From Candidatus Kapaibacterium sp. (lineage in GTDB: Bacteria; Bacteroidota; Ignavibacteria; Kapaibacteriales; UBA4661), in contig JALONG010000017.1 in the NCBI GenBank assembly GCA_025455065.1, positions 4,294 through 68,293 on the forward strand: a DNA stretch of 64,000 nt, in the 5' to 3' direction. A program made the position numbers and the translations under genes. Positions within the stretch are counted from its first letter, which is position 1. Each line of letters opens with the position of its first letter. Under the pieces are notes generated by a model. That model searched no databases and had not been told where the DNA came from. It was given only the letters and a program-made list of their open reading frames with translations. Positions 1 through 64,000 of this stretch are shown here, piece by piece.

Positions 1-653
1 ACTCCATGCAGAATAAAACATCGTTATTTTCCTCTCTTGGGTATATTTTCGTCAGCATTAACTACCGATTAAGCCCTGAGAAACCAAGCACCGACACCAA
101 TCGTGTTATGTACCCTACGCACCACAACGACGTTGCAGACGCTGTGCAATGGGTGTATGCCAATATTGCTCAGTACGGCGGAAATCCTTCAAAAATAGCT
201 CTTCTTGGTCATAGTGCCGGAGCGCAGTTAGTGTCTTTAACAGGCACAAGCCAACTTTTTCTACCCGCCAGAAATATCCCCCTATCAACAATTAAAGGCG
301 TTGCAAGTATAGATACTGAAGGGTACGATGTTACAAGACAAGGGCGTGAGGGGAACGAAGTATATTTGAATGCGTTCGGTTCTAATCCACGAATTTGGGC
401 TGAAGCCTCTCCTATCAACAACGTTCAAGCAGGCGTAAGTTATCCGAGGTTTTTCATAGCAAAACGTGGTACGATGAATCGTATCGGATTGGCAGATGCG
501 TTTATTGCCGCACTGGAACGGGCGCGAGTTTCTGTGAGTCAAATAACCGCCAATCAATACGACCACGAAGGTATTAACGACGCAATCGGTGCGCCCGGCG
601 AAACAGTAGTAACCGAGCCGCTCAAGGCTTTTTTTGCGCAGTGTTTTCAATAA
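1..653 (+). CDS. alpha/beta-hydrolase fold esterase/lipase, 5' end cut by window edge
   Basis: The ORF is open to the window start. It has the nucleophile elbow GHSAGA (LLGHSAGAQL) and an INYRLSPE block typical of HSL/arylformamidase-type hydrolases. The upstream HGG oxyanion block is absent, so the true start is off-window. Confidence 0.7.
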   Translation, partial: SMQNKTSLFSSLGYIFVSINYRLSPEKPSTDTNRVMYPTHHNDVADAVQWVYANIAQYGGNPSKIALLGHSAGAQLVSLTGTSQLFLPARNIPLSTIKGVASIDTEGYDVTRQGREGNEVYLNAFGSNPRIWAEASPINNVQAGVSYPRFFIAKRGTMNRIGLADAFIAALERARVSVSQITANQYDHEGINDAIGAPGETVVTEPLKAFFAQCFQ

Positions 654-662
654 TTTCAGAAT

Positions 663-1016
663 ATGCCCGACCACATTTTTTTCTACCTCGCTCTCGGCTT
701 TCTTTTTACGCACGAATTAGACGCAATTCGCTGCAAAGAATGGCTCATGTTCCCGCTTACATCGTGGCTCAAGGACGACATCGGCTATGCGGTCTTCACG
801 CTTGCTCATATTCCTCTGTTTGCATGGGTCCTGTGGTCGCTTGCGCAATCACCTCTCAGCCCAATAATGGTGAGGTCTTGGGATATTTTTTGTATTGTTC
901 ACGTCGGCTTGCATATCTTGTTTTTGAAGCATCCCGAAAACCGCTTTACAACTGGGTTTTCGTGGTGTATTATCGTAGGAGCGGGCGTGTGCGGTGCGGT
1001 GGATTTGATTTTATGA
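663..1016 (+). CDS. small hydrophobic membrane protein, function unknown
   Basis: 117-aa ORF with 3-4 hydrophobic segments. It starts 10 nt after the upstream stop. Its stop abuts the stop of the convergent gene at 1017. Confidence 0.4.
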   Translation: MPDHIFFYLALGFLFTHELDAIRCKEWLMFPLTSWLKDDIGYAVFTLAHIPLFAWVLWSLAQSPLSPIMVRSWDIFCIVHVGLHILFLKHPENRFTTGFSWCIIVGAGVCGAVDLIL

Positions 1017-2285
1017 CTACATGGTTTCACGTTTCCTATGTAAATCTACCATCGAAATCAGCACCAATGCTACATACACCGCCGAAATGCCGTAGGATAG
1101 CACAATAAAAAAATCCAGATAGTTGATGTTCTTGTGGAAGAAGTTTTTGTAAAACAGCACAGCAATACTTCCCAAATACGCATAATAATCGGCAAAGGTG
1201 ATAAGAAAACCTACCGTTCCCGATTTTTGAAATGTCGCTATCATACGCTCGAAATACAGGCTATTGCACATCGAATACGCCAAATACACCCCAAAACCAA
1301 CGCTGGTGAGCCACAGAAGAGGCGAAAAAACTCCCTGCTGAAAAAGCAGTGTACCCACTCCAATCAAAATCCCGCCAAGCAGCATCAAACCTTGTACCAG
1401 CACAAAGGCGCGGTAATTATTCTGCACCCAGCGCATTGCCGCCATGATGAGCAGAACGGCAATAGCAATCGGTGTTTCGGTTTGTGTGAAGAGTGCCGAA
1501 TTATTGCCCGAACCCAGCAATTTCCATATCTCCGGCGTAAAATTATCTCGAAATTCCCTATACGTCGTGAGCAAAATATACGACACCACAAAAATGGTCA
1601 TGCTAAAAGCAAACTCCCGCAAAAACGCTGTTCTATCGGCTTTTTGCATGGGTTTTCGCTCTGTTCTGTGCGCTTTGTCATCACCAGTCGGGGGCGGAAT
1701 CTGCCCCATGAGCCATGCACAAACACCAAAAGGAACAAGCATCATTGCCCCAGCCACAAAGGGCATCCAAAACTGCGTGATTCCTAAGTTTGTCATAACA
1801 AACATCCCGATACTTTTTGCAAATCCCGACCCTAAAATAAACGAAGCTGTCAGCACAGCCACAAGTAAATCCGTCGCTTTGCGCCCTTCTAAAAACCCCA
1901 GCACCGTTCCATAAACCATACCAAGTGGAAGGCTGGCAAGAAAGATAAACACAAGGTTATACGGCGCGGGAGTAAGGGCAAAAAAGAAGTATGCAAGCCA
2001 AGAAAGCGCGACCATTATTATCAAATTCCGAGACCGATGCTGCGGCAACATTTCAGAAACGATTGTTATTCCTAAACCTTTAGAAGCCGCAAACCCCAGC
2101 ACCTGTGCGGTAATCATCAAAATTTTGAACTGTACTCCCCACACTACCAAATCTTGATACGTTGCTGCGGTGTATGCTCTGCGAAAAGGATAGAAGCACA
2201 TATAGGTAAAAAACGCCGTTAGTGAAGCGAACAACGTTAATGCAAATGGGCGGTGAGTAAGGTAGCGTGAGAGCTTGGAAGGCAT
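1017..2285 (-). CDS. polytopic membrane protein, MFS-like (possibly DUF5690-type)
   Basis: Long ORF with about 12 predicted TM segments. The ATG at 2285 (MPSKLSRYL) is preferred over the ORF maximum at 2324. The family assignment is from memory only. Confidence 0.5.
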   Translation of the reverse strand: MPSKLSRYLTHRPFALTLFASLTAFFTYMCFYPFRRAYTAATYQDLVVWGVQFKILMITAQVLGFAASKGLGITIVSEMLPQHRSRNLIIMVALSWLAYFFFALTPAPYNLVFIFLASLPLGMVYGTVLGFLEGRKATDLLVAVLTASFILGSGFAKSIGMFVMTNLGITQFWMPFVAGAMMLVPFGVCAWLMGQIPPPTGDDKAHRTERKPMQKADRTAFLREFAFSMTIFVVSYILLTTYREFRDNFTPEIWKLLGSGNNSALFTQTETPIAIAVLLIMAAMRWVQNNYRAFVLVQGLMLLGGILIGVGTLLFQQGVFSPLLWLTSVGFGVYLAYSMCNSLYFERMIATFQKSGTVGFLITFADYYAYLGSIAVLFYKNFFHKNINYLDFFIVLSYGISAVYVALVLISMVDLHRKRETM

Positions 2286-2428
2286 AAATGATGACGAAAA
2301 ATCAAAGGGTATTTTCAAAAACACGAAACCCGCTCAATACCGATGTTCATCCATAACAAGACGCTCTTCAACGGTATTGAGCGGGAAAGAATATTGTTCA
2401 ACAGTGTTGATTTTTTTTTGCGTTAAAC

Positions 2429-3237
2429 TCAATCCGGTTCAAGCCCCAAAGCACGGAGTTTTGCTGCAAGAACTTCAGCACGTGCTTCTGCCTCGTCTGC
2501 ACGGCTGCGCTCCCGTTCAGTGCGTTTCCGTTCTTGTTCTGTACGTTTCCGTTCTTGTTTGAGCAAAGTGCTGAGTTCTTCGCTGACCAAAAGCAATGTA
2601 CCATCAATCGTAAACCAGCGCAGCCAATCCCCTTCAATGCCTTGATACGTGCCGCGCTCCACATCCCCAAACGCAAGCCAATATCTGGAAAAACGGCCTC
2701 ATCAATTTGCTCGTATTGCCGACCACGCCTCAGAAATACTCGCAGGGCAGGCTGCCCATACATTTCTAAGGGGTCGTAAACAACGTAGTATTCAATGCCA
2801 ATATCAGCATACTGCGTGAGTTTACTACCGAGTTCATTACCTTTCAAATTCGAGACTATTTCCAGCACGACTTCGGGCGGCTTGCCGTATTTCCACATCA
2901 TGTAGGAGCGGTAGAGCTTATTTCCGTAATCTCGAAGGTCAGGATGAGGCTCTACACCTAGGCTCAAAAGCATATCCGGCACTATCGCCGGAGATTGTAT
3001 GGAGTAAAACAGCCCCACATTTGCCAGCGCGACAAAAGGCTCAGAGGCTTGCCAACTAGCATACAGCGCGTCCACCAACAGGCGTTGCTGACGCTCAGAA
3101 ATAATGCTGTCCACAGGCTCATCATCCTCCGTTTCCAACTGATTCGTTAAGGCTTCTAATTCATCCCAGAGGTCTTGATATTCATCTACTGCATGGTCGT
3201 CCACCGTCTGAGCAATGATTTCCGGTCTGAGAGACAT
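2429..3237 (-). pseudogene. Uma2-family (DUF820) endonuclease, split by a 1-nt frameshift near 2655-2662
   Basis: The N-terminal and core part (ORF 2398..3237) reads ...EYYVVYDP...VFPDIGLRLGMW and then degenerates. The expected family C-terminus (ERGTYQGIEGDWLRWFTIDG...LRALGLEPD) continues in another frame (ORF 2429..2662). The junction reads atgtggagcgc where atg-tgg-gag-cgc would restore the frame. The C-terminal tail has a 21-bp tandem repeat (QERKRTE x2). Confidence 0.6.
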
Positions 3238-3327
3238 AGCGGTTCAAGAAGGGTTGAAAATTCGTCCATTATGCGGATTTCTTCCGTGCCATAAATATAG
3301 CCAAGTGCAGGATGACGTGCAAAGAAA

Positions 3328-4086
3328 TCACGTAAGCACATACACTTTTTGCCCAAGAGCAAGAGTGCCTGTGCGAAGGACATTGCAATAAACACCCGCA
3401 TTATTATTGTTCAGGTTCACGACCGTTTTCATCATTGCAGGGTGTGATTCCGCCGTGTCGGGGTCTAAGTTCACCATCATACAACGTTCGTCCAGCAAGG
3501 CGACGTGAAGCCTTGCGCTATCTTCAACGTTGCTCTCCGCATCACCAAACACCAGTGATTTCCCGACATATTCATCCTCTGCAAAAGGGCGATTGCTTGT
3601 TGTTTCGATAACGATATTCGGTCGAAACCGCCGTGCGTCCAGTGCAGAGCCGATAGCATTCATCGTAATTGCGTTCATTGTAGCAGTGCTGATAAGCGAA
3701 ATCGGCGATTCATCAAAAATGCCATGCTTCAAATGCGTTAATTCAACATCAATTTTGCACCGCCGCGAAACGTCTTCACGAAGCGCATCACTGTAGGGTT
3801 CCAATTCATACCCATCAGGTGTGCGGATATGCGTTGGAAGGTTCATCATTGCTGGTGCGGGCGATATATTCTCGGTTTTTCGTAAAGGATGAAAAAGTAA
3901 GAGTTCAGGAAGTTTGCTTGCGGTGAGCCACGGGAAACCGCTCGTGTCGCCCACTTTGCGGAACGCCAATCGCCTATCGCCGCGTATTCCTTGCCATCCT
4001 AGTTCTGCTGTTTCGAGTGCTTCCCCTGCCATTGATTTGACAGGATACCGATTCAGAGCAGTAATTACGCCAATTTCGTGCTTCAT
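3328..4086 (-). CDS. MOSC domain-containing protein
   Basis: N-terminal ITALNRYPVKSMAGE...GIRGDRRLAF beta-barrel block followed by a MOSC-type C-terminal half. Confidence 0.7.
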   Translation of the reverse strand: MKHEIGVITALNRYPVKSMAGEALETAELGWQGIRGDRRLAFRKVGDTSGFPWLTASKLPELLLFHPLRKTENISPAPAMMNLPTHIRTPDGYELEPYSDALREDVSRRCKIDVELTHLKHGIFDESPISLISTATMNAITMNAIGSALDARRFRPNIVIETTSNRPFAEDEYVGKSLVFGDAESNVEDSARLHVALLDERCMMVNLDPDTAESHPAMMKTVVNLNNNNAGVYCNVLRTGTLALGQKVYVLT

Positions 4087-4275
4087 GGGTTTGCCCTAAT
4101 AATAGTTGAAAACTTTTACCGTATATTGCGAATAATTCTCTTCAAATATACAATACTGTGCTATATTTTTCTGCATAACACAGAATTTTAGTATTTTTCT
4201 CTACAAATAATGCTTTTTACCTAAGAAAAATTCTTTTTACAACTATTCTTTTCCTCTCTACAAGAAAAAAATTCT

Positions 4276-4749
4276 ATGGCAAAACTCACTGTCTCTCTCG
4301 ACGAAGTAGATATGCGGCTTTTGGAGCTGCTCCAAGAAGATGCCTCGCGTACAACCAAGGATTTGGCGGCACTGCTTCACTTAACACAAACGCCTGTTCA
4401 TGAGCGCATCAAACGACTTGAACGTGAGGGATTTATTATGCGGTATGTGGCACTTCTGAATACCCAGAAACTTGATAAAACCTTGACGGCGATGTGCTTT
4501 ATTTCTCTCAAAGAACACTCGCAAAAAGCAATCAAACAATTCGACCGAGATATAGCGCGGCTTTCGGAGGTATTGGAATGTTACAACATCGCAGGACAGT
4601 TTGATTATATGCTCAAAATTGTTGTTTCCGATATGACAGAATATCAGGCATTTATGCTGAAATTGGCGAAGTTGGAGTGTATTGCGAATGTGCAGACTTC
4701 GTTTGTTTTGCGTGAAATCAAGCATACGACAGCGTTGGCGTTGGAGTGA
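4276..4749 (+). CDS. Lrp/AsnC family transcriptional regulator
   Basis: LDEVDMRLLELLQEDASRTTKDLAALLHLTQTPVHERIKRLEREGFI is an HTH_AsnC block, followed by a RAM/AsnC_trans_reg domain. The gene is divergent from the MOSC gene across an AT-rich 190-bp spacer. Confidence 0.85.
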   Translation: MAKLTVSLDEVDMRLLELLQEDASRTTKDLAALLHLTQTPVHERIKRLEREGFIMRYVALLNTQKLDKTLTAMCFISLKEHSQKAIKQFDRDIARLSEVLECYNIAGQFDYMLKIVVSDMTEYQAFMLKLAKLECIANVQTSFVLREIKHTTALALE

Positions 4750-4825
4750 GGAAATGACAAGAACTAATGCAGCTTTCAAAAATGTTTGAATTTCTGCGAT
4801 GGGTGTTTTATCTTGATGGTATCAA

Positions 4826-5452
4826 ATGGTTCATGTTCAACTCAGGAAAAATATGCAACAAGATAGTTTAACCATAGAAGGAGCATTAAAACTAGACACA
4901 AGACTCCACAATGAAGCGGATGCCCTATTAGACCAAATCGGACTCGGAACAATTCTCCATTCTGAGGGTTATTTGCCGGTTGGTTCCTACACAATGCGAA
5001 CAATGGCTTGGCGTGATTTAGATTTTGAGCGCACAGAAGAAAATCCTGATTGGCAACTACATTGGAATTTGGGCAATCGCTTCGCTAGACTGAACTCAAT
5101 TTGGGAATTGAAATGCACCAATGTCTATCACCAAACACACAGCAGAGATTATGGATTATATTGGGGTTTACAAATCTTCAATCCCCAAAATGGAGCAAAA
5201 TGGAATATTGACATTTGGACAGCACGGAAAGCAGAGTTTCAACAAGGATGCCCAGACCGTGAGCGTTGGGCAATGTTACTGACCGATGAAAAACGTGGTA
5301 ATATCGTGTCAATCAAGGAATCAGTCTGCAATTTACCAGAATATCGAAGCACAATACAATCGGTTCACATTTATCAGGCGGTTCTTGATGAGAATATACG
5401 CGGGCTGAATGAGTTTATAGAATGGCATCGAAACCGTTTTCAACAGAAATAA
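4826..5452 (+). CDS. nucleotidyltransferase-fold (Pol beta-like) protein, function unknown
   Basis: VGSYTMRTMAWRDLDFE fits the hG[GS]-x9-13-DhD minimal NTase motif. The start is uncertain (4826 or the internal MQQD). Confidence 0.4.
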   Translation: MVHVQLRKNMQQDSLTIEGALKLDTRLHNEADALLDQIGLGTILHSEGYLPVGSYTMRTMAWRDLDFERTEENPDWQLHWNLGNRFARLNSIWELKCTNVYHQTHSRDYGLYWGLQIFNPQNGAKWNIDIWTARKAEFQQGCPDRERWAMLLTDEKRGNIVSIKESVCNLPEYRSTIQSVHIYQAVLDENIRGLNEFIEWHRNRFQQK

Positions 5453-5744
5453 ATCAGATATAAGCGTTATTTGGCTTGATATCCACCCAACAACAAATTA
5501 TTTCTGAAAGCCTTCAATGAATTGTTTTTTCTTAACATTTCCTTGAATTTTTTGTAATTACTGCAATCCTCTCCCACAGCGAAAAGCGATAGGAATCGTA
5601 ATAAAAACTACATCCCCTTTATCCACGATTGGTTTCCTTTTCATCCTCCAACGAATACAAATCCTCTTGCTTATGCGAAAATGTAATTGATTCACTCGCT
5701 GATGTTAGTGCTTGAATACAGCTTTGTAGCTGGTGTTCAAAGCA

Positions 5745-7226
5745 TTAGTACAGGACAATCCTCGCCCCAATCTCCTCCACAGCCCGCACCAGTTCATCAA
5801 AGTCCGCCATTGTGCTACGCTGATTCACAATCGCAGCGCGAAGCGTATATACGCCGTGTAAAACCGTACTCGAAACCACTGCCCTACCCGATTCTTGCAA
5901 ACGCAAGAGCAGTTCTTGATTGAGCGTATTGAGTTGCTCCAATGTCATTGTAGAAGCGGCTTTCGAGGGATGATAGCGAAAGCAGACAATGTTCATCGGG
6001 ACATCGGCACAGAGTTCCATATCCGCATGAGCCTTGATAAGGCTTGCAAGGTACTGTGCCTGCTCGACGTTTTGCTCAACGGCTCGTGCAAAAGTCTTCA
6101 CACCGTGCGCTTTCAAACTCATCCATGCTTTGAGTGCCTTAAAACCCCTTGTCAGTTCTAATCCGCGTTCAGCAAATGCCAAACCACCCGCAATCACGCC
6201 GCGCTCCATGGGCGCAATATAGCTGGGCTGCATAGTAAAGGCTTTTCGGTGAAGTTCGGCATCCCTCACCAGCACACACGCGCACTCGAAGGGCAGATAC
6301 AGCCACTTATGCAAATCAAACCCGATAGAATCCGCTCGCTCCATTCCGACAACAATTGGGCGTAATGTTTCGGAAATCGCCGCAATCGCCCCAAATGCGC
6401 CGTCCACGTGGAACCACAAATCTTCCTCCGCGCAAAGGTCCGCAAGTGCCGTCAAATCGTCGGTTGCGCCAGTGTTCACCGTTCCGGCACTACCGATGAC
6501 GCAGATAGGTTTGAAGCCACTCGTGCGGTCTTGGTGGATTGCTTCGCGGAGCGCATCAATGCGGATTTTGTAGGCTTCATCCACCGGAATACGGCGCAGA
6601 GCCTTGTTTCCCAAGCCTAGCAATTCCACCCCGCGCTGCGCCCACGAATGGGTTTCGGTGGAGCAGTACATCGTAAGCGGTGCAAAACCTTGTGGCGACT
6701 GCCCTTGTAAGCCCTCTTCCCGCACATTCCAGCCTGCTTTTGCAAACCGCGCCACCGCCAAGCCGATAATGCTTGCAACCGTCCCACCGCTTGCCATCAC
6801 GCCGCTCGTGCCTTTGGGCATCCCCAAAAGTTCCGCCAGCCAGACAATAAGTTGATGCTCCACGAGTGCGGGCGCTTGATTAAAACCCGCCAAATGAGCA
6901 TTCATGCCTGATGCAAGCATATCCGCCATCATACCGAGCGGCGTTCCTGTACCTTGAACCCAGCCCCAAAATCGCGGATGCAGATTGCCATTTGGGTATG
7001 GCAAAACATTCGTAAGAAAGTCGCTGTATGCGGCTTCAGCACCAATGCCGTCATGCGGGAGCGGCTCTACTATGGCGTTACGAACCTGCTCGGAAGGCTC
7101 TTGCCAAGCGGGTTGCTGCGGAAGCGTGGATAAATGCTCAAGCACATCATCCACCATTTTGTGCGCGAGTATGCTGAATTCACGCCATTCTTCGGGTGTT
7201 TTGGGTTCGAGAGAGTGATTGAGCAT
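5745..7226 (-). CDS. pyridoxal-dependent (group II) amino-acid decarboxylase, aromatic-L-amino-acid/tyrosine decarboxylase-like
   Basis: 493 aa with the PLP-lysine block SIGFDLHKWLYLPFECA, an HVDGAFG block and an N-terminal PRFWGW motif, all typical of the DDC/GAD/HDC family. Confidence 0.85.
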   Translation of the reverse strand: MLNHSLEPKTPEEWREFSILAHKMVDDVLEHLSTLPQQPAWQEPSEQVRNAIVEPLPHDGIGAEAAYSDFLTNVLPYPNGNLHPRFWGWVQGTGTPLGMMADMLASGMNAHLAGFNQAPALVEHQLIVWLAELLGMPKGTSGVMASGGTVASIIGLAVARFAKAGWNVREEGLQGQSPQGFAPLTMYCSTETHSWAQRGVELLGLGNKALRRIPVDEAYKIRIDALREAIHQDRTSGFKPICVIGSAGTVNTGATDDLTALADLCAEEDLWFHVDGAFGAIAAISETLRPIVVGMERADSIGFDLHKWLYLPFECACVLVRDAELHRKAFTMQPSYIAPMERGVIAGGLAFAERGLELTRGFKALKAWMSLKAHGVKTFARAVEQNVEQAQYLASLIKAHADMELCADVPMNIVCFRYHPSKAASTMTLEQLNTLNQELLLRLQESGRAVVSSTVLHGVYTLRAAIVNQRSTMADFDELVRAVEEIGARIVLY

Positions 7227-7308
7227 GGTGTAGTGAACTATGAGAAAATAATGTGTTTATTTGTGTTGAGTATTCAGGAAAAAATTTTCATTCGATGAAG
7301 AAGGTTAC

Positions 7309-8031
7309 TTAATCTAAAGCAATTTCGCCCAATATATCGCATAATTCTTGAGGTTTGCTAAAAAAGGGCGAATGGCTTGTAGGTATTGTAAAAACTCGTT
7401 TGCAGGGCGTTTCGGTGTACATTTTGCGCTGAATAAATGGCGTAACTGCTCTGTCTTCGCTGCATTCAATGTAATAACGCGTTACACTTCCGTAACGCTC
7501 TTCGCTGAGTTGTAACGGCGTAATACCCGAAACAAAAGGCTCATGGCTCAACAGCAATTTCGCCAAATCCGTGATGTATTCCTCGCAGTCGTGGTACAGT
7601 CCTTCTTTGTAGATTGCTGGTTTCAACGTCGTCGAATTTGTTGCTTGATGAAGCTCTACAAACGGCTTCAATACTCCTTCGGTGTCTTGAAGGGAATATT
7701 CGCGTTGTGTTTTTCCGTTAGGAATGAGGTACGCCGCCAAATACACGAGTTTGTCAATTTTGTTTGAGCGCAATTCTGCTGCTTGTGAAATAACGATGCC
7801 GTTTTTGCTATGCCCCACGAGAATCACTTTTCCCTCAATGCTGTCAATAAGAGAGCAGAGTTTCTGAACGGAAGTATCCAACGTAACGTCCTGAATAGGC
7901 GTTTTATCGCGTCCCATACTGGGCAGGTCGAGTGCAATAACCGAATGACCGCGCTGCTCCAAAATCGGCACGACTTTGTGCCAATTCCATGCGCTGTGCC
8001 AAGAGCCGTGAATGAGAATGAATGTTACCAT
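7309..8031 (-). CDS. alpha/beta hydrolase (methylesterase/SABP2-like)
   Basis: MVTFILIHGSWHSAWNWHKV start and VILVGHSKNG elbow; note the atypical GHSKN in place of GxSxG. The internal ATG at 8031 is chosen because the longer ORF would overlap the ada stop. Confidence 0.7.
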   Translation of the reverse strand: MVTFILIHGSWHSAWNWHKVVPILEQRGHSVIALDLPSMGRDKTPIQDVTLDTSVQKLCSLIDSIEGKVILVGHSKNGIVISQAAELRSNKIDKLVYLAAYLIPNGKTQREYSLQDTEGVLKPFVELHQATNSTTLKPAIYKEGLYHDCEEYITDLAKLLLSHEPFVSGITPLQLSEERYGSVTRYYIECSEDRAVTPFIQRKMYTETPCKRVFTIPTSHSPFFSKPQELCDILGEIALD

Positions 8032-8077
8032 TGTGTTTGGTAAAAAAGTGAAAAAATCATTGTGATTTCCTTCCTGG

Positions 8078-9244
8078 TTATTTACGCTTCTCCCGCTCCA
8101 AAATCCTCTGCTTCCGCTCCACGCCCCACCGATACCCGCTAATATCCCCTCCTGCACGAATAACCCGATGACACGGCGTTACGAGAGCGACAGGATTCGA
8201 GGCACACGCCGTCGCTACTGCTCTATGCGCCTTCGGTTGCCCGATTGCTTCGGCAATCTCAGCGTACGTGCGGGTTTCGCCGAAGGGAATCTTGCGGAGT
8301 GCCGACCAGACTTTCGCTTGAAAGGCAGTCGTAATCACATCCAAAGGAAGCTGTAAGATGGCTTGATTATTGTCTTCGGTCATACTTTCGATGTAGTTCA
8401 AAATTGCTCTTCTCCACGCCGAAAATTGCGGCGGAGGCGGGTAGGAAAATGTTGCTTCTTCCATGTCGGCTTTGTACTCGCGTCCTGCCGACGAGGGGTC
8501 AAACACAAACTCCACAGCGCAGATTCCACGCGCTGTTCCGGCTATCAGCACATATCCCAACGCAGATTCCGACACGTCCAAAAACATCTCCGCACCTTTG
8601 CCATTTTTTTTGTACGATGCAGGTGTCATGCCCATTATCGCCGTTGCTTTTTCGTGAAGGCGCGAACTTGAGCTGTAACCCGCCTCATACATAGCCTCTG
8701 AAACAGTACCAGCAGTTTTCACCACGTCTTTGAACCGCGCAAGCCGCACTGCATCAGCAAACTCTCGCGGAGAAATGCCGAGAGTGGCGGTGAATGTACG
8801 CTGGAGTGTGTCCGCACTCACGGTAAATTTTTCTGACAGAACCTCCAAACTCAAGGATTCATCTGGGTTTTCGGTGATTTGTTTGCTAATAAAACCGCAC
8901 ACATTTTGCACAAGTTCCACGCTTGGGTCAAGAAAGGGAATTTGGTCGGGATTACAACGTTTACACGCCCTGAAGCCCTGTTTTTGTGCGGCTTCCGGGC
9001 TTTCTACAAATACAACATTTTCCCTTTTTGGTTCACGAGAAGAACACGAAGGACGGCAGTAAATCCCTGTTGTTTTCACCGCAAACCAGAACATCCCGTC
9101 AAACCGACGGTCTTTTGTACGAACAGCTTCCCAGAGTGCGTCACTGTGAAGCGCATCACTACTCATGTTTATAGTTTCTTTTACCGTTGTTGTAACAGTT
9201 GTCGTCGTGACAGTTTCACGTTGTATAGTGATTGTTTTAGGCAT
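8078..9244 (-). CDS. ada: bifunctional Ada-type regulator/DNA methyltransferase (Ada Zn domain + AraC HTH + O6-methylguanine-DNA methyltransferase)
   Basis: Cys4 block YCRPSC...CKRC, an AraC-type HTH in the middle, and a C-terminal MGMT active site TPCHRVI. The ATG at 9244 is preferred over the TTG at 9259. Confidence 0.85.
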   Translation of the reverse strand: MPKTITIQRETVTTTTVTTTVKETINMSSDALHSDALWEAVRTKDRRFDGMFWFAVKTTGIYCRPSCSSREPKRENVVFVESPEAAQKQGFRACKRCNPDQIPFLDPSVELVQNVCGFISKQITENPDESLSLEVLSEKFTVSADTLQRTFTATLGISPREFADAVRLARFKDVVKTAGTVSEAMYEAGYSSSSRLHEKATAIMGMTPASYKKNGKGAEMFLDVSESALGYVLIAGTARGICAVEFVFDPSSAGREYKADMEEATFSYPPPPQFSAWRRAILNYIESMTEDNNQAILQLPLDVITTAFQAKVWSALRKIPFGETRTYAEIAEAIGQPKAHRAVATACASNPVALVTPCHRVIRAGGDISGYRWGVERKQRILEREKRK

Positions 9245-9402
9245 GGTTGTATTCTCCAAAAAAGTCCTGTGAGCCGCATCGTTACGTTACCGGATGCAAA
9301 GATAGAACATTTTCGAGAGAGAATCATTCCGATTCTTGGGGTGTAATTTTTTTTTGTATTTTGTGGTTTATCACAAATTTCAGCAATCATCCCTTCAAAG
9401 AA

Positions 9403-10038
9403 ATGATTCAGGCTACGTTCAAAGAGTGGACTCTTAACAAAATTGATAAAGCCTTCGGAACGAAGCAACTGCGCCATTTACCAGCACTTGATGAACTACT
9501 TCGCTTCCCTTACACGTTCAGTGATTATGAACGCAGATTCCTTGAGGAATTGCGTGAGCAATATTTTCTTGGCGGCGACGAATGGAACGAGGTGGAATTA
9601 GAAAATAAATTTATCAGCCCGCTCATTGTTTTTGCAAAAATTGACAATGAAAAATTTGCATACTTTCTGGAACGTCCACTTACCGCCATCGTCGGCGAAT
9701 ATGAGCTTTCGGGACGTGTGGATGGTATGATTGCTTCCGGCTACCGCGAACCAGAAATACCTTTTTTCTGCCTGAATGAGTACAAACGCCAATCCGACCC
9801 CGATGGCAATCCGCAAGGACAGGTATTAGCGGCAATGATAGCAGCACAAGCATTAAACGGCGATGGGGGCGCAAAGCCGCTTTTCGGGTGTTATGTTATT
9901 GGCAGCACATGGTATTTTGTGGTGCTGCAAGGGAGTCATTATGCCATGAGTACGCCGCTTGTCTGCACCAATGACGGTATTTTCGACATTTATCGAATTC
10001 TCAAAGGTCTGCGCAGCACGATTGACGGATTTCTTTAA
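9403..10038 (+). CDS. PD-(D/E)XK nuclease-fold protein (HsdR-N-terminal-domain-like), function unknown
   Basis: GRVDGMI ... FFCLNEYKRQ gives a D...E-x-K arrangement. The ATG at 9403 is preferred; the upstream part of ORF 9247.. overlaps ada. Confidence 0.4.
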   Translation: MIQATFKEWTLNKIDKAFGTKQLRHLPALDELLRFPYTFSDYERRFLEELREQYFLGGDEWNEVELENKFISPLIVFAKIDNEKFAYFLERPLTAIVGEYELSGRVDGMIASGYREPEIPFFCLNEYKRQSDPDGNPQGQVLAAMIAAQALNGDGGAKPLFGCYVIGSTWYFVVLQGSHYAMSTPLVCTNDGIFDIYRILKGLRSTIDGFL

Positions 10039-10121
10039 GCTACGCCTGATACCATCACGCATTCGGCGAAATAGGAGTCAGTTTTTTCAAACGAATACAT
10101 TTATTTGGAAAATTGTAACGA

Positions 10122-10160
10122 GAAAAGCCGCAAGAAATCTTGATTTCTTGCGGCTTTTGT
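10122..10160. terminator. bidirectional intrinsic terminator hairpin
   Basis: Perfect 13-bp stem GCCGCAAGAAATC / GATTTCTTGCGGC with a 2-nt loop. It is flanked by an A-run and a T-run and sits between convergent genes ending at 10038 and 10161. Confidence 0.8.
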
Positions 10161-10574
10161 TTACTTGCTTGATTTCATCGCCTTCAACACCTTCAACGCT
10201 GAATCCCCCAAAAACCGCTCATACTCTGGGGTTTCACGTGCAAAAAGGGCAATTTTTCCCTCTGCGTTGTTGTGAACGCCCCAGCCGTAGCGTTTCGTAA
10301 GCGGAGAGGCGCGAAAACACGGCTGCCCTTTGGAGAAAAATTGCTCCCGTGCTGATGCTATCTCGCTTGGCGCAAGCCCGTTCTTTTCGGCAAAGACCTG
10401 AAACAGCACATCATCGGATGTGTATTTGTAGGGATTGTTACTTATCATTTCAAATTGGATATTTGCCTGAGAGCGCGTATTTCCTTTTGTTGGGGGGATT
10501 TCCGCTTTCGGTGTTGAGCAATCATCAGCAACAGCGATGAAGGTGTTGGTGTAGTTTGTAGAGTGAGTTTTCAT
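10161..10574 (-). CDS. conserved hypothetical protein (DUF6157-like)
   Basis: 137-aa ORF (MKTHSTNYTNTFIAVADDC...GQPCFRASPLTKRYGWG). The family name is recalled from memory. Confidence 0.45.
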   Translation of the reverse strand: MKTHSTNYTNTFIAVADDCSTPKAEIPPTKGNTRSQANIQFEMISNNPYKYTSDDVLFQVFAEKNGLAPSEIASAREQFFSKGQPCFRASPLTKRYGWGVHNNAEGKIALFARETPEYERFLGDSALKVLKAMKSSK

Positions 10575-10619
10575 GGAAATTGCCAAAAAAAATTGTGGAT
10601 CAAATTGACCAAAAGAACA

Positions 10620-11414
10620 TTATTTGAAAATGAACATTTTTACAACTCTTGATTTCATCGTCCTTTTTTCATCAATTTTGTGATTGACTTTCACCCAATA
10701 ATGAGGTTCATTTTTCAATGCCCAAACTTCTGTAAAGCGCCCATTCTTGCTGGTTATATTCATCCTATACGTGCTAACCTTTTTACCGTCTATTTCCAAT
10801 GTTTCCACACCAATCACCTTTAATTCTGTGAGGGCAACTTGTCCTGTTTTAGGCGCTGCGCCCGACCATCGGTCTAACTCATAATACTGAATATGATAGT
10901 TTTCTGACAGTGGCAGACTTCCAAGAAAAATGGAGGAACCAGGTCCTTCGGGAGCGATAAAATCTGGTATCTTGATTGAGTATGCAACGGAATCCGACGG
11001 TCTTTTGATAGAGATATGAGCCGAATCTTTGTCTATGTCTATCGCATAATTTGTAAATCCCGCATGGTACATCTGACTTTTAATCGTCTTCAATCCTTTC
11101 TCGTTAATGAGGTAGTAATCAAAACCATTTCCCGAAGAATCATCAAGAATCGGGCTTCTATGAACAACATTCCAATAAAAATTACCCGAATCCCGGGAAG
11201 GATAGATTGTTTCAATGGTGAGGTATTCAGGATCACCAAAATCCCAATACAATATCGCAGGCTTTAAATTTTTTGTCTTCAGGGTTCGTGCGTCTAAGAT
11301 TTTCTGAGCGTACCCCACCTCTTGGAATACGAAAAACGAAATGAGAATACCGATGATGCAAATTAGTTTGTTTTTCACGATATTGTAAATGTGGATGTAA
11401 ACAAGAATCTCCAT
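10620..11414 (-). CDS. secreted hypothetical protein
   Basis: AT-rich ORF with an N-terminal hydrophobic signal (LICIIGILISFFVFQEVGYAQ). No motif recognised. Confidence 0.45.
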   Translation of the reverse strand: MEILVYIHIYNIVKNKLICIIGILISFFVFQEVGYAQKILDARTLKTKNLKPAILYWDFGDPEYLTIETIYPSRDSGNFYWNVVHRSPILDDSSGNGFDYYLINEKGLKTIKSQMYHAGFTNYAIDIDKDSAHISIKRPSDSVAYSIKIPDFIAPEGPGSSIFLGSLPLSENYHIQYYELDRWSGAAPKTGQVALTELKVIGVETLEIDGKKVSTYRMNITSKNGRFTEVWALKNEPHYWVKVNHKIDEKRTMKSRVVKMFIFK

Positions 11415-11470
11415 GCTTTTGCGGAGTGTGATTTCGTGAGGGCTTCCAACCATAAAGTGTGCTTTAATTA

Positions 11471-11893
11471 TTATTGCTGCTCATATCGTTTCTTCAGTCC
11501 CTCTGCCTCCATTGCCATATACTGCTCGGTAAGTTTTCCCGTGAGTAGCTTCACTAATGGCGCAATGAAGCCTTCCATGCGGATTCCAAGCGTTATAGGA
11601 CATCCATCGCTCGTTGTTTTCAAAATGTGTGTTGCTTCGATTCTCAATCCGGGGTTGCTCGTAACCCACATAAAATTGAGGTTTTCAGCCCATTCGGTGA
11701 TTACCCAAACAGCAGGGCGGAGTTTTGGTTGGCGAATACGAACTTGCGTCCCTGTGCCTAGCGGCGGCTTGTTAAGGGGTTCAATGCTTTCAATAGATGC
11801 CGTCCATTCTGCCCACGCGGTAACGTCTGCAAGGACTGACCAAACCTTGCTCACATCGGCGTTGATAGTGATTTCTTGGGTAAAGGTGTTCAT
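11471..11893 (-). CDS. SRPBCC (polyketide cyclase/dehydrase-like) family protein
   Basis: MNTFTQEITINADVSKVWSVLADVTAWAEW is a typical SRPBCC N-terminus. Internal ATG at 11893. Confidence 0.7.
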   Translation of the reverse strand: MNTFTQEITINADVSKVWSVLADVTAWAEWTASIESIEPLNKPPLGTGTQVRIRQPKLRPAVWVITEWAENLNFMWVTSNPGLRIEATHILKTTSDGCPITLGIRMEGFIAPLVKLLTGKLTEQYMAMEAEGLKKRYEQQ

Positions 11894-11916
11894 TGTTTTT
11901 GATAAATGGTGAATGA

Positions 11917-12390
11917 TTACAAACATGATTTTTGCATAATCACAATATCCTTCTCCCCCGCCTGAAGCCTCTCCAATGCTTGCCACCCGAGCCGCTCATA
12001 CAAACGCTCTGCCGTGTAGGTGAAGAGATACAACTCCTGCACACCCAGCATTTGTGCGTGTTGCTCAATATGTCTGCAAATCACAGCACCCATGCCCTTT
12101 CCACGCAATTCCGGCAGAGAATATACTAATGCAAGCCAGTGTTTGTGCGTAGTAAATCTCGGTTCTTTGTCTAAAAGCGAAACGTGATTATAGACACCAC
12201 CCGTTGCAATCGGCTTTCCGCCTTGCATTGCGACGATTTGGAACTCTCCTGTTTTGCCGGAAAGGTTAGCGAGCCGAATAATTGTCGTGCTTTCGAGGAT
12301 GTTCCATTCTTCACGATACCATTGGGCAATCGTCCGAAGAAGCGCATCATCACTTGCTTGCAGGACGTGGAAGGAAATATCATTCATCAT
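11917..12390 (-). CDS. GNAT family N-acetyltransferase
   Basis: RGKGMGAVICRHIEQHA acetyl-CoA (R/Q-x-x-G-x-G/A) motif. The start overlaps the stop of the upstream reductase gene. Confidence 0.75.
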   Translation of the reverse strand: MMNDISFHVLQASDDALLRTIAQWYREEWNILESTTIIRLANLSGKTGEFQIVAMQGGKPIATGGVYNHVSLLDKEPRFTTHKHWLALVYSLPELRGKGMGAVICRHIEQHAQMLGVQELYLFTYTAERLYERLGWQALERLQAGEKDIVIMQKSCL

Positions 12391-12928
12391 TTTTTTGTGC
12401 TGTTTGAACAAAATGGAGGAAGTTTTTTGCAAATATTTCAACGCGCTCTTTCGTCTCCGCGTCAGTAATTACGCCACTTTGCGAAAATTTTCCCTTCACG
12501 CCTTGAATAAGCAATGTTGTTTCTTCGCTGAATGCCGCACCAACTGTGCGCATGATGAGTTTCAATTCTTCATGCCCTTTTTCGCCCGACGCAGAAGCCG
12601 TTATCAAGCCCACAGGCTTTTTGTTAAAAATGACCGTTGAAACACACCATTCAATGAGGTTTTTGAGACCGCTCGGAATACTGAACACATATTCCGGTGT
12701 GCATATCAGCACTCCGTGAGCCTCTTCAATCCTTGTGCGGAGGTCGAGAATGTGTTGGGGGGTATTTTCAACAGAGAGTTCAGGATTGAAGTGCGGGAGG
12801 TTTGCAAGCGGCAGAAGTATTTCCCACGAACATTCAGTATTCGTGAGGCTTGCAAGGTATTGTACAAGGATGTGATTGGAAGAATTGGCGCTTGCGCTTC
12901 CGACGATAGCAATGATGCGGTGTTTCAT
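12380..12928 (-). CDS. NAD(P)H-dependent FMN reductase family oxidoreductase
   Basis: MKHRIIAIVGSASANSSN flavodoxin-like N-terminus and a TPEYVFSIPSGLKN block. Confidence 0.75.
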   Translation of the reverse strand: MKHRIIAIVGSASANSSNHILVQYLASLTNTECSWEILLPLANLPHFNPELSVENTPQHILDLRTRIEEAHGVLICTPEYVFSIPSGLKNLIEWCVSTVIFNKKPVGLITASASGEKGHEELKLIMRTVGAAFSEETTLLIQGVKGKFSQSGVITDAETKERVEIFAKNFLHFVQTAQKNDE

Positions 12929-13018
12929 GGTCCCCATAAAACGCGATGAACAAATACTGAAAAAATCTTATCGCAAGTCATACGCAATTATCGCTCCAAT
13001 GTTACAACAACCACAATG

Positions 13019-13056
13019 TAAAAAAAATGGCTTACAACCGATGATTGTAAGCCATT
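13019..13056 (-). terminator. intrinsic terminator downstream of the heme lipoprotein gene
   Basis: 11-bp stem ATGGCTTACAA / TTGTAAGCCAT followed on the minus strand by a run of 7 or more T. Confidence 0.75.
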
Positions 13057-13074
13057 TTTCAAATTCATAACACC

Positions 13075-13626
13075 TTACGGTACACTAACGTTCATAAGCG
13101 TACGGTCAATATGTCCGGCTATGCTATGGCAAGCGATACAGCCGTTTCCTTTGCTCGTGAGCGGATGCCGCTCTGCGCCTGTTGCCGAAACATAGCCCCA
13201 CACCCAACCGTCGGGGTCGGCATTAGGGTCTGCTTTGCGCTTAATGAGGAGCGCATATCCGTTCACGCTGCGGTCAGTATTGATGAGTTCTTTGGTGATA
13301 ATCGAACCTTCGGCAAAAACTGCACCAGCTTTCACTTTACCGGTTGCATCCAGCATCATTGCTGCTGTGGCGTTGTAACGTGTACGCAAAAACGGCTCAG
13401 AGTGTGCAGATTTCGCCGTTTTCCCAATAAAGGCATCTGATTTTTTATACCACGTATAACCGCTTGTTTGCTTGGCGGTCTCGAAAATTTGGGCAATCGT
13501 TACATTGCCGGATGTCGCAGTGATACCTGTGGTACCGGTGCTGTTATTAGGCATTTCACAGGACAACAATAATGTTATTGCGCTCAAAACACATACTCCA
13601 AGCGCTGTCTGAAAGAATGTTTTCAT
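13075..13626 (-). CDS. c-type heme lipoprotein, cytochrome P460-like
   Basis: Lipobox LLLSC and a single C-terminal CXXCH (GNGCIACHS). Size and heme-motif position fit the P460/c'-beta family; the family call is from memory. Confidence 0.5.
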   Translation of the reverse strand: MKTFFQTALGVCVLSAITLLLSCEMPNNSTGTTGITATSGNVTIAQIFETAKQTSGYTWYKKSDAFIGKTAKSAHSEPFLRTRYNATAAMMLDATGKVKAGAVFAEGSIITKELINTDRSVNGYALLIKRKADPNADPDGWVWGYVSATGAERHPLTSKGNGCIACHSIAGHIDRTLMNVSVP

Positions 13627-13660
13627 TGCACTACTATAAATTTGGTAAAAAGAGAAATAC

Positions 13661-14131
13661 TTATTTATTGCTTGTAGCTAGAGTTTTCCAAGCCTTATCG
13701 CCTTTGGCTATTGTACCTGAAAGAGGCTCTTTTTCCCATGCAGTTTGGGTTTGCAGGTTGTAATTCAAATACAGTTTTCCTTCGACAATTTTCCAAGCTA
13801 GTGGATCAGTCGGATACTTTGCATTTTTCATGCACACGCCAAAAGCACAAAATCCACCATATTGTGGAGCATACTTTTCCGGTGCAGCTTTGAATAAATC
13901 ACGGTGTTGGGCGCTTGAGAAATGCCATGTTGCGCCGTTCCATTCATGTGCAAATTCACTCTTACCCTGCATCGGCTTATTTTCTGAAAAATAAGCAACA
14001 ACATCATAACCTTTTACCGCAATACCTTTGTTATCGGCAAAAACGCTTTGTGCCTGTAGATTCATTGCTGCAACAAGAAATGCAATAACGCCAACAGTCA
14101 GCCGGGAGGCAGACCAATACGAGGTTTTCAT
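13661..14131 (-). CDS. YHS domain-containing protein (secreted)
   Basis: Signal peptide, then GYDVVAYF...WHFSSAQHRDLFKAAPEKYAPQYGGFCAFG, typical of the YHS (seleno)protein family. This copy has Cys, not Sec. Confidence 0.7.
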   Translation of the reverse strand: MKTSYWSASRLTVGVIAFLVAAMNLQAQSVFADNKGIAVKGYDVVAYFSENKPMQGKSEFAHEWNGATWHFSSAQHRDLFKAAPEKYAPQYGGFCAFGVCMKNAKYPTDPLAWKIVEGKLYLNYNLQTQTAWEKEPLSGTIAKGDKAWKTLATSNK

Positions 14132-14208
14132 GGAATTAACTCTAAAGAAAAAAGAAAATACTTGGTGGATAACAGCACAAAAATACGTTTTCCTATAGAA
14201 GAAAAATG

Positions 14209-14883
14209 TCAGGCAGCGAACATTTCACGTTTTTTCACAATAATTTCCCCACGCTTGAAATCAAGCGCCCCGGAAGCACGAAGGTCGTTAAAAATCAGGT
14301 TAAGTGTTGGGCGTGCTATTCCAATCAAATCAGCGATATTTTGTTGGGTGTAAATATGCCGTACAAGCAGCCTATCGCCTTGCTCACGGGCATTTTCCTT
14401 TGCTAAATCTTTGATAAATTCTTTGAGGCGCGTTTCGGCATCTTTGAACAGGAGAATTTCCATACGGCGCTCGATTTTACGAAGTTTCCAGCCGATAAGT
14501 TTCCGAATCCCCAAGGCAAAATCTTTGTAGTCCCGCATGAGGGTATTGAGCGTTTCTGCGCTCATTGGGCAGAGCGTAGTGCCTTGCTCCAACGAAACGG
14601 CACATTCCATGCGCTTTTCTTCACCGAACAGCACCATTTCACCAAACAGTTCCCCCTTCCCCAAGATAGCTTTGATGCGCTCTTCGCCACTTTCGCCCAC
14701 AGCCGTAATTTTCACTTTTCCATTTGCGATTAAATAGACCGTTTGCGCTGAATCATCCTCCCAATAAATTACCTCGCCTTTGGAATATTCCTTGAACGTG
14801 TGATTAGCACTGTATTCCGCAAACTTATGTGGACACAGCATCTCAAACATATCAACATTTTCGATATACCAAACGGCAGACAT
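14209..14883 (-). CDS. Crp/Fnr family transcriptional regulator
   Basis: cNMP-binding beta-roll (GELFGEMVLFGEE) plus a C-terminal HTH (TQQNIADLIGIARPTLNLIFNDL). Confidence 0.85.
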   Translation of the reverse strand: MSAVWYIENVDMFEMLCPHKFAEYSANHTFKEYSKGEVIYWEDDSAQTVYLIANGKVKITAVGESGEERIKAILGKGELFGEMVLFGEEKRMECAVSLEQGTTLCPMSAETLNTLMRDYKDFALGIRKLIGWKLRKIERRMEILLFKDAETRLKEFIKDLAKENAREQGDRLLVRHIYTQQNIADLIGIARPTLNLIFNDLRASGALDFKRGEIIVKKREMFAA

Positions 14884-15122
14884 GGTGAAGGGATAAGGAA
14901 TGAGGGAAAAAGGATACGGGAAAACAGAACAATAAAGAGTGAGAAAGGGCTTTGGTGCTGGGTTTTGCGGTTAGGCGCAGTCGAAATTTACAAAACAAAT
15001 CACAAACTATGCACTTTTTTGTTTTGAAAGTGCAAAAAAGCAAGTATCTTAGGCATCAACCGTTTACAACTCAACTATTTATTTTGCAAGTCACAATTTC
15101 TTTCATCAATGTTGTTACATTT

Positions 15123-15509
15123 ATGCCTCACATTATCCTCGAACACTCAAAAAACATCGTCGAAAGCACAGATTTTACGGCACTTTTCCGCCAAATTCAT
15201 GAAAAAATGATGGAGTTTGGCGTGTTTAACCAAGACGACCTGAAAAGCCGTGCCTACGTATGCGATAATTACTTCATAGCCGACGGGAAGCCGCACCACG
15301 CCTTTGTTCACGTCGAGGTCGGCATTTTGTCGGGGCGTAGCCTTGAAATGCGTGATAAATTGAGCGCTGAAATCACCGACATCCTCAAAAATACCTTCCA
15401 AGACTCGCTCCATGAAAGGCACTGCATAGTGAGTTTAGAACTCCGCGAACTTGACCGTGAGACATACCGAAAAGTCATCTCTGCTCATGCTTCCACGTCG
15501 GGGATGTAA
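15123..15509 (+). CDS. 5-carboxymethyl-2-hydroxymuconate isomerase-like tautomerase
   Basis: MPHIILEHS N-terminus (catalytic Pro after Met) and an overall CHMI-like sequence. ATG at 15123 within ORF 14952..15509. Confidence 0.7.
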   Translation: MPHIILEHSKNIVESTDFTALFRQIHEKMMEFGVFNQDDLKSRAYVCDNYFIADGKPHHAFVHVEVGILSGRSLEMRDKLSAEITDILKNTFQDSLHERHCIVSLELRELDRETYRKVISAHASTSGM

Positions 15510-15514
15510 GGAAA

Positions 15515-15612
15515 GTCATTGGTTAATTGGTCATTAGTCATTGGTTAATTGGTCATTGGTTCAACGCTGATAACGACTAATGCACTAATGACTAATGCAC
15601 CAATGACCAATC
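15515..15612. repeat. compound heptamer repeat / imperfect palindrome filling a convergent intergenic gap
   Basis: The left arm is built from GTCATTG / GTCATTA / GTTAATTG units. The right arm is built from the complementary ACTAATG / ACCAATG units. It includes a perfect 13-bp inverted repeat ATTGGTCATTGGT / ACCAATGACCAAT. Confidence 0.7.
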
Positions 15613-15630
15613 AACTCATGCGCCAAGTGA

Positions 15631-15897
15631 CTACCCCCGCCGCAAAAACATCATCACAGCAACATGAACGACCGTTGCAATCATCAAAACAACAGCAAAC
15701 ACGGGCTTTTGCGTTTTGTGCCGAAAAAGCAAACGCCCAAGCCATCCGCCTAAAAAACCGCCCAATAATGCGCATAAATGTAGGGTTCGTTCCGGTACGC
15801 GCTGGGCAGAACGCTGTGCTTGCCATTTGTCGAAGCCGTAGAGTGAAAAAGTTACGAAACTTGAGGTGGCAAGCCAGAGAAGATAGTATTGTTCCAT
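15631..15897 (-). CDS. DUF1294 domain-containing membrane protein
   Basis: YGFDKWQAQRSAQRVPERTLHLCALLGGFLGGWLG is the DUF1294 signature. Confidence 0.75.
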   Translation of the reverse strand: MEQYYLLWLATSSFVTFSLYGFDKWQAQRSAQRVPERTLHLCALLGGFLGGWLGRLLFRHKTQKPVFAVVLMIATVVHVAVMMFLRRG

Positions 15898-15930
15898 AGT
15901 TAGGGGTTTGTTGTGGTATTACGAAAAATG

Positions 15931-18900
15931 TTATCGAATCACGTGCAGACGTTCTTGTATCACACTTTCGGAGTTTTTCAATCGCACCAAATATACACCG
16001 CTTGGCAGCGATTGTAAACTCCAATCGTTGGTGTATGTGCCTTCATTGTACTGACCTTCAGCAAGCCGCATAAGCACTGTACCTTGAAGCGTTACAAGTT
16101 CCAACGTCAGATATTCCGCGCTTGGCACGGTGAATCGTACGGTGAGTTTTTCTCCCGATGGGTTTGGGAAAATAGAAAGTGCTTTCATCGTCGGTGAGCC
16201 TATAAGCCTCTTCCCACCTGCCTTTGACACGCCCGCAGCGAAATACTGCGGCAATGTATCCGACCGAACAATGACTTGCGAAACTGTACCACCACTAAGT
16301 TGGCTGCGCGTAGTGTCCCAAACAAAGCGCGTAATTTTTAGTGCAGAAGTATCCGTATTGCCAGCTACAACGCGGCATCGAAAGCGTACCAGCGTGGAAT
16401 CAAGCCGTCCTTGCATATCGGGTACCCAGCGAGTCGGAGTAAAGGTATAACTTGCAATATCACCAGTAACAGCCCCTTGTGTCAGTTGCGTTTCGTCATT
16501 TGCAGGTATCAATACTTGCCGATTCATCGTTATGTCGCCTGTAAATGCCGCCGATGAGGGCGTTGCACGTTGCAGTGTACCCAATGCAAACTGCGAACGC
16601 TCCTGAACCGTGCCTTGCGTGGAGCGCTCCAAAATTGCTTTGGTGTCGAGCGCGGCAATTTTTACAAGAATCGTGACAATACCGCCCGGCACAACCCCTT
16701 GCTGCTCCGCGCTTATTCTCGGCAACAGCACAATGTCGTTGGAATCCGGTGGGCGCACCCGCACGAAGGTTGGAATTGTCAGCGTATCGGAGAAAGTTCC
16801 TACTTGAGCGACAAACTGCACCGAACCTCGCACGGAATCTCGCTGTGAACGTGGTTTCACCGTACAGTTGAGCGTAAACACCGCCTGCTGTGCGGCTTGT
16901 AGCGAAATGGCATTAGTGAAAACGTCGTTAAAACCAAAAGTTGCTATTTCCGTATTTTCTGAACGGGCAATTACTCGCGGCACGAGTGTTAATGCGCTTG
17001 TGCCGATGTTGGTCAGTTGTACGGATTCTGTTTTGGACAACCCCGCCGTTACCGTTCCAAAATCCAATTCCTCCCCGACAAACCCCAGCACTCCGCCACG
17101 CGCCGTTAGTGCGTTTGTGAAGGTAACATCCGTAGGCGGCACTGCTCCTGCAGAAGCAATAGTATAACCCACAACAACGTTTGCAACCTGTTCCCCGACA
17201 GCCCTTGGAACAAAGCGCACTCTGAAGGAAATTGTACTGTCAGCCTCAAGTGTTTGAGCGCTCGTGAAGCCACTGACGGTAAATTGTCCGCCTGTCTGCG
17301 TTGTCGGTTCTGAAAGTCTCACGGAGTGAATAATGATGCGGGTTCCACTCAAATTTTGAATCGTAACGGAGCGCTCGACACTGCGTTGAAGCAGCACTCG
17401 CCCGAAGTTTAGTGATTCCACATTCAGTGTTTGACCTTCGGGAAGCGTTGTAAAACGCCCCACATCCGACCATGCACCCGGCAGTCCTTCGCTGACGGCT
17501 CTGACACGCCAAAAATAGGTTGTTAAAAATTGCAACGCTTGAGTGTTAACCAGCGTTAAACGCGACCGAAAAGGGTCATTAGATGTAAGGCGCACCGTTG
17601 CTGCGCTGGCAAAATCTTGTTGCTGTGAAAATTCAATTTCGTAGAGGCTCGTAAATGCTGTGGTAGTCCACACAAACGTAGGAATGATGCTAACATTTTG
17701 CGCCAGTGCCTGCGGTTGCAGCAATAGCGGGCGCTCGGACGGTGCTTGTGGCGGAAGGGCGCGAATACGGATATTTTGCCGAATAAGCGTCAGTTCTCTG
17801 GCAACGCGATTACGCACAAAACACGTGTAATCGCCCGTATCTGCCCTTGCAAAACGCTCTACAAGCAGCACCGAATCTGTTGCGCCGACAATCACCCTCC
17901 CGGCTCTGTACCACTGATAATCGTTAAACAAACCGCCAACTGTGGAAGAAAACCGCAAACGACTAAATACTCGAACAGTAGTGTCAATGCGGCTCAGAAC
18001 GCTGTCTTGCGGAGAATAGACCGCCGCACGAACACTCGAAAAATTCCGTTCCAAACTTTCAAAAGTGAGTGCATTCCCCGCGACATTCACCGAATCCAGC
18101 GCTATACCGCTTGTGCGGCGCAGTTGGGGAAGCGCAGTGAGACGATTATTAGCAAGAGAAATACGCTGCAAGGCGCTTATTTGCTGGATGGAATCGCTCA
18201 TTGACGTAAACGTATTGCTGTCCAGCCACATTGTGGTCAGAGCGCTTAAACGCCCGATTTCAAGCGGTATTGCGCCCGAAAAGCGGTTATTTCTGAGCGA
18301 CAGCGTTTGTAATTGACGCAAATTCCCCCAAAATGTTGGTAATGCTCCCGAAAGCTGATTCCTACTGCAATCCAGCGTTTGAAGCTGTGTCAGGTTTCCA
18401 AATGATAATGGCAAATTTCCTGTGAGTTGGTTCTGAGAAAGCTGCACCGTGCGTAAAGCGCGACAATCGCCCAAACTCGACGGAATCAAGCCCGTGAGCC
18501 GATTGCGGCTAAGGTCGAGACGCTGCAAATTAGGAACGGCTTGGAGTGTAGCTTGTTTACCGTTATCCGCCAAAAGCCTTACTGTTGCTTGCGTTCCAAG
18601 CGTTTGCGGGATTGTCCCCGTCAGTCCGTTTCCTGCAAGCAAAAGTTCTCTGAGCGCAGTCATAGAACCGATTGCAGCAGGAATCGAATCCGCAAGAAGG
18701 TTTTGACTTGCATCGAAAATTTCGACGCGCTGCAAATTCCCCAAACACGGCGGTAATACGCCCGAAAAGCCGTTAGAATCAAGCCGCACCTCACGAAGAT
18801 TCACAGCATTACAAAGCCCTCGCGGAATGTCGCCAACAAAACGGTTCTGCCCTATGTCAAAAACTTGCAAATTAGCATTGGTGGCGAGTTGAGGGAATGC

Positions 18901-21900
18901 CCCCGAAAAGCCGTTTCTGCGAAGCCGTATCACTTCCAGCGCAGACATCGTTCCAATCGAGCTTGGCACGGAGCCGCTAAGTTGATTCCCCGACAAATCC
19001 AACACTTTTAATGCTGAAAGTTCTGCCACAAACAAGGGTAATGCGCCCAAAAGCGCATTATTACTCAATTCCAAACTCGTAACGCGCCCTTGCTCTACGC
19101 GCACACCTGACCACGACGACAAAGGACGCTCCGTAAGCCAATTCCGTTCGATAGCCCATGCGCCGCCACCGGTAACATTGTATAGCCGTACAAGCACTAT
19201 AGAATCACGCTGAAGCGGGGTTAAATTTTCACCGCCTGAGTTCGGCAGAATAAATCGAAAGTCCAGAACCGACGTAGCGATGCCGTTTGGCGTTGTAATG
19301 CGGATTGACCCGCTCGTTGCTCCCGTTGGGACAATCGCTGCAACGACGGTTGCAGAAATCACACGGAATGAAGCTGCTGTTACTCCGGCAAACGTAACAT
19401 TGTTTGCTGCGGCAAGATTTTGCCCCGAAATAAACACCTCCGTACCCGCTTCACCACTGGGCGGAGTAAAGGAAATAATGCTTGGAGGCGGTCCGGCAGA
19501 AATAATGACTTGAAACGATTGTGTGCTTTGTGCCAGACCTTGCAACGTACTGACGCGAATAGTCCCCGAAGTCGCATTATTACTGAGCGTGGCGATAATT
19601 CGCGTGTCGTTTGCAACGGAAAAACTTGCCACCGAACCCCCACCAATGCTGACATTTGTCACATTCACAAACTCCGTTCCGGTAATTTCCACCGTTGCGC
19701 CTGTTGCGCCCGAACTTGGGGTAAATGCTGTGATTGTGGGTGGTCTGAGGAATCGAAAATCCTGCTGCGATTGCACAGAACCACCAGCCGCCACAAGGGA
19801 AATTTTTCCGCTTGCTCCAGCGGCAACCCTTGCCAATACTAGGCTCGGAGACATTGTGCGAATACTGTCGGCGGGAACACCGCCAAATTGAACACTGCTC
19901 ACGCTCACCAAATTTGCGCCTGTTATCTGCACCCAAGCACCGGAGCCTGCTGCGGAGGTGAATGACGTTATCTGAGGCGGCAGGACATATTGAAAAAGAT
20001 TCGGCGTTTTGGAAGTATCGCGCCCCGCCCTTGCAAAGACAATGATAGCATTGGTGCTGTTCACAAGCCCGGTCGGCATTTGTGCGGACAAAGCGCTCGT
20101 GGAAGTAACCATGAGGCTTTGCAATCGCACCCCGCCAAATCGCACGGAATCTACTTGGATGAAATTTTTGCCGAACACATTCACAACTGTTCCCGCACCG
20201 CCGACACGCGGAACAATGCTGTCTATTTTGGGAGGTGGAATATAGGTAAACACTTGGCTTGAGGAGGCTTGCCCTGCGGCAGCAAAAATTGAAACAACTC
20301 CCGAAAGCGGCGTTGTACTGAGGACAATGCGCACTTGTGTTTGCGAAGCCGAGGACAGTACCGTGCCGTTAGCGCCCGTCAGCACTTGCCCACCGATACG
20401 TACGCTGTCAATAAGTTGAAAATTATTACCGTTCACCGTGATTGTATCGCCCGCCGTTCCTTGCGTTGGGACGATAGATGTAATTATCGGCGCACCAAAA
20501 AAGGTAAATATCGTTGCGGAAGTAACAGTACCGCCCGGCGTAGTAACATTCACATTTCCCGTTGCACCGGGACCAACATCCACAAACAACTGTGTTGGCG
20601 AGACAATATCAACATTTGTTCCCGGAACTCCTCCAAAACGCACCGTTACAGGTGCAATAAAGTTTGAACCCAGCACTTGCACCGTAGCGCCGGACGTACC
20701 TTGTTGTGGAGTGAACGAAGTTATTGTAGGCGGTTGGACAAATTGAAACACTCCTGCGGAATTTCCCGAACCAGCCATAGCTGTTACGGCAACAAGCCCT
20801 GTTCCACCTCCTGCGGCAACTTGCGCACGAATTTCCGTAGGTGAAATCACCATAAAACTTTGCGCCGGAATGCCTCCAAAGCGGACATTTCCGACGTTCA
20901 CAAAATTCGCTCCTGTAATGGTGACAAACGTTCCCCCGCCGCCGATGCTGGGCGCAAACGACGTAACAATCGGTGCTGTGGCATTGGAAGAAATTGTGAT
21001 TTGGAGTTGCACCGGGTCAATCGGCGCACCGGAAGTGCGGTAGAGCGTAACAATGGCTTGCGTTGAACCTCCGGCAAGCGGAGCATTCAGCCAGTTGATA
21101 ACAATCCCGGTTTCGAGGATTGATGCGGTGTTGGTGAAGGTACGCGTGTAATTCACGGCAAACTGCGCATTTCCCCCGGGAGCAGCATCCACGCGCAGCG
21201 CGACACTTGCATCGGTGGAATCAAACTGCCCCGTACGCCGCCGAAAGACGCTATACCTCATGGCAACAGGGTTTCCGGAGTTTACAAGGGCAGGAAAACC
21301 CGTTGTCGCTGTGCTAGAGCTGTTTGAAAAAGCAAGCACAAGCGGATGAATTTGTGCCGAAACAGGAAATGTGCTTCCAAATCCGTAATTGTCCCCAAAT
21401 TGCAAGGTGTATGTCGCGTTCGTGATTAAAGTCGCCGTAGGCTGTAACGTGTTGGTGTTGGTGAGGTTGGTTGTTGGAGACCATTGAGCAATAAATGGGG
21501 ATGTCCCACCAAAAAAAGACGGAGCGGTAAAACGAGTTGGCTTGTTAAAGCTGACAAATTGGGTATTAACATTGATGACAGGCGAAAATTCGACAACAAT
21601 GCTGGCTGTTGTCTGTGACGGAATATTGTCACTAACACTATGAATGACAGTATCGCGGACATCAGGAATGATATTTCCAATTGGTGTGTAGGAAATACTT
21701 CCTGACCCACCTAAGTTCACAGTAGCGCAAGTTGATCCACCATTTGCTCCAATAAGGGAATAGGTAAGAGAACCAGTGCCAATTTTTGTTGCTGTCAGTT
21801 GCCCGGTTGATGTTACCGTTGGAGCAACGATAACATTTGATGTTGTCGAGGCATCCATCCATATCGGGGTATTGATTAGTGATGCCGTATTTTCCTGAGT

Positions 21901-24600
21901 GGAACGGTCGGCAGCAATTTGGGAATATCCTTCATTAAATCGCCAGTAACCTATAAGATTGCTTCCATTGGGGTGGCTGGCATCCAACTCCCTTCTTCGC
22001 CACGAAGCAATAACAGACTGTGGCAAAGGTGTATTCCAAATTCGCACTTCATCAATATTTCCTTGCCAAAACTCCGTAATACCACCACGGGAGCCGATAT
22101 AGAATGGTTTTCCCCCGACCGGACTTAAAGAGATATTATCTGTTCCCATTAGCCGCCCATCAACGTAATACGTTATTACACCCGCATTGTAGGAAACTGC
22201 AATATGAGCATAATTGTAACGACGGAATGTTGGCATCACTGACCGTTGAACCGTTGTCGCACCGCTGTTGGTACTGACTTTAAGGAAGGCATTAAGTTGT
22301 CCAACATTCAATGAAAAATTTTGGCTTCCTGCATCACCAAACGAGAAAATACAAGGGTCATACCCAGGTGTGCCAACAAACCAATACGGTCGTACAAGCG
22401 CTTCCATTGTAAAACTTTGCAATGAGTCGTATGCAGCCCTCGGGGAGGCAACCACAGTTTGGTTTGAACCATTAAAGAGAAGTTGATAACCAAGAGCTGA
22501 TTTAACAGGAAGATTGGCTGCACCGACAGCAAAATATGCCTGTCCGAAAGGAACAACAGGTTGTACAAAATCGCTTACAAGCCCGTTTAATGTTTCGGTG
22601 CCTCCAATTCCATTATAGACAAACGGCGTATCAACACGGGCAACCATCGAAGGTTTTGTCCAGCCTCCGCTCCGAAACAGCCCTACTGATGCCAGGTTTA
22701 TCGTGCCGCCATTCACTTCTTCAATTTGCCAATTTTCCGTCGAGCTAATCGAACTAATTCTTGTGCCGGGTGCAGCACCACCTATCATTCCGTTATACGC
22801 TCCCACTTGAAGAATTGGCATCAATGAGACGTTAGTGGTGCCAAGTGCGAAGGGTAAAAATCGACCTGCTGTTCCCAAAGGGAAGAAGTAAGAATTTATG
22901 GAGTTTGCTATCGCACGGCGCATCTGCCCTTGGACGTAACCGAAGCCGGTAGTGGCGAATGTTACCGACAATGCAGAAGGATTACTGACAAATACCATTC
23001 CGTTTGCCATTTCACCGGAACGAACAATCCCGCTTGTTACAGCAAGTGAAGCGTTATTTCCCAAAGTTAAAATGTCACCCGCACTACCCGGAATTTGCAA
23101 TTCTGTACCGGAAGTTTTGTTGATATGCAGATTTGCATCAAGTGTTCCTGGTACTTGCATTTCAGCACTTCCGGGAAAACGATTCGTTCCTCCGGTGTAG
23201 AAGAGGTTTGACCCACCAGCATAAGTTATTGGTGTTCCTTCAACCGAGCCGTCGCCTTCCAAACGTAGCGTACCACGATTTTGAATAAATAATGTTCCTT
23301 CTTGCCCAAGTTTTGTGCCGTTATTGATTAAAAGAACACCGTTTGTTTGTACTACAAGAAATTGAAGAGGAGCGATATTCCCCCATCGGCTTATTTGTAA
23401 AAGGTTTGAACCTGTATTTAACGTTCCTGTATTGATAGATAGCGTACCAAAGATATTCGTTGGCGAACCAAGATTAACCGGAGTAACAGCCCCCATTTTG
23501 TTAATGCTTAGCGCACCAGGCATTGTTTGTGGCAATTCTAATGAATTTGTTGTTTTGGGATTTCCTAGGGTGTAACTCAAAGTTGCCGTTGTGCCGAGAT
23601 AGTTTACAGCATTCATGCCCCCAATCTGCCCTGTACCTGCTATTTCCAATCTACCGCCAATGGGGCTTAGACTCTCAATGTTGATGGTTCCATTGTTATT
23701 GAGCGTCCTCATATGGGCAATTTCGAGAACACCGTTGTCTTTTACAGCAAGTGTTGAAGAGGGTTGGATAATTCCTGTTGTTCCTGCCATGCCATTCATT
23801 ACCAAACGCCCTCCGGCATTAACATTCCAAGTTCCTTGTTGAAGGAGAAAACTGCCCTGCACATTTAATGTTCCCATGATACCATTCACAATTCCCCCGG
23901 GTTTATTAACCAGAATTGTTCCCGTCATGCTTCCGGCTGTTACTTCTCTGGCTGTTGCTGAAATCATGTAAGTATTCATGCCAACAAATTCTAGCGTATC
24001 GTTTGCCGATCCATAATTGATGTTGCTCGACCCAGCTATAGTTGGGTTGCCAGCAATAACAAATTTCCCTCCGCCACCGAAAATCTGCACAACGGAATTA
24101 TTGGTAAACGTTGCACCATCACGTACTGTCAAGACTGCTCCGGGAGCATTTGTTCGCAGAGTACCGCCCAAGGTTACAAGCCCCGTACCGCTCGGAGCTA
24201 TTATCAACGACATCCCCGTCCCTAAGGTTAAACGAGAAGGTGCTGTATTGACATTGAGAGAATTTATGGTTAGCGTTGCCGATTGCAATGTAACATCACG
24301 CATACCGGTTACAACCAAATTCACGATATTGGCTGGAATGCCGCTCGTGATGGTAACCGCTCCAGCCATACCACCATTATCAAATGTGACATTATCTCCC
24401 ATACCGGGTATGCCTGCTCCGCCTGCTCCACCTGAAGTAGCACTCCAATTTGCCGCATTATTCCAAACGTTTGAGCTATTTCCCGCTACCCAGAAAAAAG
24501 GCGCGGAAATGAGATTTGTTGCAAATAGCGCCAATACTACGCTACAACAAAAACTACGGAGCAGAGCCGCAATAGAAATTGAATAAACGCTTGTTTTCAT
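15931..24600 (-). CDS. giant (2889 aa) T9SS-secreted mosaic surface protein
   Basis: Domain order along the protein:
- signal peptide;
- Gly/Asn/Thr-rich beta-helix-like N-terminal third;
- LamG/ConA-like domain (about 22010-22495, ...IDEVRIWNTPL);
- seven IPT/TIG repeats (19251-20976);
- LRRNT-like cap plus about 20 plant-type LRRs (LDLSGNQLSGSVPSSIG; about 18060-19225);
- Ig I-set-like segment (DTGDYTCFVRN);
- FN3-like and ASH/Hydin-like Ig folds;
- C-terminal T9SS sorting domain (LSIFPNPSGEKLTV...GVYLVRLKN). Confidence 0.9.
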   Translation of the reverse strand: MKTSVYSISIAALLRSFCCSVVLALFATNLISAPFFWVAGNSSNVWNNAANWSATSGGAGGAGIPGMGDNVTFDNGGMAGAVTITSGIPANIVNLVVTGMRDVTLQSATLTINSLNVNTAPSRLTLGTGMSLIIAPSGTGLVTLGGTLRTNAPGAVLTVRDGATFTNNSVVQIFGGGGKFVIAGNPTIAGSSNINYGSANDTLEFVGMNTYMISATAREVTAGSMTGTILVNKPGGIVNGIMGTLNVQGSFLLQQGTWNVNAGGRLVMNGMAGTTGIIQPSSTLAVKDNGVLEIAHMRTLNNNGTINIESLSPIGGRLEIAGTGQIGGMNAVNYLGTTATLSYTLGNPKTTNSLELPQTMPGALSINKMGAVTPVNLGSPTNIFGTLSINTGTLNTGSNLLQISRWGNIAPLQFLVVQTNGVLLINNGTKLGQEGTLFIQNRGTLRLEGDGSVEGTPITYAGGSNLFYTGGTNRFPGSAEMQVPGTLDANLHINKTSGTELQIPGSAGDILTLGNNASLAVTSGIVRSGEMANGMVFVSNPSALSVTFATTGFGYVQGQMRRAIANSINSYFFPLGTAGRFLPFALGTTNVSLMPILQVGAYNGMIGGAAPGTRISSISSTENWQIEEVNGGTINLASVGLFRSGGWTKPSMVARVDTPFVYNGIGGTETLNGLVSDFVQPVVPFGQAYFAVGAANLPVKSALGYQLLFNGSNQTVVASPRAAYDSLQSFTMEALVRPYWFVGTPGYDPCIFSFGDAGSQNFSLNVGQLNAFLKVSTNSGATTVQRSVMPTFRRYNYAHIAVSYNAGVITYYVDGRLMGTDNISLSPVGGKPFYIGSRGGITEFWQGNIDEVRIWNTPLPQSVIASWRRRELDASHPNGSNLIGYWRFNEGYSQIAADRSTQENTASLINTPIWMDASTTSNVIVAPTVTSTGQLTATKIGTGSLTYSLIGANGGSTCATVNLGGSGSISYTPIGNIIPDVRDTVIHSVSDNIPSQTTASIVVEFSPVINVNTQFVSFNKPTRFTAPSFFGGTSPFIAQWSPTTNLTNTNTLQPTATLITNATYTLQFGDNYGFGSTFPVSAQIHPLVLAFSNSSSTATTGFPALVNSGNPVAMRYSVFRRRTGQFDSTDASVALRVDAAPGGNAQFAVNYTRTFTNTASILETGIVINWLNAPLAGGSTQAIVTLYRTSGAPIDPVQLQITISSNATAPIVTSFAPSIGGGGTFVTITGANFVNVGNVRFGGIPAQSFMVISPTEIRAQVAAGGGTGLVAVTAMAGSGNSAGVFQFVQPPTITSFTPQQGTSGATVQVLGSNFIAPVTVRFGGVPGTNVDIVSPTQLFVDVGPGATGNVNVTTPGGTVTSATIFTFFGAPIITSIVPTQGTAGDTITVNGNNFQLIDSVRIGGQVLTGANGTVLSSASQTQVRIVLSTTPLSGVVSIFAAAGQASSSQVFTYIPPPKIDSIVPRVGGAGTVVNVFGKNFIQVDSVRFGGVRLQSLMVTSTSALSAQMPTGLVNSTNAIIVFARAGRDTSKTPNLFQYVLPPQITSFTSAAGSGAWVQITGANLVSVSSVQFGGVPADSIRTMSPSLVLARVAAGASGKISLVAAGGSVQSQQDFRFLRPPTITAFTPSSGATGATVEITGTEFVNVTNVSIGGGSVASFSVANDTRIIATLSNNATSGTIRVSTLQGLAQSTQSFQVIISAGPPPSIISFTPPSGEAGTEVFISGQNLAAANNVTFAGVTAASFRVISATVVAAIVPTGATSGSIRITTPNGIATSVLDFRFILPNSGGENLTPLQRDSIVLVRLYNVTGGGAWAIERNWLTERPLSSWSGVRVEQGRVTSLELSNNALLGALPLFVAELSALKVLDLSGNQLSGSVPSSIGTMSALEVIRLRRNGFSGAFPQLATNANLQVFDIGQNRFVGDIPRGLCNAVNLREVRLDSNGFSGVLPPCLGNLQRVEIFDASQNLLADSIPAAIGSMTALRELLLAGNGLTGTIPQTLGTQATVRLLADNGKQATLQAVPNLQRLDLSRNRLTGLIPSSLGDCRALRTVQLSQNQLTGNLPLSFGNLTQLQTLDCSRNQLSGALPTFWGNLRQLQTLSLRNNRFSGAIPLEIGRLSALTTMWLDSNTFTSMSDSIQQISALQRISLANNRLTALPQLRRTSGIALDSVNVAGNALTFESLERNFSSVRAAVYSPQDSVLSRIDTTVRVFSRLRFSSTVGGLFNDYQWYRAGRVIVGATDSVLLVERFARADTGDYTCFVRNRVARELTLIRQNIRIRALPPQAPSERPLLLQPQALAQNVSIIPTFVWTTTAFTSLYEIEFSQQQDFASAATVRLTSNDPFRSRLTLVNTQALQFLTTYFWRVRAVSEGLPGAWSDVGRFTTLPEGQTLNVESLNFGRVLLQRSVERSVTIQNLSGTRIIIHSVRLSEPTTQTGGQFTVSGFTSAQTLEADSTISFRVRFVPRAVGEQVANVVVGYTIASAGAVPPTDVTFTNALTARGGVLGFVGEELDFGTVTAGLSKTESVQLTNIGTSALTLVPRVIARSENTEIATFGFNDVFTNAISLQAAQQAVFTLNCTVKPRSQRDSVRGSVQFVAQVGTFSDTLTIPTFVRVRPPDSNDIVLLPRISAEQQGVVPGGIVTILVKIAALDTKAILERSTQGTVQERSQFALGTLQRATPSSAAFTGDITMNRQVLIPANDETQLTQGAVTGDIASYTFTPTRWVPDMQGRLDSTLVRFRCRVVAGNTDTSALKITRFVWDTTRSQLSGGTVSQVIVRSDTLPQYFAAGVSKAGGKRLIGSPTMKALSIFPNPSGEKLTVRFTVPSAEYLTLELVTLQGTVLMRLAEGQYNEGTYTNDWSLQSLPSGVYLVRLKNSESVIQERLHVIR
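19251..20976 (-). repeat. seven tandem IPT/TIG-domain coding repeats (about 82 aa each) inside the giant gene
   Basis: The pattern P-x-I-T-S-F-x-P-x-x-G-x-x-G-x-x-V-x-I-x-G-x-N-F...V-x-F-G-G recurs seven times. Confidence 0.8.
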
Positions 24601-24918
24601 GGGAGTAAGAGGAAGATTGTTTTACATACCCTAATGATTTTCACCTGAATAGCGTGATAAACTCCGTACAGAATCGAATAAGAACGAGAATGAAATGAAT
24701 TTAACGATTTTCCGCACCATTCACAAGTTACCAGCAGTCATTTTCCGGTATGCCGAAAGGTTATATTCTCAGGCTTTGGCAAATCTCGTCACCTTTCGAG
24801 AAGAACAAGGAAAGAACAATCTTGTTACATTCTCCAGCAACAAAAAATTTCCATCGGGAAGAAACAAAACTTTCTCTAAATTTACGGTCGTTTCATTACT
24901 CACACTCAGCGCTATACC

Positions 24919-26061
24919 ATGCACCTTCATTCCAAACTTCCAACCGTCGGCACGACAATTTTCACATCAATGTCCCATTTGGCGAGTGAATACAATGCCA
25001 TCAATTTGGCACAGGGATTTCCCAATTTTGCTCCGCCACCCAAACTTCTCTTATCGGCAGCAAACGCCATGCAACGGGGATTAAATCAATACGCTCCCAT
25101 GGCAGGTTATGTGCCGCTTCGGGAGCGGATTGCCGAAAAAATCGAATACTGCTATGGAAGACGCATAAACCCAGATTCAGACATTACGGTTACACCGGGT
25201 GGCACGGCGGCTCTCTTTGCAGCCATGATGAGCGTCGTTCACAAAGGCGATGAAGTGATTGTGCCGGAGCCGTGTTATGATTCGTATTTGCCGACATTGG
25301 AACTCTGCGGAGCGCTCATTAAGCGAGTTCCGATGAAATTTCCCGACTACTCAATAGATTGGGACAGAGTTCAAACGCTGGTTTCACCAAAAACGCGGAT
25401 GATTATCATCAACACGCCGCATAATCCCACCGGAAGCATCCTCCGCAAAGCAGATATGGAGCGCCTCTCAGCCATTGTTCGTAATACCGACATCATGATT
25501 TTGAGTGATGAAGTCTATGAGCATATCACCTTCGACGGCGAGGCGCACCAAAGCGTTCTTCGCTACAATGACCTCGCGGAACGCAGTTTTGTCGTGTATT
25601 CCTTTGGAAAACCGTTTCACGTAACGGGCTGGAAAACAGGCTATTGCGTGGCTCCTGCCGAACTTATGCGGGAATTTCGGAAGGTCTATCAGTACATGAA
25701 TTTTGCTTCTTTCACTCCCGCACAAGTCGCATTTTCTGAACTGTTAAGCAATAAAGAGCAATACGAATCACTACCGGAATTTTATCGGCAAAAACGAGAC
25801 CTCTTTCAAGACTTGATGCGGTCTTCAAGGTTTGAATTTTTTCCTTCTCACGGCTCATATTTCCAACTTGCACGCTATTCGGACATTTCCACGCTTAATG
25901 ACGCAGAATTTGCTGTTTGGCTCACCACAACGCACGGTGTGGCTGTTATTCCCGTCTCGGCTTTTTACCGCGATTCCACCGATAATCACGTTGTTCGTTT
26001 TTGCTTCGCCAAGACCGACGAAACCTTGGAAAAAGCTGCTGAAGCACTTTGTAAAATATAA
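24919..26061 (+). CDS. class I/II PLP aminotransferase, YbdL/methionine-aminotransferase-like
   Basis: SKLPTVGTTIFTSMSHLASEYNAINLAQGFPNF N-terminus and the PLP-lysine block YSFGKPFHVTGWKTGY. Confidence 0.85.
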   Translation: MHLHSKLPTVGTTIFTSMSHLASEYNAINLAQGFPNFAPPPKLLLSAANAMQRGLNQYAPMAGYVPLRERIAEKIEYCYGRRINPDSDITVTPGGTAALFAAMMSVVHKGDEVIVPEPCYDSYLPTLELCGALIKRVPMKFPDYSIDWDRVQTLVSPKTRMIIINTPHNPTGSILRKADMERLSAIVRNTDIMILSDEVYEHITFDGEAHQSVLRYNDLAERSFVVYSFGKPFHVTGWKTGYCVAPAELMREFRKVYQYMNFASFTPAQVAFSELLSNKEQYESLPEFYRQKRDLFQDLMRSSRFEFFPSHGSYFQLARYSDISTLNDAEFAVWLTTTHGVAVIPVSAFYRDSTDNHVVRFCFAKTDETLEKAAEALCKI

Positions 26062-26095
26062 GGTCACATTGTTCCGCGTCTATATCAATAATTCC

Positions 26096-27205
26096 ATGAA
26101 AAAATTCTTTCTCACCCTCGCACTCCTCTTGGGAGCGCTTGGAATCACTCTTTTTGCCGTATTACAGATGAAACCTTTTGGAAAAAATCCCACGGGCAAA
26201 CGTTTAGAACGTGTTCAACAATCACCACATTACCGCGACGGGAAATTTCAAAATCTTTCCGAAACGCCGATGATGACTGGCGATAACGCGCTTTGGGACA
26301 GTCTCCGTGAATGGGTTTTCGAGCGGCAAAACACAGAACCACCTGCGAAAATTCCTTCTCAAAAAACCGACCTCAAAAATCTCCCCGAAGGCTCACCACA
26401 GCTTGTTTGGTTTGGTCATTCGGGGTATTTGCTAAAACTGAACAGCTTAACGATTGCGATTGACCCGATTTTAGCGGAAAGTATTTCTCCTGTGCCGGGG
26501 TTTATGAACTCCTACAACGGCTCATTTCTCTATACCCCTGAAGATATGCCGCCGTTGGATGCCATCATCATCACGCACGACCATTATGACCACCTGAATT
26601 ACGAAACCATTACCGCACTCAATAGCCGTACAAAGCGCTTCATTACTGCTTTGGGTGTGGGTGAGCATTTGGAGTATTGGGGAATTGAGCCGGCAAAAAT
26701 CATGGAACTTGATTGGTGGGAAAGCATTGCAATCACTGATTCCGTCAGGCTTACAGCGACTCCGGCACGGCACTTTTCGGGCAGAGGAATAATCAACGAT
26801 AAAACGCTTTGGGCTTCGTTTGTACTGCAAACGCCGCAGAAAACCTTGTATCTCGGCGGTGATTCGGGTTACGATTCGTTTTTCAAAACGATTGGCGAGA
26901 AATTTCCGGGAATAGATTTGGCAATCATGGAGTGTGGGCAGTACAATAAAAAATGGGCGCTCATTCATTTTATGCCCGAAGAAACCGTACAAGCCGCATT
27001 AGACCTTGGCGCGAAGGCTCTCATGCCTGTTCATTGGGGACGATTTACGCTGGCTTCGCATCTGTGGAATGAACCGATTGAACGTGCCGCAAACGAAGCA
27101 CATAAGAGCGGTTTACCGCTTTGCACACCACAAATCGGGGAGCGCGTTGAACTTGATAAAACCTTGCCAAATAAGCAGTGGTGGAAACTGGTTTTAGCGG
27201 AATGA
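26096..27205 (+). CDS. MBL-fold metallo-hydrolase (NAPE-PLD-like), membrane-anchored
   Basis: HxHxDH motif ITHDHYDHL and an N-terminal TM/signal (MKKFFLTLALLLGALGITLF). The ATG at 26096 is chosen because the longer ORF overlaps the aminotransferase. Confidence 0.8.
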   Translation: MKKFFLTLALLLGALGITLFAVLQMKPFGKNPTGKRLERVQQSPHYRDGKFQNLSETPMMTGDNALWDSLREWVFERQNTEPPAKIPSQKTDLKNLPEGSPQLVWFGHSGYLLKLNSLTIAIDPILAESISPVPGFMNSYNGSFLYTPEDMPPLDAIIITHDHYDHLNYETITALNSRTKRFITALGVGEHLEYWGIEPAKIMELDWWESIAITDSVRLTATPARHFSGRGIINDKTLWASFVLQTPQKTLYLGGDSGYDSFFKTIGEKFPGIDLAIMECGQYNKKWALIHFMPEETVQAALDLGAKALMPVHWGRFTLASHLWNEPIERAANEAHKSGLPLCTPQIGERVELDKTLPNKQWWKLVLAE

Positions 27206-27364
27206 ATTGGCAATCTCGAAACTTATTCCAATTTGAGTCAATAATTGTGCGTTATTTTTCGAGGATTTTCCCTTGAAAGCAGCACAAACACTTGCACAGA
27301 CAAGAATGTCCGTGCCACAGAAGCCTGTTTTTTTTTTTTGCACAACGACTACCGCATATTAGTA

Positions 27365-28522
27365 TCACTTCCCCACAATCGCTGTATTTGCAAGCGTTTC
27401 ACGCCATGAGTCCATAATTTTGTTGTTTTGGGCAATCGGGTTTCCCGTCAGCAGAAGTTCCCGCAAATTTTGAAGGCGAGAGATTTCCGGCGGCAGTTCG
27501 CGTATGGTGTTTCGTGCCAGATGCAGCGTTTGTAAACTTGTGCATTCGCCGAGTTCGGCTGGAATAAGAGGTATAAAATTTCCCGACAGTTGCAGCACTT
27601 TCAGACTTTTCAGATTCCCCACCTGAGCAGGAAACGAGGTTAATTGATTTCCGTTCACATACAATTCCTGCAAAAACACGATATTTCCTAATTCCTGCGG
27701 TAATGTTTGCAGCAAATTAAAGTCTAAACGCAAGATTTGAAGCCGCTTGAGCGAACTTACCGATGGAGGTAATTCCGTCAAACGATTATAGGAAATTTGA
27801 AGTTTGCGAAGTTGAATAAGCGCACCAAACCTCGCGGGAAGAACCGTTAGTTTGTTCGTATTAAGATTCAGCGCTATAAGTTTCGTTAATTGAACGATTT
27901 CATCAGGTAGTACCGTGAGTTTATTTTCCGAGAGGTCAAGGTCGAATAGCTGCACACAAGCACTGAAGCGCTTTGGGAGTTCCATTAAACGATTTTGTGA
28001 AAGATTACATTCTTCCAACTTTTGCAAATTCCCAAACTCATCGGGAAGAGATTTTATGCGGTTTCTCTGACAAAAAAGGCGTTTTAATTTTTTCCATGAG
28101 CCAATAGTCGGCGGAAGTTCCGTAATCACATTGACACTCACGTCCAATTCCACCATATTTTGCAAGCGTTCAATACCCTCCGGAAGGCGCTCTATCTGGT
28201 TATTTCGCGCAACTAAGACTTGCAAATTTGATAATTCGCAGAGTTCCTCCGGCAGAACAGAAATTTTGTTTTTGGAGATGTCCAGATATTGCAGATTGTT
28301 AAGTTCGCTAATCCGCGAAGGCAGTTCTTCCAACTGCTCATCCACAAGCGCTAAACGATAGACTTTTTCAGGTTCTTTGAGTGCTTCAAGGAAATTGGTA
28401 TAGAGTTTTTTCTTAGCAAGAAACGCGGAATCCAGAACTTGGTTTTGAGCAAACACCTCAAACCGTCCCCATAAACAGCAACACAGAAAGATATAGCATT
28501 GTAGCCGTGCAGAAGGCTTCAT
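27365..28522 (-). CDS. secreted leucine-rich repeat (LRR) protein
   Basis: About 14 consecutive 23-aa LRRs (LxxLxxLxLxxNxLxxLPxxIxx) after a signal peptide (MKPSARLQCYIFLCCCLWG...FAQ). Confidence 0.85.
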   Translation of the reverse strand: MKPSARLQCYIFLCCCLWGRFEVFAQNQVLDSAFLAKKKLYTNFLEALKEPEKVYRLALVDEQLEELPSRISELNNLQYLDISKNKISVLPEELCELSNLQVLVARNNQIERLPEGIERLQNMVELDVSVNVITELPPTIGSWKKLKRLFCQRNRIKSLPDEFGNLQKLEECNLSQNRLMELPKRFSACVQLFDLDLSENKLTVLPDEIVQLTKLIALNLNTNKLTVLPARFGALIQLRKLQISYNRLTELPPSVSSLKRLQILRLDFNLLQTLPQELGNIVFLQELYVNGNQLTSFPAQVGNLKSLKVLQLSGNFIPLIPAELGECTSLQTLHLARNTIRELPPEISRLQNLRELLLTGNPIAQNNKIMDSWRETLANTAIVGK

Positions 28523-28681
28523 AACGATTTTGCGGTCAAAAAATAGCAAAAACAGAATAGCTTCAAAATTACGGAAAACTTTGGACTTTTTGAGGAGAAA
28601 AGTATCATAAGAAAAAAGCCGTAAAGCACACAACATCATGTTTGCAGGCTTTACGGCGTACACACGGCGAGTGCTTTTTTC

Positions 28682-29782
28682 TTAGAAGAATACAACGGTA
28701 TTCGGGTTTATTCCAACATCAAAACGTCGCACAATCGTCCCGTCTATGCGGCGTACAATCACTTCTCCGTTGGTTGAAAAATCTCGTGCATTGGTAATCC
28801 ACAACTCGGAAGAACGCGGATGCACTCCCAAGCCGTACCAAAACTCGTTCATCGCCGTTCTGCGCACGGCAATAGTGGGTTTTGCATCGGTTTGACGAAG
28901 TGTAAGGAGTTCCACGCCGCTATCACCTAAGTAAAACAGCGTGTCTCCGGTCGAAGAGAAATTTAGTGCGGAAGGAGATTTCATGCGCCATCTCCGGAGT
29001 TCTTGCAAATTCGCAGCATCAAATTCCACAATACCGCCCAGAGAATCACGCGACATAGGCAAATGCCTGTATGCGGCATATAATCTCGTTTTTGAGCGAT
29101 TTGTCACAACATCACCTGCATTGGGTAAACCGGCAATAGTGCGAATTTCTCGGCGTGTTGCCAAGTCCACCACCGAAAGCGTTCCTGCTTTGGGTTCATT
29201 TGCACGAAAATCACCAAAACCGGAATTTGCAACAACAACATACTGCGACGTAGCAGCAATGCCCTCCGGTGCCGGTCCTACGGCAATGCGTGGTGTTCTT
29301 ATGGTGAAGGTGCGCGGGTTAATTTCCGTGATGCTGTCGTCAATGTTGGAAACGTAGGCGGTCGTATCGTTCACAATGACCATTTTACGCGGCTCTTGTC
29401 CCATTTGCGGCATACGAATACGCCCCAACGAAACGCCACTGGAAGCCCTGATAACCTCAATACTCCGCGAAGTTGAAACAACAACGTAGAGCGTATCACC
29501 TTTCAAAACCATATTATTCGCCGTATCACCAATGCGCAAGCCCGGATTTACCCGTGCAAAAAAATCTTGCGTTACCATGCCTGAAGCAGCATCAAACCTC
29601 GCAAGCGTCGAATTATCCTGCCGCCACAAACCTTCCGCCAAAATGTATGCGCCCTGCACCGAAGCCGGAATCGGGTCAGGCTGAACAGGATTTTGACCAC
29701 AACCAACAACAAACCACACCAAACCAAGCAATAACGCCACCTTTCGCACTAAATACCAGCGCGAAACAACAAATTGGAACAT
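28682..29782 (-). CDS. YncE/YVTN-type beta-propeller surface lipoprotein
   Basis: Lipobox VVGC after a signal peptide. Repeated ...YV.N..d.sv.vid blades (LYVVVSTSRSIEVI, AYVSNIDDSITEIN, YVVVANSGF..., LSVVDL...). It lies downstream of the cobalamin riboswitch. ATG at 29782 (GTG at 29803 is possible). Confidence 0.7.
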   Translation of the reverse strand: MFQFVVSRWYLVRKVALLLGLVWFVVGCGQNPVQPDPIPASVQGAYILAEGLWRQDNSTLARFDAASGMVTQDFFARVNPGLRIGDTANNMVLKGDTLYVVVSTSRSIEVIRASSGVSLGRIRMPQMGQEPRKMVIVNDTTAYVSNIDDSITEINPRTFTIRTPRIAVGPAPEGIAATSQYVVVANSGFGDFRANEPKAGTLSVVDLATRREIRTIAGLPNAGDVVTNRSKTRLYAAYRHLPMSRDSLGGIVEFDAANLQELRRWRMKSPSALNFSSTGDTLFYLGDSGVELLTLRQTDAKPTIAVRRTAMNEFWYGLGVHPRSSELWITNARDFSTNGEVIVRRIDGTIVRRFDVGINPNTVVFF

Positions 29783-30059
29783 AACAATTCCCTTACAAAA
29801 CACGCTGCAATGCCAGTTGCAGCCAAAATAAAAAAGACGAGGAAGGAAACGAAGAAGGGATAAAGGATAGGGGAAAAGGAATAAGGGCTGAAAAGCGCTT
29901 CAATACTTGCCGCTACTGGTGTCAGCGCATATTGAGTCGCGTTCTCGCTCCTCGTTCAATTTCCACAAATCACGATATTTTGTGAGATTTCCTCATCGCA
30001 TCCGTTGGCGCGGATGGTCTTGCAGAAACAAAATGAATTAGCGTTTCTGAAGACGTGAT

Positions 30060-30250
30060 GAGCATTGTAGGCAGGTCTTCCGGCTTAGGAGTCGTCCTTC
30101 GTGTTTGCCTTCCCACAAGTATTTGTGCTGCTTGCAGTGGCATTGGGGTAAAACACGTTGTCGTCCCTTACGGCGGCGCAACCGCGTAGGAATGGAAAAA
30201 TGTAAACAACACTTTTCGCACCTAACTTCCCTATTCTCGCTTTTACGCAT
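30060..30250 (-). promoter_or_regulatory. cobalamin (B12) riboswitch aptamer
   Basis: The minus strand reads AATAGGGAAGTTAGGTGCGAAA ... GCGCCGCCGTAAGGGA ... TGCCACTGC ... GTGGGAAGGC ... B12 box AGCCGGAAGACCTGCC (30085-30070). Every conserved block of the RF00174-type consensus is present in the right order; compare E. coli btuB AATAGGGAATCCAGTGCGAA...GCGGTAAGG...CACTGCC...GGGAAG...AAGCCCGAAGACCTGCC. Confidence 0.85.
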
Positions 30251-30365
30251 CCTTTCAAACAGGCGTTTGAACGCTTGATGCAAAAGCGCACCGTACAATG
30301 TTCAAAGAACAGACTGCCAAGTTACAACGAATTTTCGGTTTGGCGCAAATCTTTTCTTGCACTTT

Positions 30366-30953
30366 CTAGCGATTGACAAACAGAACTGAGGAATACTGCG
30401 GGTCGTAGCGGATTGCTGCAATAGAGCCGTAATCAATTTCCAACGAAAACGCCTTAGCAAGCGGCATTTCAAGCGTGTTGGCAAGCAGCGCCCGCACTAC
30501 GCCTGCGTGTGCGACAATGCACAAATGTTCAACTCCCTCTGGCACAGCAGCAACCGCATCATGGAACGCCTCCACAGAGCGCCGCACAAGGTCTTCAAAT
30601 GTTTCCCCATTCGGAGGTGCAACCCGCACAAAATCTCGCATCCATGCGTTCATCACAAACTCATCAATCTCGCCCCATGCTTGCATTTCCCAAGCGCCGA
30701 AGTTCATTTCTTTGAACCGTGTATCGGTCTCAACATCTTCTTTGTCGCAAAGCACTTGTGCCAATCGCAAAGAACGCTGAAGGGGGCTGGAAATCACGCG
30801 GAATTGTGCATTGCCAATCATCGAAAAAAGATTCGTGCGCGTTTTTGCAGATTCTTCAGGAAACGAGGCTGCAAGCGGCACATCGGACTGCCCGTAACAA
30901 ATTCCCTTTGCCACATCGGGCTTGGTATGGCGAATGAGATACACCGTGAGCAT
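30366..30953 (-). CDS. cobC: alpha-ribazole phosphatase-like histidine phosphatase
   Basis: LIRHTKP...GICYGQSDVPL N-terminus is typical of the alpha-ribazole phosphatase subfamily, and a His-phosphatase C-terminal VAHAGV block is present. It sits next to a B12 riboswitch. Confidence 0.6.
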   Translation of the reverse strand: MLTVYLIRHTKPDVAKGICYGQSDVPLAASFPEESAKTRTNLFSMIGNAQFRVISSPLQRSLRLAQVLCDKEDVETDTRFKEMNFGAWEMQAWGEIDEFVMNAWMRDFVRVAPPNGETFEDLVRRSVEAFHDAVAAVPEGVEHLCIVAHAGVVRALLANTLEMPLAKAFSLEIDYGSIAAIRYDPQYSSVLFVNR

Positions 30954-30955
30954 AC

Positions 30956-31231
30956 TTACTTCTTTCCTCGCTTTTGTGGAGTACCGGAAGAAGCATCATA
31001 AAAACTGAGTTCATTGCTACTACGAACCCGCTCCAATGCTGCTTCGATAATGCGTTCTACCGTTTTATCATCCGGCTCTTCATTCTTGACTTTTTCCGCA
31101 TGAAGGCTCTTCAAAAGGGCTTGCACCCAATCAAAATCCAGCCCGTGCTTACGGGCAAGCATCTCCACAAGAGCCATATCGTCTTTGCGGATGCCGTATT
31201 GAATAAACGTGTTGTCGAGAGCTTTGCGCAT
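30956..31231 (-). CDS. small acidic hypothetical protein (91 aa)
   Basis: ORF ending 2 nt before the cobC start. No motif recognised with confidence. Confidence 0.4.
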   Translation of the reverse strand: MRKALDNTFIQYGIRKDDMALVEMLARKHGLDFDWVQALLKSLHAEKVKNEEPDDKTVERIIEAALERVRSSNELSFYDASSGTPQKRGKK

Positions 31232-31289
31232 GGGTGGTTTTTGGTTTTTGGTTTTTGGTTATCGTGAGAAGGTAGTAAACCGCCCCGTC

Positions 31290-33722
31290 CTACGGCTTCT
31301 TAGCCGTAGAACGGGTTTGGACGACGCGCTGTACTCCGCCTTGACCATTGATAAAAACAGGAATTGCAGCAAAATCATTTTCCCCCAAGCCTTGCTTTAA
31401 TCGCTTTTGCACGTAATCAAGGCAATACTCCGCGCAATATTCAAAAGGAACAGTTGCCATTGAACCTTTGACAGCAACGGACATTCCGGTACTATAATCC
31501 TTTTCAAATTCCTTCGTTTTGAAATGGCGTAAATCCTCAAACGTCAAACGACAATAGTTCGATAACGATTCCGGCTGCGCACGTTCCGTTGTGTAAGAAA
31601 GTGTACCCACAATAGTGATATTTCCTTGCTTCAAGCCCTTTTTTGCAACGAGAATATACACGCTTTTAATGCGCCTGAGCGATTGCAAGGCAAGGTAATA
31701 GCTCTTCACCGCTTCGCAATCCGTCGGCGACGATGTTTCATCAATCACGTGCTGCGGAATTGGCTCTTTTGCTGCAATGAGTCGCTTAATTTCAGCAGCA
31801 TTACTACACTCTTTTTCGGCAATATCCAGAACAGGAGTACGAGGGATTCCGGGAGTACAGACTTCGCTAAAACGACGCACCAAGAGTGAATCGGCGGCAA
31901 TCATCAAAACCTCATCCCCGCTTGTTTCCAAATTCACTTCTTTTGTAATAACGACACTTTGACGTTTGCGTATGGGATTGCTTACAGTCTTGACGAAAAG
32001 CCGCGTTGGGGTGTTTTCCAGCGACCGCTCTGCCTCCTCAAGCACAAACGCCAACATCGTTTCATGGTCTGTATATTCGATACTTCCACGCACGGGAATT
32101 TTTGCTCCTGTGGAATCATCCTGCAAAAAAACCTTTGTCGGTATTGTGCGTAATTCTTCGGGAGACAAGACCAGAACAGGCTCTGCGAGCAGCGCCTGAA
32201 CCCAATCGGGATTCACCAAATCTTGACGCGAAGGAGCTGTGGTGGCGATTATGCCTTTGAATTTGGGATTACCTTTACTTGAACTACCGAAAAGAGCGTA
32301 AATTCTGCGCAACGTAGGATTTTGGTATTCCTCAGAAAGTCGTCGTGACAGCGAGGAATTTCCTACAAGCACGATAAAATCTTGCTTTGGAAGGTTTGGT
32401 ACTTTTTGAGGAGGAATTTCTTCTGCCGAATTGAAACGCTGAGAATCTAAGGACAATTCTGCGTAGGCGACCACCGAATCTGTGCGCAAAGCCTGACCAT
32501 TACTTGTGATGGTAACATTCAAGGGTATTTCCAAGCGTTGATGATTTTCTGCGCTTACCTTCCCGTTCAAGGGATTTTTCACCGAAGCCGCAACACGAAG
32601 GACAACATTCCCTTGCAAGGTATAAATCTCCGGTTTTTTGGGAATTGGTATGTCCGAAATCTCAATGTGAAAACGAGCATTTACGCCGCGTGTACGAAAT
32701 TCTGTCAGCCGTACTGTGGCATCACTGACGTTCCAATGCAGTTTCGCTGAAGGTTCTTTCACAGGCTTGAGATTGAGCGTTGAAGAGGAAACATCAAGGC
32801 TTGACGACACCCAGCGTACAGACGTGCTGTCTGCAAAAACAGCAACATCTTCACGCCCCGGAAGCGCGGAAATGCTGACATTGGTAACATCTGCCCGAAG
32901 CCCCTCAACCTCAGCATTGATGAGCATTCTGGCTTTTTCTTTCACGAAGGTATGCTGAATGTTTGCAACACGAATGTAGCGAGAATCAATAACGGGAGGT
33001 ATTTGTTCAATCTGTTGAGAATAAGAATGGAGCATCAATTTTTCACCTGTTTCAGGATAGCGCCAATAAGCTGCAAGTTCAACCCTTGTCGCGGAGGCAG
33101 GTAATACGGGGCTTATCTGCTCTTGTGTGTGCTTGTACCAACGCGGTTCGGCAGAGTCAAGCCTGAAACTAAATTGAACGTTGTTCCACAGTTTTTTGAC
33201 ATCCTTGTTACCCGAAAACATCCTTTCACTCAGCGCATAGTTATTGATGTTCAATGCCCTTCCGTAAAACGCTTTTTTGCCGAGATTTTGCACAATGCCG
33301 GAAGCAGATACCGTTAGCACAGTAGAATCAATAACCTTTTGCTGAGGGTTGGGAAAATATGTGTAGAGAATACGATATTTGCCAATATCAAGTTTTCCCT
33401 CAATGACCAGCAAATATGTTTCCCTGAGTTGAGAAGCATCCTGCAATAACGCCGACGAATCGCGCACAATGCGCCAATGTACAGGATAGCGAGAACCGTA
33501 AGAAACTACACCTTTGTAAACCGTAGCACGGATTTGTGTGATTGGCGTAATGCTTATGTACGGGTTTTCCCGTTCAATAAATTGCCCTTTAGGAAGCGAA
33601 AATCGGAGTAGAATTTTCGAGAGACCATAGCTTACAGTTTCTTCAGATTGGACTTGAAACTGAGCAAATACAAGGTTTGTGCTTCCAAGCAATAACGGCA
33701 ACAGGAGAAAGAATATTCGCAT
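31290..33722 (-). CDS. large secreted hypothetical protein (about 810 aa)
   Basis: Uninterrupted 2.4-kb ORF. The ATG at 33722 gives the signal peptide MRIFFLLLPLLLGSTNLVFAQ. No domain recognised. Confidence 0.6.
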   Translation of the reverse strand: MRIFFLLLPLLLGSTNLVFAQFQVQSEETVSYGLSKILLRFSLPKGQFIERENPYISITPITQIRATVYKGVVSYGSRYPVHWRIVRDSSALLQDASQLRETYLLVIEGKLDIGKYRILYTYFPNPQQKVIDSTVLTVSASGIVQNLGKKAFYGRALNINNYALSERMFSGNKDVKKLWNNVQFSFRLDSAEPRWYKHTQEQISPVLPASATRVELAAYWRYPETGEKLMLHSYSQQIEQIPPVIDSRYIRVANIQHTFVKEKARMLINAEVEGLRADVTNVSISALPGREDVAVFADSTSVRWVSSSLDVSSSTLNLKPVKEPSAKLHWNVSDATVRLTEFRTRGVNARFHIEISDIPIPKKPEIYTLQGNVVLRVAASVKNPLNGKVSAENHQRLEIPLNVTITSNGQALRTDSVVAYAELSLDSQRFNSAEEIPPQKVPNLPKQDFIVLVGNSSLSRRLSEEYQNPTLRRIYALFGSSSKGNPKFKGIIATTAPSRQDLVNPDWVQALLAEPVLVLSPEELRTIPTKVFLQDDSTGAKIPVRGSIEYTDHETMLAFVLEEAERSLENTPTRLFVKTVSNPIRKRQSVVITKEVNLETSGDEVLMIAADSLLVRRFSEVCTPGIPRTPVLDIAEKECSNAAEIKRLIAAKEPIPQHVIDETSSPTDCEAVKSYYLALQSLRRIKSVYILVAKKGLKQGNITIVGTLSYTTERAQPESLSNYCRLTFEDLRHFKTKEFEKDYSTGMSVAVKGSMATVPFEYCAEYCLDYVQKRLKQGLGENDFAAIPVFINGQGGVQRVVQTRSTAKKP

Positions 33723-33761
33723 AACCACAGGGAAAAAGTTCAATCACAGGGAAAGAGTGTA

Positions 33762-33798
33762 CAAAAAAGCCGCACCAAAGTATGATTTGATGCGGCTT
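33762..33798 (-). terminator. intrinsic terminator after the DUF2911 gene
   Basis: Minus strand: AGCCGCA-loop-TGCGGCT followed by TTTTTTGT. Confidence 0.65.
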
Positions 33799-33850
33799 CT
33801 GCAAATATACATGAATTTTCGGATTCACCGAAACGAATTGCTTTGATGAT

Positions 33851-34723
33851 TTACTTCATGCTTTTCCATGTTGCCAAAAGTTTTTCGTTGTCGGCAAGGT
33901 CAAAAGGCGCATTTTTCATTGCTTTGCCCATTGTTACGCCTTTTTCGAGAAATTTCACGGCATCTGCTTTTTTGCCTGATTTTTCCAGCAAACGCGCTTT
34001 GATGACGTGATTGCGGTAGGTTTCTTGAACAGCAATCGAAGCATCAATCATTTTCATTGCTTCATCAAGGTTTGTTCCCGTTTGGAGGGCATAATTGGCA
34101 AAACCGATATTTGCACCAAGACCGTTTGCAACAGCTGTGCGAGCCTTACCAAAAGCGAGGTCTGCGGTATTAACGGTCATTTTGATGGGCAAACGCAAGC
34201 GCTCCCAATACAACACCAAATTTGCTGCTGTATCGGAAAGGTCTTCAAAGGAGAATTCAAGCCATTCGCGGGAAACAGGCATCATTTGTGCTTTGACTTT
34301 AGCGCGAAAAACGTCTTCTTCTTGCTTGTAGCCCGCAGTACCGCCTAAATTCGGGTTTTTGTTGATAACCAGCGTCCACTCGCCTGTTTGTGCGGGAACG
34401 GTGAAAAGGCTGTATTTTCCGGCAGGAAGTTTTTGTCCTTCAATCATGACTTCATCCGAAACTTCCAGCACCGTAGCGGCATTTGCGCCTGTGCGCCAAA
34501 GTTCGTTAAAGGGTACAAGTTTGCCCCAAACTTCGCGCCCTTTCACGCCCGGGCGGCTGTAGGTAACGGTTACATCAGTTATGCCGAGGGTTTGCTTCAC
34601 CACTGCCCCTGAACTTGGCGAAGGAAAGCGTACTTGCTGTGCAAAGGTGGTGCTTGCTACGAAAGCGAGCAACGCGACAAGGCTCAGTGCGCCTTGTGCG
34701 AATCGAAATGTGCGTGGTGTCAT
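33851..34723 (-). CDS. DUF2911 domain-containing secreted protein with helical C-terminal extension
   Basis: VTVTYSRPGVKGREVWGKLVPFNELWRTGANAATVLE...GKYSLFTVP is the DUF2911 signature. A signal peptide follows the ATG at 34723. Confidence 0.7.
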   Translation of the reverse strand: MTPRTFRFAQGALSLVALLAFVASTTFAQQVRFPSPSSGAVVKQTLGITDVTVTYSRPGVKGREVWGKLVPFNELWRTGANAATVLEVSDEVMIEGQKLPAGKYSLFTVPAQTGEWTLVINKNPNLGGTAGYKQEEDVFRAKVKAQMMPVSREWLEFSFEDLSDTAANLVLYWERLRLPIKMTVNTADLAFGKARTAVANGLGANIGFANYALQTGTNLDEAMKMIDASIAVQETYRNHVIKARLLEKSGKKADAVKFLEKGVTMGKAMKNAPFDLADNEKLLATWKSMK

Positions 34724-34828
34724 TTGTCCACAACTCCAATAAAATGAGAAAGTGAGACCTTTTGAGGTCAAAAGTTACGTTTCAAACTTACGAAAATTTG
34801 CTCGGAAACATCGTACACTTTTTCTTAC

Positions 34829-35938
34829 TCACGTGCTTATCGGTGCTTCATTTCTCACAAAATCTTGCCTTTCCATGCGCAGCACAAAACACTCTTCATC
34901 ATTAAACACCCGCTTTTCCACAAAGCGGAACCCGATTCGCTCATAAAATCGGTGTGCTTTGGTGTTACTTGCCAAAGGGTCAATGATGACGGCGGTAATA
35001 TTCGGCGGAGCGAAACACCGCTCTAATGCAAGCCGCATCATGACTGTTCCGTAACCTTTGCCCAAATCCGATTCTTCCCCAATCCAAATATCAATCGCTC
35101 GAAGATTCGGTGCGCATTCGCCCCAATAGTGGGTTTCTTCCAAAAGCGGGTCAATGATTTGCACCATTCCAATCGGGCGACCATCCGCTTCGGCAATAAG
35201 CTGCTCGCGCCATTCAGGTTCGTTTGCCAATTCTGTTTCCCAATGCCAATCATCATCAGGGTCGGAATCCATGACGTGCGGCTTTGTGTCCCAATACCGC
35301 AGTAATGGTGCATCGGCGGGAGTGGCAGTGCGCAGGCGAATGTGCGGGAAGCGATTGATTCCGTACAAACACAATTCTTCTCCTGTTTCCGGCTCCGTAA
35401 TTCTGCTATCAAACATTAGCCCCAAACGCTCTAAAAGCTTGATAGATGCTTGGTTTTGAGGAAGAACGACAGCATGAATTGTCGGCAGACGAAGTTCTTC
35501 AAACGCCCAGCGCAAGACCGCTTCAGCACTTTCTTTTGCGTACCCCTTGCTTTCATACTCCGGCAACAGCGCGAAACCAATATCGGGATGGTCAAGATAA
35601 TCCCGTTTGAGCAAACCACAAATACCAATCGGCTGCCACAAAGCCTCATCATTACTTGATTTCAACAACACTTTGCACAAGCCAAAACCATGCTCGGCAT
35701 AACTTTTGAGCGGTCCGATTTGCAAGTACCGTTCAGCATCTTCGCGGGTATGAACGTTCCGGTCGGCAATGTATTTTCGGTAGCCTTCGGTGTTCAGCAA
35801 ACTGATGATAAATGGCGTGTCGTCCAGCGTGAGAGGGCTTATTCTCAGGCGCTCTGTCTCAATTATTGGGGGAGGTTGCATTTTGCCGAAAGTATTTGTG
35901 AAAGGAGAAATTATTCCCTTTCGGATGAAAGTGTCCAT
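34829..35938 (-). CDS. tandem double-GNAT N-acetyltransferase (RimJ/L-like + Acetyltransf_8-like)
   Basis: The first half has TERLRISPLTLDD...SKGYAKE. The second half has RLRTATPADAPLL...SDLGKGYGTVMM. The alternative ATG at 35881 (MQPPPIIETERL) may be the real start. Confidence 0.7.
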   Translation of the reverse strand: MDTFIRKGIISPFTNTFGKMQPPPIIETERLRISPLTLDDTPFIISLLNTEGYRKYIADRNVHTREDAERYLQIGPLKSYAEHGFGLCKVLLKSSNDEALWQPIGICGLLKRDYLDHPDIGFALLPEYESKGYAKESAEAVLRWAFEELRLPTIHAVVLPQNQASIKLLERLGLMFDSRITEPETGEELCLYGINRFPHIRLRTATPADAPLLRYWDTKPHVMDSDPDDDWHWETELANEPEWREQLIAEADGRPIGMVQIIDPLLEETHYWGECAPNLRAIDIWIGEESDLGKGYGTVMMRLALERCFAPPNITAVIIDPLASNTKAHRFYERIGFRFVEKRVFNDEECFVLRMERQDFVRNEAPIST

Positions 35939-35984
35939 CGTTGTAAAGATAAAGCGTCCTTTGTCTCTCCTGTTACTCGTTATT

Positions 35985-36431
35985 TCAAGCCTCCGCAGCT
36001 TTTTTTAGGTCAGAAGCAAATTGCTCAAACGATGCGTCAAACGGCGGAATCATGCGAGCGAAAAGGGGAAAAAGCGGACCGCCGATTTTTTCCGTCATCG
36101 AAAACACAACGCCTGACGCGCTTGTTTCCAAGGTAAATACACGTTTGCCCATAGCATCGCCCCACACCAAACGTTTGTTCGCTTCCATTTCTTTTACGGT
36201 CAGTTTGAATGTACGCTTGGGGTCGAGCGTGGAAACAAGCCGTATTTGCTGACCTTGAGCAATCGTGCCTTCCAGTGAAACAATCGTAGAATTCCAGCGC
36301 GGGTAATCTGCGGCATTTGTCAGTAAAGCCCAAACAACCGTTGTTGCCGCATCAATACTGATGCTGACGGAGGTTTCACGGCTGAATGTTGCTTTTGTCG
36401 TTACGGCTTTGCCGTTGGGGTTGAGTGCCAT
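35985..36431 (-). CDS. SRPBCC domain-containing protein
   Basis: 148 aa with VVWALLTNAADYPRWNS and a C-terminal helix typical of SRPBCC/AHSA1-like proteins. Confidence 0.6.
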   Translation of the reverse strand: MALNPNGKAVTTKATFSRETSVSISIDAATTVVWALLTNAADYPRWNSTIVSLEGTIAQGQQIRLVSTLDPKRTFKLTVKEMEANKRLVWGDAMGKRVFTLETSASGVVFSMTEKIGGPLFPLFARMIPPFDASFEQFASDLKKAAEA

Positions 36432-36493
36432 AGTGGTTGTGAGGAAAAAGTAAAAAGATGTTTTCTAAAATACAAAAAACTCCAAAGTATTGC

Positions 36494-37996
36494 TCACTCT
36501 TTCTTGTGCTGAAGGTACTCCGTCACAAAGCTGATTTTATCCTTCACAGCCGCATCAATCCTCACGTCAGGAGCAATGCCCACGCCGTTATAGCCGTTTT
36601 TCGGAATGCTTTCGTGCAACGTGTACATCGGATAACCCAGCATAATACCTTGTTCTGCGCAGCGTAGGGGAATCATATTGACATTATTGTAATCAACAAC
36701 GCCGCCTGTATTTTCGCCCATGATAAGCACTTTTGAACTTACGGCTTTGGAATGTAGAATAAATGTCTCAGCAGCACTTTTGTTACCCCTGTCCGTCAAA
36801 ATTACAACTTTTTTCAGCATCGTCGGAATCGGATTGCGCGTAAGAGCGAGGAACGCCGGACCTTGTACTAATGCGCTCTTTCGGTCATTAGCACTTTTCA
36901 TTGCCTGCACGACGGGCGAATATGGGTCGGTACCCAAAAAGGTTGTAAACTTGGAAAAGTATGCGATATTATCCGCCGAAGCAAGCGCCCATCCACGCGG
37001 TGCAGGAGCGGGTTTTTCGTAATATGCGCTGAGAAGGTCGTAATAAATTCCGTTGCCGCCCGTATTGCCTCTAATGTCAATAATGAGGTAGGAAGCCGTT
37101 TTCAGGGCTTCGATATTCTTTTGCAAAACATTATCCAGCCGAGATTTCTCGATGAGAAACGAAGGAATTGTGAGCAGCATCGTTTCAGCATTGATGCGGC
37201 TTACCGTTGGTTCATCGGGCGGAGTGAGCGGTGTTTTGTTGATAAAATCATCGTCACTGCGCCGCGTCCACGTGATTCCGCCCCAAATGGATAACAACGC
37301 ACCGTCCTTGTATGCCGAAACGCCCATGTAACGCGGTGTGTAGTCGTTTCGCCAATATGTTCCTTCCCAAAGGTTTTCTTTTCCTTGAGAAGCGCTAACA
37401 GCAAATTTGACTTCGCCGATTTTGGTTTTGTCGGGTGCATCCACAATGACGGCAACAAACTCGTACAGCCTAGCTTTTGTGCGTTCTTGAAGAGAAATTG
37501 TGCCGCTGTGGGGAACAATTTTATACGTTGCAGTGCCGTCTGTCCAATACCCTTCTAAACGAGAATTGGTGCTATGCGCAAGCGATTCTGCCGAGAGTTT
37601 TTTTGCATTTCGCTCTGCATTGAATGCGGCTAATTCTTGCGGTGAGTATTTTGGATATTCTACGACGAATAGATGTTCATCGCCAAATACGCGGAGAAAA
37701 TGCTGCAAAAGTTGTGTGCAATCGTGCAACGGCGTTTTTTGCGCACGAGCCGAAAAATCTCGCTTCCTCGCTGTGTATGCCGCTTCAATGCTGTCTTTGG
37801 TCAAAAAGTAACCGACGTAATTTTCCTCAATTTTCGCTGTCATTACGGAAAACTCTCGTTCACAAGCGCAGGTAGAATCTTGTTTTGGGGCTTGAGAAAA
37901 AAGTGTTGAAATTGAAAACCCAAGTACGGCGATTAGCGCGGCAATATTTCTGGAAGCAAGTATTTGTAAGGCTTTGGGGCTTTGTGTTGATTTCAT
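36494..37996 (-). CDS. S41 family (tail-specific-like) peptidase, secreted
   Basis: IIDIRGNTGGNG and catalytic-serine block TDRGNKSAAETF. Signal peptide present. Confidence 0.75.
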   Translation of the reverse strand: MKSTQSPKALQILASRNIAALIAVLGFSISTLFSQAPKQDSTCACEREFSVMTAKIEENYVGYFLTKDSIEAAYTARKRDFSARAQKTPLHDCTQLLQHFLRVFGDEHLFVVEYPKYSPQELAAFNAERNAKKLSAESLAHSTNSRLEGYWTDGTATYKIVPHSGTISLQERTKARLYEFVAVIVDAPDKTKIGEVKFAVSASQGKENLWEGTYWRNDYTPRYMGVSAYKDGALLSIWGGITWTRRSDDDFINKTPLTPPDEPTVSRINAETMLLTIPSFLIEKSRLDNVLQKNIEALKTASYLIIDIRGNTGGNGIYYDLLSAYYEKPAPAPRGWALASADNIAYFSKFTTFLGTDPYSPVVQAMKSANDRKSALVQGPAFLALTRNPIPTMLKKVVILTDRGNKSAAETFILHSKAVSSKVLIMGENTGGVVDYNNVNMIPLRCAEQGIMLGYPMYTLHESIPKNGYNGVGIAPDVRIDAAVKDKISFVTEYLQHKKE

Positions 37997-38038
37997 GTTC
38001 GCTTATGAAGAAGTTTGTGAAATGGTGTGAGAAAAATG

Positions 38039-39388
38039 TTATTGCGCAAGCGTCATCGTCATCGTCTCAAAATCAAGCGTGAGGCTGTAGGGGCGAAAAA
38101 CGCTATGCGAAACCAAACCGCCGATGCGGTATCCTTGGCTATATTCCAACGCCGCCGGAAAGGGTCCCGCCAAGCCCAGCACGTTTTTTGCGCTGATTCG
38201 CTTTACAGGATTTCCGCCTAAATGCAGCGCAGGAATCATAAACGGTGTCATGCTCACAGCGCCCGCACCGCCTGTTCCCGTGAGGGTTTGACCGCCAAGC
38301 GGCTTCAAATTTGCTTCTTTCCATGTTGATTCGGGATACGTAAAGCCTGCTCCGGCAAGCCCCGTATCAACAAAAAACAGCATTCCCGCGCTCTCTTTTT
38401 CAGCGTTTTGCAAACTTCCTTGTACAACAATAAAATGGTCGCCTGACATCCAAAACGGCATGGAAACAGCGTTTGGAGGGGTTTGAGGCTTCTGCGTTCC
38501 ACGTTTGCGCAAAACAATTTGCCCTTTGAGATAATCAATCGTAGTCAAAAAATGATACAGGAAAACCGTCCCCAGAACACCGCTTACAACCTTGCCTCCG
38601 GTAACAACGGAGAATTTTTTTGTGTTAAGAATGTTGATAGGAACGTTCTGCACAGTAATCCCGCCAAGCCCCACAGAATCTACTCTCCCATAACGCACGG
38701 GTGTTTTTTTGCCTCCGGCAAACGTGCCGCTTTCTTCGCCAAATTCCGTCGCGCCGATTTTCGCTGCGAAATCAGGGTCAAGGATGAGTGCGCTTCCGCC
38801 TGTGTCGAGGATGAAGAGGGCTTCGGCGCTACCGTTTACACTCATACTCACAACGGGTAGCGGGTCTGTTTGAACAAATTTGATGACCACTTCTGCATCA
38901 GTATTGATGCCGCTTGTAATCTTGTATGGCTGGTGAAGTATGGTTTTACCGGAAGAAGTATTGCCTTGTGAAAAACTCTCCAACATTTCTGCAAACGCCT
39001 TGCGCCCCACAGAACGCAGATACAGTGCGGCTTGCGCAAACTTATCCTGTCGATAATACGTTTCGGCAAGCATACCTGCGAGTGCCGTGTCATTGGGCAA
39101 CGTGGAATGTGCTGCAAGCAAGTATTGACGGGCTTCTTCAGGTTTATTCTCAAACAACAACAATGTGCCGAAGAGTTTTTTACCGTCGGCATTAGCTGAA
39201 TCACGCTTCAATGCTTCTGCGCAGCGCAGTTTTGCTGCGGCAAACTGTCCCTGCCGAAAAGACTTCCGTGCCTCAGAAACAGCATCGTTACTTGTTTGCA
39301 AAGTGCTTGGTTGTATGGTGCTTGGTTGTATATATTTTTGCCACTGAAACACAAGAGCAGTCAAAAAAATAAGTGGAAAGAGTGTCAT
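38039..39388 (-). CDS. secreted TPR + double retropepsin-like aspartic protease
   Basis: Two D-T-G active-site loops (FILDTGGSA and FFVDTGLAG) follow a TPR-like helical region. The ATG at 39388 gives an N-terminal hydrophobic segment. Confidence 0.65.
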   Translation of the reverse strand: MTLFPLIFLTALVFQWQKYIQPSTIQPSTLQTSNDAVSEARKSFRQGQFAAAKLRCAEALKRDSANADGKKLFGTLLLFENKPEEARQYLLAAHSTLPNDTALAGMLAETYYRQDKFAQAALYLRSVGRKAFAEMLESFSQGNTSSGKTILHQPYKITSGINTDAEVVIKFVQTDPLPVVSMSVNGSAEALFILDTGGSALILDPDFAAKIGATEFGEESGTFAGGKKTPVRYGRVDSVGLGGITVQNVPINILNTKKFSVVTGGKVVSGVLGTVFLYHFLTTIDYLKGQIVLRKRGTQKPQTPPNAVSMPFWMSGDHFIVVQGSLQNAEKESAGMLFFVDTGLAGAGFTYPESTWKEANLKPLGGQTLTGTGGAGAVSMTPFMIPALHLGGNPVKRISAKNVLGLAGPFPAALEYSQGYRIGGLVSHSVFRPYSLTLDFETMTMTLAQ

Positions 39389-39547
39389 GATGAACCTCCG
39401 AAAAAGGGAAAAAACATGGTAAAATGCAATACGCAATAGTGTCCCTAACGGCTTCACACCTACTCTCCGGGTGCAGGTAGAAGTCATTGAGAAATTATTG
39501 TAGAAAAGGGTTTGAAAAGGGTTTGAAACGGATGAGAAGCGGAAAAT

Positions 39548-40336
39548 TTAGAGACTTTTCATAGAGCGAAATTTCAGCGTTTGACGGCGCGAAACTTCAA
39601 TCACTGAGCCATCTTCGAGCGTCATCAGCATTCGCCCGTCTGCTTGCGGCTCTAGTTTTCGCACAAACGAAAGATTGATGATGTGTTTGCGATTTGCCCG
39701 AAAAAAAGAGTGGGGATGTAGGCGCTCTTCGAGGCTTGCCAAGGTACGCAAAATAAGCGGCTTGTGCTTGTCGAAATACAGCCGCGTATAACTTCCTTCG
39801 GATTCAAACAACCGAATGTCTCCTAAGCGTACAAACCAGCATTGGTCGCCATCGCGGACAAAAAAACGTTCATCTTCGGAACGATAGTTTGCCGCAACAT
39901 CTGATAGATTCTCACTCTGAGTGACACTTGATGCGCGGGTTTGTTCCGCCAAGCGCTGCTGTTCAACAACCGCAATTACCTTATGAAGTGCCATTTGAAG
40001 CCGTTTGGGGTCAATTGGTTTCACCAGATAACCTATCGCACTCACCTCGAAGGCTTTGAGTGCATACTCGTCAAATGCGGTAACAAAGACGATGTGCGGC
40101 ATATAATCTAGTGTTTCGAGCATATCAAATCCCGATGCGCCGGGCATTTGTACATCCAAAAACACAAGGTCGGGCTGTAGTTCTTCAATGCTTTTTTTTG
40201 CAACGATGGCGTTTGCAGCCTCACCGATAATTTCGATTCCGGGAAACTCTGCAACGAGGCGTTTGAGGCTGTTGCGAGCCAAACGTTCATCATCTACAAC
40301 AATAGCAGTGATGCGGTGTTCAGGCGGGGTTATCAT
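39548..40336 (-). CDS. LytR/AlgR-family response regulator (REC + LytTR)
   Basis: REC domain with VFLDVQMPG and a C-terminal LytTR domain (FFRANRKHIINLSFV). The start overlaps the kinase stop (ATGA). Confidence 0.9.
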   Translation of the reverse strand: MITPPEHRITAIVVDDERLARNSLKRLVAEFPGIEIIGEAANAIVAKKSIEELQPDLVFLDVQMPGASGFDMLETLDYMPHIVFVTAFDEYALKAFEVSAIGYLVKPIDPKRLQMALHKVIAVVEQQRLAEQTRASSVTQSENLSDVAANYRSEDERFFVRDGDQCWFVRLGDIRLFESEGSYTRLYFDKHKPLILRTLASLEERLHPHSFFRANRKHIINLSFVRKLEPQADGRMLMTLEDGSVIEVSRRQTLKFRSMKSL

Positions 40337-41538
40337 TCGTACTGTTCCTTGATTTTTTTCTTATACTCCAAACTTTGAGGTATGCCTGAAAGAGCGATAT
40401 TGTGATTCTCTAACGGTATTGCAACCCTCGCCACGACGTGCGTTTCAGGGTATGCGCCGTATTCGTTCAGGGAAAATGAAGCAACATCGCCGTAGAGCAA
40501 TCTCAACCGTTCTGTTGTGTTCGGAATACCAACCCCTGTGCCGCTTGTAGGGCTGTTTGCAGGGCTGTTCAGTGTGCCGGAATTAGTAATTTCGCACACC
40601 ATTATTTCCCTTCTCCGCTCCATTTCCCTAGCGATATTCAGCGTTAGTGTGCCGCCGTTTGGAAGCTGCGCAATACCGTGTTTGACGGCATTTTCAACCA
40701 ATGTTTGCAAAAGCATTTGCGGAATGCGTTCCGAAAGTAAGCCGGAATCAACATCAATCAAGGTTTTCAGGCGGTCATCAAATCGAATCCGCTCTAATTC
40801 GAGATAATTCGAGACAGCATCAAGTTCTTCACGCAATGTTACAAGCGGCTTATCGCCGACATTCATGGAATACCGCAGCACACCGGAGAGTTTTATCACC
40901 GCCTCACGCGCTTTAGCAATGTCTTCACTCATCAATTCTTGTATGCTATTCAGTGCATTAAAGAGAAAGTGCGGGTTGATTTGTGCCTTGAGGGCAAGGA
41001 GTTGTGCCTCTTGCAGCGTTGCTTGCATTTTCCAAAATGCGATTTTTTGCTGCCGCGAACGCTGTTCAGCATGAACACCGAAATACAACACCGCCCACAA
41101 GCTACACCAGAAAAAATGCAGCAAAAGAAATTGAAACATTTTCGCCGCTTGAAGGAATTGACCGCCCGGATGCAGCGCAAGAAGGCTTGTTTGCCAATCC
41201 TGCATCATTTCTGAGACTAGCCACATTCCGCAGGACATCAGCAATGATGCAAGCGTTATGCGGGGCAGTAGCTCACGAAATGAGTATTGAAGCCATTCTC
41301 TCCGATGAATAACGGTGCGGAGGTAATGCGTAAAAGCAACCCCAGAAAGCGCACGAATACACATCGTCTGCACACCAACAACAGCCGCAAGACGCAAAGA
41401 ACGGGTTTCGGTGAGCAAGACAAGTTTTCCGGCATTGGTGAATGTGGTTACTGCTATGCCGCAAAGAGCGTACAACCCCCACCAAAGCGTTTGACAAAGC
41501 CAATACCATGCAGGGTGGAATGATGATTGTGTTCGCAT
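40333..41538 (-). CDS. LytS/YehU-type sensor histidine kinase
   Basis: Five or six TM segments, the His_kinase block QINPHFLFNALNSI, and HATPase boxes ENAVKHG and GTGVGIPNT. Confidence 0.85.
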   Translation of the reverse strand: MRTQSSFHPAWYWLCQTLWWGLYALCGIAVTTFTNAGKLVLLTETRSLRLAAVVGVQTMCIRALSGVAFTHYLRTVIHRREWLQYSFRELLPRITLASLLMSCGMWLVSEMMQDWQTSLLALHPGGQFLQAAKMFQFLLLHFFWCSLWAVLYFGVHAEQRSRQQKIAFWKMQATLQEAQLLALKAQINPHFLFNALNSIQELMSEDIAKAREAVIKLSGVLRYSMNVGDKPLVTLREELDAVSNYLELERIRFDDRLKTLIDVDSGLLSERIPQMLLQTLVENAVKHGIAQLPNGGTLTLNIAREMERRREIMVCEITNSGTLNSPANSPTSGTGVGIPNTTERLRLLYGDVASFSLNEYGAYPETHVVARVAIPLENHNIALSGIPQSLEYKKKIKEQYE

Positions 41539-41872
41539 TTTGCCGTGAGAAAAGTGTTTCGTGCAGAGATGTGTTGTTTATACACTCACGAAAATACAAG
41601 CCCTCACGCGCATCTCATAACTAAATTCAATGAGTGGTCGCAGGAATTGATGAACGGTTTTTGAGTGGAGTTTGGTGGTATGCAAAAGTTCATCATACAA
41701 CGTATCGTTCAATACAAAAGCCCTGCACACTTGATAAAAACTCGTGTACAGGGCTATTATTTTGTGGGGATATTCTTTACCTTCTTGAATTCAAGTGATA
41801 ATAATTCGGGAAAAATGGTAATTTACCTCTTTATCTATCGTATCGCCGCACGAAACATTGCTTTTTAACGCT

Positions 41873-43153
41873 ATGGAAGAACTATTCATCACCAAAATAG
41901 ACATCAAGAATGTTCGCCATTTGAAGGATATTACCATTCCGCTTTCCACCGAAACGCGGAAACACTTGATTTTGACAGGCAAGAATGGGAGCGGGAAAAC
42001 GTCGGTGTTGAATGCGTTGAACTTCCTACTTGATACAGGGGTTCGCTCTCAGCAGTTTAATCAATTGGATACTAAATTGAATAGCATCAAGAGCTATACC
42101 CACGCTATTGAGCAGTTTTCCTTAGAAATCGAACAAAACCCCGACAAAAAACAATCAATTTCAAATCGTGATAACGCCATTTATAGCCGCAAACAAGTTG
42201 AAAACAGTATTTTATGGTTTCATCAAATCCCTGTAGAATTTACCAACATAAACAAGATTGTATTGAGTTTTTTACATGGCGAGTTTATTATCGCCTCCTT
42301 TGCTGCAAAACGGAAGCCACAATTTGAAGCCTCAAACGGTGTCAATAAAGTGAATTTGCCCAATGTTTCAGGACTCCCGGAAGGTCTGAATAAACAACTA
42401 GTCAAGTATCTTGTGTATCTCCGTGCCGATGCCTCCTTCTTGCGCGATGAAGGTAAAGCTGAAGAAGCGCATCAAATCGAAGAATGGCTAGCTTCTTTTG
42501 AGCAATTACTCAAGAAAATTTTCAACGACGAAGGCTTAAAACTGGAATTTGACCGAAGCACGGCAAATTACACTTACAATATCCTCCAAACAGGGCGCGA
42601 AAAGGCAGATTTCAACACGCTTTCCGATGGATATTCTGCAATTCTGAGCATCGTTAGCGAACTTATTTTGCGGATGCAGCAAGCCCCCAAGCCTCTTCGT
42701 ACCTACGAAATGCAAGGAATTGTGCTGATTGACGAAATCGAAACGCATCTGCACTTAGAACTGCAAAAGCAGATATTTCCTTTCTTGACGACCGTTTTCC
42801 CAAAAATTCAGTTCATCGTTACGACACATTCGCCATTTGTGATTAGTTCGGTGGAAAATGCTGTGGTGTATGACCTCGAAACCCGCATCTGCACTGATGC
42901 GCTTTATGGTTCGTCTTACGAAGCGATTGCAGAGGCGTATTTCGATGTAAACAAGTATTCAAGTGAGATTCAAGAACGTTTGAAGGAATATGAAACTCTT
43001 GTTAAGAAAGACAGCAGAACACCTGCCGAAGCTGCACAGATGATAGCATTGGAGCAAGAATTTGAGTCTTTGCCCACATTCCGCTCTCCTGAATTATTCA
43101 GCACGCTCCGCAAACTTCGCAACCGTCCTGCCGCCAATGGTCAATCTCACTAA
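41873..43153 (+). CDS. ptuA: AAA15/21-type ABC-like ATPase, Septu PtuA-like
   Basis: Walker A GKNGSGKTS, signature-like LSDGYSAIL, Walker B VLIDEIETHLH and H-loop TTHSPFV. It overlaps the downstream HNH gene by 17 nt and is AT-richer than its neighbours. Confidence 0.6.
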   Translation: MEELFITKIDIKNVRHLKDITIPLSTETRKHLILTGKNGSGKTSVLNALNFLLDTGVRSQQFNQLDTKLNSIKSYTHAIEQFSLEIEQNPDKKQSISNRDNAIYSRKQVENSILWFHQIPVEFTNINKIVLSFLHGEFIIASFAAKRKPQFEASNGVNKVNLPNVSGLPEGLNKQLVKYLVYLRADASFLRDEGKAEEAHQIEEWLASFEQLLKKIFNDEGLKLEFDRSTANYTYNILQTGREKADFNTLSDGYSAILSIVSELILRMQQAPKPLRTYEMQGIVLIDEIETHLHLELQKQIFPFLTTVFPKIQFIVTTHSPFVISSVENAVVYDLETRICTDALYGSSYEAIAEAYFDVNKYSSEIQERLKEYETLVKKDSRTPAEAAQMIALEQEFESLPTFRSPELFSTLRKLRNRPAANGQSH

Positions 43154-43826
43154 ATCGCAACCCGCGCCGGATTGCTTGGTTGCGGAACAGGCAAAATCAA
43201 ACGGAAGCGTTCGGAACTGCCCCGAAGTGCGTGAACGCTTACGTGTGGACTTTTACGAAAAATGCTATCTCTGCGAACGACACGATATTCCCATGGAAAT
43301 TGAGCATTTTATCCCGCACAAAGGCGATAAAACCTTGGAGTTCGACTGGCTCAACCTTTTCCTTGCCTGCGGGCATTGCAACAGAGCCAAAGGAACGCAG
43401 CTTGACTTGCTCAACTGCACCAATCCTAGCGATGATGTTCTCCGCCAACTTGAATACCAATATTCTGCCGAGAATCTCTCGTCAAAAATCAGCATTGATG
43501 CGCTCAATGACGATGTTCGTGTGCGGAATACCGCACATTTGCTCACAACAATTTTTAACAGCACTTCGGGCGAAGGTAAGATGTACTCGCCCAAGTTGCG
43601 CTCTAAACTTGGAGAGGAAATCCAACGTCTCGAAACAACAATAGAATCTCTTCTCGCAAGGAAACAAGAGGGTTTCGAGACAAGTGATGATTACTTCGCC
43701 CTTCAACACCATTTATCAATTCAATCCCCTTTTTTCGCCTTTAAGTATTGGTTTCTTCGCCGCCACACCTTGTACAGCCTTGAGTTTCAAGACCTACTTG
43801 CTCAAGCACCACTGCCTGCTTTTTAA
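43137..43826 (+). CDS. ptuB: HNH endonuclease, Septu PtuB-like (TIGR02646-type)
   Basis: CYLCE...EIEHFIPHKGD...NLFLACGHCNRAKG is an HNH/beta-beta-alpha-Me motif. The ATG at 43137 lies inside the 3' end of the ATPase gene. Confidence 0.6.
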   Translation: MVNLTKSQPAPDCLVAEQAKSNGSVRNCPEVRERLRVDFYEKCYLCERHDIPMEIEHFIPHKGDKTLEFDWLNLFLACGHCNRAKGTQLDLLNCTNPSDDVLRQLEYQYSAENLSSKISIDALNDDVRVRNTAHLLTTIFNSTSGEGKMYSPKLRSKLGEEIQRLETTIESLLARKQEGFETSDDYFALQHHLSIQSPFFAFKYWFLRRHTLYSLEFQDLLAQAPLPAF

Positions 43827-45385
43827 TACCGCATCATCATTATCGCCGCAAAGGTTTCAAGACCATTCCAAAGATTTTGCAGGCGCAAGTTCTCATTTTC
43901 TGCGTGTTGGTTGTTATCGTGATTCGCAATCGGAACAGTAACAGTCGTGCTTTTGAGGTGTTTTTCAAAGAGGTAGAGCGGCAAACTTCCACCCAAAGAC
44001 GGCACAACAACGAGCGGCTCGGAGATAGTCGTCTGCACGGCAGCAATGACCGCCTTTGCAAGCGGGTGTGAAAGCGGGGTGCGTTGGGCGTTGTAGCCCG
44101 GAAACGTCCGTACTTTCGCAATGTTTGCGTGCTGCAAACGCTCTTCGTCGCTTGGTTCGCGGTCAATGACGTAGTAGCCTTGTTTTTGAATGTGGCGTTT
44201 GATTTTTTCACTTTGGCGTTGCCAATCATTCCCCAAAACCAGCCTCAAATCAAGCGCGGCTACTGCTTGCGTGGGGATCACATTGGCAGCCATTGCGCCC
44301 ACATTCGCAGCGCGAATGCCGTTCAGATTCAGCGACGGAAGGTTGAGCATTTCCAATAGCAATGCCCCTGCGCCGTCGGGTTTTGCAACGCCGAGTTCGC
44401 GTTTCATCTGCTCATCGGGGTGAGGAATAGCGCGGATTGCAGCACTTTCTTCGTCAGTAAACGGTACAACGTCGTCGTAAAAGCCTTCCACGAGAACACG
44501 CCCTGAAGAATCTTTCATCGAAGCAAGTAGCAAAACCAGCTTTTGTGCGGGATTCGGCACCCAATTCCCGTAATGTCCGCTATGCAAAGGACGCTTTGGA
44601 CCAAACACGGTAATTTCCATATTCACATCGCCCCGCACACCGCACACAACCTGCTTTCGTCCCGATTGATGCACAGGTCCGTCGCAGATAATCCAGCCGT
44701 CGGATTGCAGCACCGCTTTGTTTCGCTCCAAAATATCGCCCAAATTCGGCGACCCTGCTTCTTCCTCACCTTCAAAGAAAAATTTCAGATTCACGCTTGG
44801 CTGAATGCCGCTTTTGCGGAGTGCTTCATACGCATTCAAAATCGCAACAACACCGCCTTTGTCATCCGATGCAGAACGAGCATAGATGCGGTATTCGGGG
44901 TTTATTCGCATTGCGCTTTTTTCGTCGGGAAATCTAATAATTTCCCCACCTTTGTCCAAGGCACCCGACCGCAAGACAGGCGCGAAGGGCTTACCGTCAC
45001 GCGACCATTCAAGCGGGTTCACGGGCTGCCCGTCGTAGTGCGCATACAGGATAATGGTTTTAGTTGCACCTTTCGTTTTCACTTCCCCAAAGACCGCCGG
45101 AGGCGCATCGGGCTTTGTTCCACGAAGAAGTTGGACGTTTTCAATACCGCGTTTTTTCATCATTTCCACAACAAAATCTGCGTTTTGCACAATGTTTAGG
45201 CTATCACCGACAACATTTGGAAGCGCTAGAAAATTGCGGAACTCCCGCAACATGGCGTGTTCATTTGCCTCGCGGTAAGAGCGAACAGAAGTGAGGTTTT
45301 GTAAAGGTTTGATGGGTGGTAACTGAGTTTGCGCTTGGCTTTGCCCAAAAGCAAGAAAGAGGAATAGAAAGAAAAAATTTTGCAT
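43823..45385 (-). CDS. M20/M25/M40 family metallopeptidase, secreted
   Basis: YAHYDGQP, SDDKGG and EGEEEAGS metal-ligand blocks. Signal peptide present. Confidence 0.85.
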   Translation of the reverse strand: MQNFFFLFLFLAFGQSQAQTQLPPIKPLQNLTSVRSYREANEHAMLREFRNFLALPNVVGDSLNIVQNADFVVEMMKKRGIENVQLLRGTKPDAPPAVFGEVKTKGATKTIILYAHYDGQPVNPLEWSRDGKPFAPVLRSGALDKGGEIIRFPDEKSAMRINPEYRIYARSASDDKGGVVAILNAYEALRKSGIQPSVNLKFFFEGEEEAGSPNLGDILERNKAVLQSDGWIICDGPVHQSGRKQVVCGVRGDVNMEITVFGPKRPLHSGHYGNWVPNPAQKLVLLLASMKDSSGRVLVEGFYDDVVPFTDEESAAIRAIPHPDEQMKRELGVAKPDGAGALLLEMLNLPSLNLNGIRAANVGAMAANVIPTQAVAALDLRLVLGNDWQRQSEKIKRHIQKQGYYVIDREPSDEERLQHANIAKVRTFPGYNAQRTPLSHPLAKAVIAAVQTTISEPLVVVPSLGGSLPLYLFEKHLKSTTVTVPIANHDNNQHAENENLRLQNLWNGLETFAAIMMMRY

Positions 45386-45577
45386 ACATAGTCGTGAGAA
45401 TGTTGGCTAAATTTGGAAGTATCAAATTGCAATTTTCCCTTGAAATGACAATCAACCTTGAATTCAAGTTTAGGGCTATCGCATGAGAAAGGTAGCAAAA
45501 ACGGCAAAGAATACGGAAATTTGCCATTCTAACCAAGAGCTATATTGACCGTTTTTCTTACCTGTTTTTTGTGTGCA

Positions 45578-45688
45578 ATGACGATTGCCGAAGCCTTTGC
45601 ACCGCTCTAAGACCCGCTTCAAACAGGGAAAGTCGGGCATCACCTCATGGATATTCTCATGCTCACCCTCAGTAGGGCTATCGCATGA
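45578..45688 (+). pseudogene. ISAs1 / H-repeat family transposase N-terminal remnant
   Basis: Translation MTIAEAFAPL*DPLQTGKVGHHLMDILMLTLSRAIA* matches the family block ([25 protein letters not shown] in E. coli H-rpt proteins). There is an in-frame TAA at 45608 and the rest of the gene is missing. Confidence 0.45.
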
Positions 45689-46100
45689 ACATCCACAACC
45701 CGCATAAAACCTTGCGATTGCAACAAGGGGTTGCAACCTCTTGCTACACGGAATGAGTATTCAAGCCATTAAAAAAAATTCATGCGATTACCCTCGAAAG
45801 ATTCTCGGCTTCCGAACTCCAGCAGAGGTATTCTTTTCCAACACCTTACGACTTTCGCACTTGTAACTTGAATTCACGACTCTTTGCGTTGATAACCGGA
45901 CAACATGATGAAGCGAAAGTAAATAACTCAACACCTGTTGAACATTTATATATTCTGCTTTTTTCCACTGTGTATTTTGTTGTGAGTATGATATTTAGCT
46001 ATGTCTAGCCAGGACGCTTCAACAATGATCCTTTTGAAATGCTGATGAGAAAAATTTCGGGCTAATTGTTGAAAAAATTCTCCCTTGCACAAACACGTAA

Positions 46101-46427
46101 ACGCACCTTTTCACAAAAAAGCCCTAAAGCCAAGATTACATCTTGCCTTCAGGGTTTTTATTTTTTGAGGGCAGTTTGCGAAAAAATGCCGTCGAAGCAA
46201 GACGGAATCTGGATTTGAGGGTTGTCGAAGAATATTGCTCTTCAAGAACTACAAGCATACAACAACACTACTGCAAGGGTACGCTCCACGCACGCGACCA
46301 GATAGGCGTTCAACAAACATTTTCTCTTTTGACCAAATGAATATCAGAAAGGAGTGACAAGACAAAAACTACGACAACGACAATACGATAACTACGGCAA
46401 AACTTTCGTATATTTACGAGTTAGTGG
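46101..46427 (+). repeat. conserved leader module, long copy 1 (327 bp)
   Basis: Starts ACGCACCTTTTCACAAAAAAGCCC, then a 13-bp-stem hairpin, a T-run, GAGGGCAGTTTGCG ... TTTCGTATATTTACGAG. By eye it differs from 47579-47905 by about 20 substitutions and no indels. Confidence 0.85.
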
Positions 46428-46469
46428 CAAGTTTAACAGACATAGTAAACAGCAAAAGAACTTAAAAAA

Positions 46470-47426
46470 ATGAGACAAATGTTCCCTTTACTTTTTATAC
46501 TTCTTTTTTCGTGTCAAAATACACCAAAGAATAACAAAGTACTTGAAGCCGAAAAAATGAAAACTGACACTTCATACGTATGGACAAAACTATTGGATAG
46601 TGCCGAATGGAGAAAAAATTATAACTTCCAAATGTTCAGCCAAACAGATACAATTTGGACTTTTCACCCTGACGGAAATTGGTATTCAAAAGATGGTAAA
46701 GGTTGGATAAAATCAAACCTGCCCAACTCAATCTCTAACCTTGCATTCTTAGATTATGTACAATTTAAGGGAGCAGTTTATGGTCTTGGTTATTTCAAAG
46801 GGAATATTGAGCAGTTTGAGTTCAAGCCTGAGATTTACAAGACAACTGACTTTAACAAATGGGCAACTATTTCAAAAACAAGTAATCTACCAAAACGATT
46901 TTTCTATCACCCATTTGTTTTTGACAACAAAATTTGGATAATTGGTGGAGAAGACAAAAACACTAAGTTTTCAGACATTTGGAATTCATCAGATGGAATT
47001 GCTTGGACAAAACAAAAAGAAAACCTACCATTTGGCAAACGAAGTGGAAACCAGATAGTAACACTAAACAATAAGTTATACTCGCTTGACAATGATGTTT
47101 GGAGTTCAACGGACGGACTGAATTGGGAGAAAGTAACAGACGAGATAGTGAAGGGCGAGCAAATATTCGGTTATTCAGCACAAGTGTTTGACAACAAAAT
47201 TTGGTTACTTGGCTGTAACAGGAATGGACAGTTTTCAAGCCAAGTATTATTCAGTTCAGACGGAAAAAATTGGCATACACAAACAGCACCTTGGTTGCCT
47301 CGTGGTGGTATTGCAGCGACAGTACACAACAACAAGATTTATATGACAGGTGGTAAATATGGTGGAACACCTAATCATCCTGATTTCAGATACGACAATG
47401 ATGTATGGACACTTGAAAAAAAGTAA
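46470..47426 (+). CDS. Kelch-like beta-propeller lipoprotein (cassette cargo)
   Basis: Lipobox LLFSC. Repeated ...IW..GG... / SSDG.xW blades (SSDGIAW, STDGLNW, SSDGKNW). Markedly AT-rich. Confidence 0.65.
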   Translation: MRQMFPLLFILLFSCQNTPKNNKVLEAEKMKTDTSYVWTKLLDSAEWRKNYNFQMFSQTDTIWTFHPDGNWYSKDGKGWIKSNLPNSISNLAFLDYVQFKGAVYGLGYFKGNIEQFEFKPEIYKTTDFNKWATISKTSNLPKRFFYHPFVFDNKIWIIGGEDKNTKFSDIWNSSDGIAWTKQKENLPFGKRSGNQIVTLNNKLYSLDNDVWSSTDGLNWEKVTDEIVKGEQIFGYSAQVFDNKIWLLGCNRNGQFSSQVLFSSDGKNWHTQTAPWLPRGGIAATVHNNKIYMTGGKYGGTPNHPDFRYDNDVWTLEKK

Positions 47427-47466
47427 GAAATGAAAAGCCAGCCACTAATATCGTATTGGCAATAGT

Positions 47467-47578
47467 GGGGCTGACAGTTGTGAACTCAGCATTTGTACTT
47501 CTGTCGGGCATTTGTGCAAATGTTGGACTGACGTTTTTCAAATGCCCAACCATCGCCAAGCAGCAAACCGTTAGCCCC
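47467..47578 (+). other. attC-like imperfect palindrome (site A)
   Basis: Outer stem GGGGCTGAC / GTTAGCCCC (one G-T pair), inner perfect stem GGGCATTTG / CAAATGCCC, and an asymmetric internal loop. It ends in CCGTTAGCC directly before the leader module. Confidence 0.5.
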
Positions 47579-47905
47579 ACGCACCTTTTCACAAAAAAGC
47601 CCTGAAGCCAAGACTACATCTTGCCTTCAGGGTTTTTACTTTTTGAGGGCAGTTTGCGAAAAAACACCGTCGAAGCAAGATGGAATCTGGATTTGAGGGT
47701 TGTCGAAGTATATTGCTCTTCAAGAACTGCAAGCATACAACAACACTACGGCAAGGGTACGCTCTACGCAAGCGACCAGATAGGCGTTCCACAAACGTTT
47801 TCTCTTTTGACCAAATGAATAGCAGAAAGGAGCGACAAGACAAAAACTACGACAATGACAATATGACAACTACGACAAAACTTTCGTATATTTGCGAGTT
47901 GGCGG
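47579..47905 (+). repeat. conserved leader module, long copy 2 (327 bp)
   Basis: See copy 1. It contains TATATTTG (TAnnTTTG-type -7 box) about 90 nt upstream of the ImmA/IrrE-like gene. Confidence 0.85.
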
Positions 47906-47988
47906 TCATGCTAAAAAACCGACAGCTACCGACAAAACATTAGTATTTTGACAAAACCGACCTTAAAATTTATATTTTTGAAACCTAA

Positions 47989-49167
47989 ATGGCAGACAAA
48001 GCATTCATAACACCAAATGTTCTGAAATGGGCAAGAGAATCGGCAAGAATGACCGAAGAAACTGCTGCTGCCAAAGTTTCTGTGACGGTTGACAAACTTA
48101 AGGAATGGGAAGAAGGAACAAGTCAGCCAACAATCAGACAAGCACAAATCTTAGCTAAAGCATATAAAAGACCTTTTGCTTTGTTCTTTTTGCCAGAAGT
48201 TCCTCGAGACTTTCAGCCACTCCAAGACTTTAGAAAGTCTGGTTCAAAAACTCTGACAACATCTTCAATTTTTATCATCAGAGAAATCCAACAAAAACAA
48301 GCATGGATTAGTGATATATATTCAGAAAACCAAGAAGACAAATTAGCTTTTGTAGGTCGTTTTTCAATAAAAGACAATCCTCAAACCGTAGCAAAAGACA
48401 TTCTTGAAACATTAAAAATTAATCCTGCATCTTACAAGACAGACAACCCCATCAAAGAATGGATTGATGCAGCAGAAACAAATGGCATTTTCGTATCAAG
48501 AACAAGTTTCATTCATTCTCGTCTAAAGCTTGATTCCGAAGAGTTACAAGGCTTTGCTATTGCAGACCTTCACGCTCCTTTTGTGTTCGTTAATTCTGAA
48601 GACTGGAACGCACCACAACTTTTCACACTTGTCCATGAGCTAGCACCTATTTGGATAGCTGAAACAGGTATTTCAAATGAAGTTGAACCTGAAATAAAAC
48701 CTAAAGACAAGTTTCATCCGGTGGAATTATTCTGCAATGAAATTGCAGCAAATGCTTTAATGCCAAAAGAGATTGTTTTAAGTTTTGACACTGCATCTTT
48801 TCAAAATTCTAAAGATGTTTTTAAAGTTGCGAAGCAATTAGGAGTAAGCTCATTTGCTCTCTTGGTTCGAGCATTGAATCTTAATATTATTTCTGCTCCA
48901 GTTTATCAAAAACTTAAAAAGCAAGCTGACATCAATTATGCTGAGTATTTGAAAAAAGAAGCAGAAAAAAAAGCCAAACAAAAAGAAAAGGATAAACCAG
49001 GCGGACCGAATTACTTTTTACTGCAACTAAACAGAAACAGTAGACTTTTTACCCAAACGGTTTTAGATGCATTTCGTGGTGGCTTTATAGAGCCGACAAT
49101 GGCTAGTAATCTTTTAAATGTTCAAGTAAATAAATTTCCAAAACTCGAATCACAATTATTTAGATGA
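47989..49167 (+). CDS. XRE-HTH + ImmA/IrrE (COG2856) metallopeptidase-domain protein with degenerate active site
   Basis: N-terminal HTH (LKWARESARMTEETAAAKVSVTVDKLKEWEEG). In the peptidase core, the expected HEXXH reads HELAP (48634-48648; CCT where CAT is expected). The stop overlaps the next start (ATGA). Confidence 0.7.
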   Translation: MADKAFITPNVLKWARESARMTEETAAAKVSVTVDKLKEWEEGTSQPTIRQAQILAKAYKRPFALFFLPEVPRDFQPLQDFRKSGSKTLTTSSIFIIREIQQKQAWISDIYSENQEDKLAFVGRFSIKDNPQTVAKDILETLKINPASYKTDNPIKEWIDAAETNGIFVSRTSFIHSRLKLDSEELQGFAIADLHAPFVFVNSEDWNAPQLFTLVHELAPIWIAETGISNEVEPEIKPKDKFHPVELFCNEIAANALMPKEIVLSFDTASFQNSKDVFKVAKQLGVSSFALLVRALNLNIISAPVYQKLKKQADINYAEYLKKEAEKKAKQKEKDKPGGPNYFLLQLNRNSRLFTQTVLDAFRGGFIEPTMASNLLNVQVNKFPKLESQLFR

Positions 49168-49670
49168 TCACAAAGGCAAACAAATATTGTTTGGATGCCA
49201 ATGTGTTAATCCAGGCATGGCAAAAATACTACAACCCAAAATTTTGTCCTGATTATTGGAAAATCTTAACCGAACTCGGAAAAAACGGAAAGATTTTTAT
49301 TCCTGAATTGGTTTATGAAGAAATTGTTCGGACAGAAGACGACCTCTCAAAATAGTTAAAAGCGAGTAAAATCCCAATCAATAAAATTAGCGAACCTGTT
49401 ACTCTCTGCTTACAAAAAATATATGCAGCAGACCCAGCACACAAAAACTTGGTTGACAACACAAAAGCCCGTTCATTAGCTGACCCATGGGTGATTGCTC
49501 ACGCTTTACATGAAAATGCGACTGTTGTAACCAAAGAAGAAAAAGTAACAGCATTAAACTCAAACAAGATAAAAATACCCAACGTTTGCGACAACATGGG
49601 GATTAGATGGATTAACGACTTCCAATTCATTGACGAGTTAGACATTAAATTCCAATGTTCCTTGACCTAA
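49164..49670 (+). pseudogene. DUF4411 (PIN-like) protein gene interrupted by an in-frame TAG
   Basis: ORFs 49164..49355 and 49449..49670 are in the same frame. The single stop TAG at 49353-49355 lies in ...EDDLSK*LKASK..., where a Trp (TGG) is plausible. The C-terminal half has ADPWVIAHA...IKIPNVC, typical of DUF4411. Confidence 0.6.
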
Positions 49671-49696
49671 CCGATGACAGAAAAGAAGCACGAACC

Positions 49697-49824
49697 GCCA
49701 ACACGGGTTTTGCGTCAGGCGGGGCTACTTGCAAATTTGGAGCTTTGTGCTTCTATTCAAGTTCAGTGCTGGTTGACAGTTTTGTGATCCGAAATCCGCC
49801 CCCGCCAAACCCGAAAACGTTAGC
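49697..49824 (+). other. attC-like imperfect palindrome (site B)
   Basis: CGCCAAC-A-CGGGTTTTG...GGCGGGG on the left pairs with CCCCGCC-CAAACCCG-AAAAC-GTTAGCC on the right. It follows the DUF4411 stop by 27 nt and precedes leader copy 3. Confidence 0.5.
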
Positions 49825-49827
49825 CTC

Positions 49828-49953
49828 ACGCACCTTTGCACAAAAAAGCCCTGAAGCCAAGACTACACCTTGCCTTCAGGGTTTTTATTTTTTGAGGGCA
49901 GTTTGCGGAGAAATGCCGTTGAAGCAAGACAAAATCTGGCGTTGAGGTCGGTT
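49828..49953 (+). repeat. conserved leader module, truncated copy 3
   Basis: ACGCACCTTTGCACAAAAAAGCCCTGAAGCCAAGACTACACCTTGCCTTCAGGGTTTTTATTTTTTGAGGGCAGTTTGCGGAG... Similarity stops about 20 nt before the CPBP gene stop. Confidence 0.8.
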
Positions 49954-49974
49954 GAAGTGTTTTTTTATGGTGGC

Positions 49975-50700
49975 TTACTGTTCAAATCGCCGTTCTGCTG
50001 CCAATATCGCTCCCCAGACAAGCATCCATACACAACCATTCACCAGCATAAACCGTGCATCCGGCAACGCCGCTTTCATCACAAAATACCCGCAATTCAA
50101 TACAACATGAAACAGCGCTGCAAGAATGACATTATACCGCAAAGAACCAAGTACATACGCCATTATACCCGATGCACCTGTTGAAAAGAGCAGAAAATAC
50201 GCCACATAGAGAACGCCATTTTGGAAATTCCCGACGTGCCACAATCCCCACAGCGCACCCACCACCAAGACAGCAATCATGCGGCTTTTGCGGTCTTCAA
50301 GCACACGCTGCAAATACCCGCGCCAGCCAATTTCCTCGCCAAACGCACCCAAGAACATTCCTGCCAGAATAAGCGGAATTTCACTGAACAGGGGAAACCG
50401 CGCCGGAAGTGGCTCGACCAGAAGATTATACGCCCAAAATATCGCAAACAATGCCGCGCTTGGAAGGAGAATCACGAGAAAATACCGTCTGAACGAAACA
50501 CCCGAAAGTGAGAATTGAAGCGGGAATCGGTCTTTCTTGAAGAAAATGAGCATAAGCGCGGCGGCTATCCCCGGACCAAGTTGCGGTAAAATTACCGTTT
50601 CCGGCGTGGTGAAGCCGCTTTCTTGCTGCACTCCGGCAATAAGAATAGTGAAAAACAGTGCCATTATGTAGTACAGTCCGATACGAAGCCAAAGATTCAT
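49975..50700 (-). CDS. CPBP family intramembrane glutamic endopeptidase (CAAX protease-like)
   Basis: EEIGWRGYL motif 1 and FHVVLN motif in a multi-TM protein. ATG at 50700. Confidence 0.8.
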   Translation of the reverse strand: MNLWLRIGLYYIMALFFTILIAGVQQESGFTTPETVILPQLGPGIAAALMLIFFKKDRFPLQFSLSGVSFRRYFLVILLPSAALFAIFWAYNLLVEPLPARFPLFSEIPLILAGMFLGAFGEEIGWRGYLQRVLEDRKSRMIAVLVVGALWGLWHVGNFQNGVLYVAYFLLFSTGASGIMAYVLGSLRYNVILAALFHVVLNCGYFVMKAALPDARFMLVNGCVWMLVWGAILAAERRFEQ

Positions 50701-50815
50701 AGAATTACAGAATATTGTGAGAAAGAAAACCCCACAGAAGCAAGGTTTTATCTGGATTACCAGCCGAATACTTTTGTCCAATACGTCCAAAGAAACCAAA
50801 AAGTTACAAAGGATT

Positions 50816-52078
50816 CTACTCATCGTGCGGCAACGTTTTCAAATGCGAATAATTCCCCCGCGTCCGCGCTAATACTTGTTGTAAGCGGGTAAAATTCTCT
50901 GGAGTTGGCTTGAGATTCACAAATTTTTCCACGATTGTGCGGTGCTTAAAAATGACAATCGTATTTTCCGCTTCGGGGTTAATGGTATTCAAATGCACAT
51001 CGCTTTCTCTGTCGGCAAAGGACGGCACAAAGGTTAGCGCAAGCCGCGTCAAACCGAGTGCGTTACCAAGCGTTTCAAGTTCTTTTCTGCGCCCTTCTGC
51101 GGTGTATCCTGCTGCATTGCCATAGATGTAATAGACTTTGAGTTCGTTGCCGCGCCGTATGCTTTCAGCTTCAAAAAACCGCAGCCATTGTTTGATTTCA
51201 TCCCAATTTGGACGATTCCCAACAAAATACTCAATACCGTGAAAACGCCCATATCTACACACCGGGCAAGCTCTCGTGCCTTTGTCCGCACCCCACGCAT
51301 GAAACGGAATAAACGACGGACAGTCTTCACCAATGGACAAGCCTGATTGCACAGGTGAGGTATTCTCGGAACGAGTTGCTATGCGACGTGGGGAGGTACG
51401 CCGCTCCACAGGATAGTTCGGAATGTTCAACCCCAATATAATGTCATGTTCGGCAATTTGTGTGCCGTTATTTACCAAAACCCTCAAAACCTCAGTTCCG
51501 GCGCGGTTTTGCTGACCATATTTTTTTCGGTGTGCCAAATACAACTTGTCATCGTCAAAGTACAAATCTGCGTAATACTCAATGATATTCGGCTCTTTTA
51601 TGGAGAGGTGAATATGCGCGGGTATCCCTGCATTGGGGTATGGTGCAGGTCGAAGCGTTTTTAAGACGTAATTCCCACTCACATCAGTTTTCACCCAGCC
51701 CCGCAAATGCCCGTGTTTCCTAGCGTTTGGCGGTGTACTGCTATTCGGCGAATACAAGCCTTTGGTGTCTGTATGCCAATAATACACAATCACATTCGGC
51801 GCGGGTGTTCTGCCGTCACGTTGAAATACCGTCCCTGTCAGCAACAGTTTTTGCCCTTGTTCAGACCATCCGGGGCTTATACTTTCGGAAGAGATTGACT
51901 GAGGGATGCCGATATACATCAATTCGCAACCATCGCAGCCGCCACCGATGAGGGTACTGGCTTTTTGCGCATTAACGGGTGCGAAAAACAGCATTGTCAA
52001 AAAGCAAAGAACGAGCATTTGTACCGAAAAACCCAGATTATTTTGGGGCGTGGTTTGGCGGTTATGTAGGTGTGCCAT
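50816..52078 (-). CDS. secreted intradiol-dioxygenase-like domain fused to a CxxC (thioredoxin-like?) C-terminal domain
   Basis: The N-terminal half has GTVFQRDGRTPAPNVIVYYWHTDTKGLY...GIPAHIHLSI (intradiol dioxygenase-like fold). The C-terminal half carries CPVC and an alpha/beta pattern. The start is uncertain (52078 or 52018). Confidence 0.55.
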   Translation of the reverse strand: MAHLHNRQTTPQNNLGFSVQMLVLCFLTMLFFAPVNAQKASTLIGGGCDGCELMYIGIPQSISSESISPGWSEQGQKLLLTGTVFQRDGRTPAPNVIVYYWHTDTKGLYSPNSSTPPNARKHGHLRGWVKTDVSGNYVLKTLRPAPYPNAGIPAHIHLSIKEPNIIEYYADLYFDDDKLYLAHRKKYGQQNRAGTEVLRVLVNNGTQIAEHDIILGLNIPNYPVERRTSPRRIATRSENTSPVQSGLSIGEDCPSFIPFHAWGADKGTRACPVCRYGRFHGIEYFVGNRPNWDEIKQWLRFFEAESIRRGNELKVYYIYGNAAGYTAEGRRKELETLGNALGLTRLALTFVPSFADRESDVHLNTINPEAENTIVIFKHRTIVEKFVNLKPTPENFTRLQQVLARTRGNYSHLKTLPHDE

Positions 52079-52208
52079 TGCAATTCGTGAAAATGGTAAA
52101 AAAAAACTTTTTACCAAAATATCGTTACGAATGGCTTCAATGCAAGTTCTTTAGGCTATCCTGTGGAAAGATTATGCTAAGATGAGGAGTTTGTGTTATG
52201 GTGATGTG

Positions 52209-53147
52209 TCATGGTGATGTGTCATGCTGAGGATGAACAAACCGCTCAAATTTCTCCTTAAACTCCTTCGCATAATTTCTGCTGAGGCGAACTTCCTGCC
52301 CATTGGTGAGCAGAATATCATAATCACCGTTCAAACGCGAGGTGCTTGAAATCACCTGCTCAAGGTTGATAATGGTTGATTTGTGAATCCGAACAAACTG
52401 CTCTTGCGGCAAGATTTCATGTACTGCTTTGAGCGTTTCGGCATGGAGAAATTCTTTCGTTTTGGTTTGAATCGTGATGTAGGGCGCGGAAGAAGTGATA
52501 CAGAGGATGTCGGTAAGCGGTACAGAAACGCGATGTTTGCTTGTGCCGACAAGAATATGCCGAACGTGTGGCGAAATAACTTGAGGAGAAATAACTTGGG
52601 ATTGTTGTGAACCTGCCCCGAACAAGGTCTGGGTTAGGCTTTCCGAATGTTGGTTTATCGCTTCCCTGTTGCTGTTTTCGTGTTTGTTCTGCAAAACCTT
52701 TTTCCATGCGGCTTCACGGCGAAAGGCAATCACGCCAAAACCTCCATACACAACGACATACATGAGAAAATCACTCGTAAATGTGTAGGTCAAATTTCCG
52801 ATAAAGGAGTACGTGTGGTCAAAGAACATCGCCGAAACGGCAAACACTGCACTAGCGAACATCACCGCATGAATCGGTATTGTCAGGCTCAAAAAGAGCA
52901 AGAGTTTCACCAACGAATGAAAGTGAAAATGGTCGTGAGCAAAGAGCTTCTTCACAATCCATAACCCGCCAAAGGCAACGGGAACAACAAATATCCAGAA
53001 GACCTTGAACAGAAGAGATTCAGAGAAATAAAACGCATACTCATTTCGCAGAGACTGAAAATAATCTTGCAAAATCCCAAGAGCAATAATGCCCAAAACT
53101 GACAACACCACCAATAATGCGGTGCGGAGGCGCTTCTCATTTCTCAT
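52209..53147 (-). CDS. membrane-anchored LytTR DNA-binding domain protein
   Basis: Four or five TM segments, then a C-terminal LytTR domain (FVRIHKSTIINLEQV). The start is uncertain (53147-53228). Confidence 0.7.
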   Translation of the reverse strand: MRNEKRLRTALLVVLSVLGIIALGILQDYFQSLRNEYAFYFSESLLFKVFWIFVVPVAFGGLWIVKKLFAHDHFHFHSLVKLLLFLSLTIPIHAVMFASAVFAVSAMFFDHTYSFIGNLTYTFTSDFLMYVVVYGGFGVIAFRREAAWKKVLQNKHENSNREAINQHSESLTQTLFGAGSQQSQVISPQVISPHVRHILVGTSKHRVSVPLTDILCITSSAPYITIQTKTKEFLHAETLKAVHEILPQEQFVRIHKSTIINLEQVISSTSRLNGDYDILLTNGQEVRLSRNYAKEFKEKFERFVHPQHDTSP

Positions 53148-53610
53148 GGTCAATGGTATTGGCTGTATCATGACGTAGATAAAATTCATTGTTTGAAAAC
53201 TCAAGCAAATATAAAAATTGGTACGCACAATCCTACATACAATAGATAGACAACCTATTCGTTTTGAACACAGCGAACATCAGGTAATTATGTATCCGGC
53301 AGAATACTTTTTTCGTATTGTTGCTCACCTTTTGCAAAAATTTGCAACAAATATGTTGCAATGTACAAACGAGCAATACTGGCTAAGGAATGAGAAATAA
53401 ATAACAGCGCGTTTTAAGATGCAATTCTTCAGAGTGGAACACTTATTTGAAAAGCAAGGTTTGATGAGCCACAGAGGACACAGAAGTCGCCGAGAACGAA
53501 TTACGCTTTTATTTCAATCACGTTCCTAATGTGTGTGTTCAGGTTCGACGTTGTTCTCCCCAACGAAAAATTTACCGTCCTCTTTTTTTTAACCCCATCT
53601 CCATTCTTCA

Positions 53611-56600
53611 ATGAAGCATCTTGCCTTTTTGCGGATTCTGCTTATTGCAATTATGGTAGTGTTCTGCGGTTTTGAGCAATCTCTTCTTGCCCAAAGCGCG
53701 GTCACTCCACAACAAGCATCAGAACCCGCTTACACGCTCTATTTTCCCGGCAAACGTCAGCCGGACGGCACATTTTCCCCTGCCCGTTTTTACCCGATTT
53801 ATCGAACCCCGAAAGGAACGTATTTGGAAAACAGGCTCTATGTCAAAATGCGTCAGTATGTTCCCATCGGGAAAAATGGTGCAAGTTTGCAGTCTTCCGC
53901 AGTGATGAACATTTTGCAACGTTATGGTGTTCGCGCTATTGCTCCTGCGATTCCAAAACTCAACGGAAATCTCCAATCCTACGACCCCGAAGGCTTAGGT
54001 AATGTCTATTCGGTACGCTTGGAAGGAAATGCCGATGTCTATGACGTTTGCAAAGAATTAGTGCAGTCGCCAGATGTAGAATACGCAGAACCGGTGTATT
54101 TGATGCAACTTCACAACGATTCCACTGCTCGCCGTTTTACGCCGAATGACCCGCTGTTCAGCCGACAGTATGAGTGGCAACGTATAGACGCAGAGCGGGC
54201 TTGGGGCGTTACGACAGGTTCGGCATCGGTTGTTATCGGGATTATTGATTCCGGCGTGGATTATGAGCATGAAGATTTAGCGTCAAAAATTTGGACAAAC
54301 CCCGGTGAAAGCGGCAGAGACGCTAACGGCAGAGATAAACGCACCAATGGCATTGATGACGACAACAACGGAAGAATTGATGATTTTCGCGGGTGGGATT
54401 TTGCAAACACCTTGAATCTTCAAGAAGCGAATGGCGGAGTGTACCGCGATGATAACGACCCTAAATTGCGCCGTACACTTGGTCGCAATTTAGGTGTTAC
54501 CGACGGAACGTCGAATCACGGCACACACGTTGCCGGTGCTTCTGCGGCGGCGACAAATAACGGTCTCGGCGTTGCCGGTGCCTGCCCCGAATGTTTGATA
54601 CTTCCCATAAAAATCATGTCAGAAGACTCTCTGTTGAACGGTTTACTACGCAGCGCAGAGGCAATGCGCTACGCGGCAGATATGGGCGCAAGTGTTGTTA
54701 ATATGAGCTTTGGCTCGCGTGGATTAGCACCATTCGCAAACTTTTCCGCATTTACGCAAGGCGTTCTCACCCAAGGCACAGCCGCCGGAACGCTCTACGT
54801 CTCGTCTGCAGGTAATGATGGTTCACTTCAGGATGATTTTAATTACCCTGCTTCTTACGATAATGTGTTTTCTGTGGGCAATTCAAATGTGAACGACGTA
54901 CCTGTGGCATCATCGAATTTTGGCATCAAAACAGGCGTTTTCGCTCCCGGAAACCAGACTTCAAGCACGTTCAGCGACAATCAATACCAATTCCTTAATG
55001 GTACGTCTATGGCTTCGCCGATTGTTGCCGGAGTTGCAGGTTTGCTGCGTTCACAACGCCCGACCTGGACACCGCGCCAAATCATGCACCAGATTCGCAG
55101 CACCTCAGACAACGCCATTTTGCAGGGCTTGGCACTTTCCGCACGCAATCCTTTTTACTACGGGCGCTTGAATGCCTTCCGCGCTTTGACTTTCAACAAC
55201 CCGCTTAATGAAGGTCCGAACGTTGTTCCCGGTATTAGCAACGTTGGCTTTACCGTTAGCGCTGAGAATGGCTTGATTACAGGCTTTCAGCCGGTACGGT
55301 TGCTTATTGCCGCACAAAATTTCTTGTCCAACGCCAACGATGTGAGCATCACGATTACCTCCCTCGACGGACGCGCACTGCCTGTTGGTACAAGCACGGT
55401 AAATGTTGGTAACATCAACACAATGCAGCAACGCATTGCGGAATTTCTTGTACAATTGCAACCATCGGCAGCATTAGGTGCGGGCTTGCGACGTGCTGAT
55501 TTCCAAATCACCTATCGCAGTGGTTCATACATCAACTATGAGCGTATTTCTCTCGCCTACAACACCCCTACAACGGTTGATACGCCTGAACTTACGGCAC
55601 CGACTTCCACAGATTTTGGTATTGCTCAAGTGCCTGTAACTCGCACCATTACTATTCGGAATAATGGTAATGTACCGATTACTCTCAATACAACAGCAAC
55701 AGTTTTTTCCGGTGCAAATGCATCAGAGTTTACCTTTTTTCCGACTCCAACAAGTTTGTCCATTCCCCCAACCGGATTTCAAACTTTAACAGTTCGTTTT
55801 GTCCCCAATACCAATGCTACCGGTCAAGGCAACCGCACAGCAACGCTAACCATTTCGGCGAGAACCGTGACAACCGACATCGTTACAACACTTCAACGCA
55901 CGGTACAGCTAACAGGTGTTTCGCGCTTTGTCGGCTCATTAACCGTTACACCCGCAGCAGGATTGGCGTTTGGAACTGTTACTATTGGAACAACACAAAT
56001 TTTAACGGCAACTTTTGCTAATACAAGCCCACTTCCTGTAACGATTCGTTCTGTGAACGTCGTAACGGGAACGACCGTAACATCCGGTGAATACAGGCTT
56101 CTCGACCAATTACCCAATGTCATTGCGCAGCGCACTTCGGCAACACTTCGTGTACAATTCACACCAAGCGCTACAACCGGTACTCGTCCTGCTTTTTTGA
56201 TTATTGAGACTGATTCCGACCCGATTCGCATTGCGCTCAATGGTGGTGGATTTATTGGTTCTCCGCCGCGTCAGCCGCGCGTTTTGAGTTATGGTTTTGT
56301 CGGACAGGCAGATTTTGTCGGCGGTTCCAATATCTTTAGCCGATTTGACCAACAGCCGCTCGGTACTATCAATCCTCCGCGTATCGGCGAGATTCGCATT
56401 GCCAATGATATTCAAGTTCGTAATCGCGGTACGCAAGCCGTTACCGTAACAGGTGCTTCCTTTAGCGGTGTAGGAGCGCAAGAGTTCACAATGACCGGAC
56501 CAATATTTCCCTTCACCTTGCAGCCCAATCAATCAACAACGCTGACCGTGCGCTATGCACCAACGGTTGTTGGTGAAAAATTTACAAGCGTTACGTTTTT

Positions 56601-58386
56601 GATTGATTCCGCACAACGCTCAACAACGCAGCAAGATATTCTTGTTTTTGGCAGTATTGGTGGGATTCCACGTTTATTACCGATTGCACCACGCACATCA
56701 ACTGATGTCATCAACGGACCGGTTCGTGCAATCCAAGAAGTAAATTTCCCGCTTGTAGCTGTGGGTAATAATTCAACGCAAAGTTTTGTCTTGCGTAATC
56801 CTAGCACAACGGCTTCCGTAGCGCTTTCCGGCGTACAGTTTAGCGGACAATTCGGCAATGAATATACCGTTACGGCACCAACGCAGTTTCCGGTAACGAT
56901 TGCACCAAATGCAACACTGCCACTAGATGTGCGCTTCGCGCCGACAGGTTTAGGGCGGCGTTTAGCACGGATAACGCTCAATTACGATGCAGAGCCTCGC
57001 TCGGAAACAGTTATTCTTGTCGGTAACGGCAGTACGAGCAAACGTTTGACTGAAAATCTCCTTTTTCGCCTCATTAACTTCGGACCACTCACAACAAACC
57101 AAGTTTCGGTAACAAGCGTCACCATAACCTTTGCCAACACAGGTTCTGAGCCAATTCGCGTAACGTCGGCAACACTGGAAGGCGAACATAGCGGGGAATT
57201 CCGCTTGGAAGCACTTGCCACACCCACGCCATTTACGCTACAACCTCAGCAAACATTTGCTGTTCGCCTCCTGTTTGCACCGCGAACACTTGGGTTCAAA
57301 TTTGCCCGCTTTGTGATTAACAGCGACACTGATCCGATTGCAATTCAACTGCGCGGCACTGGTGCAGCACCAACGCCTTCGGCAGATTTGCAGATAGACC
57401 CCGTAAATGCGCGGGTTGGAGAAATTGTCGAAGTGCCGATTTTCTTGCGCAATCGCACCAGTTTCCCGGCAAATACCACCATTTACGCAACGCTCTCTTT
57501 CAACAACCTCGTCGCAGAGCCTGTTGATGCGGCATTGCAGGGTGTTTTGGAAGATAATCGCCGAATTATTCCGCTTACACTTTCCTCCGGTGCGGCTGGT
57601 GATGCTATTATCGGACGCATTCGCTTGCGTGGTAAAGCCGATAATTTCTCCAATACTGTACTTTCACTTTCGGGTGTAACGTCGCTTGAGGGCGTACTTG
57701 TGAGTCGCAATGGGCTATTTACCATCACCGATTTCCCTGCTATCAGCCTGCCTTCGGAATTGACGGCTCGTCCGGGCGAAACCGTTACGCTGAATGTTAC
57801 GACACAAAACCGCCGTAATATCCTTCCCGGGCGCGTTTTTACTGCTTCGGTGAACTTCAACGCATCACTTTTGCAACCCCAAAACGCTCAGAACGCAGGC
57901 ACAGTCAGTAACGGCAGACGCACACTGACATTCCAAATTCCTGCCGGAACTACCGATTCCACATGGCAAATTCCACTTCGTGCCACACTAGGCAATGATT
58001 CCGTAACAACGATTGCCGGGCAAATGACCTCTCCGACAGGCTCTACATCGCTTGTGCAAGGATTGTTCCGCCTTACGGGGCTGAATCAAGTCGGTGGTCC
58101 GTGGAGATTTTTCTCCGAGCGTCCGGGCTTGGCGATAGTCAAAACTTTGCCTAATCCCGTTTCCAATGCTGCAAGCATTGTTTATGAATTGAGCAATGAC
58201 GCGGAAGTTTCGATGCTGGTAAACGATGTTAATGGCAGAACATTAGATGAAATCCTGCTTGGCGAACAAAAAGCAGGAACATACACCGCCGAACTGCCCT
58301 TGAAAACACTTCGCTCCGGCACGTATTTAGTTACTCTTCGGAGCAGTATTGGCACAGCAACAGCAGTCGTAAGCGTTGTACGGTAA
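53611..58386 (+). CDS. 1591-aa S8 (subtilisin-like) serine peptidase with multiple Ig-like (ASH/choice-of-anchor-D-like) repeats and T9SS C-terminal domain
   Basis: Catalytic triad blocks IIDSGVD (about 54241), HGTHVAG (about 54520) and GTSMASP (about 55001). At least six repeats of about 110 aa follow, with the pattern F..V.VG......I.N.G...V.I....SG....F...P.....L.P.....L.V.F.P. C-terminal LPNPVSN...GTYLVTLRS sorting domain. Confidence 0.9.
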   Translation: MKHLAFLRILLIAIMVVFCGFEQSLLAQSAVTPQQASEPAYTLYFPGKRQPDGTFSPARFYPIYRTPKGTYLENRLYVKMRQYVPIGKNGASLQSSAVMNILQRYGVRAIAPAIPKLNGNLQSYDPEGLGNVYSVRLEGNADVYDVCKELVQSPDVEYAEPVYLMQLHNDSTARRFTPNDPLFSRQYEWQRIDAERAWGVTTGSASVVIGIIDSGVDYEHEDLASKIWTNPGESGRDANGRDKRTNGIDDDNNGRIDDFRGWDFANTLNLQEANGGVYRDDNDPKLRRTLGRNLGVTDGTSNHGTHVAGASAAATNNGLGVAGACPECLILPIKIMSEDSLLNGLLRSAEAMRYAADMGASVVNMSFGSRGLAPFANFSAFTQGVLTQGTAAGTLYVSSAGNDGSLQDDFNYPASYDNVFSVGNSNVNDVPVASSNFGIKTGVFAPGNQTSSTFSDNQYQFLNGTSMASPIVAGVAGLLRSQRPTWTPRQIMHQIRSTSDNAILQGLALSARNPFYYGRLNAFRALTFNNPLNEGPNVVPGISNVGFTVSAENGLITGFQPVRLLIAAQNFLSNANDVSITITSLDGRALPVGTSTVNVGNINTMQQRIAEFLVQLQPSAALGAGLRRADFQITYRSGSYINYERISLAYNTPTTVDTPELTAPTSTDFGIAQVPVTRTITIRNNGNVPITLNTTATVFSGANASEFTFFPTPTSLSIPPTGFQTLTVRFVPNTNATGQGNRTATLTISARTVTTDIVTTLQRTVQLTGVSRFVGSLTVTPAAGLAFGTVTIGTTQILTATFANTSPLPVTIRSVNVVTGTTVTSGEYRLLDQLPNVIAQRTSATLRVQFTPSATTGTRPAFLIIETDSDPIRIALNGGGFIGSPPRQPRVLSYGFVGQADFVGGSNIFSRFDQQPLGTINPPRIGEIRIANDIQVRNRGTQAVTVTGASFSGVGAQEFTMTGPIFPFTLQPNQSTTLTVRYAPTVVGEKFTSVTFLIDSAQRSTTQQDILVFGSIGGIPRLLPIAPRTSTDVINGPVRAIQEVNFPLVAVGNNSTQSFVLRNPSTTASVALSGVQFSGQFGNEYTVTAPTQFPVTIAPNATLPLDVRFAPTGLGRRLARITLNYDAEPRSETVILVGNGSTSKRLTENLLFRLINFGPLTTNQVSVTSVTITFANTGSEPIRVTSATLEGEHSGEFRLEALATPTPFTLQPQQTFAVRLLFAPRTLGFKFARFVINSDTDPIAIQLRGTGAAPTPSADLQIDPVNARVGEIVEVPIFLRNRTSFPANTTIYATLSFNNLVAEPVDAALQGVLEDNRRIIPLTLSSGAAGDAIIGRIRLRGKADNFSNTVLSLSGVTSLEGVLVSRNGLFTITDFPAISLPSELTARPGETVTLNVTTQNRRNILPGRVFTASVNFNASLLQPQNAQNAGTVSNGRRTLTFQIPAGTTDSTWQIPLRATLGNDSVTTIAGQMTSPTGSTSLVQGLFRLTGLNQVGGPWRFFSERPGLAIVKTLPNPVSNAASIVYELSNDAEVSMLVNDVNGRTLDEILLGEQKAGTYTAELPLKTLRSGTYLVTLRSSIGTATAVVSVVR

Positions 58387-58424
58387 TCCCATTCACAGAC
58401 ACTTCACTCTTTTCTCAAATAACC

Positions 58425-59207
58425 ATGAAACATTTTTGTAGTATGCTCTTAGTCTTGGCAACAGCATGGAATCTTGCCCTGAGCCAAGAAGCACAACAAA
58501 CGGCAAGCCCCAAATCAGGAGCAATCTCGCTTGGCGCATTTGCCGCATACAATCTCAATTTCCACAACGCAAATTTTTTGGAATTACCGACTGCGCCAAT
58601 TTTCACTCCTCGCACCGGAGCAAGTTATGAACCTGCTGCTTTCGCAAGCACCAATAGCGGCTCAGTGGCGCTTGGAGCGCTGGTGATGTGCAATTTGTCC
58701 GAAGAAATGGCAATCAGTCTGCGATTAAGCTATGCAGGACACGATGCAGCATTCAGGACGACTGCGACCTATCCGATTGGCAGATCTGACGGCTCAAGCA
58801 CCGATGCTACCAGCGAGTACACCCTCAATGCGACACTTTCCACGTTCAGTGCCGAGCCGCTATTTTCCTATCGCATTGTAGGCGGCTTGCAAGCATATTT
58901 AGGTGCGCGAGTGAGTTTGCTGACGGGAAATTCCTTCGACCAGCGTGAAACCTTGATTACACCAAGCGACGGCGGTTTTGATGGCAATCGCAATCGTTCC
59001 CGCAATGTGCAAACGGGCATGATTCCCCAAGCGCAGACACTCTGGATTTCCGGCGTGGCGGGACTTGGGTATGATATTCCCCTGAGCACCAATCTGATTC
59101 TTTCGCCCGAAGCCTTCTACTCGCTAGGTTTGACGCAGGTTGTGCAGAATGTGAATTGGAATGTTCATACGCTGCGCGGTGGAATTTCCCTGCGGTATCG
59201 GTTGTAA
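58425..59207 (+). CDS. outer-membrane beta-barrel (porin-family) protein
   Basis: Signal peptide, alternating amphipathic strands, and a C-terminal aromatic-rich strand ending ...GISLRYRL. Confidence 0.6.
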   Translation: MKHFCSMLLVLATAWNLALSQEAQQTASPKSGAISLGAFAAYNLNFHNANFLELPTAPIFTPRTGASYEPAAFASTNSGSVALGALVMCNLSEEMAISLRLSYAGHDAAFRTTATYPIGRSDGSSTDATSEYTLNATLSTFSAEPLFSYRIVGGLQAYLGARVSLLTGNSFDQRETLITPSDGGFDGNRNRSRNVQTGMIPQAQTLWISGVAGLGYDIPLSTNLILSPEAFYSLGLTQVVQNVNWNVHTLRGGISLRYRL

Positions 59208-59231
59208 TCCAGACCAATTTTGAAGCACAAA

Positions 59232-59269
59232 AGCCGCTTAGAACAGTTCGTTATAAGTGGCTTTTTTTT
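59232..59269 (+). terminator. intrinsic terminator after the beta-barrel gene
   Basis: Stem AGCCGCTTA / TAAGTGGCT (one G-T pair) followed by TTTTTTTT. Confidence 0.7.
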
Positions 59270-59279
59270 CATTTCATTT

Positions 59280-59571
59280 ATGCTTGAACTTACGCATCAA
59301 GAAAGCTCATTGAGCTGTTGATTATGCTTTTCAGCGAATAGGCGGAAAGTATAAAGGGCGAATTTTATGGGTGCTAAGAAATGGTTGCCTTCGGTATGGA
59401 GAATTACATAGAGCCATTGTTGGTATTACGCCGAAAATGCTCTCCCAAACGCTGAAAGAATTGGAAGTTGATGAGCTGATGACAAGAAAAGTTTATGTAG
59501 AAGTTCCACCAAAGGTTGAATACTCACTGACCGAAACAGCAAAAGAATTAATTCCATTTATCAGCCAAATA
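59280..59571 (+). pseudogene. HxlR-family transcriptional regulator, frameshifted and 3'-disrupted
   Basis: ATG at 59280 gives MLELTHQESSLSC* in one frame. The family continues in another frame as AVDYAFQRIGGKYKGRILWVLRNGCLRYGELHRAI...PPKVEYSLTETAKELIPFISQI. The reading frame then runs into the 134-bp inverted-repeat element. Confidence 0.55.
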
Positions 59572-59705
59572 AATAGTCTGGACATTTTTGAAGAACCTAG
59601 GTTCTATGCGGGTTTCAAGTTATACTATTTTTTACTTGAAATCTAGGTTTTATGCAGCTTTCGGCAAAATTTTTAGAGAGCCGTAGAAAAAATGTCCAGA
59701 CTATT
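59572..59705. mobile_element. 134-bp MITE-like element with perfect 18-bp terminal inverted repeats
   Basis: AATAGTCTGGACATTTTT (59572-59589) and AAAAATGTCCAGACTATT (59688-59705). Internal direct repeat CTAGGTTCTATGCGGGTTTC / CTAGGTTTTATGCAGCTTTC. It sits where the HxlR C-terminal helix should be. Confidence 0.5.
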
Positions 59706-59844
59706 GACAAATGAGAAATTGGGGATAACAGCAAATGTCAGAAAACAAAGAATTGAGTTCTTAGGGTGTTTTGATGTGCTTGCCACGAACTCAGAGATTG
59801 ACGAAAGTTTTGTCGTGAGTTTCGGATTGTTAGTGTTTTTCGTT

Positions 59845-59916
59845 CTTGTTTCAAAAATCAAAAGCCCTGCATTACAAAATTCTAACTTGCCATACAGGGT
59901 TTTTTGTGCAAAGGTG
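59845..59916 (-). repeat. conserved hairpin module, short copy 6
   Basis: Minus strand CACCTTTGCACAAAAAACCCTGTATGGCAAG...TGTAATGCAGGGCTTTTGATTTTTGA, immediately after the sigma-factor stop. It probably acts as that gene's terminator. Confidence 0.7.
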
Positions 59917-59917
59917 T

Positions 59918-60784
59918 TTACAACGCAAACATATTGCGAATGACCTCGCTTTGCAAAACCTGTTCAACAAGACTTTTTACCTGTTCCGATTCTTGGAAAG
60001 GATGATGTTGGTATATTTGCTCATACAATTCATCAATCTTCTCACAATCATCATCAGCATTTTCCTCAATCATCTGGTAAATACGTCGCGTGTAGTGTGC
60101 ATTAAATCGTAGTGTTTCAGGATGAACCCAGCCCGCTTGAATAAAACCTTTCGTCTTTTTACTACATCGGCACGGGTTTGTCGTATTGACTAAACCGCAA
60201 CGTTTGTTCATCCATTCATGTAAATCACGACGTGCACGAGATAATTTTTGGCGAAAATTCTCTGGGCTGATATTCAGAATTTCACCGCCAAGTTTTGAAT
60301 CAATTTCAAAAATTGCGCCAAGAATATAGACTAACCGTTGTTCGCGGTCGAGACAAAGCAACATCCCTGCGGTACAAGAAATTTTTACATCATCAATTGT
60401 GTCTTTCAATTCCTGCTCTTCTAATGTCGTAAGAGCAATTGTGGGGAGATTATCCAGACCCTCAAAATACTCTGAAAAATCAACAACGACTTCTTCCATG
60501 CGTTGTTTTTTCATTGCCAGAATGTGATTGAAGGCTATGCGATAGAGCCACGTACGAAATGCGCTCCGTCCTTCAAATTGCGCCAGATTCGTGATAGCCT
60601 TGATAAACACCTCTTGAGTAACATCTTCTGCGTCTTGCGGATTCAGCACCATTTTCCAAGCAACATTGTAAATGAATGCTTGATGACGCAAAATAAGATG
60701 TTGCAAAGCCTCCTTTGTTCCTTCCAAGGAGGCTTGTACCAATTCGCTATCACTCATATCGGCGAAAAAACCTTGAGTTGTCAT
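59918..60784 (-). CDS. ECF-type sigma-70 family factor with Cys-rich C-terminal extension
   Basis: Region 2 (DAEDVTQEVFIKAI...FRTWLYRIAFN), region 4 (ISPENFRQKLSRARRDL), then CGLVNTTNPCRCSKK and an extension of about 80 aa. Confidence 0.8.
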   Translation of the reverse strand: MTTQGFFADMSDSELVQASLEGTKEALQHLILRHQAFIYNVAWKMVLNPQDAEDVTQEVFIKAITNLAQFEGRSAFRTWLYRIAFNHILAMKKQRMEEVVVDFSEYFEGLDNLPTIALTTLEEQELKDTIDDVKISCTAGMLLCLDREQRLVYILGAIFEIDSKLGGEILNISPENFRQKLSRARRDLHEWMNKRCGLVNTTNPCRCSKKTKGFIQAGWVHPETLRFNAHYTRRIYQMIEENADDDCEKIDELYEQIYQHHPFQESEQVKSLVEQVLQSEVIRNMFAL

Positions 60785-60790
60785 ACAGAT

Positions 60791-61477
60791 TTATGGTGTA
60801 AATGTGGCGTAATGTTGAAAGCTAATCACACGCTCGGTTGCGGCGAAAAAAGGCTGCATTGCTGGAAGAGTTTCTGCTTTTTTTGGAGCATTTTGCGCAA
60901 CCTCAAGCGATGCCCACACAACTACATCGACAAAAATACTTGGGTCTTTATGATCTTGTAACACCGTTCGAGAAATAAAACCCTGAAAGTTTTCCAATTC
61001 CTTGGTAACATCGTTGCAAATTTTAGCATAATCAGCAAGATTGCTTTGCTTGATTTGATACATCACAACTTCGGTAATATTCTGTTTGTTATTCATGATT
61101 TTTTTTGGTTTTTTGGGTGAATACAATGGTAAAAAATCTCCGTAGGCATAGACAGAATCAATGCTTTGGATGAAGGGAGCAAATGTACGGTCGGTTTTAA
61201 CACGTTGTGCTGCTTTTTCGGCATTTGAAGCGTTTCTCCAGAGAACAATGTCCACATAAACGCCTGTTTCTGCAACGGAAGCCAAGGTTTGGTAAGTTTG
61301 AAAACCCTCTAAGGAGGCAATATTCTTCCGAAACTCTCTCAAATTATTGAGAAACTGCCCCTGCTTTTCAGGGCGAATGTGATACACGGCGATTTCTGTT
61401 GCTTGTTGTCGGTTCTGTGCAAGAGCCGCGCCGCAAGAAAAAAACAACAATGTAGAAAAAATCAAAATGTCACGCAT
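60791..61477 (-). CDS. secreted protein with two ABM (antibiotic-biosynthesis-monooxygenase-like) domains
   Basis: Signal peptide, then two ferredoxin-like halves of about 95 aa (EIAVYHIRPEK...; EVVMYQIKQSN...). Confidence 0.55.
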   Translation of the reverse strand: MRDILIFSTLLFFSCGAALAQNRQQATEIAVYHIRPEKQGQFLNNLREFRKNIASLEGFQTYQTLASVAETGVYVDIVLWRNASNAEKAAQRVKTDRTFAPFIQSIDSVYAYGDFLPLYSPKKPKKIMNNKQNITEVVMYQIKQSNLADYAKICNDVTKELENFQGFISRTVLQDHKDPSIFVDVVVWASLEVAQNAPKKAETLPAMQPFFAATERVISFQHYATFTP

Positions 61478-61597
61478 ACATCTTCCTCAAGAATAGTGAA
61501 ACAGTGTGTTTATGCTATTTTGATTCAGAAAGTGAGCGTGTGTGACAAAACAATAAAAAAATTGTAACTGCTGCACAAAATAGGCAGGATATACGAA

Positions 61598-61721
61598 ATC
61601 CTCTCAAAACCGCACTACACCTTCGCTCCACGCCATTTTTCCGCAAACTGCCCTTGAAAATCGAAAACCCTGCACGCAAGATGTAATCTGGCATACAGGG
61701 CTTTTTTGTGCAAAGGTGCGT
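61598..61721 (-). repeat. conserved leader module, short copy 4
   Basis: Minus strand ACGCACCTTTGCACAAAAAAGCCCTGTATGCCAG-ATTACAT-CTTGCGTGCAGGGTTTTCGATTTTCAAGGGCAGTTTGCGG...TTTCGTATATCC. It is preceded by CGTTAGCC (61736-61729). Confidence 0.8.
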
Positions 61722-61790
61722 AGGGGGAGGCTAACGAAAATAGAAGCATTTCAGCCACCATATTGCCAAACTTTTTGCCTACGTTTTTTA

Positions 61791-62180
61791 TCAGCTTATT
61801 GGTGTGCAAATTTCAATGAGAAAACCGTCAAGGTCTCTTACATATGCAACAATTTGCCCCCATGGTTTTGTTTTCGGATTTTCAACAATTGTCGCGCCTG
61901 CGTTTATAGCGGTCGAAACTGCTTTCTCTACATTGTCTGTTATCAATCCAATTTCAATCCCAAATGGTTTGTTTGCCAAACTACTTTCCGTAAAACCTTT
62001 TGTCAAGTTTGACTTGGCTAATACTGTCGAAGCGAATGAAAGTGTCGTCTCTCCAACGAAAAGTTCTCCATAGTCATTTTCTGGTGTTACAAATTTTCTT
62101 GTAAAGCCAAAAGCGTTTTCGTAAAATTCAACAGCTTTTGTTACATCTTGAACGTATAGAATTGTGTATCCAAATTTCAT
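61791..62180 (-). CDS. VOC (glyoxalase/bleomycin-resistance/dioxygenase) family protein
   Basis: MKFGYTILYVQDVTKAVEFYENAFGF... is a typical VOC beta-alpha-beta-beta-beta module. The ATG at 62180 is preferred over the long ORF reaching 62555, which overlaps the AraC gene. Confidence 0.75.
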   Translation of the reverse strand: MKFGYTILYVQDVTKAVEFYENAFGFTRKFVTPENDYGELFVGETTLSFASTVLAKSNLTKGFTESSLANKPFGIEIGLITDNVEKAVSTAINAGATIVENPKTKPWGQIVAYVRDLDGFLIEICTPIS

Positions 62181-62385
62181 AGCTGTATTCCTTGTTGGAG
62201 TGGAAAAAGTGTTATTGGGGGATGCAGATTGCGCGTAGATCATGGAAGAGCCGTTGCTCCATGCGATAGCAATAGCGCATGAGCAAAGGCGTAGATAGAG
62301 GCGTAGAGGAAGAGTCATTGTACACCGCGAATAGTATGCAACAATAGTGAACGGTACGGTGTGCAAATTACAACACGGAGGAATA

Positions 62386-63150
62386 CTATGCTTTGGAAGA
62401 ATCCGACACCGAAGGAGAAAATAAGGAGGGTGCTTGACCGGTATATTTTTTGAAATCATTGGTGAGGTGTGCGTTATCGTAATAGCCATAATCCCATGCA
62501 AAATCAAGCAGACTTTGCGATATTGGCTTCTGCGCGAGTGCCGTGAAAGCCGCATGAAAACGTACTAATTTGCAAAAAGTGCGTGGAGAAACTCCAATAT
62601 GCTGATGGAATAATCGCTCTAATCTCCGTTCGTTTATTGCGGCGGCACTCGTTATATCCTGCACTCGGACAAGTCCCTTTTTCTGCGTAATTGCAGAGAC
62701 CATCGTGAGAATTGGTGCGGTCTGTACAGGTATATTCGACAGAAAAAAAGCATCCAATGTTTTCTGCCAGTCGGCACTATGTAATGCTCGCTCCTGTTGA
62801 ACGAGAAACGTTGTAAAAAGGCGTGGAACTTCATCCACAACAATATCGGATGTACCTTGCAAAGGAACATCGCATAGCAACGTCAATCCCGCAGGCTTGA
62901 ACCGAATCCCCAACAAACAATCTCCGCCCGATAACGATGTCGGCAGAAAAGTTGTCATCGTGCCAACCAAAGAAGCCCGTGATTGCCCAGTCTTGCGCCG
63001 AAGATTGATGATAATATCGGCACAACAATCGGGGAAAACGTTGTAACTTACCACCGATGCGGCTTCTGGCACCGTACACCGCCAGTACGCCTCAATGTAC
63101 AGTCGCAAATGCGGATGTGGTAAAAATTCTTGATAGCTTGACACAATCAT
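62386..63150 (-). CDS. AraC family transcriptional regulator (DUF6597-type N-terminal domain)
   Basis: N-terminus YQEFLPHPHLRLYIEAYW. C-terminal HTH_AraC (...FCKLVRFHAAF...YYDNAHLTNDFKKYTG). Confidence 0.75.
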   Translation of the reverse strand: MIVSSYQEFLPHPHLRLYIEAYWRCTVPEAASVVSYNVFPDCCADIIINLRRKTGQSRASLVGTMTTFLPTSLSGGDCLLGIRFKPAGLTLLCDVPLQGTSDIVVDEVPRLFTTFLVQQERALHSADWQKTLDAFFLSNIPVQTAPILTMVSAITQKKGLVRVQDITSAAAINERRLERLFHQHIGVSPRTFCKLVRFHAAFTALAQKPISQSLLDFAWDYGYYDNAHLTNDFKKYTGQAPSLFSPSVSDSSKA

Positions 63151-63350
63151 CAACGTCAAAAATGAAGGGATGCGGGGTGTAGTTATTTGATGAAGGATGC
63201 AATCTACGAAATTCGCCTCGAAGCGAAGAAAAAGAAACACCGTTACAAGCCCCAGCAAATACCCCACCTCACAAACACCTGCCACGAATACCGCACCAAT
63301 ACTGGCTCTGGGAGCGCAGTTAATTTTCCTTCAAAATTAAGATTGATATA

Positions 63351-63473
63351 CAGCCCTCAAGTCCAGATTCCACCTTCACTCCAAGCCATTTTCCCGAAAC
63401 TGCCCTCGAAATTGGAAAACCCTGCACGCAAGATATAATCTGGCATACAGGGCTTTTTTGTGCAAAGGTGCGT
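63351..63473 (-). repeat. conserved leader module, short copy 5
   Basis: Minus strand ACGCACCTTTGCACAAAAAAGCCCTGTATGCCAG-ATTATAT-CTTGCGTGCAGGGTTTTCC...GAGGGCAGTTTCGGG...GGAATCTGGACTTGAGGGCTG. Confidence 0.8.
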
Positions 63474-63479
63474 GGGGGA

Positions 63480-63574
63480 AGCTAACGGTTTCGGGCTTGG
63501 CGAAGATGGCGATTTTCACCACAAATGTGTCTGCGGAGAACGGAACCACCACTTTTGCCAAACCCGTGTTATAG
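63480..63574 (-). other. attC-like imperfect palindrome (site D)
   Basis: Minus strand CTATAAC-A-CGGGTTTGGC ... GCCAAGCCCG-AAACC-GTTAGCT. It starts 10 nt after the stop of ORF 63585..63995. Its arms are nearly identical to site B. Confidence 0.5.
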
Positions 63575-63584
63575 GCAGCTTTTT

Positions 63585-63995
63585 TCACTGTTTGGGTATC
63601 AATTGCTCAACTGAGAAATAGTAAAACTCTCCACCAATTGGATTTCTAGTTTGTTTGTCAACTACCCTAACTGGAATATTATATTGCCTACCGATGTTAG
63701 CTGTCGAGTTTTCTCCTGCAAAAAACTTTTCGACTAAATTGTCCCAAAGTGATTTGTCTTGGTCTGGGTTTTCCAAATGAAATTGTTCAACCTGAATTTG
63801 GGCGGTGGCTCTTGATAAATAAAATTGATGGTATTCATAAGTCCTTGCACGAAGCTCGGGGTTATTGTCGATTCTAATATATGTTGAAGGGAATAGTAAT
63901 AAACCACGTCTTTTGAATGCTGAAATTAGTTCAGTATAAAAATGGTTTGCTTCATTTTCATCATTTGCGGTGAAAGTTGTCATAAAATGAATCAT
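63585..63995 (-). CDS. hypothetical protein (AT-rich cassette-like ORF)
   Basis: 136-aa ORF with an ATG start, followed by attC-like site D. No motif recognised. Confidence 0.4.
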   Translation of the reverse strand: MIHFMTTFTANDENEANHFYTELISAFKRRGLLLFPSTYIRIDNNPELRARTYEYHQFYLSRATAQIQVEQFHLENPDQDKSLWDNLVEKFFAGENSTANIGRQYNIPVRVVDKQTRNPIGGEFYYFSVEQLIPKQ

Positions 63996-64000
63996 TGCAT

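Follow-up and report, generated by a model that had tools for sequence, protein, structure and literature searches.

The locus studied here raises the question of what a cobalamin riboswitch serves when the genes that follow it encode a beta-propeller lipoprotein and an LRR protein. Our preferred explanation, to which as a whole we give a probability of roughly 0.6, is that positions 30338-28612 on the minus strand of the window (the entire 64-kb stretch of DNA analysed) would constitute a self-contained, B12-repressed transcription unit, comprising in order its own promoter, a class-I riboswitch with a three-way-junction 3' extension, a 230-nt leader, btuG and an intrinsic terminator, with BtuB supplied in trans and the LRR gene being separate. 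The locus represents a known system whose arrangement, uncoupled from BtuB, is new. So far, the understanding of BtuG is confined to gut Bacteroides, where it forms a tightly bound lid on BtuB; the present results extend the BtuG family, and its control by a B12 riboswitch, to environmental Kapaibacteria and Ignavibacteria.

A cobalamin riboswitch ahead of a BtuG homologue

The elements from the upstream gene to the lipoprotein gene are as follows.

30366-30953, minus strand: cobC (alpha-ribazole phosphatase; TIGR03162 and His_Phos_1)
30317-30338, minus strand: promoter-type motif CCGAAAATTCGTTGTAACTTGG with a Bacteroidota-like -7 box, 13 nt upstream of the aptamer
30053-30304, minus strand: cobalamin riboswitch aptamer (RF00174, full-length model)
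28682-29782, minus strand: btuG-family lipoprotein gene, 366 aa, seven-bladed beta-propeller (PF16819, PDB sequence matches, AF2, Foldseek)

An Rfam cmscan of the window, a comparison that the earlier note on this DNA had proposed, matched RF00174 with 74.3 bits (gathering score 31.5; E 1.9e-16), over model positions 1-189 of 189, with the B12 box, AGCCGGAAGACCTGCC (also given as AGCCGGAAGACCUGCC), at 30085-30070 (minus strand). An aptamer with its conserved blocks and B12 box had been claimed at 30250-30060; the element is there, but its 5' end lies about 50 nt further out. Orthologous riboswitches in the lineages L003, L004, L007 and L008 score 60-86 bits, and a cobalamin riboswitch is kept upstream of BtuG in all close lineages with enough sequence. 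The RF00174 element of this Kapaibacteria-type bacterium is a genuine vitamin-B12 riboswitch.

The gene immediately upstream on the same strand, previously described as cobC-like, scores over the TIGR03162 equivalog cut-off (165.1 versus 162.9 bits). It is part of a separate upstream unit outside riboswitch control, its position being occupied in relatives by cobT-cobS-cobC, and its presence fits a corrinoid-salvaging lifestyle. Between cobC and the aptamer lies one of five window copies of an extended promoter-type motif, as compared with 0.3 copies in shuffles; four of the five stand ahead of transcription units in this region, and TAnnTTTG is about 2-fold enriched in intergenic DNA. The copies at 30338-30317 and 28584-28564 had escaped the earlier note.

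That the lipoprotein might be a corrinoid binder was first suggested by analogy with BtuG; the evidence is stronger than that proposal, the protein being a true BtuG homologue and not merely an analogue. It matches Pfam DUF5074 (PF16819) with 36.9 bits (gathering score 27.2; profile positions 1-328 of 353), and all 12 of its PDB sequence matches (phmmer) are Bacteroides thetaiotaomicron BtuG1, BtuG2 or BtuG3, identities that were confirmed from the respective papers, with E values from 1e-27 (BtuG1) to 1.6e-16. Using an AlphaFold (AF2) model with a pLDDT of 93.3, the structural comparison with BtuG returned BtuG1/2/3 as the top 16 Foldseek matches (E 3e-25 to 1.5e-22; target TM 0.82-0.87), the next fold following at 4e-17. 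The lipobox, ...LVWFVVG/C, places the cysteine at residue 28, and a lipobox was seen in all homologues examined. The residues corresponding to corrinoid contacts (E50-G51-x-W53, N89, R132, S187-G188, N221, Y238, Y316 and F335) match the BtuG1 pattern for the most part, with W53 being Phe in BtuG and with some BtuG2-specific contacts differing; E50, G51, S187 and G188 are invariant among 47 homologues.

The likeness to the B. thetaiotaomicron proteins (the BtuG1/BT1490 propeller domain, BtuG2/BT1954 and BtuG3/BT2095) thus covers family, fold, N-terminal lipobox cysteine, the E-G-x-aromatic motif with most polar and aromatic corrinoid contacts, and the position of the gene behind a cobalamin riboswitch. 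The differences are that the window protein is just 20-26% identical, comes from Kapaibacteria rather than Bacteroidia, has no BtuH domain fusion and has no acidic export-signal-like residues right after its cysteine, and that its gene is predicted to be monocistronic, at a locus without btuB, btuH or btuFCD and next to a conserved LRR gene. By analogy with BtuG1, the central pocket of the propeller would bind corrinoids, namely cobalamin and probably also cobinamide. At low cellular B12, BtuG would be synthesised, given its lipid anchor and delivered to the outer membrane, where it would catch corrinoids that it may then hand to a TonB-dependent transporter (TBDT) encoded elsewhere in the genome.

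The leader and its candidate expression platform

The 230-nt leader between riboswitch and btuG makes the locus a compact natural case for cobalamin riboswitch action over such a distance. It contains the following elements.

29992-30062, minus strand: three-way-junction extension (folding and comparison of lineages)
29825-29888, minus strand: C/U-rich, G-poor tract holding UUCCUUCCUCGUC
29795-29823, minus strand: hairpin GCUGCAA-CUGGCA-UUGCAGC plus GUGUUUUGU (hairpin scan; conserved in L003, L004 and L013)

The expression platform, described as unclear in the earlier note, is partly resolved in that a conserved three-way junction follows the aptamer and the distal hairpin can be assigned to the leader; how the switch acts across the leader is proposed below. 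The junction, found in 12 lineages, is closed by CUCAUC (30062-30057) and GAUGAG (29997-29992) and holds two hairpins, one variable (30054-30017) and one invariant, CAUCCG-CGCCAA-CGGAUG (30016-29999), the latter being a candidate P13/L13. Its fold is the MFE structure in four of five lineages, with both hairpins also forming in the fifth; 97% of cells pair, compared with 29-44% when the partners are slid, and there are two compensatory pairs. The variable hairpin differs in sequence among lineages and is paired in every one.

Class-I cobalamin riboswitches (RF00174) occur with L5-L13 kissing-loop expression platforms. The window element resembles these in its full-length aptamer and B12 box and in that P1 is followed immediately on its 3' side by a conserved hairpin, the CGCCAA loop of which can pair with L5 UUGCG; covariation in support of this kissing loop was looked for and not found, L5 being invariant. 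It differs in that this hairpin shares a three-way junction with another hairpin, the variable one, and in that a further 210 nt or so, including the C/U-rich tract, precede the start codon.

Within that tract, UUCCUUCCUCGUC (29848-29836), located by exact match, is complementary to GAUGAGGAA, and the two pair in the MFE fold. CCUCGUC is kept in the window, L003, L004 and L013 despite a diverged, indel-bearing spacer around it; conservation of this distal pairing partner is confined to the four closest lineages. Because a similar tract also precedes an unrelated Crp/Fnr gene, it may be a general feature of 5'UTRs, and the same observation weakens an anti-SD reading of the tract.

We propose that, with ligand bound, GAUGAG would be kept paired with CUCAUC within the three-way junction, so that the distal C/U tract (CCUCGUC) becomes free. 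Expression would then be turned off, either by Rho that loads onto this C-rich, G-poor stretch or by masking of the SD-like AAGGGAA (29794-29788, minus strand). Riboswitch-controlled Rho-dependent termination is known from the Mg2+ mgtA and FMN ribB leaders. The leader in the window is alike in its length, in its C-rich, G-poor stretch and in that access to this stretch may be set by alternative pairing; it is unlike them in that the C/U tract has its counterpart ahead of the unrelated gene, and a role for Rho is put forward as a possibility.

A different means of control, namely transcription attenuation, would make the distal hairpin the intrinsic terminator of the riboswitch, in place of a pairing switch with Rho or SD masking. 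The 7-bp hairpin GCUGCAA/UUGCAGC is present as earlier reported, at 29823-29804, and is followed by GUGUUUUG, 20 nt upstream of the ATG. Since in L004 it stands ahead of a different first gene, it is part of the riboswitch leader rather than of btuG, and its being kept in L003, L004 and L013 whatever gene comes first would suit a terminator of the riboswitch. However, the stem is no longer than 7 bp, the U-run is not continuous, the L004 tail (UCCUUUCC) is not U-rich, the aptamer is some 230 nt away, no conserved antiterminator was found for it, and the conserved GGCA in the loop suggests another role. We regard attenuation as unlikely and favour the pairing switch.

Loss of the transporter gene from the locus

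With respect to the transporter, the statement that no TonB receptor, ABC transporter or cob/cbi gene lies downstream is upheld locally. An HMM built from the TBDTs of relatives found none in a six-frame translation of all 64 kb, and Pfam searches of the other large window ORFs found no btuCDF, cob/cbi or B12-dependent genes. Two neighbours were considered and set aside: an 817-aa protein encoded upstream, considered as a possible hidden transporter, matches nothing in Pfam or NCBIfam, nor does the TBDT profile match anywhere in the window; a conserved downstream aminotransferase, considered as CobD, is a methionine aminotransferase. Nor does any of about 10 LRR-clade lineages have a TBDT within 8-10 kb on either side of the locus. 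The genetic linkage to btuB that is usual for BtuG in gut Bacteroidetes, where btuG is present in 106 of 109 btuB operons, is thus missing here, which is a feature of context and not a property of the protein.

More distant Kapaibacteria and Ignavibacteria relatives have the order riboswitch-propeller-TBDT-small protein-BtuG, which indicates that the BtuG family works with a BtuB-type transporter. The comparison of lineages indicates that the locus derives from a canonical riboswitch-TBDT-BtuG operon and that its TBDT was lost secondarily; in the window clade the TBDT has been lost from the operon and an LRR gene gained. The relatives' operons, with riboswitch, propeller paralogue, TBDT, small protein and BtuG, resemble the canonical Bacteroidota operon (riboswitch-btuB-btuG with accessory BtuH/J/K). 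Their small protein, which has no counterpart in the window, shares a motif with the BtuH-like domain of BtuG1 (profile match to residues 433-498, E 5.8e-5), although a fold search gave poor global matches only (8BLW_B at rank 47; BtuH2 was not listed). Unlike the canonical accessory proteins, those of the relatives end in T9SS C-terminal sorting domains and have no lipoprotein signals; the 355-aa and 470-aa partner proteins had no PDB sequence match. The window clade differs further in having no TBDT at the locus, and the window itself also has neither accessory gene.

The whole clade retains a riboswitch-controlled btuG after btuB left the operon. If BtuB acts in trans, as we favour, the locus represents a dispersed version of the known system; if not, it implies a transporter-independent role for BtuG. 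In the latter case BtuG would be a stand-alone corrinoid binder and no transporter lid, e.g. a lipoprotein that faces the periplasm and serves as a chaperone or for storage. The absence of a TBDT from the locus in every LRR-clade lineage is in keeping with this, as is an LRR neighbour that is itself probably periplasmic. The sequence after the lipobox cysteine also bears on the matter: that of the window protein (C-GQNPVQPD) has none of the acidic residues of the TBDT-linked homologues, which makes surface exposure of the window BtuG uncertain. An acidic residue at +1 to +6 is present in 2/9 LRR-clade proteins versus 17/18 TBDT-linked ones (Fisher p = 3e-4, with kinship ignored), a pattern resembling what would be seen if the lipoprotein export signal of Bacteroidota (acidic residues after Cys), described for BtuG, had been lost. 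This comparison, however, applies the export rules of Bacteroidota, which may not be those of Kapaibacteria, and the L003 protein carries Asp at +2. Moreover, in a diderm cell a 1.3-kDa corrinoid would still need a route across the outer membrane, and it is simpler to assume a transporter encoded elsewhere in the genome. A stand-alone binder is, in our judgement, quite improbable, and BtuG working with BtuB in trans is preferred.

The LRR gene behind btuG

The elements following btuG are as follows.

28612-28657, minus strand: intrinsic terminator, GCCGUAAAGC...GCUUUACGGC then UUUUUU (dG -20.1 kcal/mol)
28564-28584, minus strand: promoter-type motif CCAAAGTTTTCCGTAATTTTG, about 40 nt upstream of the LRR ATG (one of the five motif copies)
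27365-28522, minus strand: secreted LRR protein gene, 385 aa (LRR_8 131 bits, LRR_14 137 bits, orthologue alignment)
27294-27315, minus strand: terminator-like hairpin after the LRR gene, a 9-bp stem then a T-rich tail

The gene encodes a secreted LRR protein as previously described, its start at 28522 being confirmed by the orthologue alignment. The protein matches Pfam LRR_8, LRR_4 and LRR_14 with 124-137 bits and has about 14 repeats, a Sec signal peptide cleaved at A-x-A/Q, no lipobox and no T9SS tail; by PDB sequence search it is a generic solenoid of the SHOC2/LRRD1/Leptospira-LIC type, and its orthologue family has conserved caps.

The idea that this protein is under B12 control finds no support in the window, where a terminator and a promoter motif part the two genes. 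Given the stability of that terminator (-20.1 kcal/mol) and the recurrence of the promoter-type motif, the LRR gene is probably outside B12 control. Both calls are made from the DNA sequence. The terminator, 65 nt past the btuG stop, ranks 7th among the 74 terminator-like sites of the window, and such a strong one is restricted to the window lineage; a -7-type box is at the equivalent place in eight of nine lineages with BtuG identity of at least 66%, versus none of four more distant ones. The LRR gene would thus be a clade-specific, strictly conserved neighbour with its own promoter, located behind the btuG terminator and, for these reasons, mostly transcribed independently of B12 in the window lineage.

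The association of the two genes is nevertheless tight. Co-occurrence of the pair, which the earlier note suggested examining, is real and reciprocal: every one of about 10 lineages with an identity of at least 56%, and L008 with 53%, has the LRR gene as the next gene after btuG; conversely, btuG is the gene immediately upstream of all five true LRR orthologues from metagenomes and of 0/48 weaker LRR proteins. LRR identity moves in step with BtuG identity, and the pair is kept while its flanks change, an MFS gene and an M23 peptidase following it in L007 and the flank of L016 being different again. Departure of btuB from the operon coincides with the gain of this gene, and a separate promoter box is absent from the four more distant LRR-clade lineages. 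These observations would suit a functional two-protein corrinoid-handling module, with the LRR protein as adaptor or dock and with partial B12 control via terminator read-through or, as in older lineages, co-transcription. Against such a module are the signals that part the genes in the window and the plain Sec signal of the LRR protein, which probably puts it in the periplasm, i.e. in another compartment than a surface BtuG; LRR proteins are not known from any Btu system in the literature, and in so narrow a clade the synteny could partly reflect shared descent. We consider the module a tentative possibility, less probable than a separate LRR gene.

A bolder proposal, which we think quite improbable, is that in one Kapaibacteria clade BtuG, uncoupled from BtuB, has acquired a dedicated secreted LRR protein as partner, the two forming a new corrinoid-handling route. 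BtuG would then either face the periplasm with the LRR protein as its chaperone, or be docked by the LRR protein to a different outer-membrane partner; were this so, the LRR family would be the first LRR component of any vitamin-uptake system. As to the terminator at 28657-28612 (minus strand), the earlier note had overlooked it; it was found by folding, its long loop being missed by a simple terminator scan.

The riboswitch and a BtuG-family lipoprotein

The cobalamin riboswitch is real. RF00174, the sole Rfam family matched by cmscan in the 64-kb window, lies at 30304-30053 (minus) with 74.3 bits (gathering score 31.5 bits, E 1.9e-16) and a complete model (1-189). The aptamer and B12 box of the earlier note are thus confirmed; its 5' end at 30250 is not, the true start lying some 50 nt further 5'. 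The cobC-like gene just upstream is CobC by TIGR03162 (165.1 bits, cut-off 162.9), and the two downstream ORFs are present as described.

Genes of the locus and the B12 box
ending at 30366, minus: cobC
30085-30070, minus: B12 box, AGCCGGAAGACCUGCC
29782-28682, minus: btuG-family lipoprotein gene, 366 aa, lipobox with Cys28
28522-27365, minus: LRR protein gene, 385 aa

Further upstream of cobC are a 91-aa ORF (30956-31231, minus) and a secreted protein of 817 aa (31290-33743, minus) that matches no family; homologues of the latter (814-886 aa) hold the equivalent position in two related loci, L003 and L004.

By sequence and predicted fold, the lipoprotein belongs to the BtuG family, of which it is a new and distant member. 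It matches Pfam DUF5074 (36.9 bits, threshold 27.2), and all 12 of its phmmer matches among PDB sequences (E 1e-27 to 1.6e-16) are B. thetaiotaomicron BtuG1, BtuG2 or BtuG3, or the B. uniformis homologue 3DSM; the entry codes agree with two structural papers. The best 16 Foldseek PDB matches of an AlphaFold2 model that drew on 47 homologues (pLDDT 93.3, pTM 0.87) are likewise all BtuG (E 3e-25 to 1.5e-22, target TM 0.82-0.87), followed by an archaeal YVTN propeller (4e-17) and BtuK1 (2e-13). Mapping of published contact residues through a profile alignment reveals the E-G-x-aromatic motif (E50-G51-L-W53) and retention of N89, R132, S187-G188, N221, Y238, Y316 and F335, for the most part as in BtuG1, with E50, G51, S187 and G188 invariant in all 47 homologues. 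Homology, fold and retained contacts together make corrinoid binding, proposed in the earlier note by analogy with BtuG, a well-supported prediction. At residue 49 (29638-29636) the window protein has Ala (ILAEG), where at least 90% of the 47 homologues carry the Cys of the family motif ILCEG.

Loss of the transporter from the locus and gain of an LRR neighbour

The absence of a TonB receptor is borne out within the 64-kb window, where an HMM built from the relatives' TonB-dependent transporters (TBDTs, BtuB type) found no match in any frame; Pfam likewise revealed no btuCDF, cob/cbi or B12-dependent enzyme genes among the remaining large ORFs. In gut Bacteroidetes, 106 of 109 btuB operons reportedly contain btuG. 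We read gene context at 90 homologous loci, from encoding contigs and a reference-genome scan (80 loci, all from Kapaibacteria/Ignavibacteria-type MAGs). At 29-46% identity the usual order is riboswitch, T9SS-tailed beta-propeller (a BtuG paralogue), TBDT (Plug and barrel, confirmed by Pfam), T9SS-tailed protein of ~295 aa, and BtuG. Among the ~10 distinct lineages of the close group (identity at least 56%, plus L008 at 53%), none has a TBDT within 8-10 kb either side of BtuG, all have the LRR gene directly after it, and the riboswitch lies upstream wherever there is enough sequence.

Within this LRR clade the operon shrinks, from riboswitch-cobT-cobS-cobC-propeller-small protein-BtuG-LRR (L007), to riboswitch-propeller-small protein-BtuG-LRR (L008, L004 and L013), to riboswitch-BtuG-LRR (the window and L003). 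Together with the distant riboswitch-TBDT-BtuG operons, this shows the BtuB-less state of the locus to be a derived loss from a canonical operon. The locus represents the Bacteroidota B12-capture system in a new form, with btuG monocistronic and unlinked from btuB.

The distant operons examined (L020:3109-9080, L062:3629-9071, L090, L034 and L059) differ from those of Bacteroides in that their accessory binders seem to be cargo of type IX secretion rather than lipoproteins. The ~295-aa family (L008:9010-9957, L013:7040-8017, ~30 homologues; AF2 model pLDDT 89) has no Pfam domain and shares the motif SLG-GG-I-VGF...DF-I-xN...AEP-V-VSKD with the BtuH-like domain of BtuG1 (residues 433-498, E 5.8e-5); a fold search brought up only poor global matches, with 8BLW_B at rank 47 and BtuH2 absent from the list. 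At L007:8575-14034 (56% relative) the small partner has an N-terminal Cys-rich CWC domain, and an MFS transporter and an M23 peptidase closely follow the LRR gene on the same strand. Six loci (L010, L030, L041, L047, L055 and L057) share another context, with neither riboswitch nor TBDT in view: four small genes, an opposite-strand ~182-aa gene (DUF6580 in L010), the small T9SS-tailed protein and BtuG. Many reference-genome records with Kapaibacteria-type BtuG loci (L020, L022, L025, L028 and others) are titled 'uncultured Hyphomicrobiales', MAG names that look wrong.

As a neighbour of BtuG, the LRR gene is strictly conserved. The BtuG-adjoining LRR proteins form one orthologous family, with identities to the window protein that parallel those of BtuG (LRR/BtuG 83/87, 76/68, 64/67, 54/53 and 42/56%), a common Sec signal peptide (cleavage at A-x-A|Q), caps that are conserved at both the N and the C terminus, and neither lipobox nor T9SS tail. 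When metagenomes were scanned with the LRR alignment, BtuG lay directly upstream at 5 of 5 true orthologue loci (identity at least 42%), whereas the 48 weaker LRR proteins that the scan detected all lacked it there. The association is thus genuine and holds in both directions. No Btu system in the literature includes an LRR protein. Convergent to the LRR gene (24919-27205, plus) are a methionine aminotransferase (NF006569, 584.6 bits) and a metallo-beta-lactamase-fold hydrolase. Both hold this position in L003 and L004, as does the aminotransferase in L008.

The LRR protein probably resides in the periplasm, and there are weak hints that the window BtuG may face it too. An acidic residue occurs within six positions after the lipobox Cys in 17 of 18 TBDT-linked BtuG homologues versus 2 of 9 from the LRR clade (Fisher p 3e-4, uncorrected for phylogeny), a paucity that looks like loss of the lipoprotein export signal of Bacteroidota, as described for BtuG. 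The most likely function is to capture corrinoids for a transporter whose gene lies elsewhere; that the LRR protein is a partner of BtuG, or that this BtuG is transporter-independent, are more novel readings.

Transcription across the btuG-LRR spacer

The 159-nt spacer in the window contains two predicted elements.

Spacer elements and copies of the extended promoter motif
28657-28612, minus: terminator, hairpin GCCGUAAAGC...GCUUUACGGC then UUUUUU, dG -20.1 kcal/mol
28584-28564, minus: promoter-type motif before the LRR gene, CCAAAGTTTTCCGTAATTTTG
34805-34783, 33822-33802 and 30338-30317, minus; 61282-61300, plus: further motif copies

The terminator ranks 7 of 74 terminator-like sites in the window. 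The extended motif, CCRAR-n-TTY-n-TAnnTTKG, occurs five times compared with 0.3 in shuffles, its minus-strand copies preceding the DUF2911 gene, the 817-aa gene, the riboswitch (30338-30317) and the LRR gene; TAnnTTTG is ~2-fold enriched in intergenic DNA, 7 of 10 intergenic copies pointing to a nearby start. The extended motif may be the organism's housekeeping promoter form. Since terminator and promoter-type motif lie between them, riboswitch-btuG and the LRR gene most likely form two separate transcription units, and B12 control of the LRR protein, as raised in the earlier note, is unsupported in the window, where the LRR gene is probably free of B12 regulation. Only the window lineage has the strong terminator. 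At the equivalent position, a -7-type box is found in 8 of the 9 lineages with at least 66% identity and in none of the four more distant ones; in older lineages co-transcription is possible.

The leader and a candidate expression platform

Alignment of leaders from lineages with different first genes reveals that the riboswitch extends 3' of P1 into a conserved module.

Elements of the 3' module
30062-30057 (CUCAUC) with 29997-29992 (GAUGAG), minus: closing helix
30054-30017, minus: variable hairpin, differing in sequence per lineage and pairing in all
30016-29999, minus: invariant hairpin, CAUCCG-CGCCAA-CGGAUG

The closing helix encloses both hairpins in a three-way junction, which is present in 12 lineages, TBDT-linked operons among them. 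Separate folding of five lineages gave it as the MFE in four; in the fifth, L008, both hairpins form. Across 11 aligned sequences 97% of cells pair, compared with 29-44% when partners are slid, with compensatory changes at two positions. The invariant loop is able to pair with the invariant L5 (GG-UUGCG-CC), a candidate kissing loop that is unproven because L5 never varies.

The middle of the leader spacer is degenerate, with indels. A C/U tract with CCUCGUC (29842-29836), the 7-bp hairpin at 29823-29804 noted earlier, and an SD-like purine run are shared by the window, L003, L004 and L013; in L004 all three stand before a different gene, so the hairpin is part of the riboswitch leader. The leader MFE includes a pairing of GAUGAGGAA with its complement UUCCUCGUC. 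Ligand binding would stabilise CUCAUC:GAUGAG and free the C/U tract, which could then recruit Rho, as proposed because it is C-rich and G-poor, or else mask the SD. The C/U-rich tract of the leader (29825-29888, minus) resembles one at 14887-14920 (minus), directly before an unrelated Crp/Fnr-type regulator gene (14883-14209).

Follow-up and report, generated by a model that had tools for sequence, protein, structure and literature searches.

Two arrays of genes, one on each strand, are carried by the window (the whole 64-kb stretch of DNA that was analysed), and copies of a conserved leader lie among their genes. The long form of this leader, 327 nt, occurs at 46101-46427 and 47579-47905; the two copies align without gaps at 93.3% identity (22 substitutions), in agreement with the original prediction that they are nearly alike and free of indels. 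The genes behind them are unrelated, as had also been reported, with a Kelch lipoprotein following the first copy and an HTH-ImmA/IrrE protein and then a broken DUF4411 gene following the second. All four short copies were recovered where they had been described, at 49828-49953 (+), 61721-61598 (-), 63473-63351 (-) and 59916-59845 (-), and the last of these does keep the distal piece of the long form, at 59836-59779. No full leader copy beyond these six was found in the 64-kb window, where a weak M1-like hairpin lies at 41716..41769 (+), some 100 nt ahead of a Septu-like PtuA/PtuB pair, with the flanking modules absent.

The leader consists of two separable modules, joined in the long copies by a middle segment. 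M1 (about 130 nt) comprises an A6 run, a hairpin and a U-run, and M2 (about 45-85 nt) comprises GACAA repeats, a TATATTT(G/A) -7 box and, 4 nt further on, a GTTRGYGGY box. Depending on the copy, M1 stands alone, is accompanied by M2, or has its hairpin joined directly to M2.

On the + strand, leader copy 1 (46101..46420; M1, middle and M2) forms the head of the array with no attC before it, and its left flank and first 65 nt are conserved in a related strain, L010. It is followed by the Kelch-lipoprotein cassette (46421..47570, +; gene 46470-47426), whose attC lies at 47436-47578 (R'' 47441-47449; R' GTTAGCCCC, 47570-47578). Leader copy 2 (47571..47898, +) is bounded by two crossover points and is composed of TTAGCCCC, M1 (47579-47711; hairpin 47600-47632), the middle segment and M2 (about 47823-47898; -7 box TATATTTG, 47887-47894). 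The ImmA/IrrE (RmrA-like) and split DUF4411 cassette comes next (47899..49819, +; genes 47989-49167, 49164-49355 and 49449-49670), with an attC at about 49690-49827 (R'' 49694-49702; R' GTTAGCCTC, 49819-49827). The array is closed by copy 3, TTAGCCTC plus M1 (49820..49960, +; hairpin 49849-49881), which faces the 3' end of a convergent Rce1-like gene, and homology with L010 resumes here at CG|TTAGCC. Copies had been predicted to start directly after a GTTAGCY box, which is so for copy 2 (GTTAGCC) but not for copy 1, which is preceded by ...CACGTAA; the 5' R' box is absent in three of five leaders (copy 1, L010_4354 and L013).

On the opposite strand, M1 copy 4 (61589..61721, -; hairpin 61668-61700) is preceded by a degenerate attC ending in GTTAGCCTC (61735-61727) and lies upstream of ABM and ECF-sigma genes. 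M1 copy 5 (63342..63473, -; hairpin 63420-63452), upstream of AraC(DUF6597) and glyoxalase genes, is preceded by an attC (63478..63579, -; R'' ..GCTGCCTATAAC; R' GTTAGCTTC, 63486-63478) homologous to the attC preceding L006_1259. In the compact leader copy 6 (59779..59916, -), the M1 hairpin is fused straight to a degraded M2 (TCAATCTC) and no gene lies downstream; in L013, this site carries the long leader in full. The source contig ends 589 nt beyond the window, within the - array.

The M1 hairpin

The hairpin of copy 1 (46122..46154, +), flanked by an A6 run upstream and a T-run downstream (46115-46166), has a predicted folding energy of -18.3 kcal/mol (z -3.45). Among the window copies, the RNA folds range from -18 to -24 kcal/mol with z from -3.5 to -5.5, and in five of six copies none of 200 shuffled sequences was as stable. 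The stem, predicted at 13 bp, has 13-14 pairs with one internal mismatch. The compensatory change described between copy groups was verified (AAG/CTT versus TAT/GTG, with pairing retained), and an alignment of 22 copies shows both-sided changes at two stem positions; covariation is a property of the lower stem and does not extend to the rest of the repeat. Nor is the repeat confined to this locus, as about 35 M1 copies were found in related metagenome contigs.

The A6 run, which reads as U6 on the opposite strand, is invariant, whereas a strong U-run is seen in copies 1-3 and a weaker one in others. A strand-specific RNA hairpin, in which G-U pairs would mark the sense strand, was considered and dropped when the mismatches of 35 hairpins proved unbiased (28 G-U versus 24 A-C). 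Together, the invariant A6 run and the balanced G-U and A-C counts are consistent with two-way use of the hairpin. In addition, whenever an M1 copy is terminal or solitary, a convergent gene points its 3' end towards it. In sequence and predicted fold, M1 has what is expected of an intrinsic terminator, namely a stable G+C-rich hairpin, a U-run and a position at the end of a transcription unit, and it resembles bidirectional intrinsic terminators in setting a G+C-rich stem between an A-run and a U-run, between transcription units and with compensatory changes. The predicted function of the M1 hairpin is most likely that of a two-way transcription terminator. Standing after the R' end of the preceding attC, it would shut off transcription from the upstream cassette, and in the reverse direction it would block convergent or antisense transcripts.

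Plain terminators need no conservation of sequence outside the stem, whereas M1 is conserved as sequence in its loop, in the 3' side of the upper stem (ATCTTGC), in 14 nt upstream and in ~70 nt downstream. No structure, coding signal or promoter was found in the conserved ~70 nt after and 14 nt before the hairpin. Extra M1 helices (GAGGGCA/TGCCCTC, TGCCCTC/GAGGGCA and CCTTT/RAGGG) did not surpass shuffled or slid controls. A 10-codon ATG...TGA mini-ORF is intact in 13 of 22 copies and lacks a codon-phase signal, and an 87-aa ORF (47680-47943) is broken by stop codons in copy 1 and in L013. As a promoter within M1 or at its 3' edge, a good TAATTTTG is present in copy 5 only, and likeness to ECF-sigma and LytTR sites is weak and not conserved.

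A strong hairpin with flanking runs, the adjacent conserved 70 nt and two occurrences of GAGGGCAGT with TGCCCTC between them, which make alternative pairings possible, could also belong to a structured RNA that acts as a cis-regulatory leader, or to a small RNA ending in the hairpin. Both roles had been proposed, and we consider them very improbable. The candidate helices H2, H3 and P0 covary no more than shuffled or slid controls, the covariation term for the long form is +0.5 (four sequences), no promoter was found upstream of M1, and the mismatches are not biased by strand. A search against Rfam 15 likewise gave no match at the gathering score or at E up to 5.

The original prediction also listed the ends of a non-autonomous mobile element, and a MITE or an IS or transposon end would agree with a repeat that is multi-copy, spread over several contigs and in some cases solitary between ordinary genes. 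By-eye alignments of 22-25 copies with their flanks revealed neither terminal inverted repeats nor target duplications. The 3' border is ragged, the forms are modular, copies are restricted to the borders of variable units, and M1 had no match among 72,556 plasmids and 50,697 phage records, all of which makes an origin as a mobile element hardly credible.

Cassette borders and the M2 module

Complementarity between R'' and the box preceding the cassette is a mark of integron cassettes. Ends of attC sites were read after the Kelch cassette, after the ImmA cassette, before M1 copy 5, and in L010, L006, L007, Riemerella, Emticicia and Myroides, with attC calls made by manual criteria and homology. 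The sites span ~105-140 nt, and their ends (RYYYAAC-type R'', GTTRRRY-type R') agree with the consensus at 5-7 of 7 positions; two sites are non-canonical, with unequal spacers (1 versus 5 nt). In an array on a Riemerella plasmid, four junctions in a row show the R'' of an attC as the reverse complement of the R' box in the attC before it.

In the window, this rule sets the cassette starts at 46421 (Kelch) and 47899 (ImmA), directly after M2. The recombination box at the end of leader 1, GTTAGTGGC (46420..46428, +; crossover after G46420), pairs with the Kelch inverse core GCCACTAAT at 8/9 positions, and the box at the end of leader 2, GTTGGCGGT (47898..47906, +), is the exact reverse complement of the ImmA inverse core ACCGCCAAC (9/9). 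The Kelch inverse core had at first been read as GGGGCTGAC, until comparison with the Riemerella homologue shifted the assignment to GCCACTAAT. Matches of 8/9 to 10/11 were also found for the 234-aa gene of L007, the EcoRI R-M pair of L006 and the first cassette of pEMTOL03, a plasmid of Emticicia oligotrophica DSM 17448 with the M2 core at the head of an array, and the rule fails for the AbiP2 reverse transcriptase cassette of L010, for blaOXA on a Riemerella plasmid and for the - array. As the GTT boxes draw on a small vocabulary (GTTRGYGGY), single matches are less specific than their length implies; the M2-box/R'' matches of the cassettes' own pairs outdo all other 719 permutations (1/720).

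The pairing of R'' with the GTT box that ends the leader therefore sets the start of the cassette behind the leader. The original prediction had placed the start of the protein-coding cassettes after GTTAGCY, upstream of the leader, so that the leader would be the 5' untranslated part of the cassette and travel with its gene (TTAGCC, leader, gene, attC). That M1 lies directly behind an attC R' box in 9-11 of 22-25 copies would fit such an arrangement, as would M1 copies 4 and 5 of the - array, which run into genes with no intervening M2 or GTT box, and a unit of hairpin, AraC and beta-lactamase/TPR genes that stays together in both L010 and an Ignavibacteria MAG (68% identity). Yet the inverse cores of the long copies match the box behind their own M2 and place the cassette starts (TTAGTGGC and TTGGCGGT) after the leader, genes preceded by this leader are unrelated, and so are those separated by a shared attC+M1 block. 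The cassettes of Riemerella, moreover, have a 5' UTR of 27 bp (PMC13148043). We therefore give a leader that travels with its gene little credence, while the - array genes without M2 mean that the slot between M2 and M1 described below leaves some copies uncovered.

M2 precedes five unrelated genes, which encode a Kelch protein, an ImmA protein, an AbiP2 reverse transcriptase, a 234-aa protein and an EcoRI restriction enzyme. In copy 1, its -7 box TATATTTA (46409..46416, +) lies 54 nt upstream of the Kelch start codon. The reading of TATATTTG as a TAnnTTTG -7 box is supported by its state across copies: where a gene comes next (five copies) it is always intact, and of the three gene-less copies two have it degraded. 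TAnnTTTG is 3.6-fold enriched upstream of core genes here, mostly 54-87 nt before the ATG; a -33 TTTG at the proper distance from the M2 -7 box was not found. The predicted promoter box TATATTTG probably starts transcription into the next cassette.

M2 ends in G|TT, and in five of six cases the next bases are those of the downstream cassette, which suggests that the G|TT of the box is the crossover at which the next cassette would have been inserted. With this crossover placed after the -7 box, M2 appears to be an attI-like half-site with a built-in putative promoter. Like the platform of an integron (attI and Pc), it is a non-hairpin site that ends in a GTT box, with a promoter box reading into the cassettes. 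Unlike attI, which is single-copy and adjacent to intI, M2 occurs twice in one array and eight times in the loci compared, in no case beside a recombinase, and whereas the integron Pc lies ~200 nt away inside intI, the putative promoter of M2 is 4 nt from the crossover. The cassettes resemble those of integrons in their imperfect-palindrome attC with RYYYAAC...GTTRRRY ends and in an R'' complementary to their own 5' end, and differ in the conserved terminator-like module after each cassette and in R boxes conserved over 9-12 nt.

The long leader could instead be an integron cassette devoid of genes but equipped with a terminator and a promoter, which has M2 as a short, atypical attC and moves by itself to land before various cassettes. 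Copy 2 and the L007_4026 leader do have G|TT crossovers on both sides, and within M2 a GAYAAC, separated by 33 nt from GTTRGY, changes together with it (TAAC/GTTA in two copies, CAAC/GTTG in two others). Gene-less cassettes with promoter activity are on record from Vibrionaceae superintegrons and oral Treponema (PMC6557892; bioRxiv 10.1101/2023.11.21.568050). They too are short non-coding units between two crossovers that provide a promoter for the downstream cassette. They end in a normal attC, whereas M2 makes an unconvincing hairpin: considered as a hairpin attC, it folds weakly (-5 to -9 kcal/mol as DNA, z 0 to -2.4). The leader differs from them further in adding a putative terminator and in lacking the 5' R' box in most copies. 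GAYAAC is not complementary to the leader 5' end TTAGCCCC, whereas protein-coding cassettes match over 8-10 nt; the R' box is missing in the three of five leaders named above; and the TAAC/CAAC change is one event between two sub-lineages. We regard a self-moving, gene-less cassette as unlikely.

The attC of each M2-headed cassette is followed by TTA(G/T/A)YCYC and M1. With M2 before it and TTAGCC-M1 after it, the cassette would lie between a promoter-bearing, attI-like half-site and a terminator, and the order of the slot would be promoter, insertion point, cassette with attC, TTAGCC, terminator. The reading that we favour, with a confidence only a little above an even chance, is that the leader is a unit between the cassettes of an integron-like array in a Bacteroidota-type (FCB-group) bacterium, with two separable modules that lie outside the protein-coding cassettes. 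The terminator-plus-promoter insulator for each cassette, one of the four roles in the original prediction, fits best among them, except that the leader is separate from the cassette and not part of it.

In the textbook integron, transcription of the promoterless cassettes starts from a single promoter at the array head, and most of them stay silent. The expression logic seems to be different here, as each cassette appears to be given its own promoter at the insertion point and its own terminator behind, and a promoter for each cassette would suit a phylum whose promoters and translation start signals are unlike those of Proteobacteria.

Strain variation and kinship with plasmid arrays

At fixed chromosomal sites, the arrays differ among strains, with breakpoints at the edges of shared repeat segments. 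Their cargo is typically cassette-like and includes an EcoRI R-M system, AbiP2, an RmrA-like protein, PIN/RelB, GNAT and glyoxalase genes. The position of the breakpoints, together with T-type hairpin arms that are almost randomly combined in the tabulated hairpins and an M1 3' half with neither structure nor coding signal, might indicate that the modules are functionless relics of an ancestral backbone, homogenised by gene conversion or homologous recombination, with the hairpin an ordinary terminator that hitch-hikes. Such an origin is improbable in our estimate. M1 retains ~80% identity over 125 nt between contigs despite flanking genes that are 58-78% identical, its conservation is blockwise rather than uniform, an intact -7 box tracks the presence of a downstream gene, and a Cytophagales plasmid shares the M2 core.

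Searches for the recombinase by tblastn (IntI1 and XerD queries) found no integrase or tyrosine recombinase in the window or in 27 loci (L001-L027), and Pfam scans of the neighbouring ORFs found no integrase. With no integrase found, the arrays class as CALIN-like attC clusters. Exact-protein look-ups of the window cassettes matched the source contig only. Orthologous loci reached through the Rce1-like neighbour yielded more M1 copies, and neither an empty M2|TTAGCC-M1 site nor a recombinase was found in them. Under the favoured reading, a recombinase unlinked to the arrays would use M2 as its target; as none was found near the arrays, the case for this target is made by the junction sequences.

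The rAID systems of gut Bacteroidales (recombinase-associated acquired interbacterial defence) are similar in being co-oriented arrays of accessory genes from the same superphylum, with conserved intergenic motifs and variation among strains (PMC12247911). The window arrays lack both features that define rAID, an adjacent tyrosine recombinase and orphan immunity genes. Their cargo consists of defence, regulatory and enzyme genes, and no recombinase was found with it.

A closer kinship was found in the attC sites, which share 73-90% identity with sites that accompany aph(3'), lnu(H), blaOXA and tet(X) on plasmids of Riemerella, Myroides, Empedobacter and Emticicia; for the Kelch attC, identity to the Riemerella, Emticicia and Empedobacter plasmid sites is 87-90%. 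In R. anatipestifer, the aph(3')-IVb unit has been shown experimentally to integrate site-specifically without homology (PMC13148043). Its 140-bp 3' region belongs to the same attC family, and on pRCAD0416RA-1, named as a carrier of aph(3')-IVb (PMC13148043), it is 90% identical to the Kelch site. The Riemerella aph(3')-IVb, lnu(H) and blaRATA units are likewise promoterless cassettes with a short 5' UTR, and no integron or integrase was recognised nearby (PMC13148043). Unlike the window arrays, the Riemerella plasmid arrays have plain attC-to-attC junctions without M1 or M2, and their cargo is antibiotic resistance, as opposed to defence or housekeeping-like genes. Through its attC sites, a chromosome from the environment is thus tied to the resistance-gene arrays that plasmids carry in pathogens of animals and humans, and the R''/R' pairing rule gives exact cassette borders.

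As a tentative proposal, possible though we would not count on it, Bacteroidota and their relatives may have their own phylum-wide cassette system, with attC sites related to those of integrons, a recombinase unlinked to the arrays (other than a canonical IntI, maybe Xer-like), and, in its chromosomal form, repeated landing pads in which a promoter fused to an attI-like core has a terminator on either side. The same system would also move tet(X), blaOXA, lnu(H) and aph(3')-IVb in Riemerella, Myroides and Empedobacter. If so, every captured cassette would be insulated and expressed on its own, not carried silently within an operon. M2 offers a candidate target sequence for such a system, and a candidate enzyme is provided by a Myroides plasmid, on which an Xer-like recombinase is found with an IS91 transposase at four array heads.

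Copies and genomic setting of the repeat

The 327-nt repeat is a genuine feature of this genome. The two long leader copies, 46101-46427 (copy 1, before a Kelch lipoprotein gene) and 47579-47905 (copy 2, before an ImmA/IrrE gene), aligned without gaps and with 22 differences in 327 positions, matching the approximately 20 substitutions and no indels of the original prediction. The four shorter copies listed there were all recovered by BLASTN and by an HMM built from the copies, as three M1 copies at 49828-49960 (+), 61721-61589 (-) and 63473-63342 (-) and a compact leader form at 59916-59779 (-). A weak hairpin-only match at 41716-41769 was the sole match outside 46-64 kb of the window. This M1-like hairpin lies upstream of a Septu-like defence pair (PtuA 41873-43153 and PtuB/HNH 43137-43826, PADLOC E 1e-113 and 2e-47), towards which the M20 peptidase gene is convergently oriented. 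A census and a comparison with Rfam had also been proposed; the HMM census yielded approximately 25 full and 10 partial copies across 12 contigs. The repeat consists of two modules, M1 (the first ~130 nt) and M2 (the last ~45-85 nt). It had no Rfam match, whether at gathering score or at E values up to 5.

The repeats delimit two inward-facing arrays, 46101-49960 (+) and 64000-59779 (-), separated by a 10-kb core segment, and the source contig (JGI Ga0392395_0000401, 68,910 nt) stops 589 nt beyond the window end. Array cargo includes EcoRI R-M, an AbiP2 reverse transcriptase, an ImmA/IrrE protein resembling RmrA next to a broken DUF4411 gene, PIN and RelB-like proteins, a PDC-S02 nuclease, GNAT, SDR, an ECF sigma factor, a glyoxalase with AraC, and beta-lactamase-family proteins, a gene content that is typical of cassettes. 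The DUF4411 gene, which follows the ImmA/IrrE gene (49164-49670), is called as two pieces of 63 and 73 aa and is probably a pseudogene.

In a close relative from metagenome VYMD01 (contig L010), the flanks of the + array are 97-98% identical, the genes between them differ, and the right breakpoint falls exactly between CG and TTAGCC. Another VYMD01 contig (L013) has no more than a solitary long leader at the locus of the - array. The only named relative with the repeat was the "Ignavibacteria bacterium" MAG JAAFIV01. No gene is called in the 715 nt (45386-46100) that separate the start of the M20 peptidase gene from leader copy 1, and L010 has a 130-nt insertion in this stretch. Two further VYMD01 contigs (L012, 2790-3066; L006, 1-278) share a terminal 278-nt segment that is 98.6% identical and contains a partial M1 hairpin; the repeats thus evidently break assemblies, and array lengths are underestimated. 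In L010 (1711-4343) and the Ignavibacteria MAG (L023, 6566-9147), an M1 hairpin is kept with AraC and beta-lactamase/TPR genes in a unit that has 68% nucleotide identity between the two and adjoins an Rce1-like gene in both, in opposite relative orientation.

Cassette borders

The original prediction treated the leader as the 5' part of each cassette, starting right after GTTAGCY. Copy 2 does begin after a GTTAGCC box, but copy 1 follows ...CACGTAA. When annotated plasmids were searched with copy 2 plus the sequence just upstream of it, only the upstream sequence matched: plasmids of Riemerella anatipestifer, Empedobacter and Emticicia carry intergenic sites, not annotated there, that have 87-90% identity to the site after the Kelch gene. 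The Riemerella plasmid has an attC-like site behind each of blaOXA, tet(X), estT, a phosphotransferase and aph(3'), and at each site the inverse core is an exact reverse-complement match to the preceding site's end box (GTTATGTGCC/GGCACATAAC, GTTAGCGGG/CCCGCTAAC, GTTACCTGC/GCAGGTAAC, GTTGGTGGC/GCCACCAAC), which is the signature of integron cassettes.

By this criterion the window shows two pairings, that of the Kelch attC inverse core GCCACTAAT with GTTAGTGGC at 46420 and that of the ImmA attC inverse core ACCGCCAAC with GTTGGCGGT at 47898, and both boxes are located at the leader 3' end, 4 nt past the -7 box. The same rule was true for a 234-aa gene (locus L007), the EcoRI pair of L006 and the first Emticicia cassette, and was broken by the reverse transcriptase cassette of L010; own-pair matching was better than all other 719 permutations. 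Each rule-obeying cassette had its attC followed by TTA(G/T/A)YCYC and M1. Because the inverse cores match the box at the leader 3' end, the leader would not be carried by the cassette and would instead be a unit between cassettes, the Kelch and ImmA cassettes starting after it. A cassette slot would then have M2 in front, as a promoter-bearing attI-like half-site, and M1 behind, as a terminator. This structural reading of modules, borders and slots is well supported; termination, initiation and use as a recombination target are functions that we infer.

The main rival explanation is that the leader is a gene-less promoter cassette; against this, M2 has a weak predicted fold and the 5' R' box is missing from most leaders. 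As units between cassettes, the leaders find their closest known system in the integron platform (attI and Pc), but differ from it in copy number, in the lack of an adjacent integrase, in the closeness of promoter and crossover, and in the presence of a terminator module. Conserved leader modules were not found described in the literature searched.

Features of the two modules

The M1 consensus is ACGCACCTTTGCAC-A6-G-[CCCTGnnnnnAAGAttacaTCTTGCnnnCAGGG]-CTTTTnnnTTTC-(G/A)AGGGCAGTTTGC...TGCCCTCGAAGCA...TTTGAGGGCAGTCGAAGTAT, with a hairpin whose predicted fold is stable. Pairing-preserving changes, claimed for the hairpin as such, held for two lower-stem positions that change on both sides (AU 8, UA 8, UG 4, CG 1; and CG 8, GC 4, UG 3, UA 2, GU 1) but not for the upper stem, which lacks compensation and keeps its 3' side, ATCTTGC, as sequence. 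G-U pairs (28) and A-C mismatches (24) were equally frequent, no helix other than the hairpin was supported, and no coding signal was found in M1. The A6 before the stem is invariant and the U-run after it variable. Terminal and solitary M1 copies faced the 3' end of a convergent gene in every case, and M1 is read as a putative terminator acting in both directions. The hairpin flanks are also conserved. The invariant 5' flank contains GCACAAA (46087, 49838, - strand), the complement of TTTGTGC, a heptamer of which the variable part of attCs (L024, L026, L010; window 47511, 49744) holds one to three copies, including those on the Riemerella plasmid and several others checked; it is also common genome-wide.

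The loci analysed contain eight occurrences of M2, and its core, ACGACAAAACTTTCGTATATTT(A/G)CGAGTTGGYGG, preceded by GACAA repeats, was also found once on Emticicia plasmid pEMTOL03. In keeping with the promoter-like box of the original prediction, TATATTT(G/A) is intact in all five copies before genes (Kelch, ImmA, AbiP2 reverse transcriptase, 234-aa protein, EcoRI R) and gone from two of the three without a downstream gene. Copies 4 and 5 of the - array (61721-61589 and 63473-63342) have M1 and no M2. TAnnTTTG is 3.6-fold enriched upstream of the core genes of the organism, a member of the FCB group that encodes a type-IX-secretion sorting domain.

Plasmid relatives and a candidate recombinase

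Plasmids of Riemerella, Empedobacter, Myroides, Chryseobacterium and Emticicia (L024, L025, L026, L028) have intergenic sites with 73-90% identity to the window attCs (47436-47578, 49690-49827). Most of these sites are unannotated, and they adjoin resistance genes, among them aph(3'), lnu(H), blaOXA, blaMYO-1, tet(X) and aadS. Site-specific, homology-free integration of the aph(3')-IVb unit, with a 27-bp 5' UTR and a 140-bp attC-like 3' region, was reported in R. anatipestifer in 2026, the mechanism being called unknown there (PMC13148043); the 3' site on the plasmid named as its carrier is a homologue of the window Kelch attC.

Published work describes complete integrons from Ignavibacteriae and Chlorobi (PMC9024848). 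Searches of the window and the related loci by tblastn, with IntI1 and XerD queries, and by Pfam scans turned up no tyrosine recombinase. Myroides odoratimimus plasmid p63039 (L028) carries four copies of a 300-aa Xer-like tyrosine recombinase paired with an IS91 transposase (11197-13175, 17256-19234, 20600-22578, 24047-25902). Two stretches of the recombinase match integron-integrase models, the IntI-specific insert is absent, and every pair adjoins a cassette array, three divergent from the array head and one beside catB on the same strand. It is a candidate for these arrays, a lead and not a link.

Elsewhere in the window, a cobalamin riboswitch at 30053-30304 (-) (RF00174, 74 bits) was the sole Rfam match at gathering score, and a 40-nt inverted repeat of ATTGGT(C/T)A-like units (15518-15611; 75% complementary, 14 nt apart) adjoins the start of a 2889-aa ORF.

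Follow-up and report, generated by a model that had tools for sequence, protein, structure and literature searches.

The 64-kb stretch of DNA analyzed here (hereafter, the window) most likely contains two clusters of integron-type gene cassettes whose recombinase is encoded elsewhere and which are exchanged within GTT, a reading to which we assign a probability of roughly 80%. The crossover at attC sites takes place between the G and the TT of the core site, and a cassette runs from TT... to ...G. The first-pass annotation had read the palindromes as attC-like sites at the ends of gene cassettes and had noted that no integrase was visible. This integron-style, integrase-less organization is supported by the cassette boundaries, by circular permutation, by turnover between relatives and by the recombinase gene of a related locus (L035). 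It is probably a non-canonical Bacteroidota/Ignavibacteria variant rather than an established member of the strict canonical class, as defined by the attC covariance model and a true IntI.

The two arrays, carried by an Ignavibacteria/Kapabacteria-like (FCB group) chromosome, are mutually inverted, one on the + strand at 46.1–49.96 kb and the other on the − strand from 59.8 kb to past 64 kb. In agreement with the reported AT-richness of the cargo, GC content was 0.36–0.41 at 46–50 kb vs. 0.43–0.53 in the surroundings. The features are as follows.

46101–46420, + strand: unit U1, core plus leader ending ...TATATTTACGAG, with a predicted bidirectional terminator hairpin at 46121–46154 (nhmmer E 1.2e-43); left edge of the + array.
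46421–47570, + strand: cassette 1, Kelch-repeat lipoprotein gene (46470–47426; Pfam Kelch) plus attC-like site, starting TTAGTGGCAAG after G46420.
47441–47576, + strand: palindrome A (attC-like), re-delimited from the family alignment, GCCACTAAT ... AAACCG|TTAGCC (nhmmer E 1.8e-29).
47571–47898, + strand: unit U2, 328 nt, ORF-less, G|TT on each side, TTAGCCCC ... GCGAG.
47899–49819, + strand: cassette 2, ImmA/IrrE-HTH and DUF4411/PIN-like genes plus attC-like site (Pfam; homology limits and junctions).
47948–47976, + strand: predicted promoter belonging to cassette 2.
47989–49167, + strand: ImmA/IrrE-HTH gene of cassette 2 (Pfam).
49164–49670, + strand: DUF4411/PIN-like gene (Pfam), with a TGG→TAG nonsense codon at 49353–49355.
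49694–49825, + strand: palindrome B (attC-like), ACCGCCAAC-A-CGGGTTTTGCG ... CGCCAAACCCG-AAAAC-G|TTAGCC (E 6.8e-36).
49820–49959, + strand: terminal core copy without long leader, abutting the CAAX-protease gene; right edge of the + array.
49975–50823, − strand: CAAX-protease gene (282 aa), convergent, abutting the terminal core copy.
59778–59918, − strand: degenerate last unit, partial core (59918→59851) plus leader end ...CTCTGAG|TTCGTGGCAAGC, G at 59790; inner edge of the − array.
61477→60791 and 60784→59918, − strand: ABM-monooxygenase and sigma-70 genes, a module downstream of unit U4.
61480–61734, − strand: unit U4, core plus leader.
61729–61770 (61770→61729), − strand: palindrome 4, internally deleted remnant, TTTGGCAATATGGTGGCTGAA ... 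TTTTCG|TTAGCC, G at 61735.
63150→62386 and 62180→61791, − strand: AraC and VOC/glyoxalase genes, a module downstream of unit U5.
63195–63485, − strand: unit U5, core plus diverged leader.
63480–63578 (63578→63480), − strand: palindrome D (attC-like), CTGCCTATAAC-A-CGGGTTTGGC ... GCCAAGCCCG-AAACC-G|TTAGCT, G at 63486 (E 1.5e-18).
From palindrome D, which closes it, past the window end, − strand: cassette with a Hypoth_Ymh/PD-Lambda-3_B-like gene and a 152-aa ORF.

Palindromes A, B and D form one homologous family of ~100–135 nt (nhmmer E 1e-18 to 1e-36), and a search of the 64-kb window with the family profile retrieved these three full copies only. They measure 99–136 nt, begin 15–25 nt past a stop codon and run from ...AAC (or AAT) to GTTAGCY; all are located at gene 3' ends and on the strand of the adjoining genes. 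Imperfect palindromes of 55–140 nt lying 3' of one or more genes and carrying AAC and GTT boxes are characteristic of attC, and all three sites have this form. Sites B and D, which the first-pass annotation had described correctly, share the layout ...AAC-A-CGGGTTTKGC ... GCCAARCCCG-AAAMC-GTTAGCY. Site A had been mis-delimited: its true 5' end, GCCACTAAT at 47441, corresponds by homology to the end ACCGCCAAC of B and the end CTGCCTATAAC of D, while GGGGCTGAC at 47467, formerly taken as its start, proved in the family alignment to be an internal motif conserved across the family. The suspected fourth, degenerate site was confirmed as an internally deleted copy (61770→61729). Sites A and B lie 2.2 kb apart and D and the remnant 1.75 kb apart; provided that these sites count as attC, at least two attC sites thus occur nearby without intI. 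The 12-mer AAAMCGTTAGCY is found in the 64 kb only at the three places noted, although its count alone is not significant (3 found vs. 1.6 expected with one mismatch allowed).

Single-strand DNA folding energies of the sites were no better than those of shuffled sequences (z −1.4, −0.2 and −1.9), RNAalifold on seven palindromes gave no consensus structure from a too gapped alignment, and Rfam scans at gathering and permissive thresholds returned no relevant match at the sites. A home-made scan for AAC/GTT boxes plus stem was dropped, as its about 95 matches were equalled by the noise in shuffled sequence. The conserved extrahelical bases that the first-pass annotation had suggested looking for were not evident in this small sample read by eye, nor did the boxes follow the canonical R-box/L-box spacing around an unpaired central spacer. 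Instead, the box spacers are asymmetric (1–3 nt after R'' and 5–7 nt before R'), the stems diverge through mismatches rather than single-base bulges, and neither strand folds consistently better. Neither the fold energies nor the 12-mer count is significant by itself; the evidence for the sites is their homology together with the comparisons between loci. Xer/dif modules (pdif, IMEX) employ a 28-bp site with two 11-bp arms and a 6-bp spacer, recombined as double-stranded DNA, which the ~130-nt palindromes do not fit.

The comparative evidence comes firstly from cassette 2. The ImmA+DUF4411 unit (47899–49819) recurs in 13 further contigs, where homology starts at 47897/8 and stops at either 49703 or 49822. 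In ten contigs the stretch of DNA shared with the window is exactly 47898–49703, and in L035 it is 47897–49822. In at least eight other contexts, at 84–88% DNA identity, the unit was G|TT-bounded each time. Copies encoding the identical protein have at least four different left and at least five different right neighbours, with junctions that are invariably ..CCG|TTGGCGATC.. and ..TTGACCG|TT.., so that neighbours differ on either side of G|TT, as expected for a G-TT crossover. Relatives of the cassette at 87–95% amino-acid identity were found in MAGs of Kapabacteria, Flavobacteriales, Bacteroidales and Cytophagales.

Moreover, in 8 of the 10 cassettes compared, the opening bases are reverse-complementary to the 5' end of the cassette's own palindrome, as expected of a circularly permutable unit. 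Cassette 1 starts with GTTAGTGGC, the reverse complement of GCCACTAA at 47441–47448, and the 5' end of palindrome B is complementary to the start of cassette 2, GTTGGCGGT. Own start/end pairs matched at 52 of 70 variable positions, compared to 2.9 of 7 for non-own pairs, and none of 100,000 permutations reached the own-pair score. A compensatory change (GGT/ACC to GAT/ATC) was also observed among the ImmA copies. The complementarity was missing in two cassettes, those of the L006 reverse transcriptase (RT) and the L035 PemK.

Presence/absence polymorphism between related genomes, another check put forward in the first-pass annotation, was observed in L006. This relative is 97–98% identical in each flank, yet it holds different cassettes at the same locus, namely, an AraC+serine-hydrolase module and an AbiP2 reverse-transcriptase cassette. 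Homology resumes at CGTTAGCC, and L006 and the window are 97.9% conserved from 49818 onward. With regard to the proposed cassette cargo, the Kelch lipoprotein and ImmA+DUF4411 genes reside in G|TT-bounded cassettes, but the AraC+VOC module lacks clean cassette ends, as do the ABM+sigma module and the AraC+hydrolase module of L006.

A conserved repeat, the core, begins immediately past each GTTAGCY, and its six copies all lie inside 46–64 kb. In the + array, it forms part of a ~320-nt ORF-less, G|TT-bounded repeat with a predicted terminator and promoter, located upstream of each cassette. U2 comprises a terminator hairpin (47599–47632), two direct repeats of AACTACGACAA and a promoter-like ATGACA-18-TATATT element (47863–47892); U1 is 94% identical to 47579–47878 and is not preceded by a palindrome or GTTAGC (46101). 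Judged from these elements, the units would act as terminators and promoters. The 3' end of U showed neither an attC-like palindrome nor a GGGCTAAC partner, and the notion of U as an ordinary cassette was rejected, as it has no palindrome of its own. The idea that U might be what is left of an integrase 3' end with attI was likewise rejected: only the shared cassette start carried the alignment with L035, and blastx detected no recombinase remnant in the window. A weak core match at 41699–41769 turned out to be a similar terminator hairpin. Neither these ~320-nt units alternating with cassettes, nor the two inverted arrays, nor the insertion-less recombinases adjacent to related arrays (see below) had been recognized in the first-pass annotation.

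Promoter-active ORF-less integron cassettes have been described (PMC6557892; PMC11014356), and U resembles them in occupying a cassette slot bounded twice by G|TT, in having no ORF and in ending with a promoter-like element facing the next cassette. U differs in having no attC-like palindrome itself, in recurring ahead of every cassette, in opening with a bidirectional terminator and in having a core that belongs to a repeat dispersed outside the arrays.

As stated in the first-pass annotation, no IntI-type recombinase is encoded in the window: Pfam detected no tyrosine recombinase among the ORFs at 40–64 kb, and when the entire window was compared by blastx with 120 IntI-like fragments, all matches had E>0.3. 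No recombinase was found in the ~5 kb of the contig beyond the window either. In L035, by comparison, the ImmA cassette comes directly after a recombinase gene with an internal deletion (junction ..AACAAG|TTGGCGG), for which integron integrase is the best family match (1.4e-28). In two IMG/VR contigs, L088 and L085, a tyrosine recombinase gene lies immediately beside arrays carrying this palindrome family. Aligned with VchIntIA, these adjacent recombinases gave two-piece alignments in which ~40 residues are missing at the IntI insertion. This insertion-less set, from three independent related arrays, comprises the remnant left by the deletion in L035, its relative P0278, and the L088 and L085 recombinases, all of which score under the curated cut-offs for integron integrase. 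An IntI with the IntI-specific additional domain, beside attI and an array, was found neither in the window nor in the related arrays.

One recombinase family comprises proteins of ~580 aa with an N-terminal extension of ~300 aa carrying triple DUF5710-like repeats (2361 clusters at E<=1e-30). A single-protein search of viral contigs with P0333 gave no match, and most of the 80 viral loci retrieved by a profile search were generic Xer-like genes without arrays. A palindrome-like 20-mer between the two recombinase genes of L043 was discarded, as it was not significant by nhmmer. Over their full length, the related-array recombinases align with Pyrococcus XerA (4a8e), a member of the archaeal XerA/"integron-like" simple tyrosine recombinases (PMC8138268). 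Their best family matches are TIGR02249 (integron integrase) or NF040815 (XerA/integron integrase), the P0333/L035 family members carry an IntI-like ..SPLD tail, and the ~580-aa family differs by its ~300-aa DUF5710-like extension.

Arrays in putative phages also invite comparison with the phage integrons and attC sites reported previously (PMC9892861). L088 is a 170-kb IMG/VR contig with six genes for DNA methyltransferases and another two genes; a family palindrome follows each of five of them, and its array ends at the tyrosine recombinase gene. In contrast to those systems, its genes lie antisense to the canonical attC orientation and its recombinase is XerA-like; the viral nature of the contig is putative.

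Taken as a whole, the arrays resemble integrons in that every cassette holds one or two co-oriented genes and finishes with an imperfect palindrome bearing ...AAC and GTT... boxes, in the G|TT exchange point and the cassette start complementary to its own inverse core, in the homology of sites within a lineage (cf. the Vibrio cholerae repeats) and in defence/toxin-rich cargo that varies between near-identical strains. They differ from integrons in the strongly asymmetric spacers, in the lack of evident conserved extrahelical bases, in an end complementarity reaching 9–16 nt, in the alternating ~320-nt ORF-less units and in related-array recombinases that lack the insertion present in IntI. MacDonald et al. 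(2006) reportedly showed that this insertion of IntI contacts the extrahelical bases.

Several observations speak against the cassette reading: no recombinase in the window, folds and box spacing that are atypical, the two cassettes without complementarity, the three modules without clean G|TT ends, the absence of a palindrome from U and the occurrence of the core outside arrays. We consider it improbable, nevertheless, that the palindromes are REP/MITE-like repeats or plain 3' hairpins, with turnover due to homologous recombination between the 130–330-nt U repeats flanking the modules. U copies are 84–94% identical and flank each module, the U core is dispersed outside arrays in related genomes, the first L006 module starts within the core, past the terminator, rather than at G|TT, and a Logan assembly breaks exactly in the cores. 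Yet, the ImmA cassette moves among contexts without any U and with base-exact G|TT limits, and neither start/end complementarity nor compensatory changes are expected under homologous recombination. Palindromes scattered through non-cassette contexts, which the first-pass annotation had named as counter-evidence, were not encountered: a profile search found zero copies in the window's remaining ~46 kb, no target-site duplications were observed, and in other contigs the family is again confined to co-oriented arrays. Slightly less probable still is a tandem accretion of integrase-less integrative elements (CIME-/tycheposon-like) at the core as attachment site, each integration duplicating the core. 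This would account for the n+1 cores for n modules and for the core adjoining both the CAAX-protease gene (an exact-protein look-up of its 282-aa ORF gave no match) and a 226-aa ORF in an Ignavibacteria MAG contig carrying a 58%-identical CAAX homologue, which suggests an old, fixed site. However, the mappable module limits lie at G|TT, outside the core, blastx of the window revealed no integrase remnants in the arrays, and cores occur singly and in either orientation as ordinary terminators in non-cassette contexts of related genomes.

A stronger contender, although we regard it as unlikely, is a strict canonical integron in which a classical IntI with insertion, encoded elsewhere, acts on the sites and the insertion-less recombinases are bystanders. 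The sites do possess both the R''/R' boxes and the crossover at G|TT, and complete integrons with canonical IntI have been reported in Ignavibacteriae and Chlorobi (PMC9024848), where, together with Salinibacter, integrons were already on record. Nonetheless, the recombinase abutting each of three independent related arrays is missing ~40 residues at the IntI insertion, no canonical IntI occurs in any fetched related locus, and the sites are without the evident extrahelical bases that the insertion would read. A further, still tentative possibility, which we rate somewhat above the strict canonical integron, is a distinct integron-like system, widespread in Bacteroidota, Ignavibacteria and some phages, in which attC-like hairpins without extrahelical bases are recombined at G|TT by insertion-less IntI/XerA-related enzymes and mobile terminator–promoter units make each cassette an independent transcription unit. 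Such a system, if real, would represent a sister design or a precursor of classical integrons that current integron finders largely miss.

Under the favoured reading of integron-type cassettes, a true cassette would be a circularly permutable unit that begins with the TT after G, carries one or two co-oriented accessory genes and ends with the ~100–135-nt attC-like imperfect palindrome, whose final base supplies the G of the following G|TT. Strands would be exchanged within GTT by a relative of the integron integrases, a tyrosine recombinase that is encoded in another part of the genome and presumably acts on a single-stranded hairpin, so that the cassette is excised as a circle and re-inserted at another GTT site; the circle junctions would read ...GCAAACCG|TTAGTGGCAAG for cassette 1 and ...CCCGAAAACG|TTGGCGGTCATGC for cassette 2. 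Cassette slots would alternate with the ~320-nt ORF-less unit, providing a bidirectional terminator and then a promoter, an order by which each cassette would be shielded from the adjacent one and expressed independently.

Integrons are considered uncommon in Bacteroidetes, and attC recombination is taken to require the IntI-specific domain (PMC9024848, PMC8138268). The sharing of one cassette among several Bacteroidota orders at ~90% protein identity and with base-exact G|TT ends implies a large, active cassette exchange network, of a kind barely described in Bacteroidota so far. If the insertion-less recombinases are the enzymes, both the origin of integron recombination from Xer-like ancestors and strand choice without extrahelical bases become testable. 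The terminator–promoter units suggest an answer to the silencing of cassettes distant from the platform promoter.

Finally, the cassette cargo included defence or toxin-like genes, such as those encoding AbiP2, the PD-Lambda-3-like protein, GmrSD, PemK and ImmA/PIN-like proteins, which matches the defence cargo known from integron cassettes (bioRxiv 10.1101/2024.07.02.601686).

In an alignment, the attC-like palindromes of the window and related sites from other contigs formed a single homologous family, about 100-135 nt in length. A search with the family profile found exactly three full copies in the 64 kb (E = 1.8e-29, 6.8e-36 and 1.5e-18), each on the strand of its neighbouring genes. In line with the first-pass annotation, palindromes B and D matched their description, and the motif AAAMCGTTAGCY was confined to the three places named for it. 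B and D share the layout ...AAC-A-CGGGTTTKGC ... GCCAARCCCG-AAAMC-GTTAGCY and lie as follows:

49694-49825, plus strand: palindrome B
63578 to 63480, minus strand: palindrome D

The palindromes were confirmed, but palindrome A had to be re-delimited: by homology it begins at 47441 with GCCACTAAT, and GGGGCTGAC, previously taken as its start, is an internal motif kept across the family. A fourth site (61770 to 61729) is present, but as a deletion remnant rather than a full copy. Since the folding energies of the palindromes were no better than those of shuffled sequence, the observation requires comparative support.

Also overlooked had been a conserved repeat starting immediately 3' of each GTTAGCY, which runs from ACGCACCTTTKCAC-A6 through a 14-bp hairpin and a T-run to GAGGGCAGTTTGCGGAAAAATG... 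and occurs in six copies, all within 46-64 kb of the window. In the plus-strand array it reaches about 320 nt (46101-46400 and 47579-47878 are 94% identical) and bears at its 3' end a promoter-like ATGACA-18-TATATT, 6 nt upstream of ...GCGAG|TT. The first copy (46101) has no preceding palindrome, while the final one (49820-49959) adjoins a convergent CAAX-protease gene. A second array, inverted relative to the first, runs on the minus strand from 64 kb to 59.8 kb; the contig to which the window belongs (JGI 3300037462, Ga0392395_0000401; 68.9 kb) continues for 589 nt past its right end. The conserved genes that separate the two arrays encode a CAAX protease, a dioxygenase, LytTR, an S8 peptidase of 1591 aa with a T9SS tail, and others. 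The minus-strand array is bordered on its inner side by a truncated gene for an HxlR-family regulator (59371-59646, plus strand; 91 aa, without N-terminus); related genomes carry a full HxlR of 114-118 aa beside DUF2306/DUF4386/DUF6326 genes. Upstream of the first repeat unit, about 700 nt following the M20 gene are non-coding (45386-46100), with GGGCTATCGCATGA motifs at 45474 and 45675 and, inverted, near 45781; this stretch is 97% conserved in L006, a contig from a related genome.

At the level of sequence comparison, the decisive evidence is the presence of one cassette, that of the ImmA/IrrE and DUF4411 genes, in many places. The ImmA/IrrE protein (392 aa) had 2137 relatives at E<=1e-30, many of them on contigs as long as the cassette itself (1.85-1.95 kb). 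The best 120 of these 2137 were 86-95% identical and included MAGs named Kapaibacterium, Flavobacteriales, Bacteroidales, Cytophagaceae and Cyclobacteriaceae; close relatives of the cargo proteins bear the name Candidatus Kapaibacterium. When window 47571-49970 was compared by blastn with 13 ImmA-bearing contigs, homology spanned exactly 47898-49703 in ten, and in contig L035 it covered 47897-49822, reaching from one G|TT (the proposed exchange point) to the next and taking in the entire palindrome B. Copies encoding an identical ImmA protein were flanked by at least four different neighbours on the left and at least five on the right, and their junctions always read ...CCG|TTGGCGATC... and ...TTGACCG|TT.... 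In the window copy, a TGG to TAG nonsense codon (49353-49355) interrupts the DUF4411/PIN-like gene, which every other copy examined has intact (165 aa), so the ImmA partner is probably inactivated in this genome. In L026 (2782-5866) and in L028/L029, the cassette array contains, immediately upstream of the ImmA cassette, a diversity-generating retroelement present as a unit and made up of bAvd, a reverse transcriptase, a template-like region of 418 nt and a Fib_succ/Big_7 target gene.

Cassette turnover was also seen in L006 (VYMD01000480.1), which shares 97-98% identity with the window over 44530-46165 and 49818-54610 and differs in content between the same outer repeats. Its first module comprises AraC and a serine-hydrolase/TPR gene; its second is an AbiP2-type reverse-transcriptase cassette ending 3' in a family palindrome, GCCTAAC...CCG|TTAGCC. 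Homology restarts at CGTTAGCC. L006 also carries a 130-nt MITE-like insertion (833-965) missing from the window (~45355-45362), with terminal inverted repeats GTAACTGGTCAGGTC / GACCTGACTAGTTAC and an 8-bp duplication, GAAAGAGG.

Further, the start of a cassette, just after G|TT, is the reverse complement of the 5' end of its own palindrome:

Cassette starts and 5' ends of their own palindromes
ImmA, window: start GTTGGCGGT; palindrome ACCGCCAAC
ImmA, biogas copies (compensatory change): start GTTGGCGAT; palindrome ATCGCCAAC
Kelch, window: start GTTAGTGGC; palindrome GCCACTAA(T)
L038 cassette: start GTTAGGTGCC; palindrome GGCACCTAAC
GmrSD cassette: start GTTAATGGC; palindrome GCCATTAAC
L027 cassette: start GTTACCTGCT; palindrome AGCAGGTAAC

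Across ten cassettes, 52 of 70 variable positions matched in own pairs compared to 2.9 of 7 in non-own pairs, a level reached in none of 100,000 permutations; two of the ten (the L006 reverse-transcriptase and L035 PemK cassettes) were exceptions. Such complementarity is a prediction of recombination within GTT through a circular intermediate, whereas neither exchange by homologous recombination nor spread as a MITE predicts it. Integron-type cassettes recombining at G|TT are the best explanation (probability about 0.8), and the main claim of the first-pass annotation, integron-style cassettes with attC-like sites, is supported.

The repeat unit U2 (47571-47898) has G|TT at both edges and therefore occupies a cassette slot; neither an ORF nor a palindrome of its own was found in it. 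Its 5' part is a predicted bidirectional intrinsic terminator, and its 3' part holds two AACTACGACAA direct repeats and the promoter-like element. The core of these units (~130 nt; terminator hairpin plus GAGGGCAGTTTGCG...) was matched exactly by a few metagenome contigs and, among 185,579 species representatives, by an Ignavibacteria MAG only. In related genomes it is a dispersed repeat not confined to cassette arrays, with single cores in either orientation behind ordinary genes:

L015, 6147-6273 and 11899-12006: core copies
L001, 2999-3122: core adjoining a 226-aa ORF, on a contig that also encodes a 58%-identical CAAX homologue
L002, 3772-3878 and 5054-5171: core copies

We read the unit as a putative lineage-specific, ORF-less insulating and promoting element spread through the array; cassettes that have no gene but bear a promoter (PMC6557892, PMC11014356) are comparable. 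Clean cassette ends are missing from three modules (AraC+VOC, ABM+sigma and, in L006, AraC+hydrolase), which may be decayed cassettes or may have entered via recombination in the repeat unit. A different imperfect palindrome, ATACCGTTT...GAAACGGTAT, precedes the L002 core. The window also has a core-like terminator hairpin at 41699-41769.

As previously noted, no recombinase lies in the window, which by its layout holds a cluster of attC-like sites without integrase. In L035, L036 and L041, a recombinase gene lies directly 5' of the ImmA cassette or of a contig break, on the same strand, with the junction TAA-N21-AACAAG|TTGGCGG. The L035 gene is internally deleted (24 N-terminal residues joined to the last ~112), and its top family match is integron integrase TIGR02249 (1.4e-28). 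Fuller relatives of about 580 aa (2361 clusters at E<=1e-30) are extended at the N-terminus by about 300 aa containing DUF5710-like repeats, after which come SAM-like and catalytic domains. They share the C-terminal ..SPLD tail with IntI and align end to end with archaeal XerA (4a8e), but with VchIntIA (2a3v) in two pieces only, lacking about 40 residues at the IntI-specific insertion.

Of 80 loci that a profile of this family retrieved from the viral collection, two had palindromes of the window family. L088 (IMGVR_UViG_3300043411_001575, 170 kb) has at 1-10700 an array of eight co-oriented genes (six N6/N4 DNA methyltransferases, a PAPS-reductase-like gene and others), five of them each with such a palindrome, in inverted orientation, behind it; this array possibly consists of anti-restriction methylase cassettes carried by a phage. 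L085 carries two significant palindromes and, by eye, further similar sites. Both arrays extend right up to an XerA-like recombinase gene (269-298 aa; 298 aa in L088) in which the IntI-specific insertion is absent. The array genes run antisense relative to the attC orientation, and the recombinase gene diverges from the array as it does in classical integrons. Judged by adjacency only, in three lineages, the class of enzyme that accompanies these arrays seems to be related to IntI yet non-canonical; our tentative suggestion is an insertion-less IntI/XerA-like enzyme of a distinct integron-like lineage.

Functionally, this is an integron-style cassette system. From the sequences compared, strict integron membership is not established, since spacing is atypical, extrahelical bases are not evident and the recombinases beside related arrays do not show the IntI-specific domain. 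Integrons have been reported in Ignavibacteriae, Chlorobi and one Salinibacter and are considered rare in Bacteroidetes (PMC9024848); the richness of cassette cargo in defence genes is already known (bioRxiv 10.1101/2024.07.02.601686). No description of such a Bacteroidota system was found in the literature searched, which does not prove its absence elsewhere.

Other features of the window were also recorded:

15931-24600, minus strand: very large ORF, 2889 aa
30053-30304, minus strand: cobalamin riboswitch (Rfam RF00174, 74.3 bits, E = 1.9e-16), the sole Rfam match above gathering score in the window
41858-43826, plus strand: Septu-type defence pair between histidine-kinase and M20 peptidase genes

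In the Septu pair, PtuA is an AAA_15 ATPase (PADLOC, 1.2e-113) and PtuB an HNH nuclease (2.4e-47); the same pair lies beside M20 in a 62%-related genome (L017).
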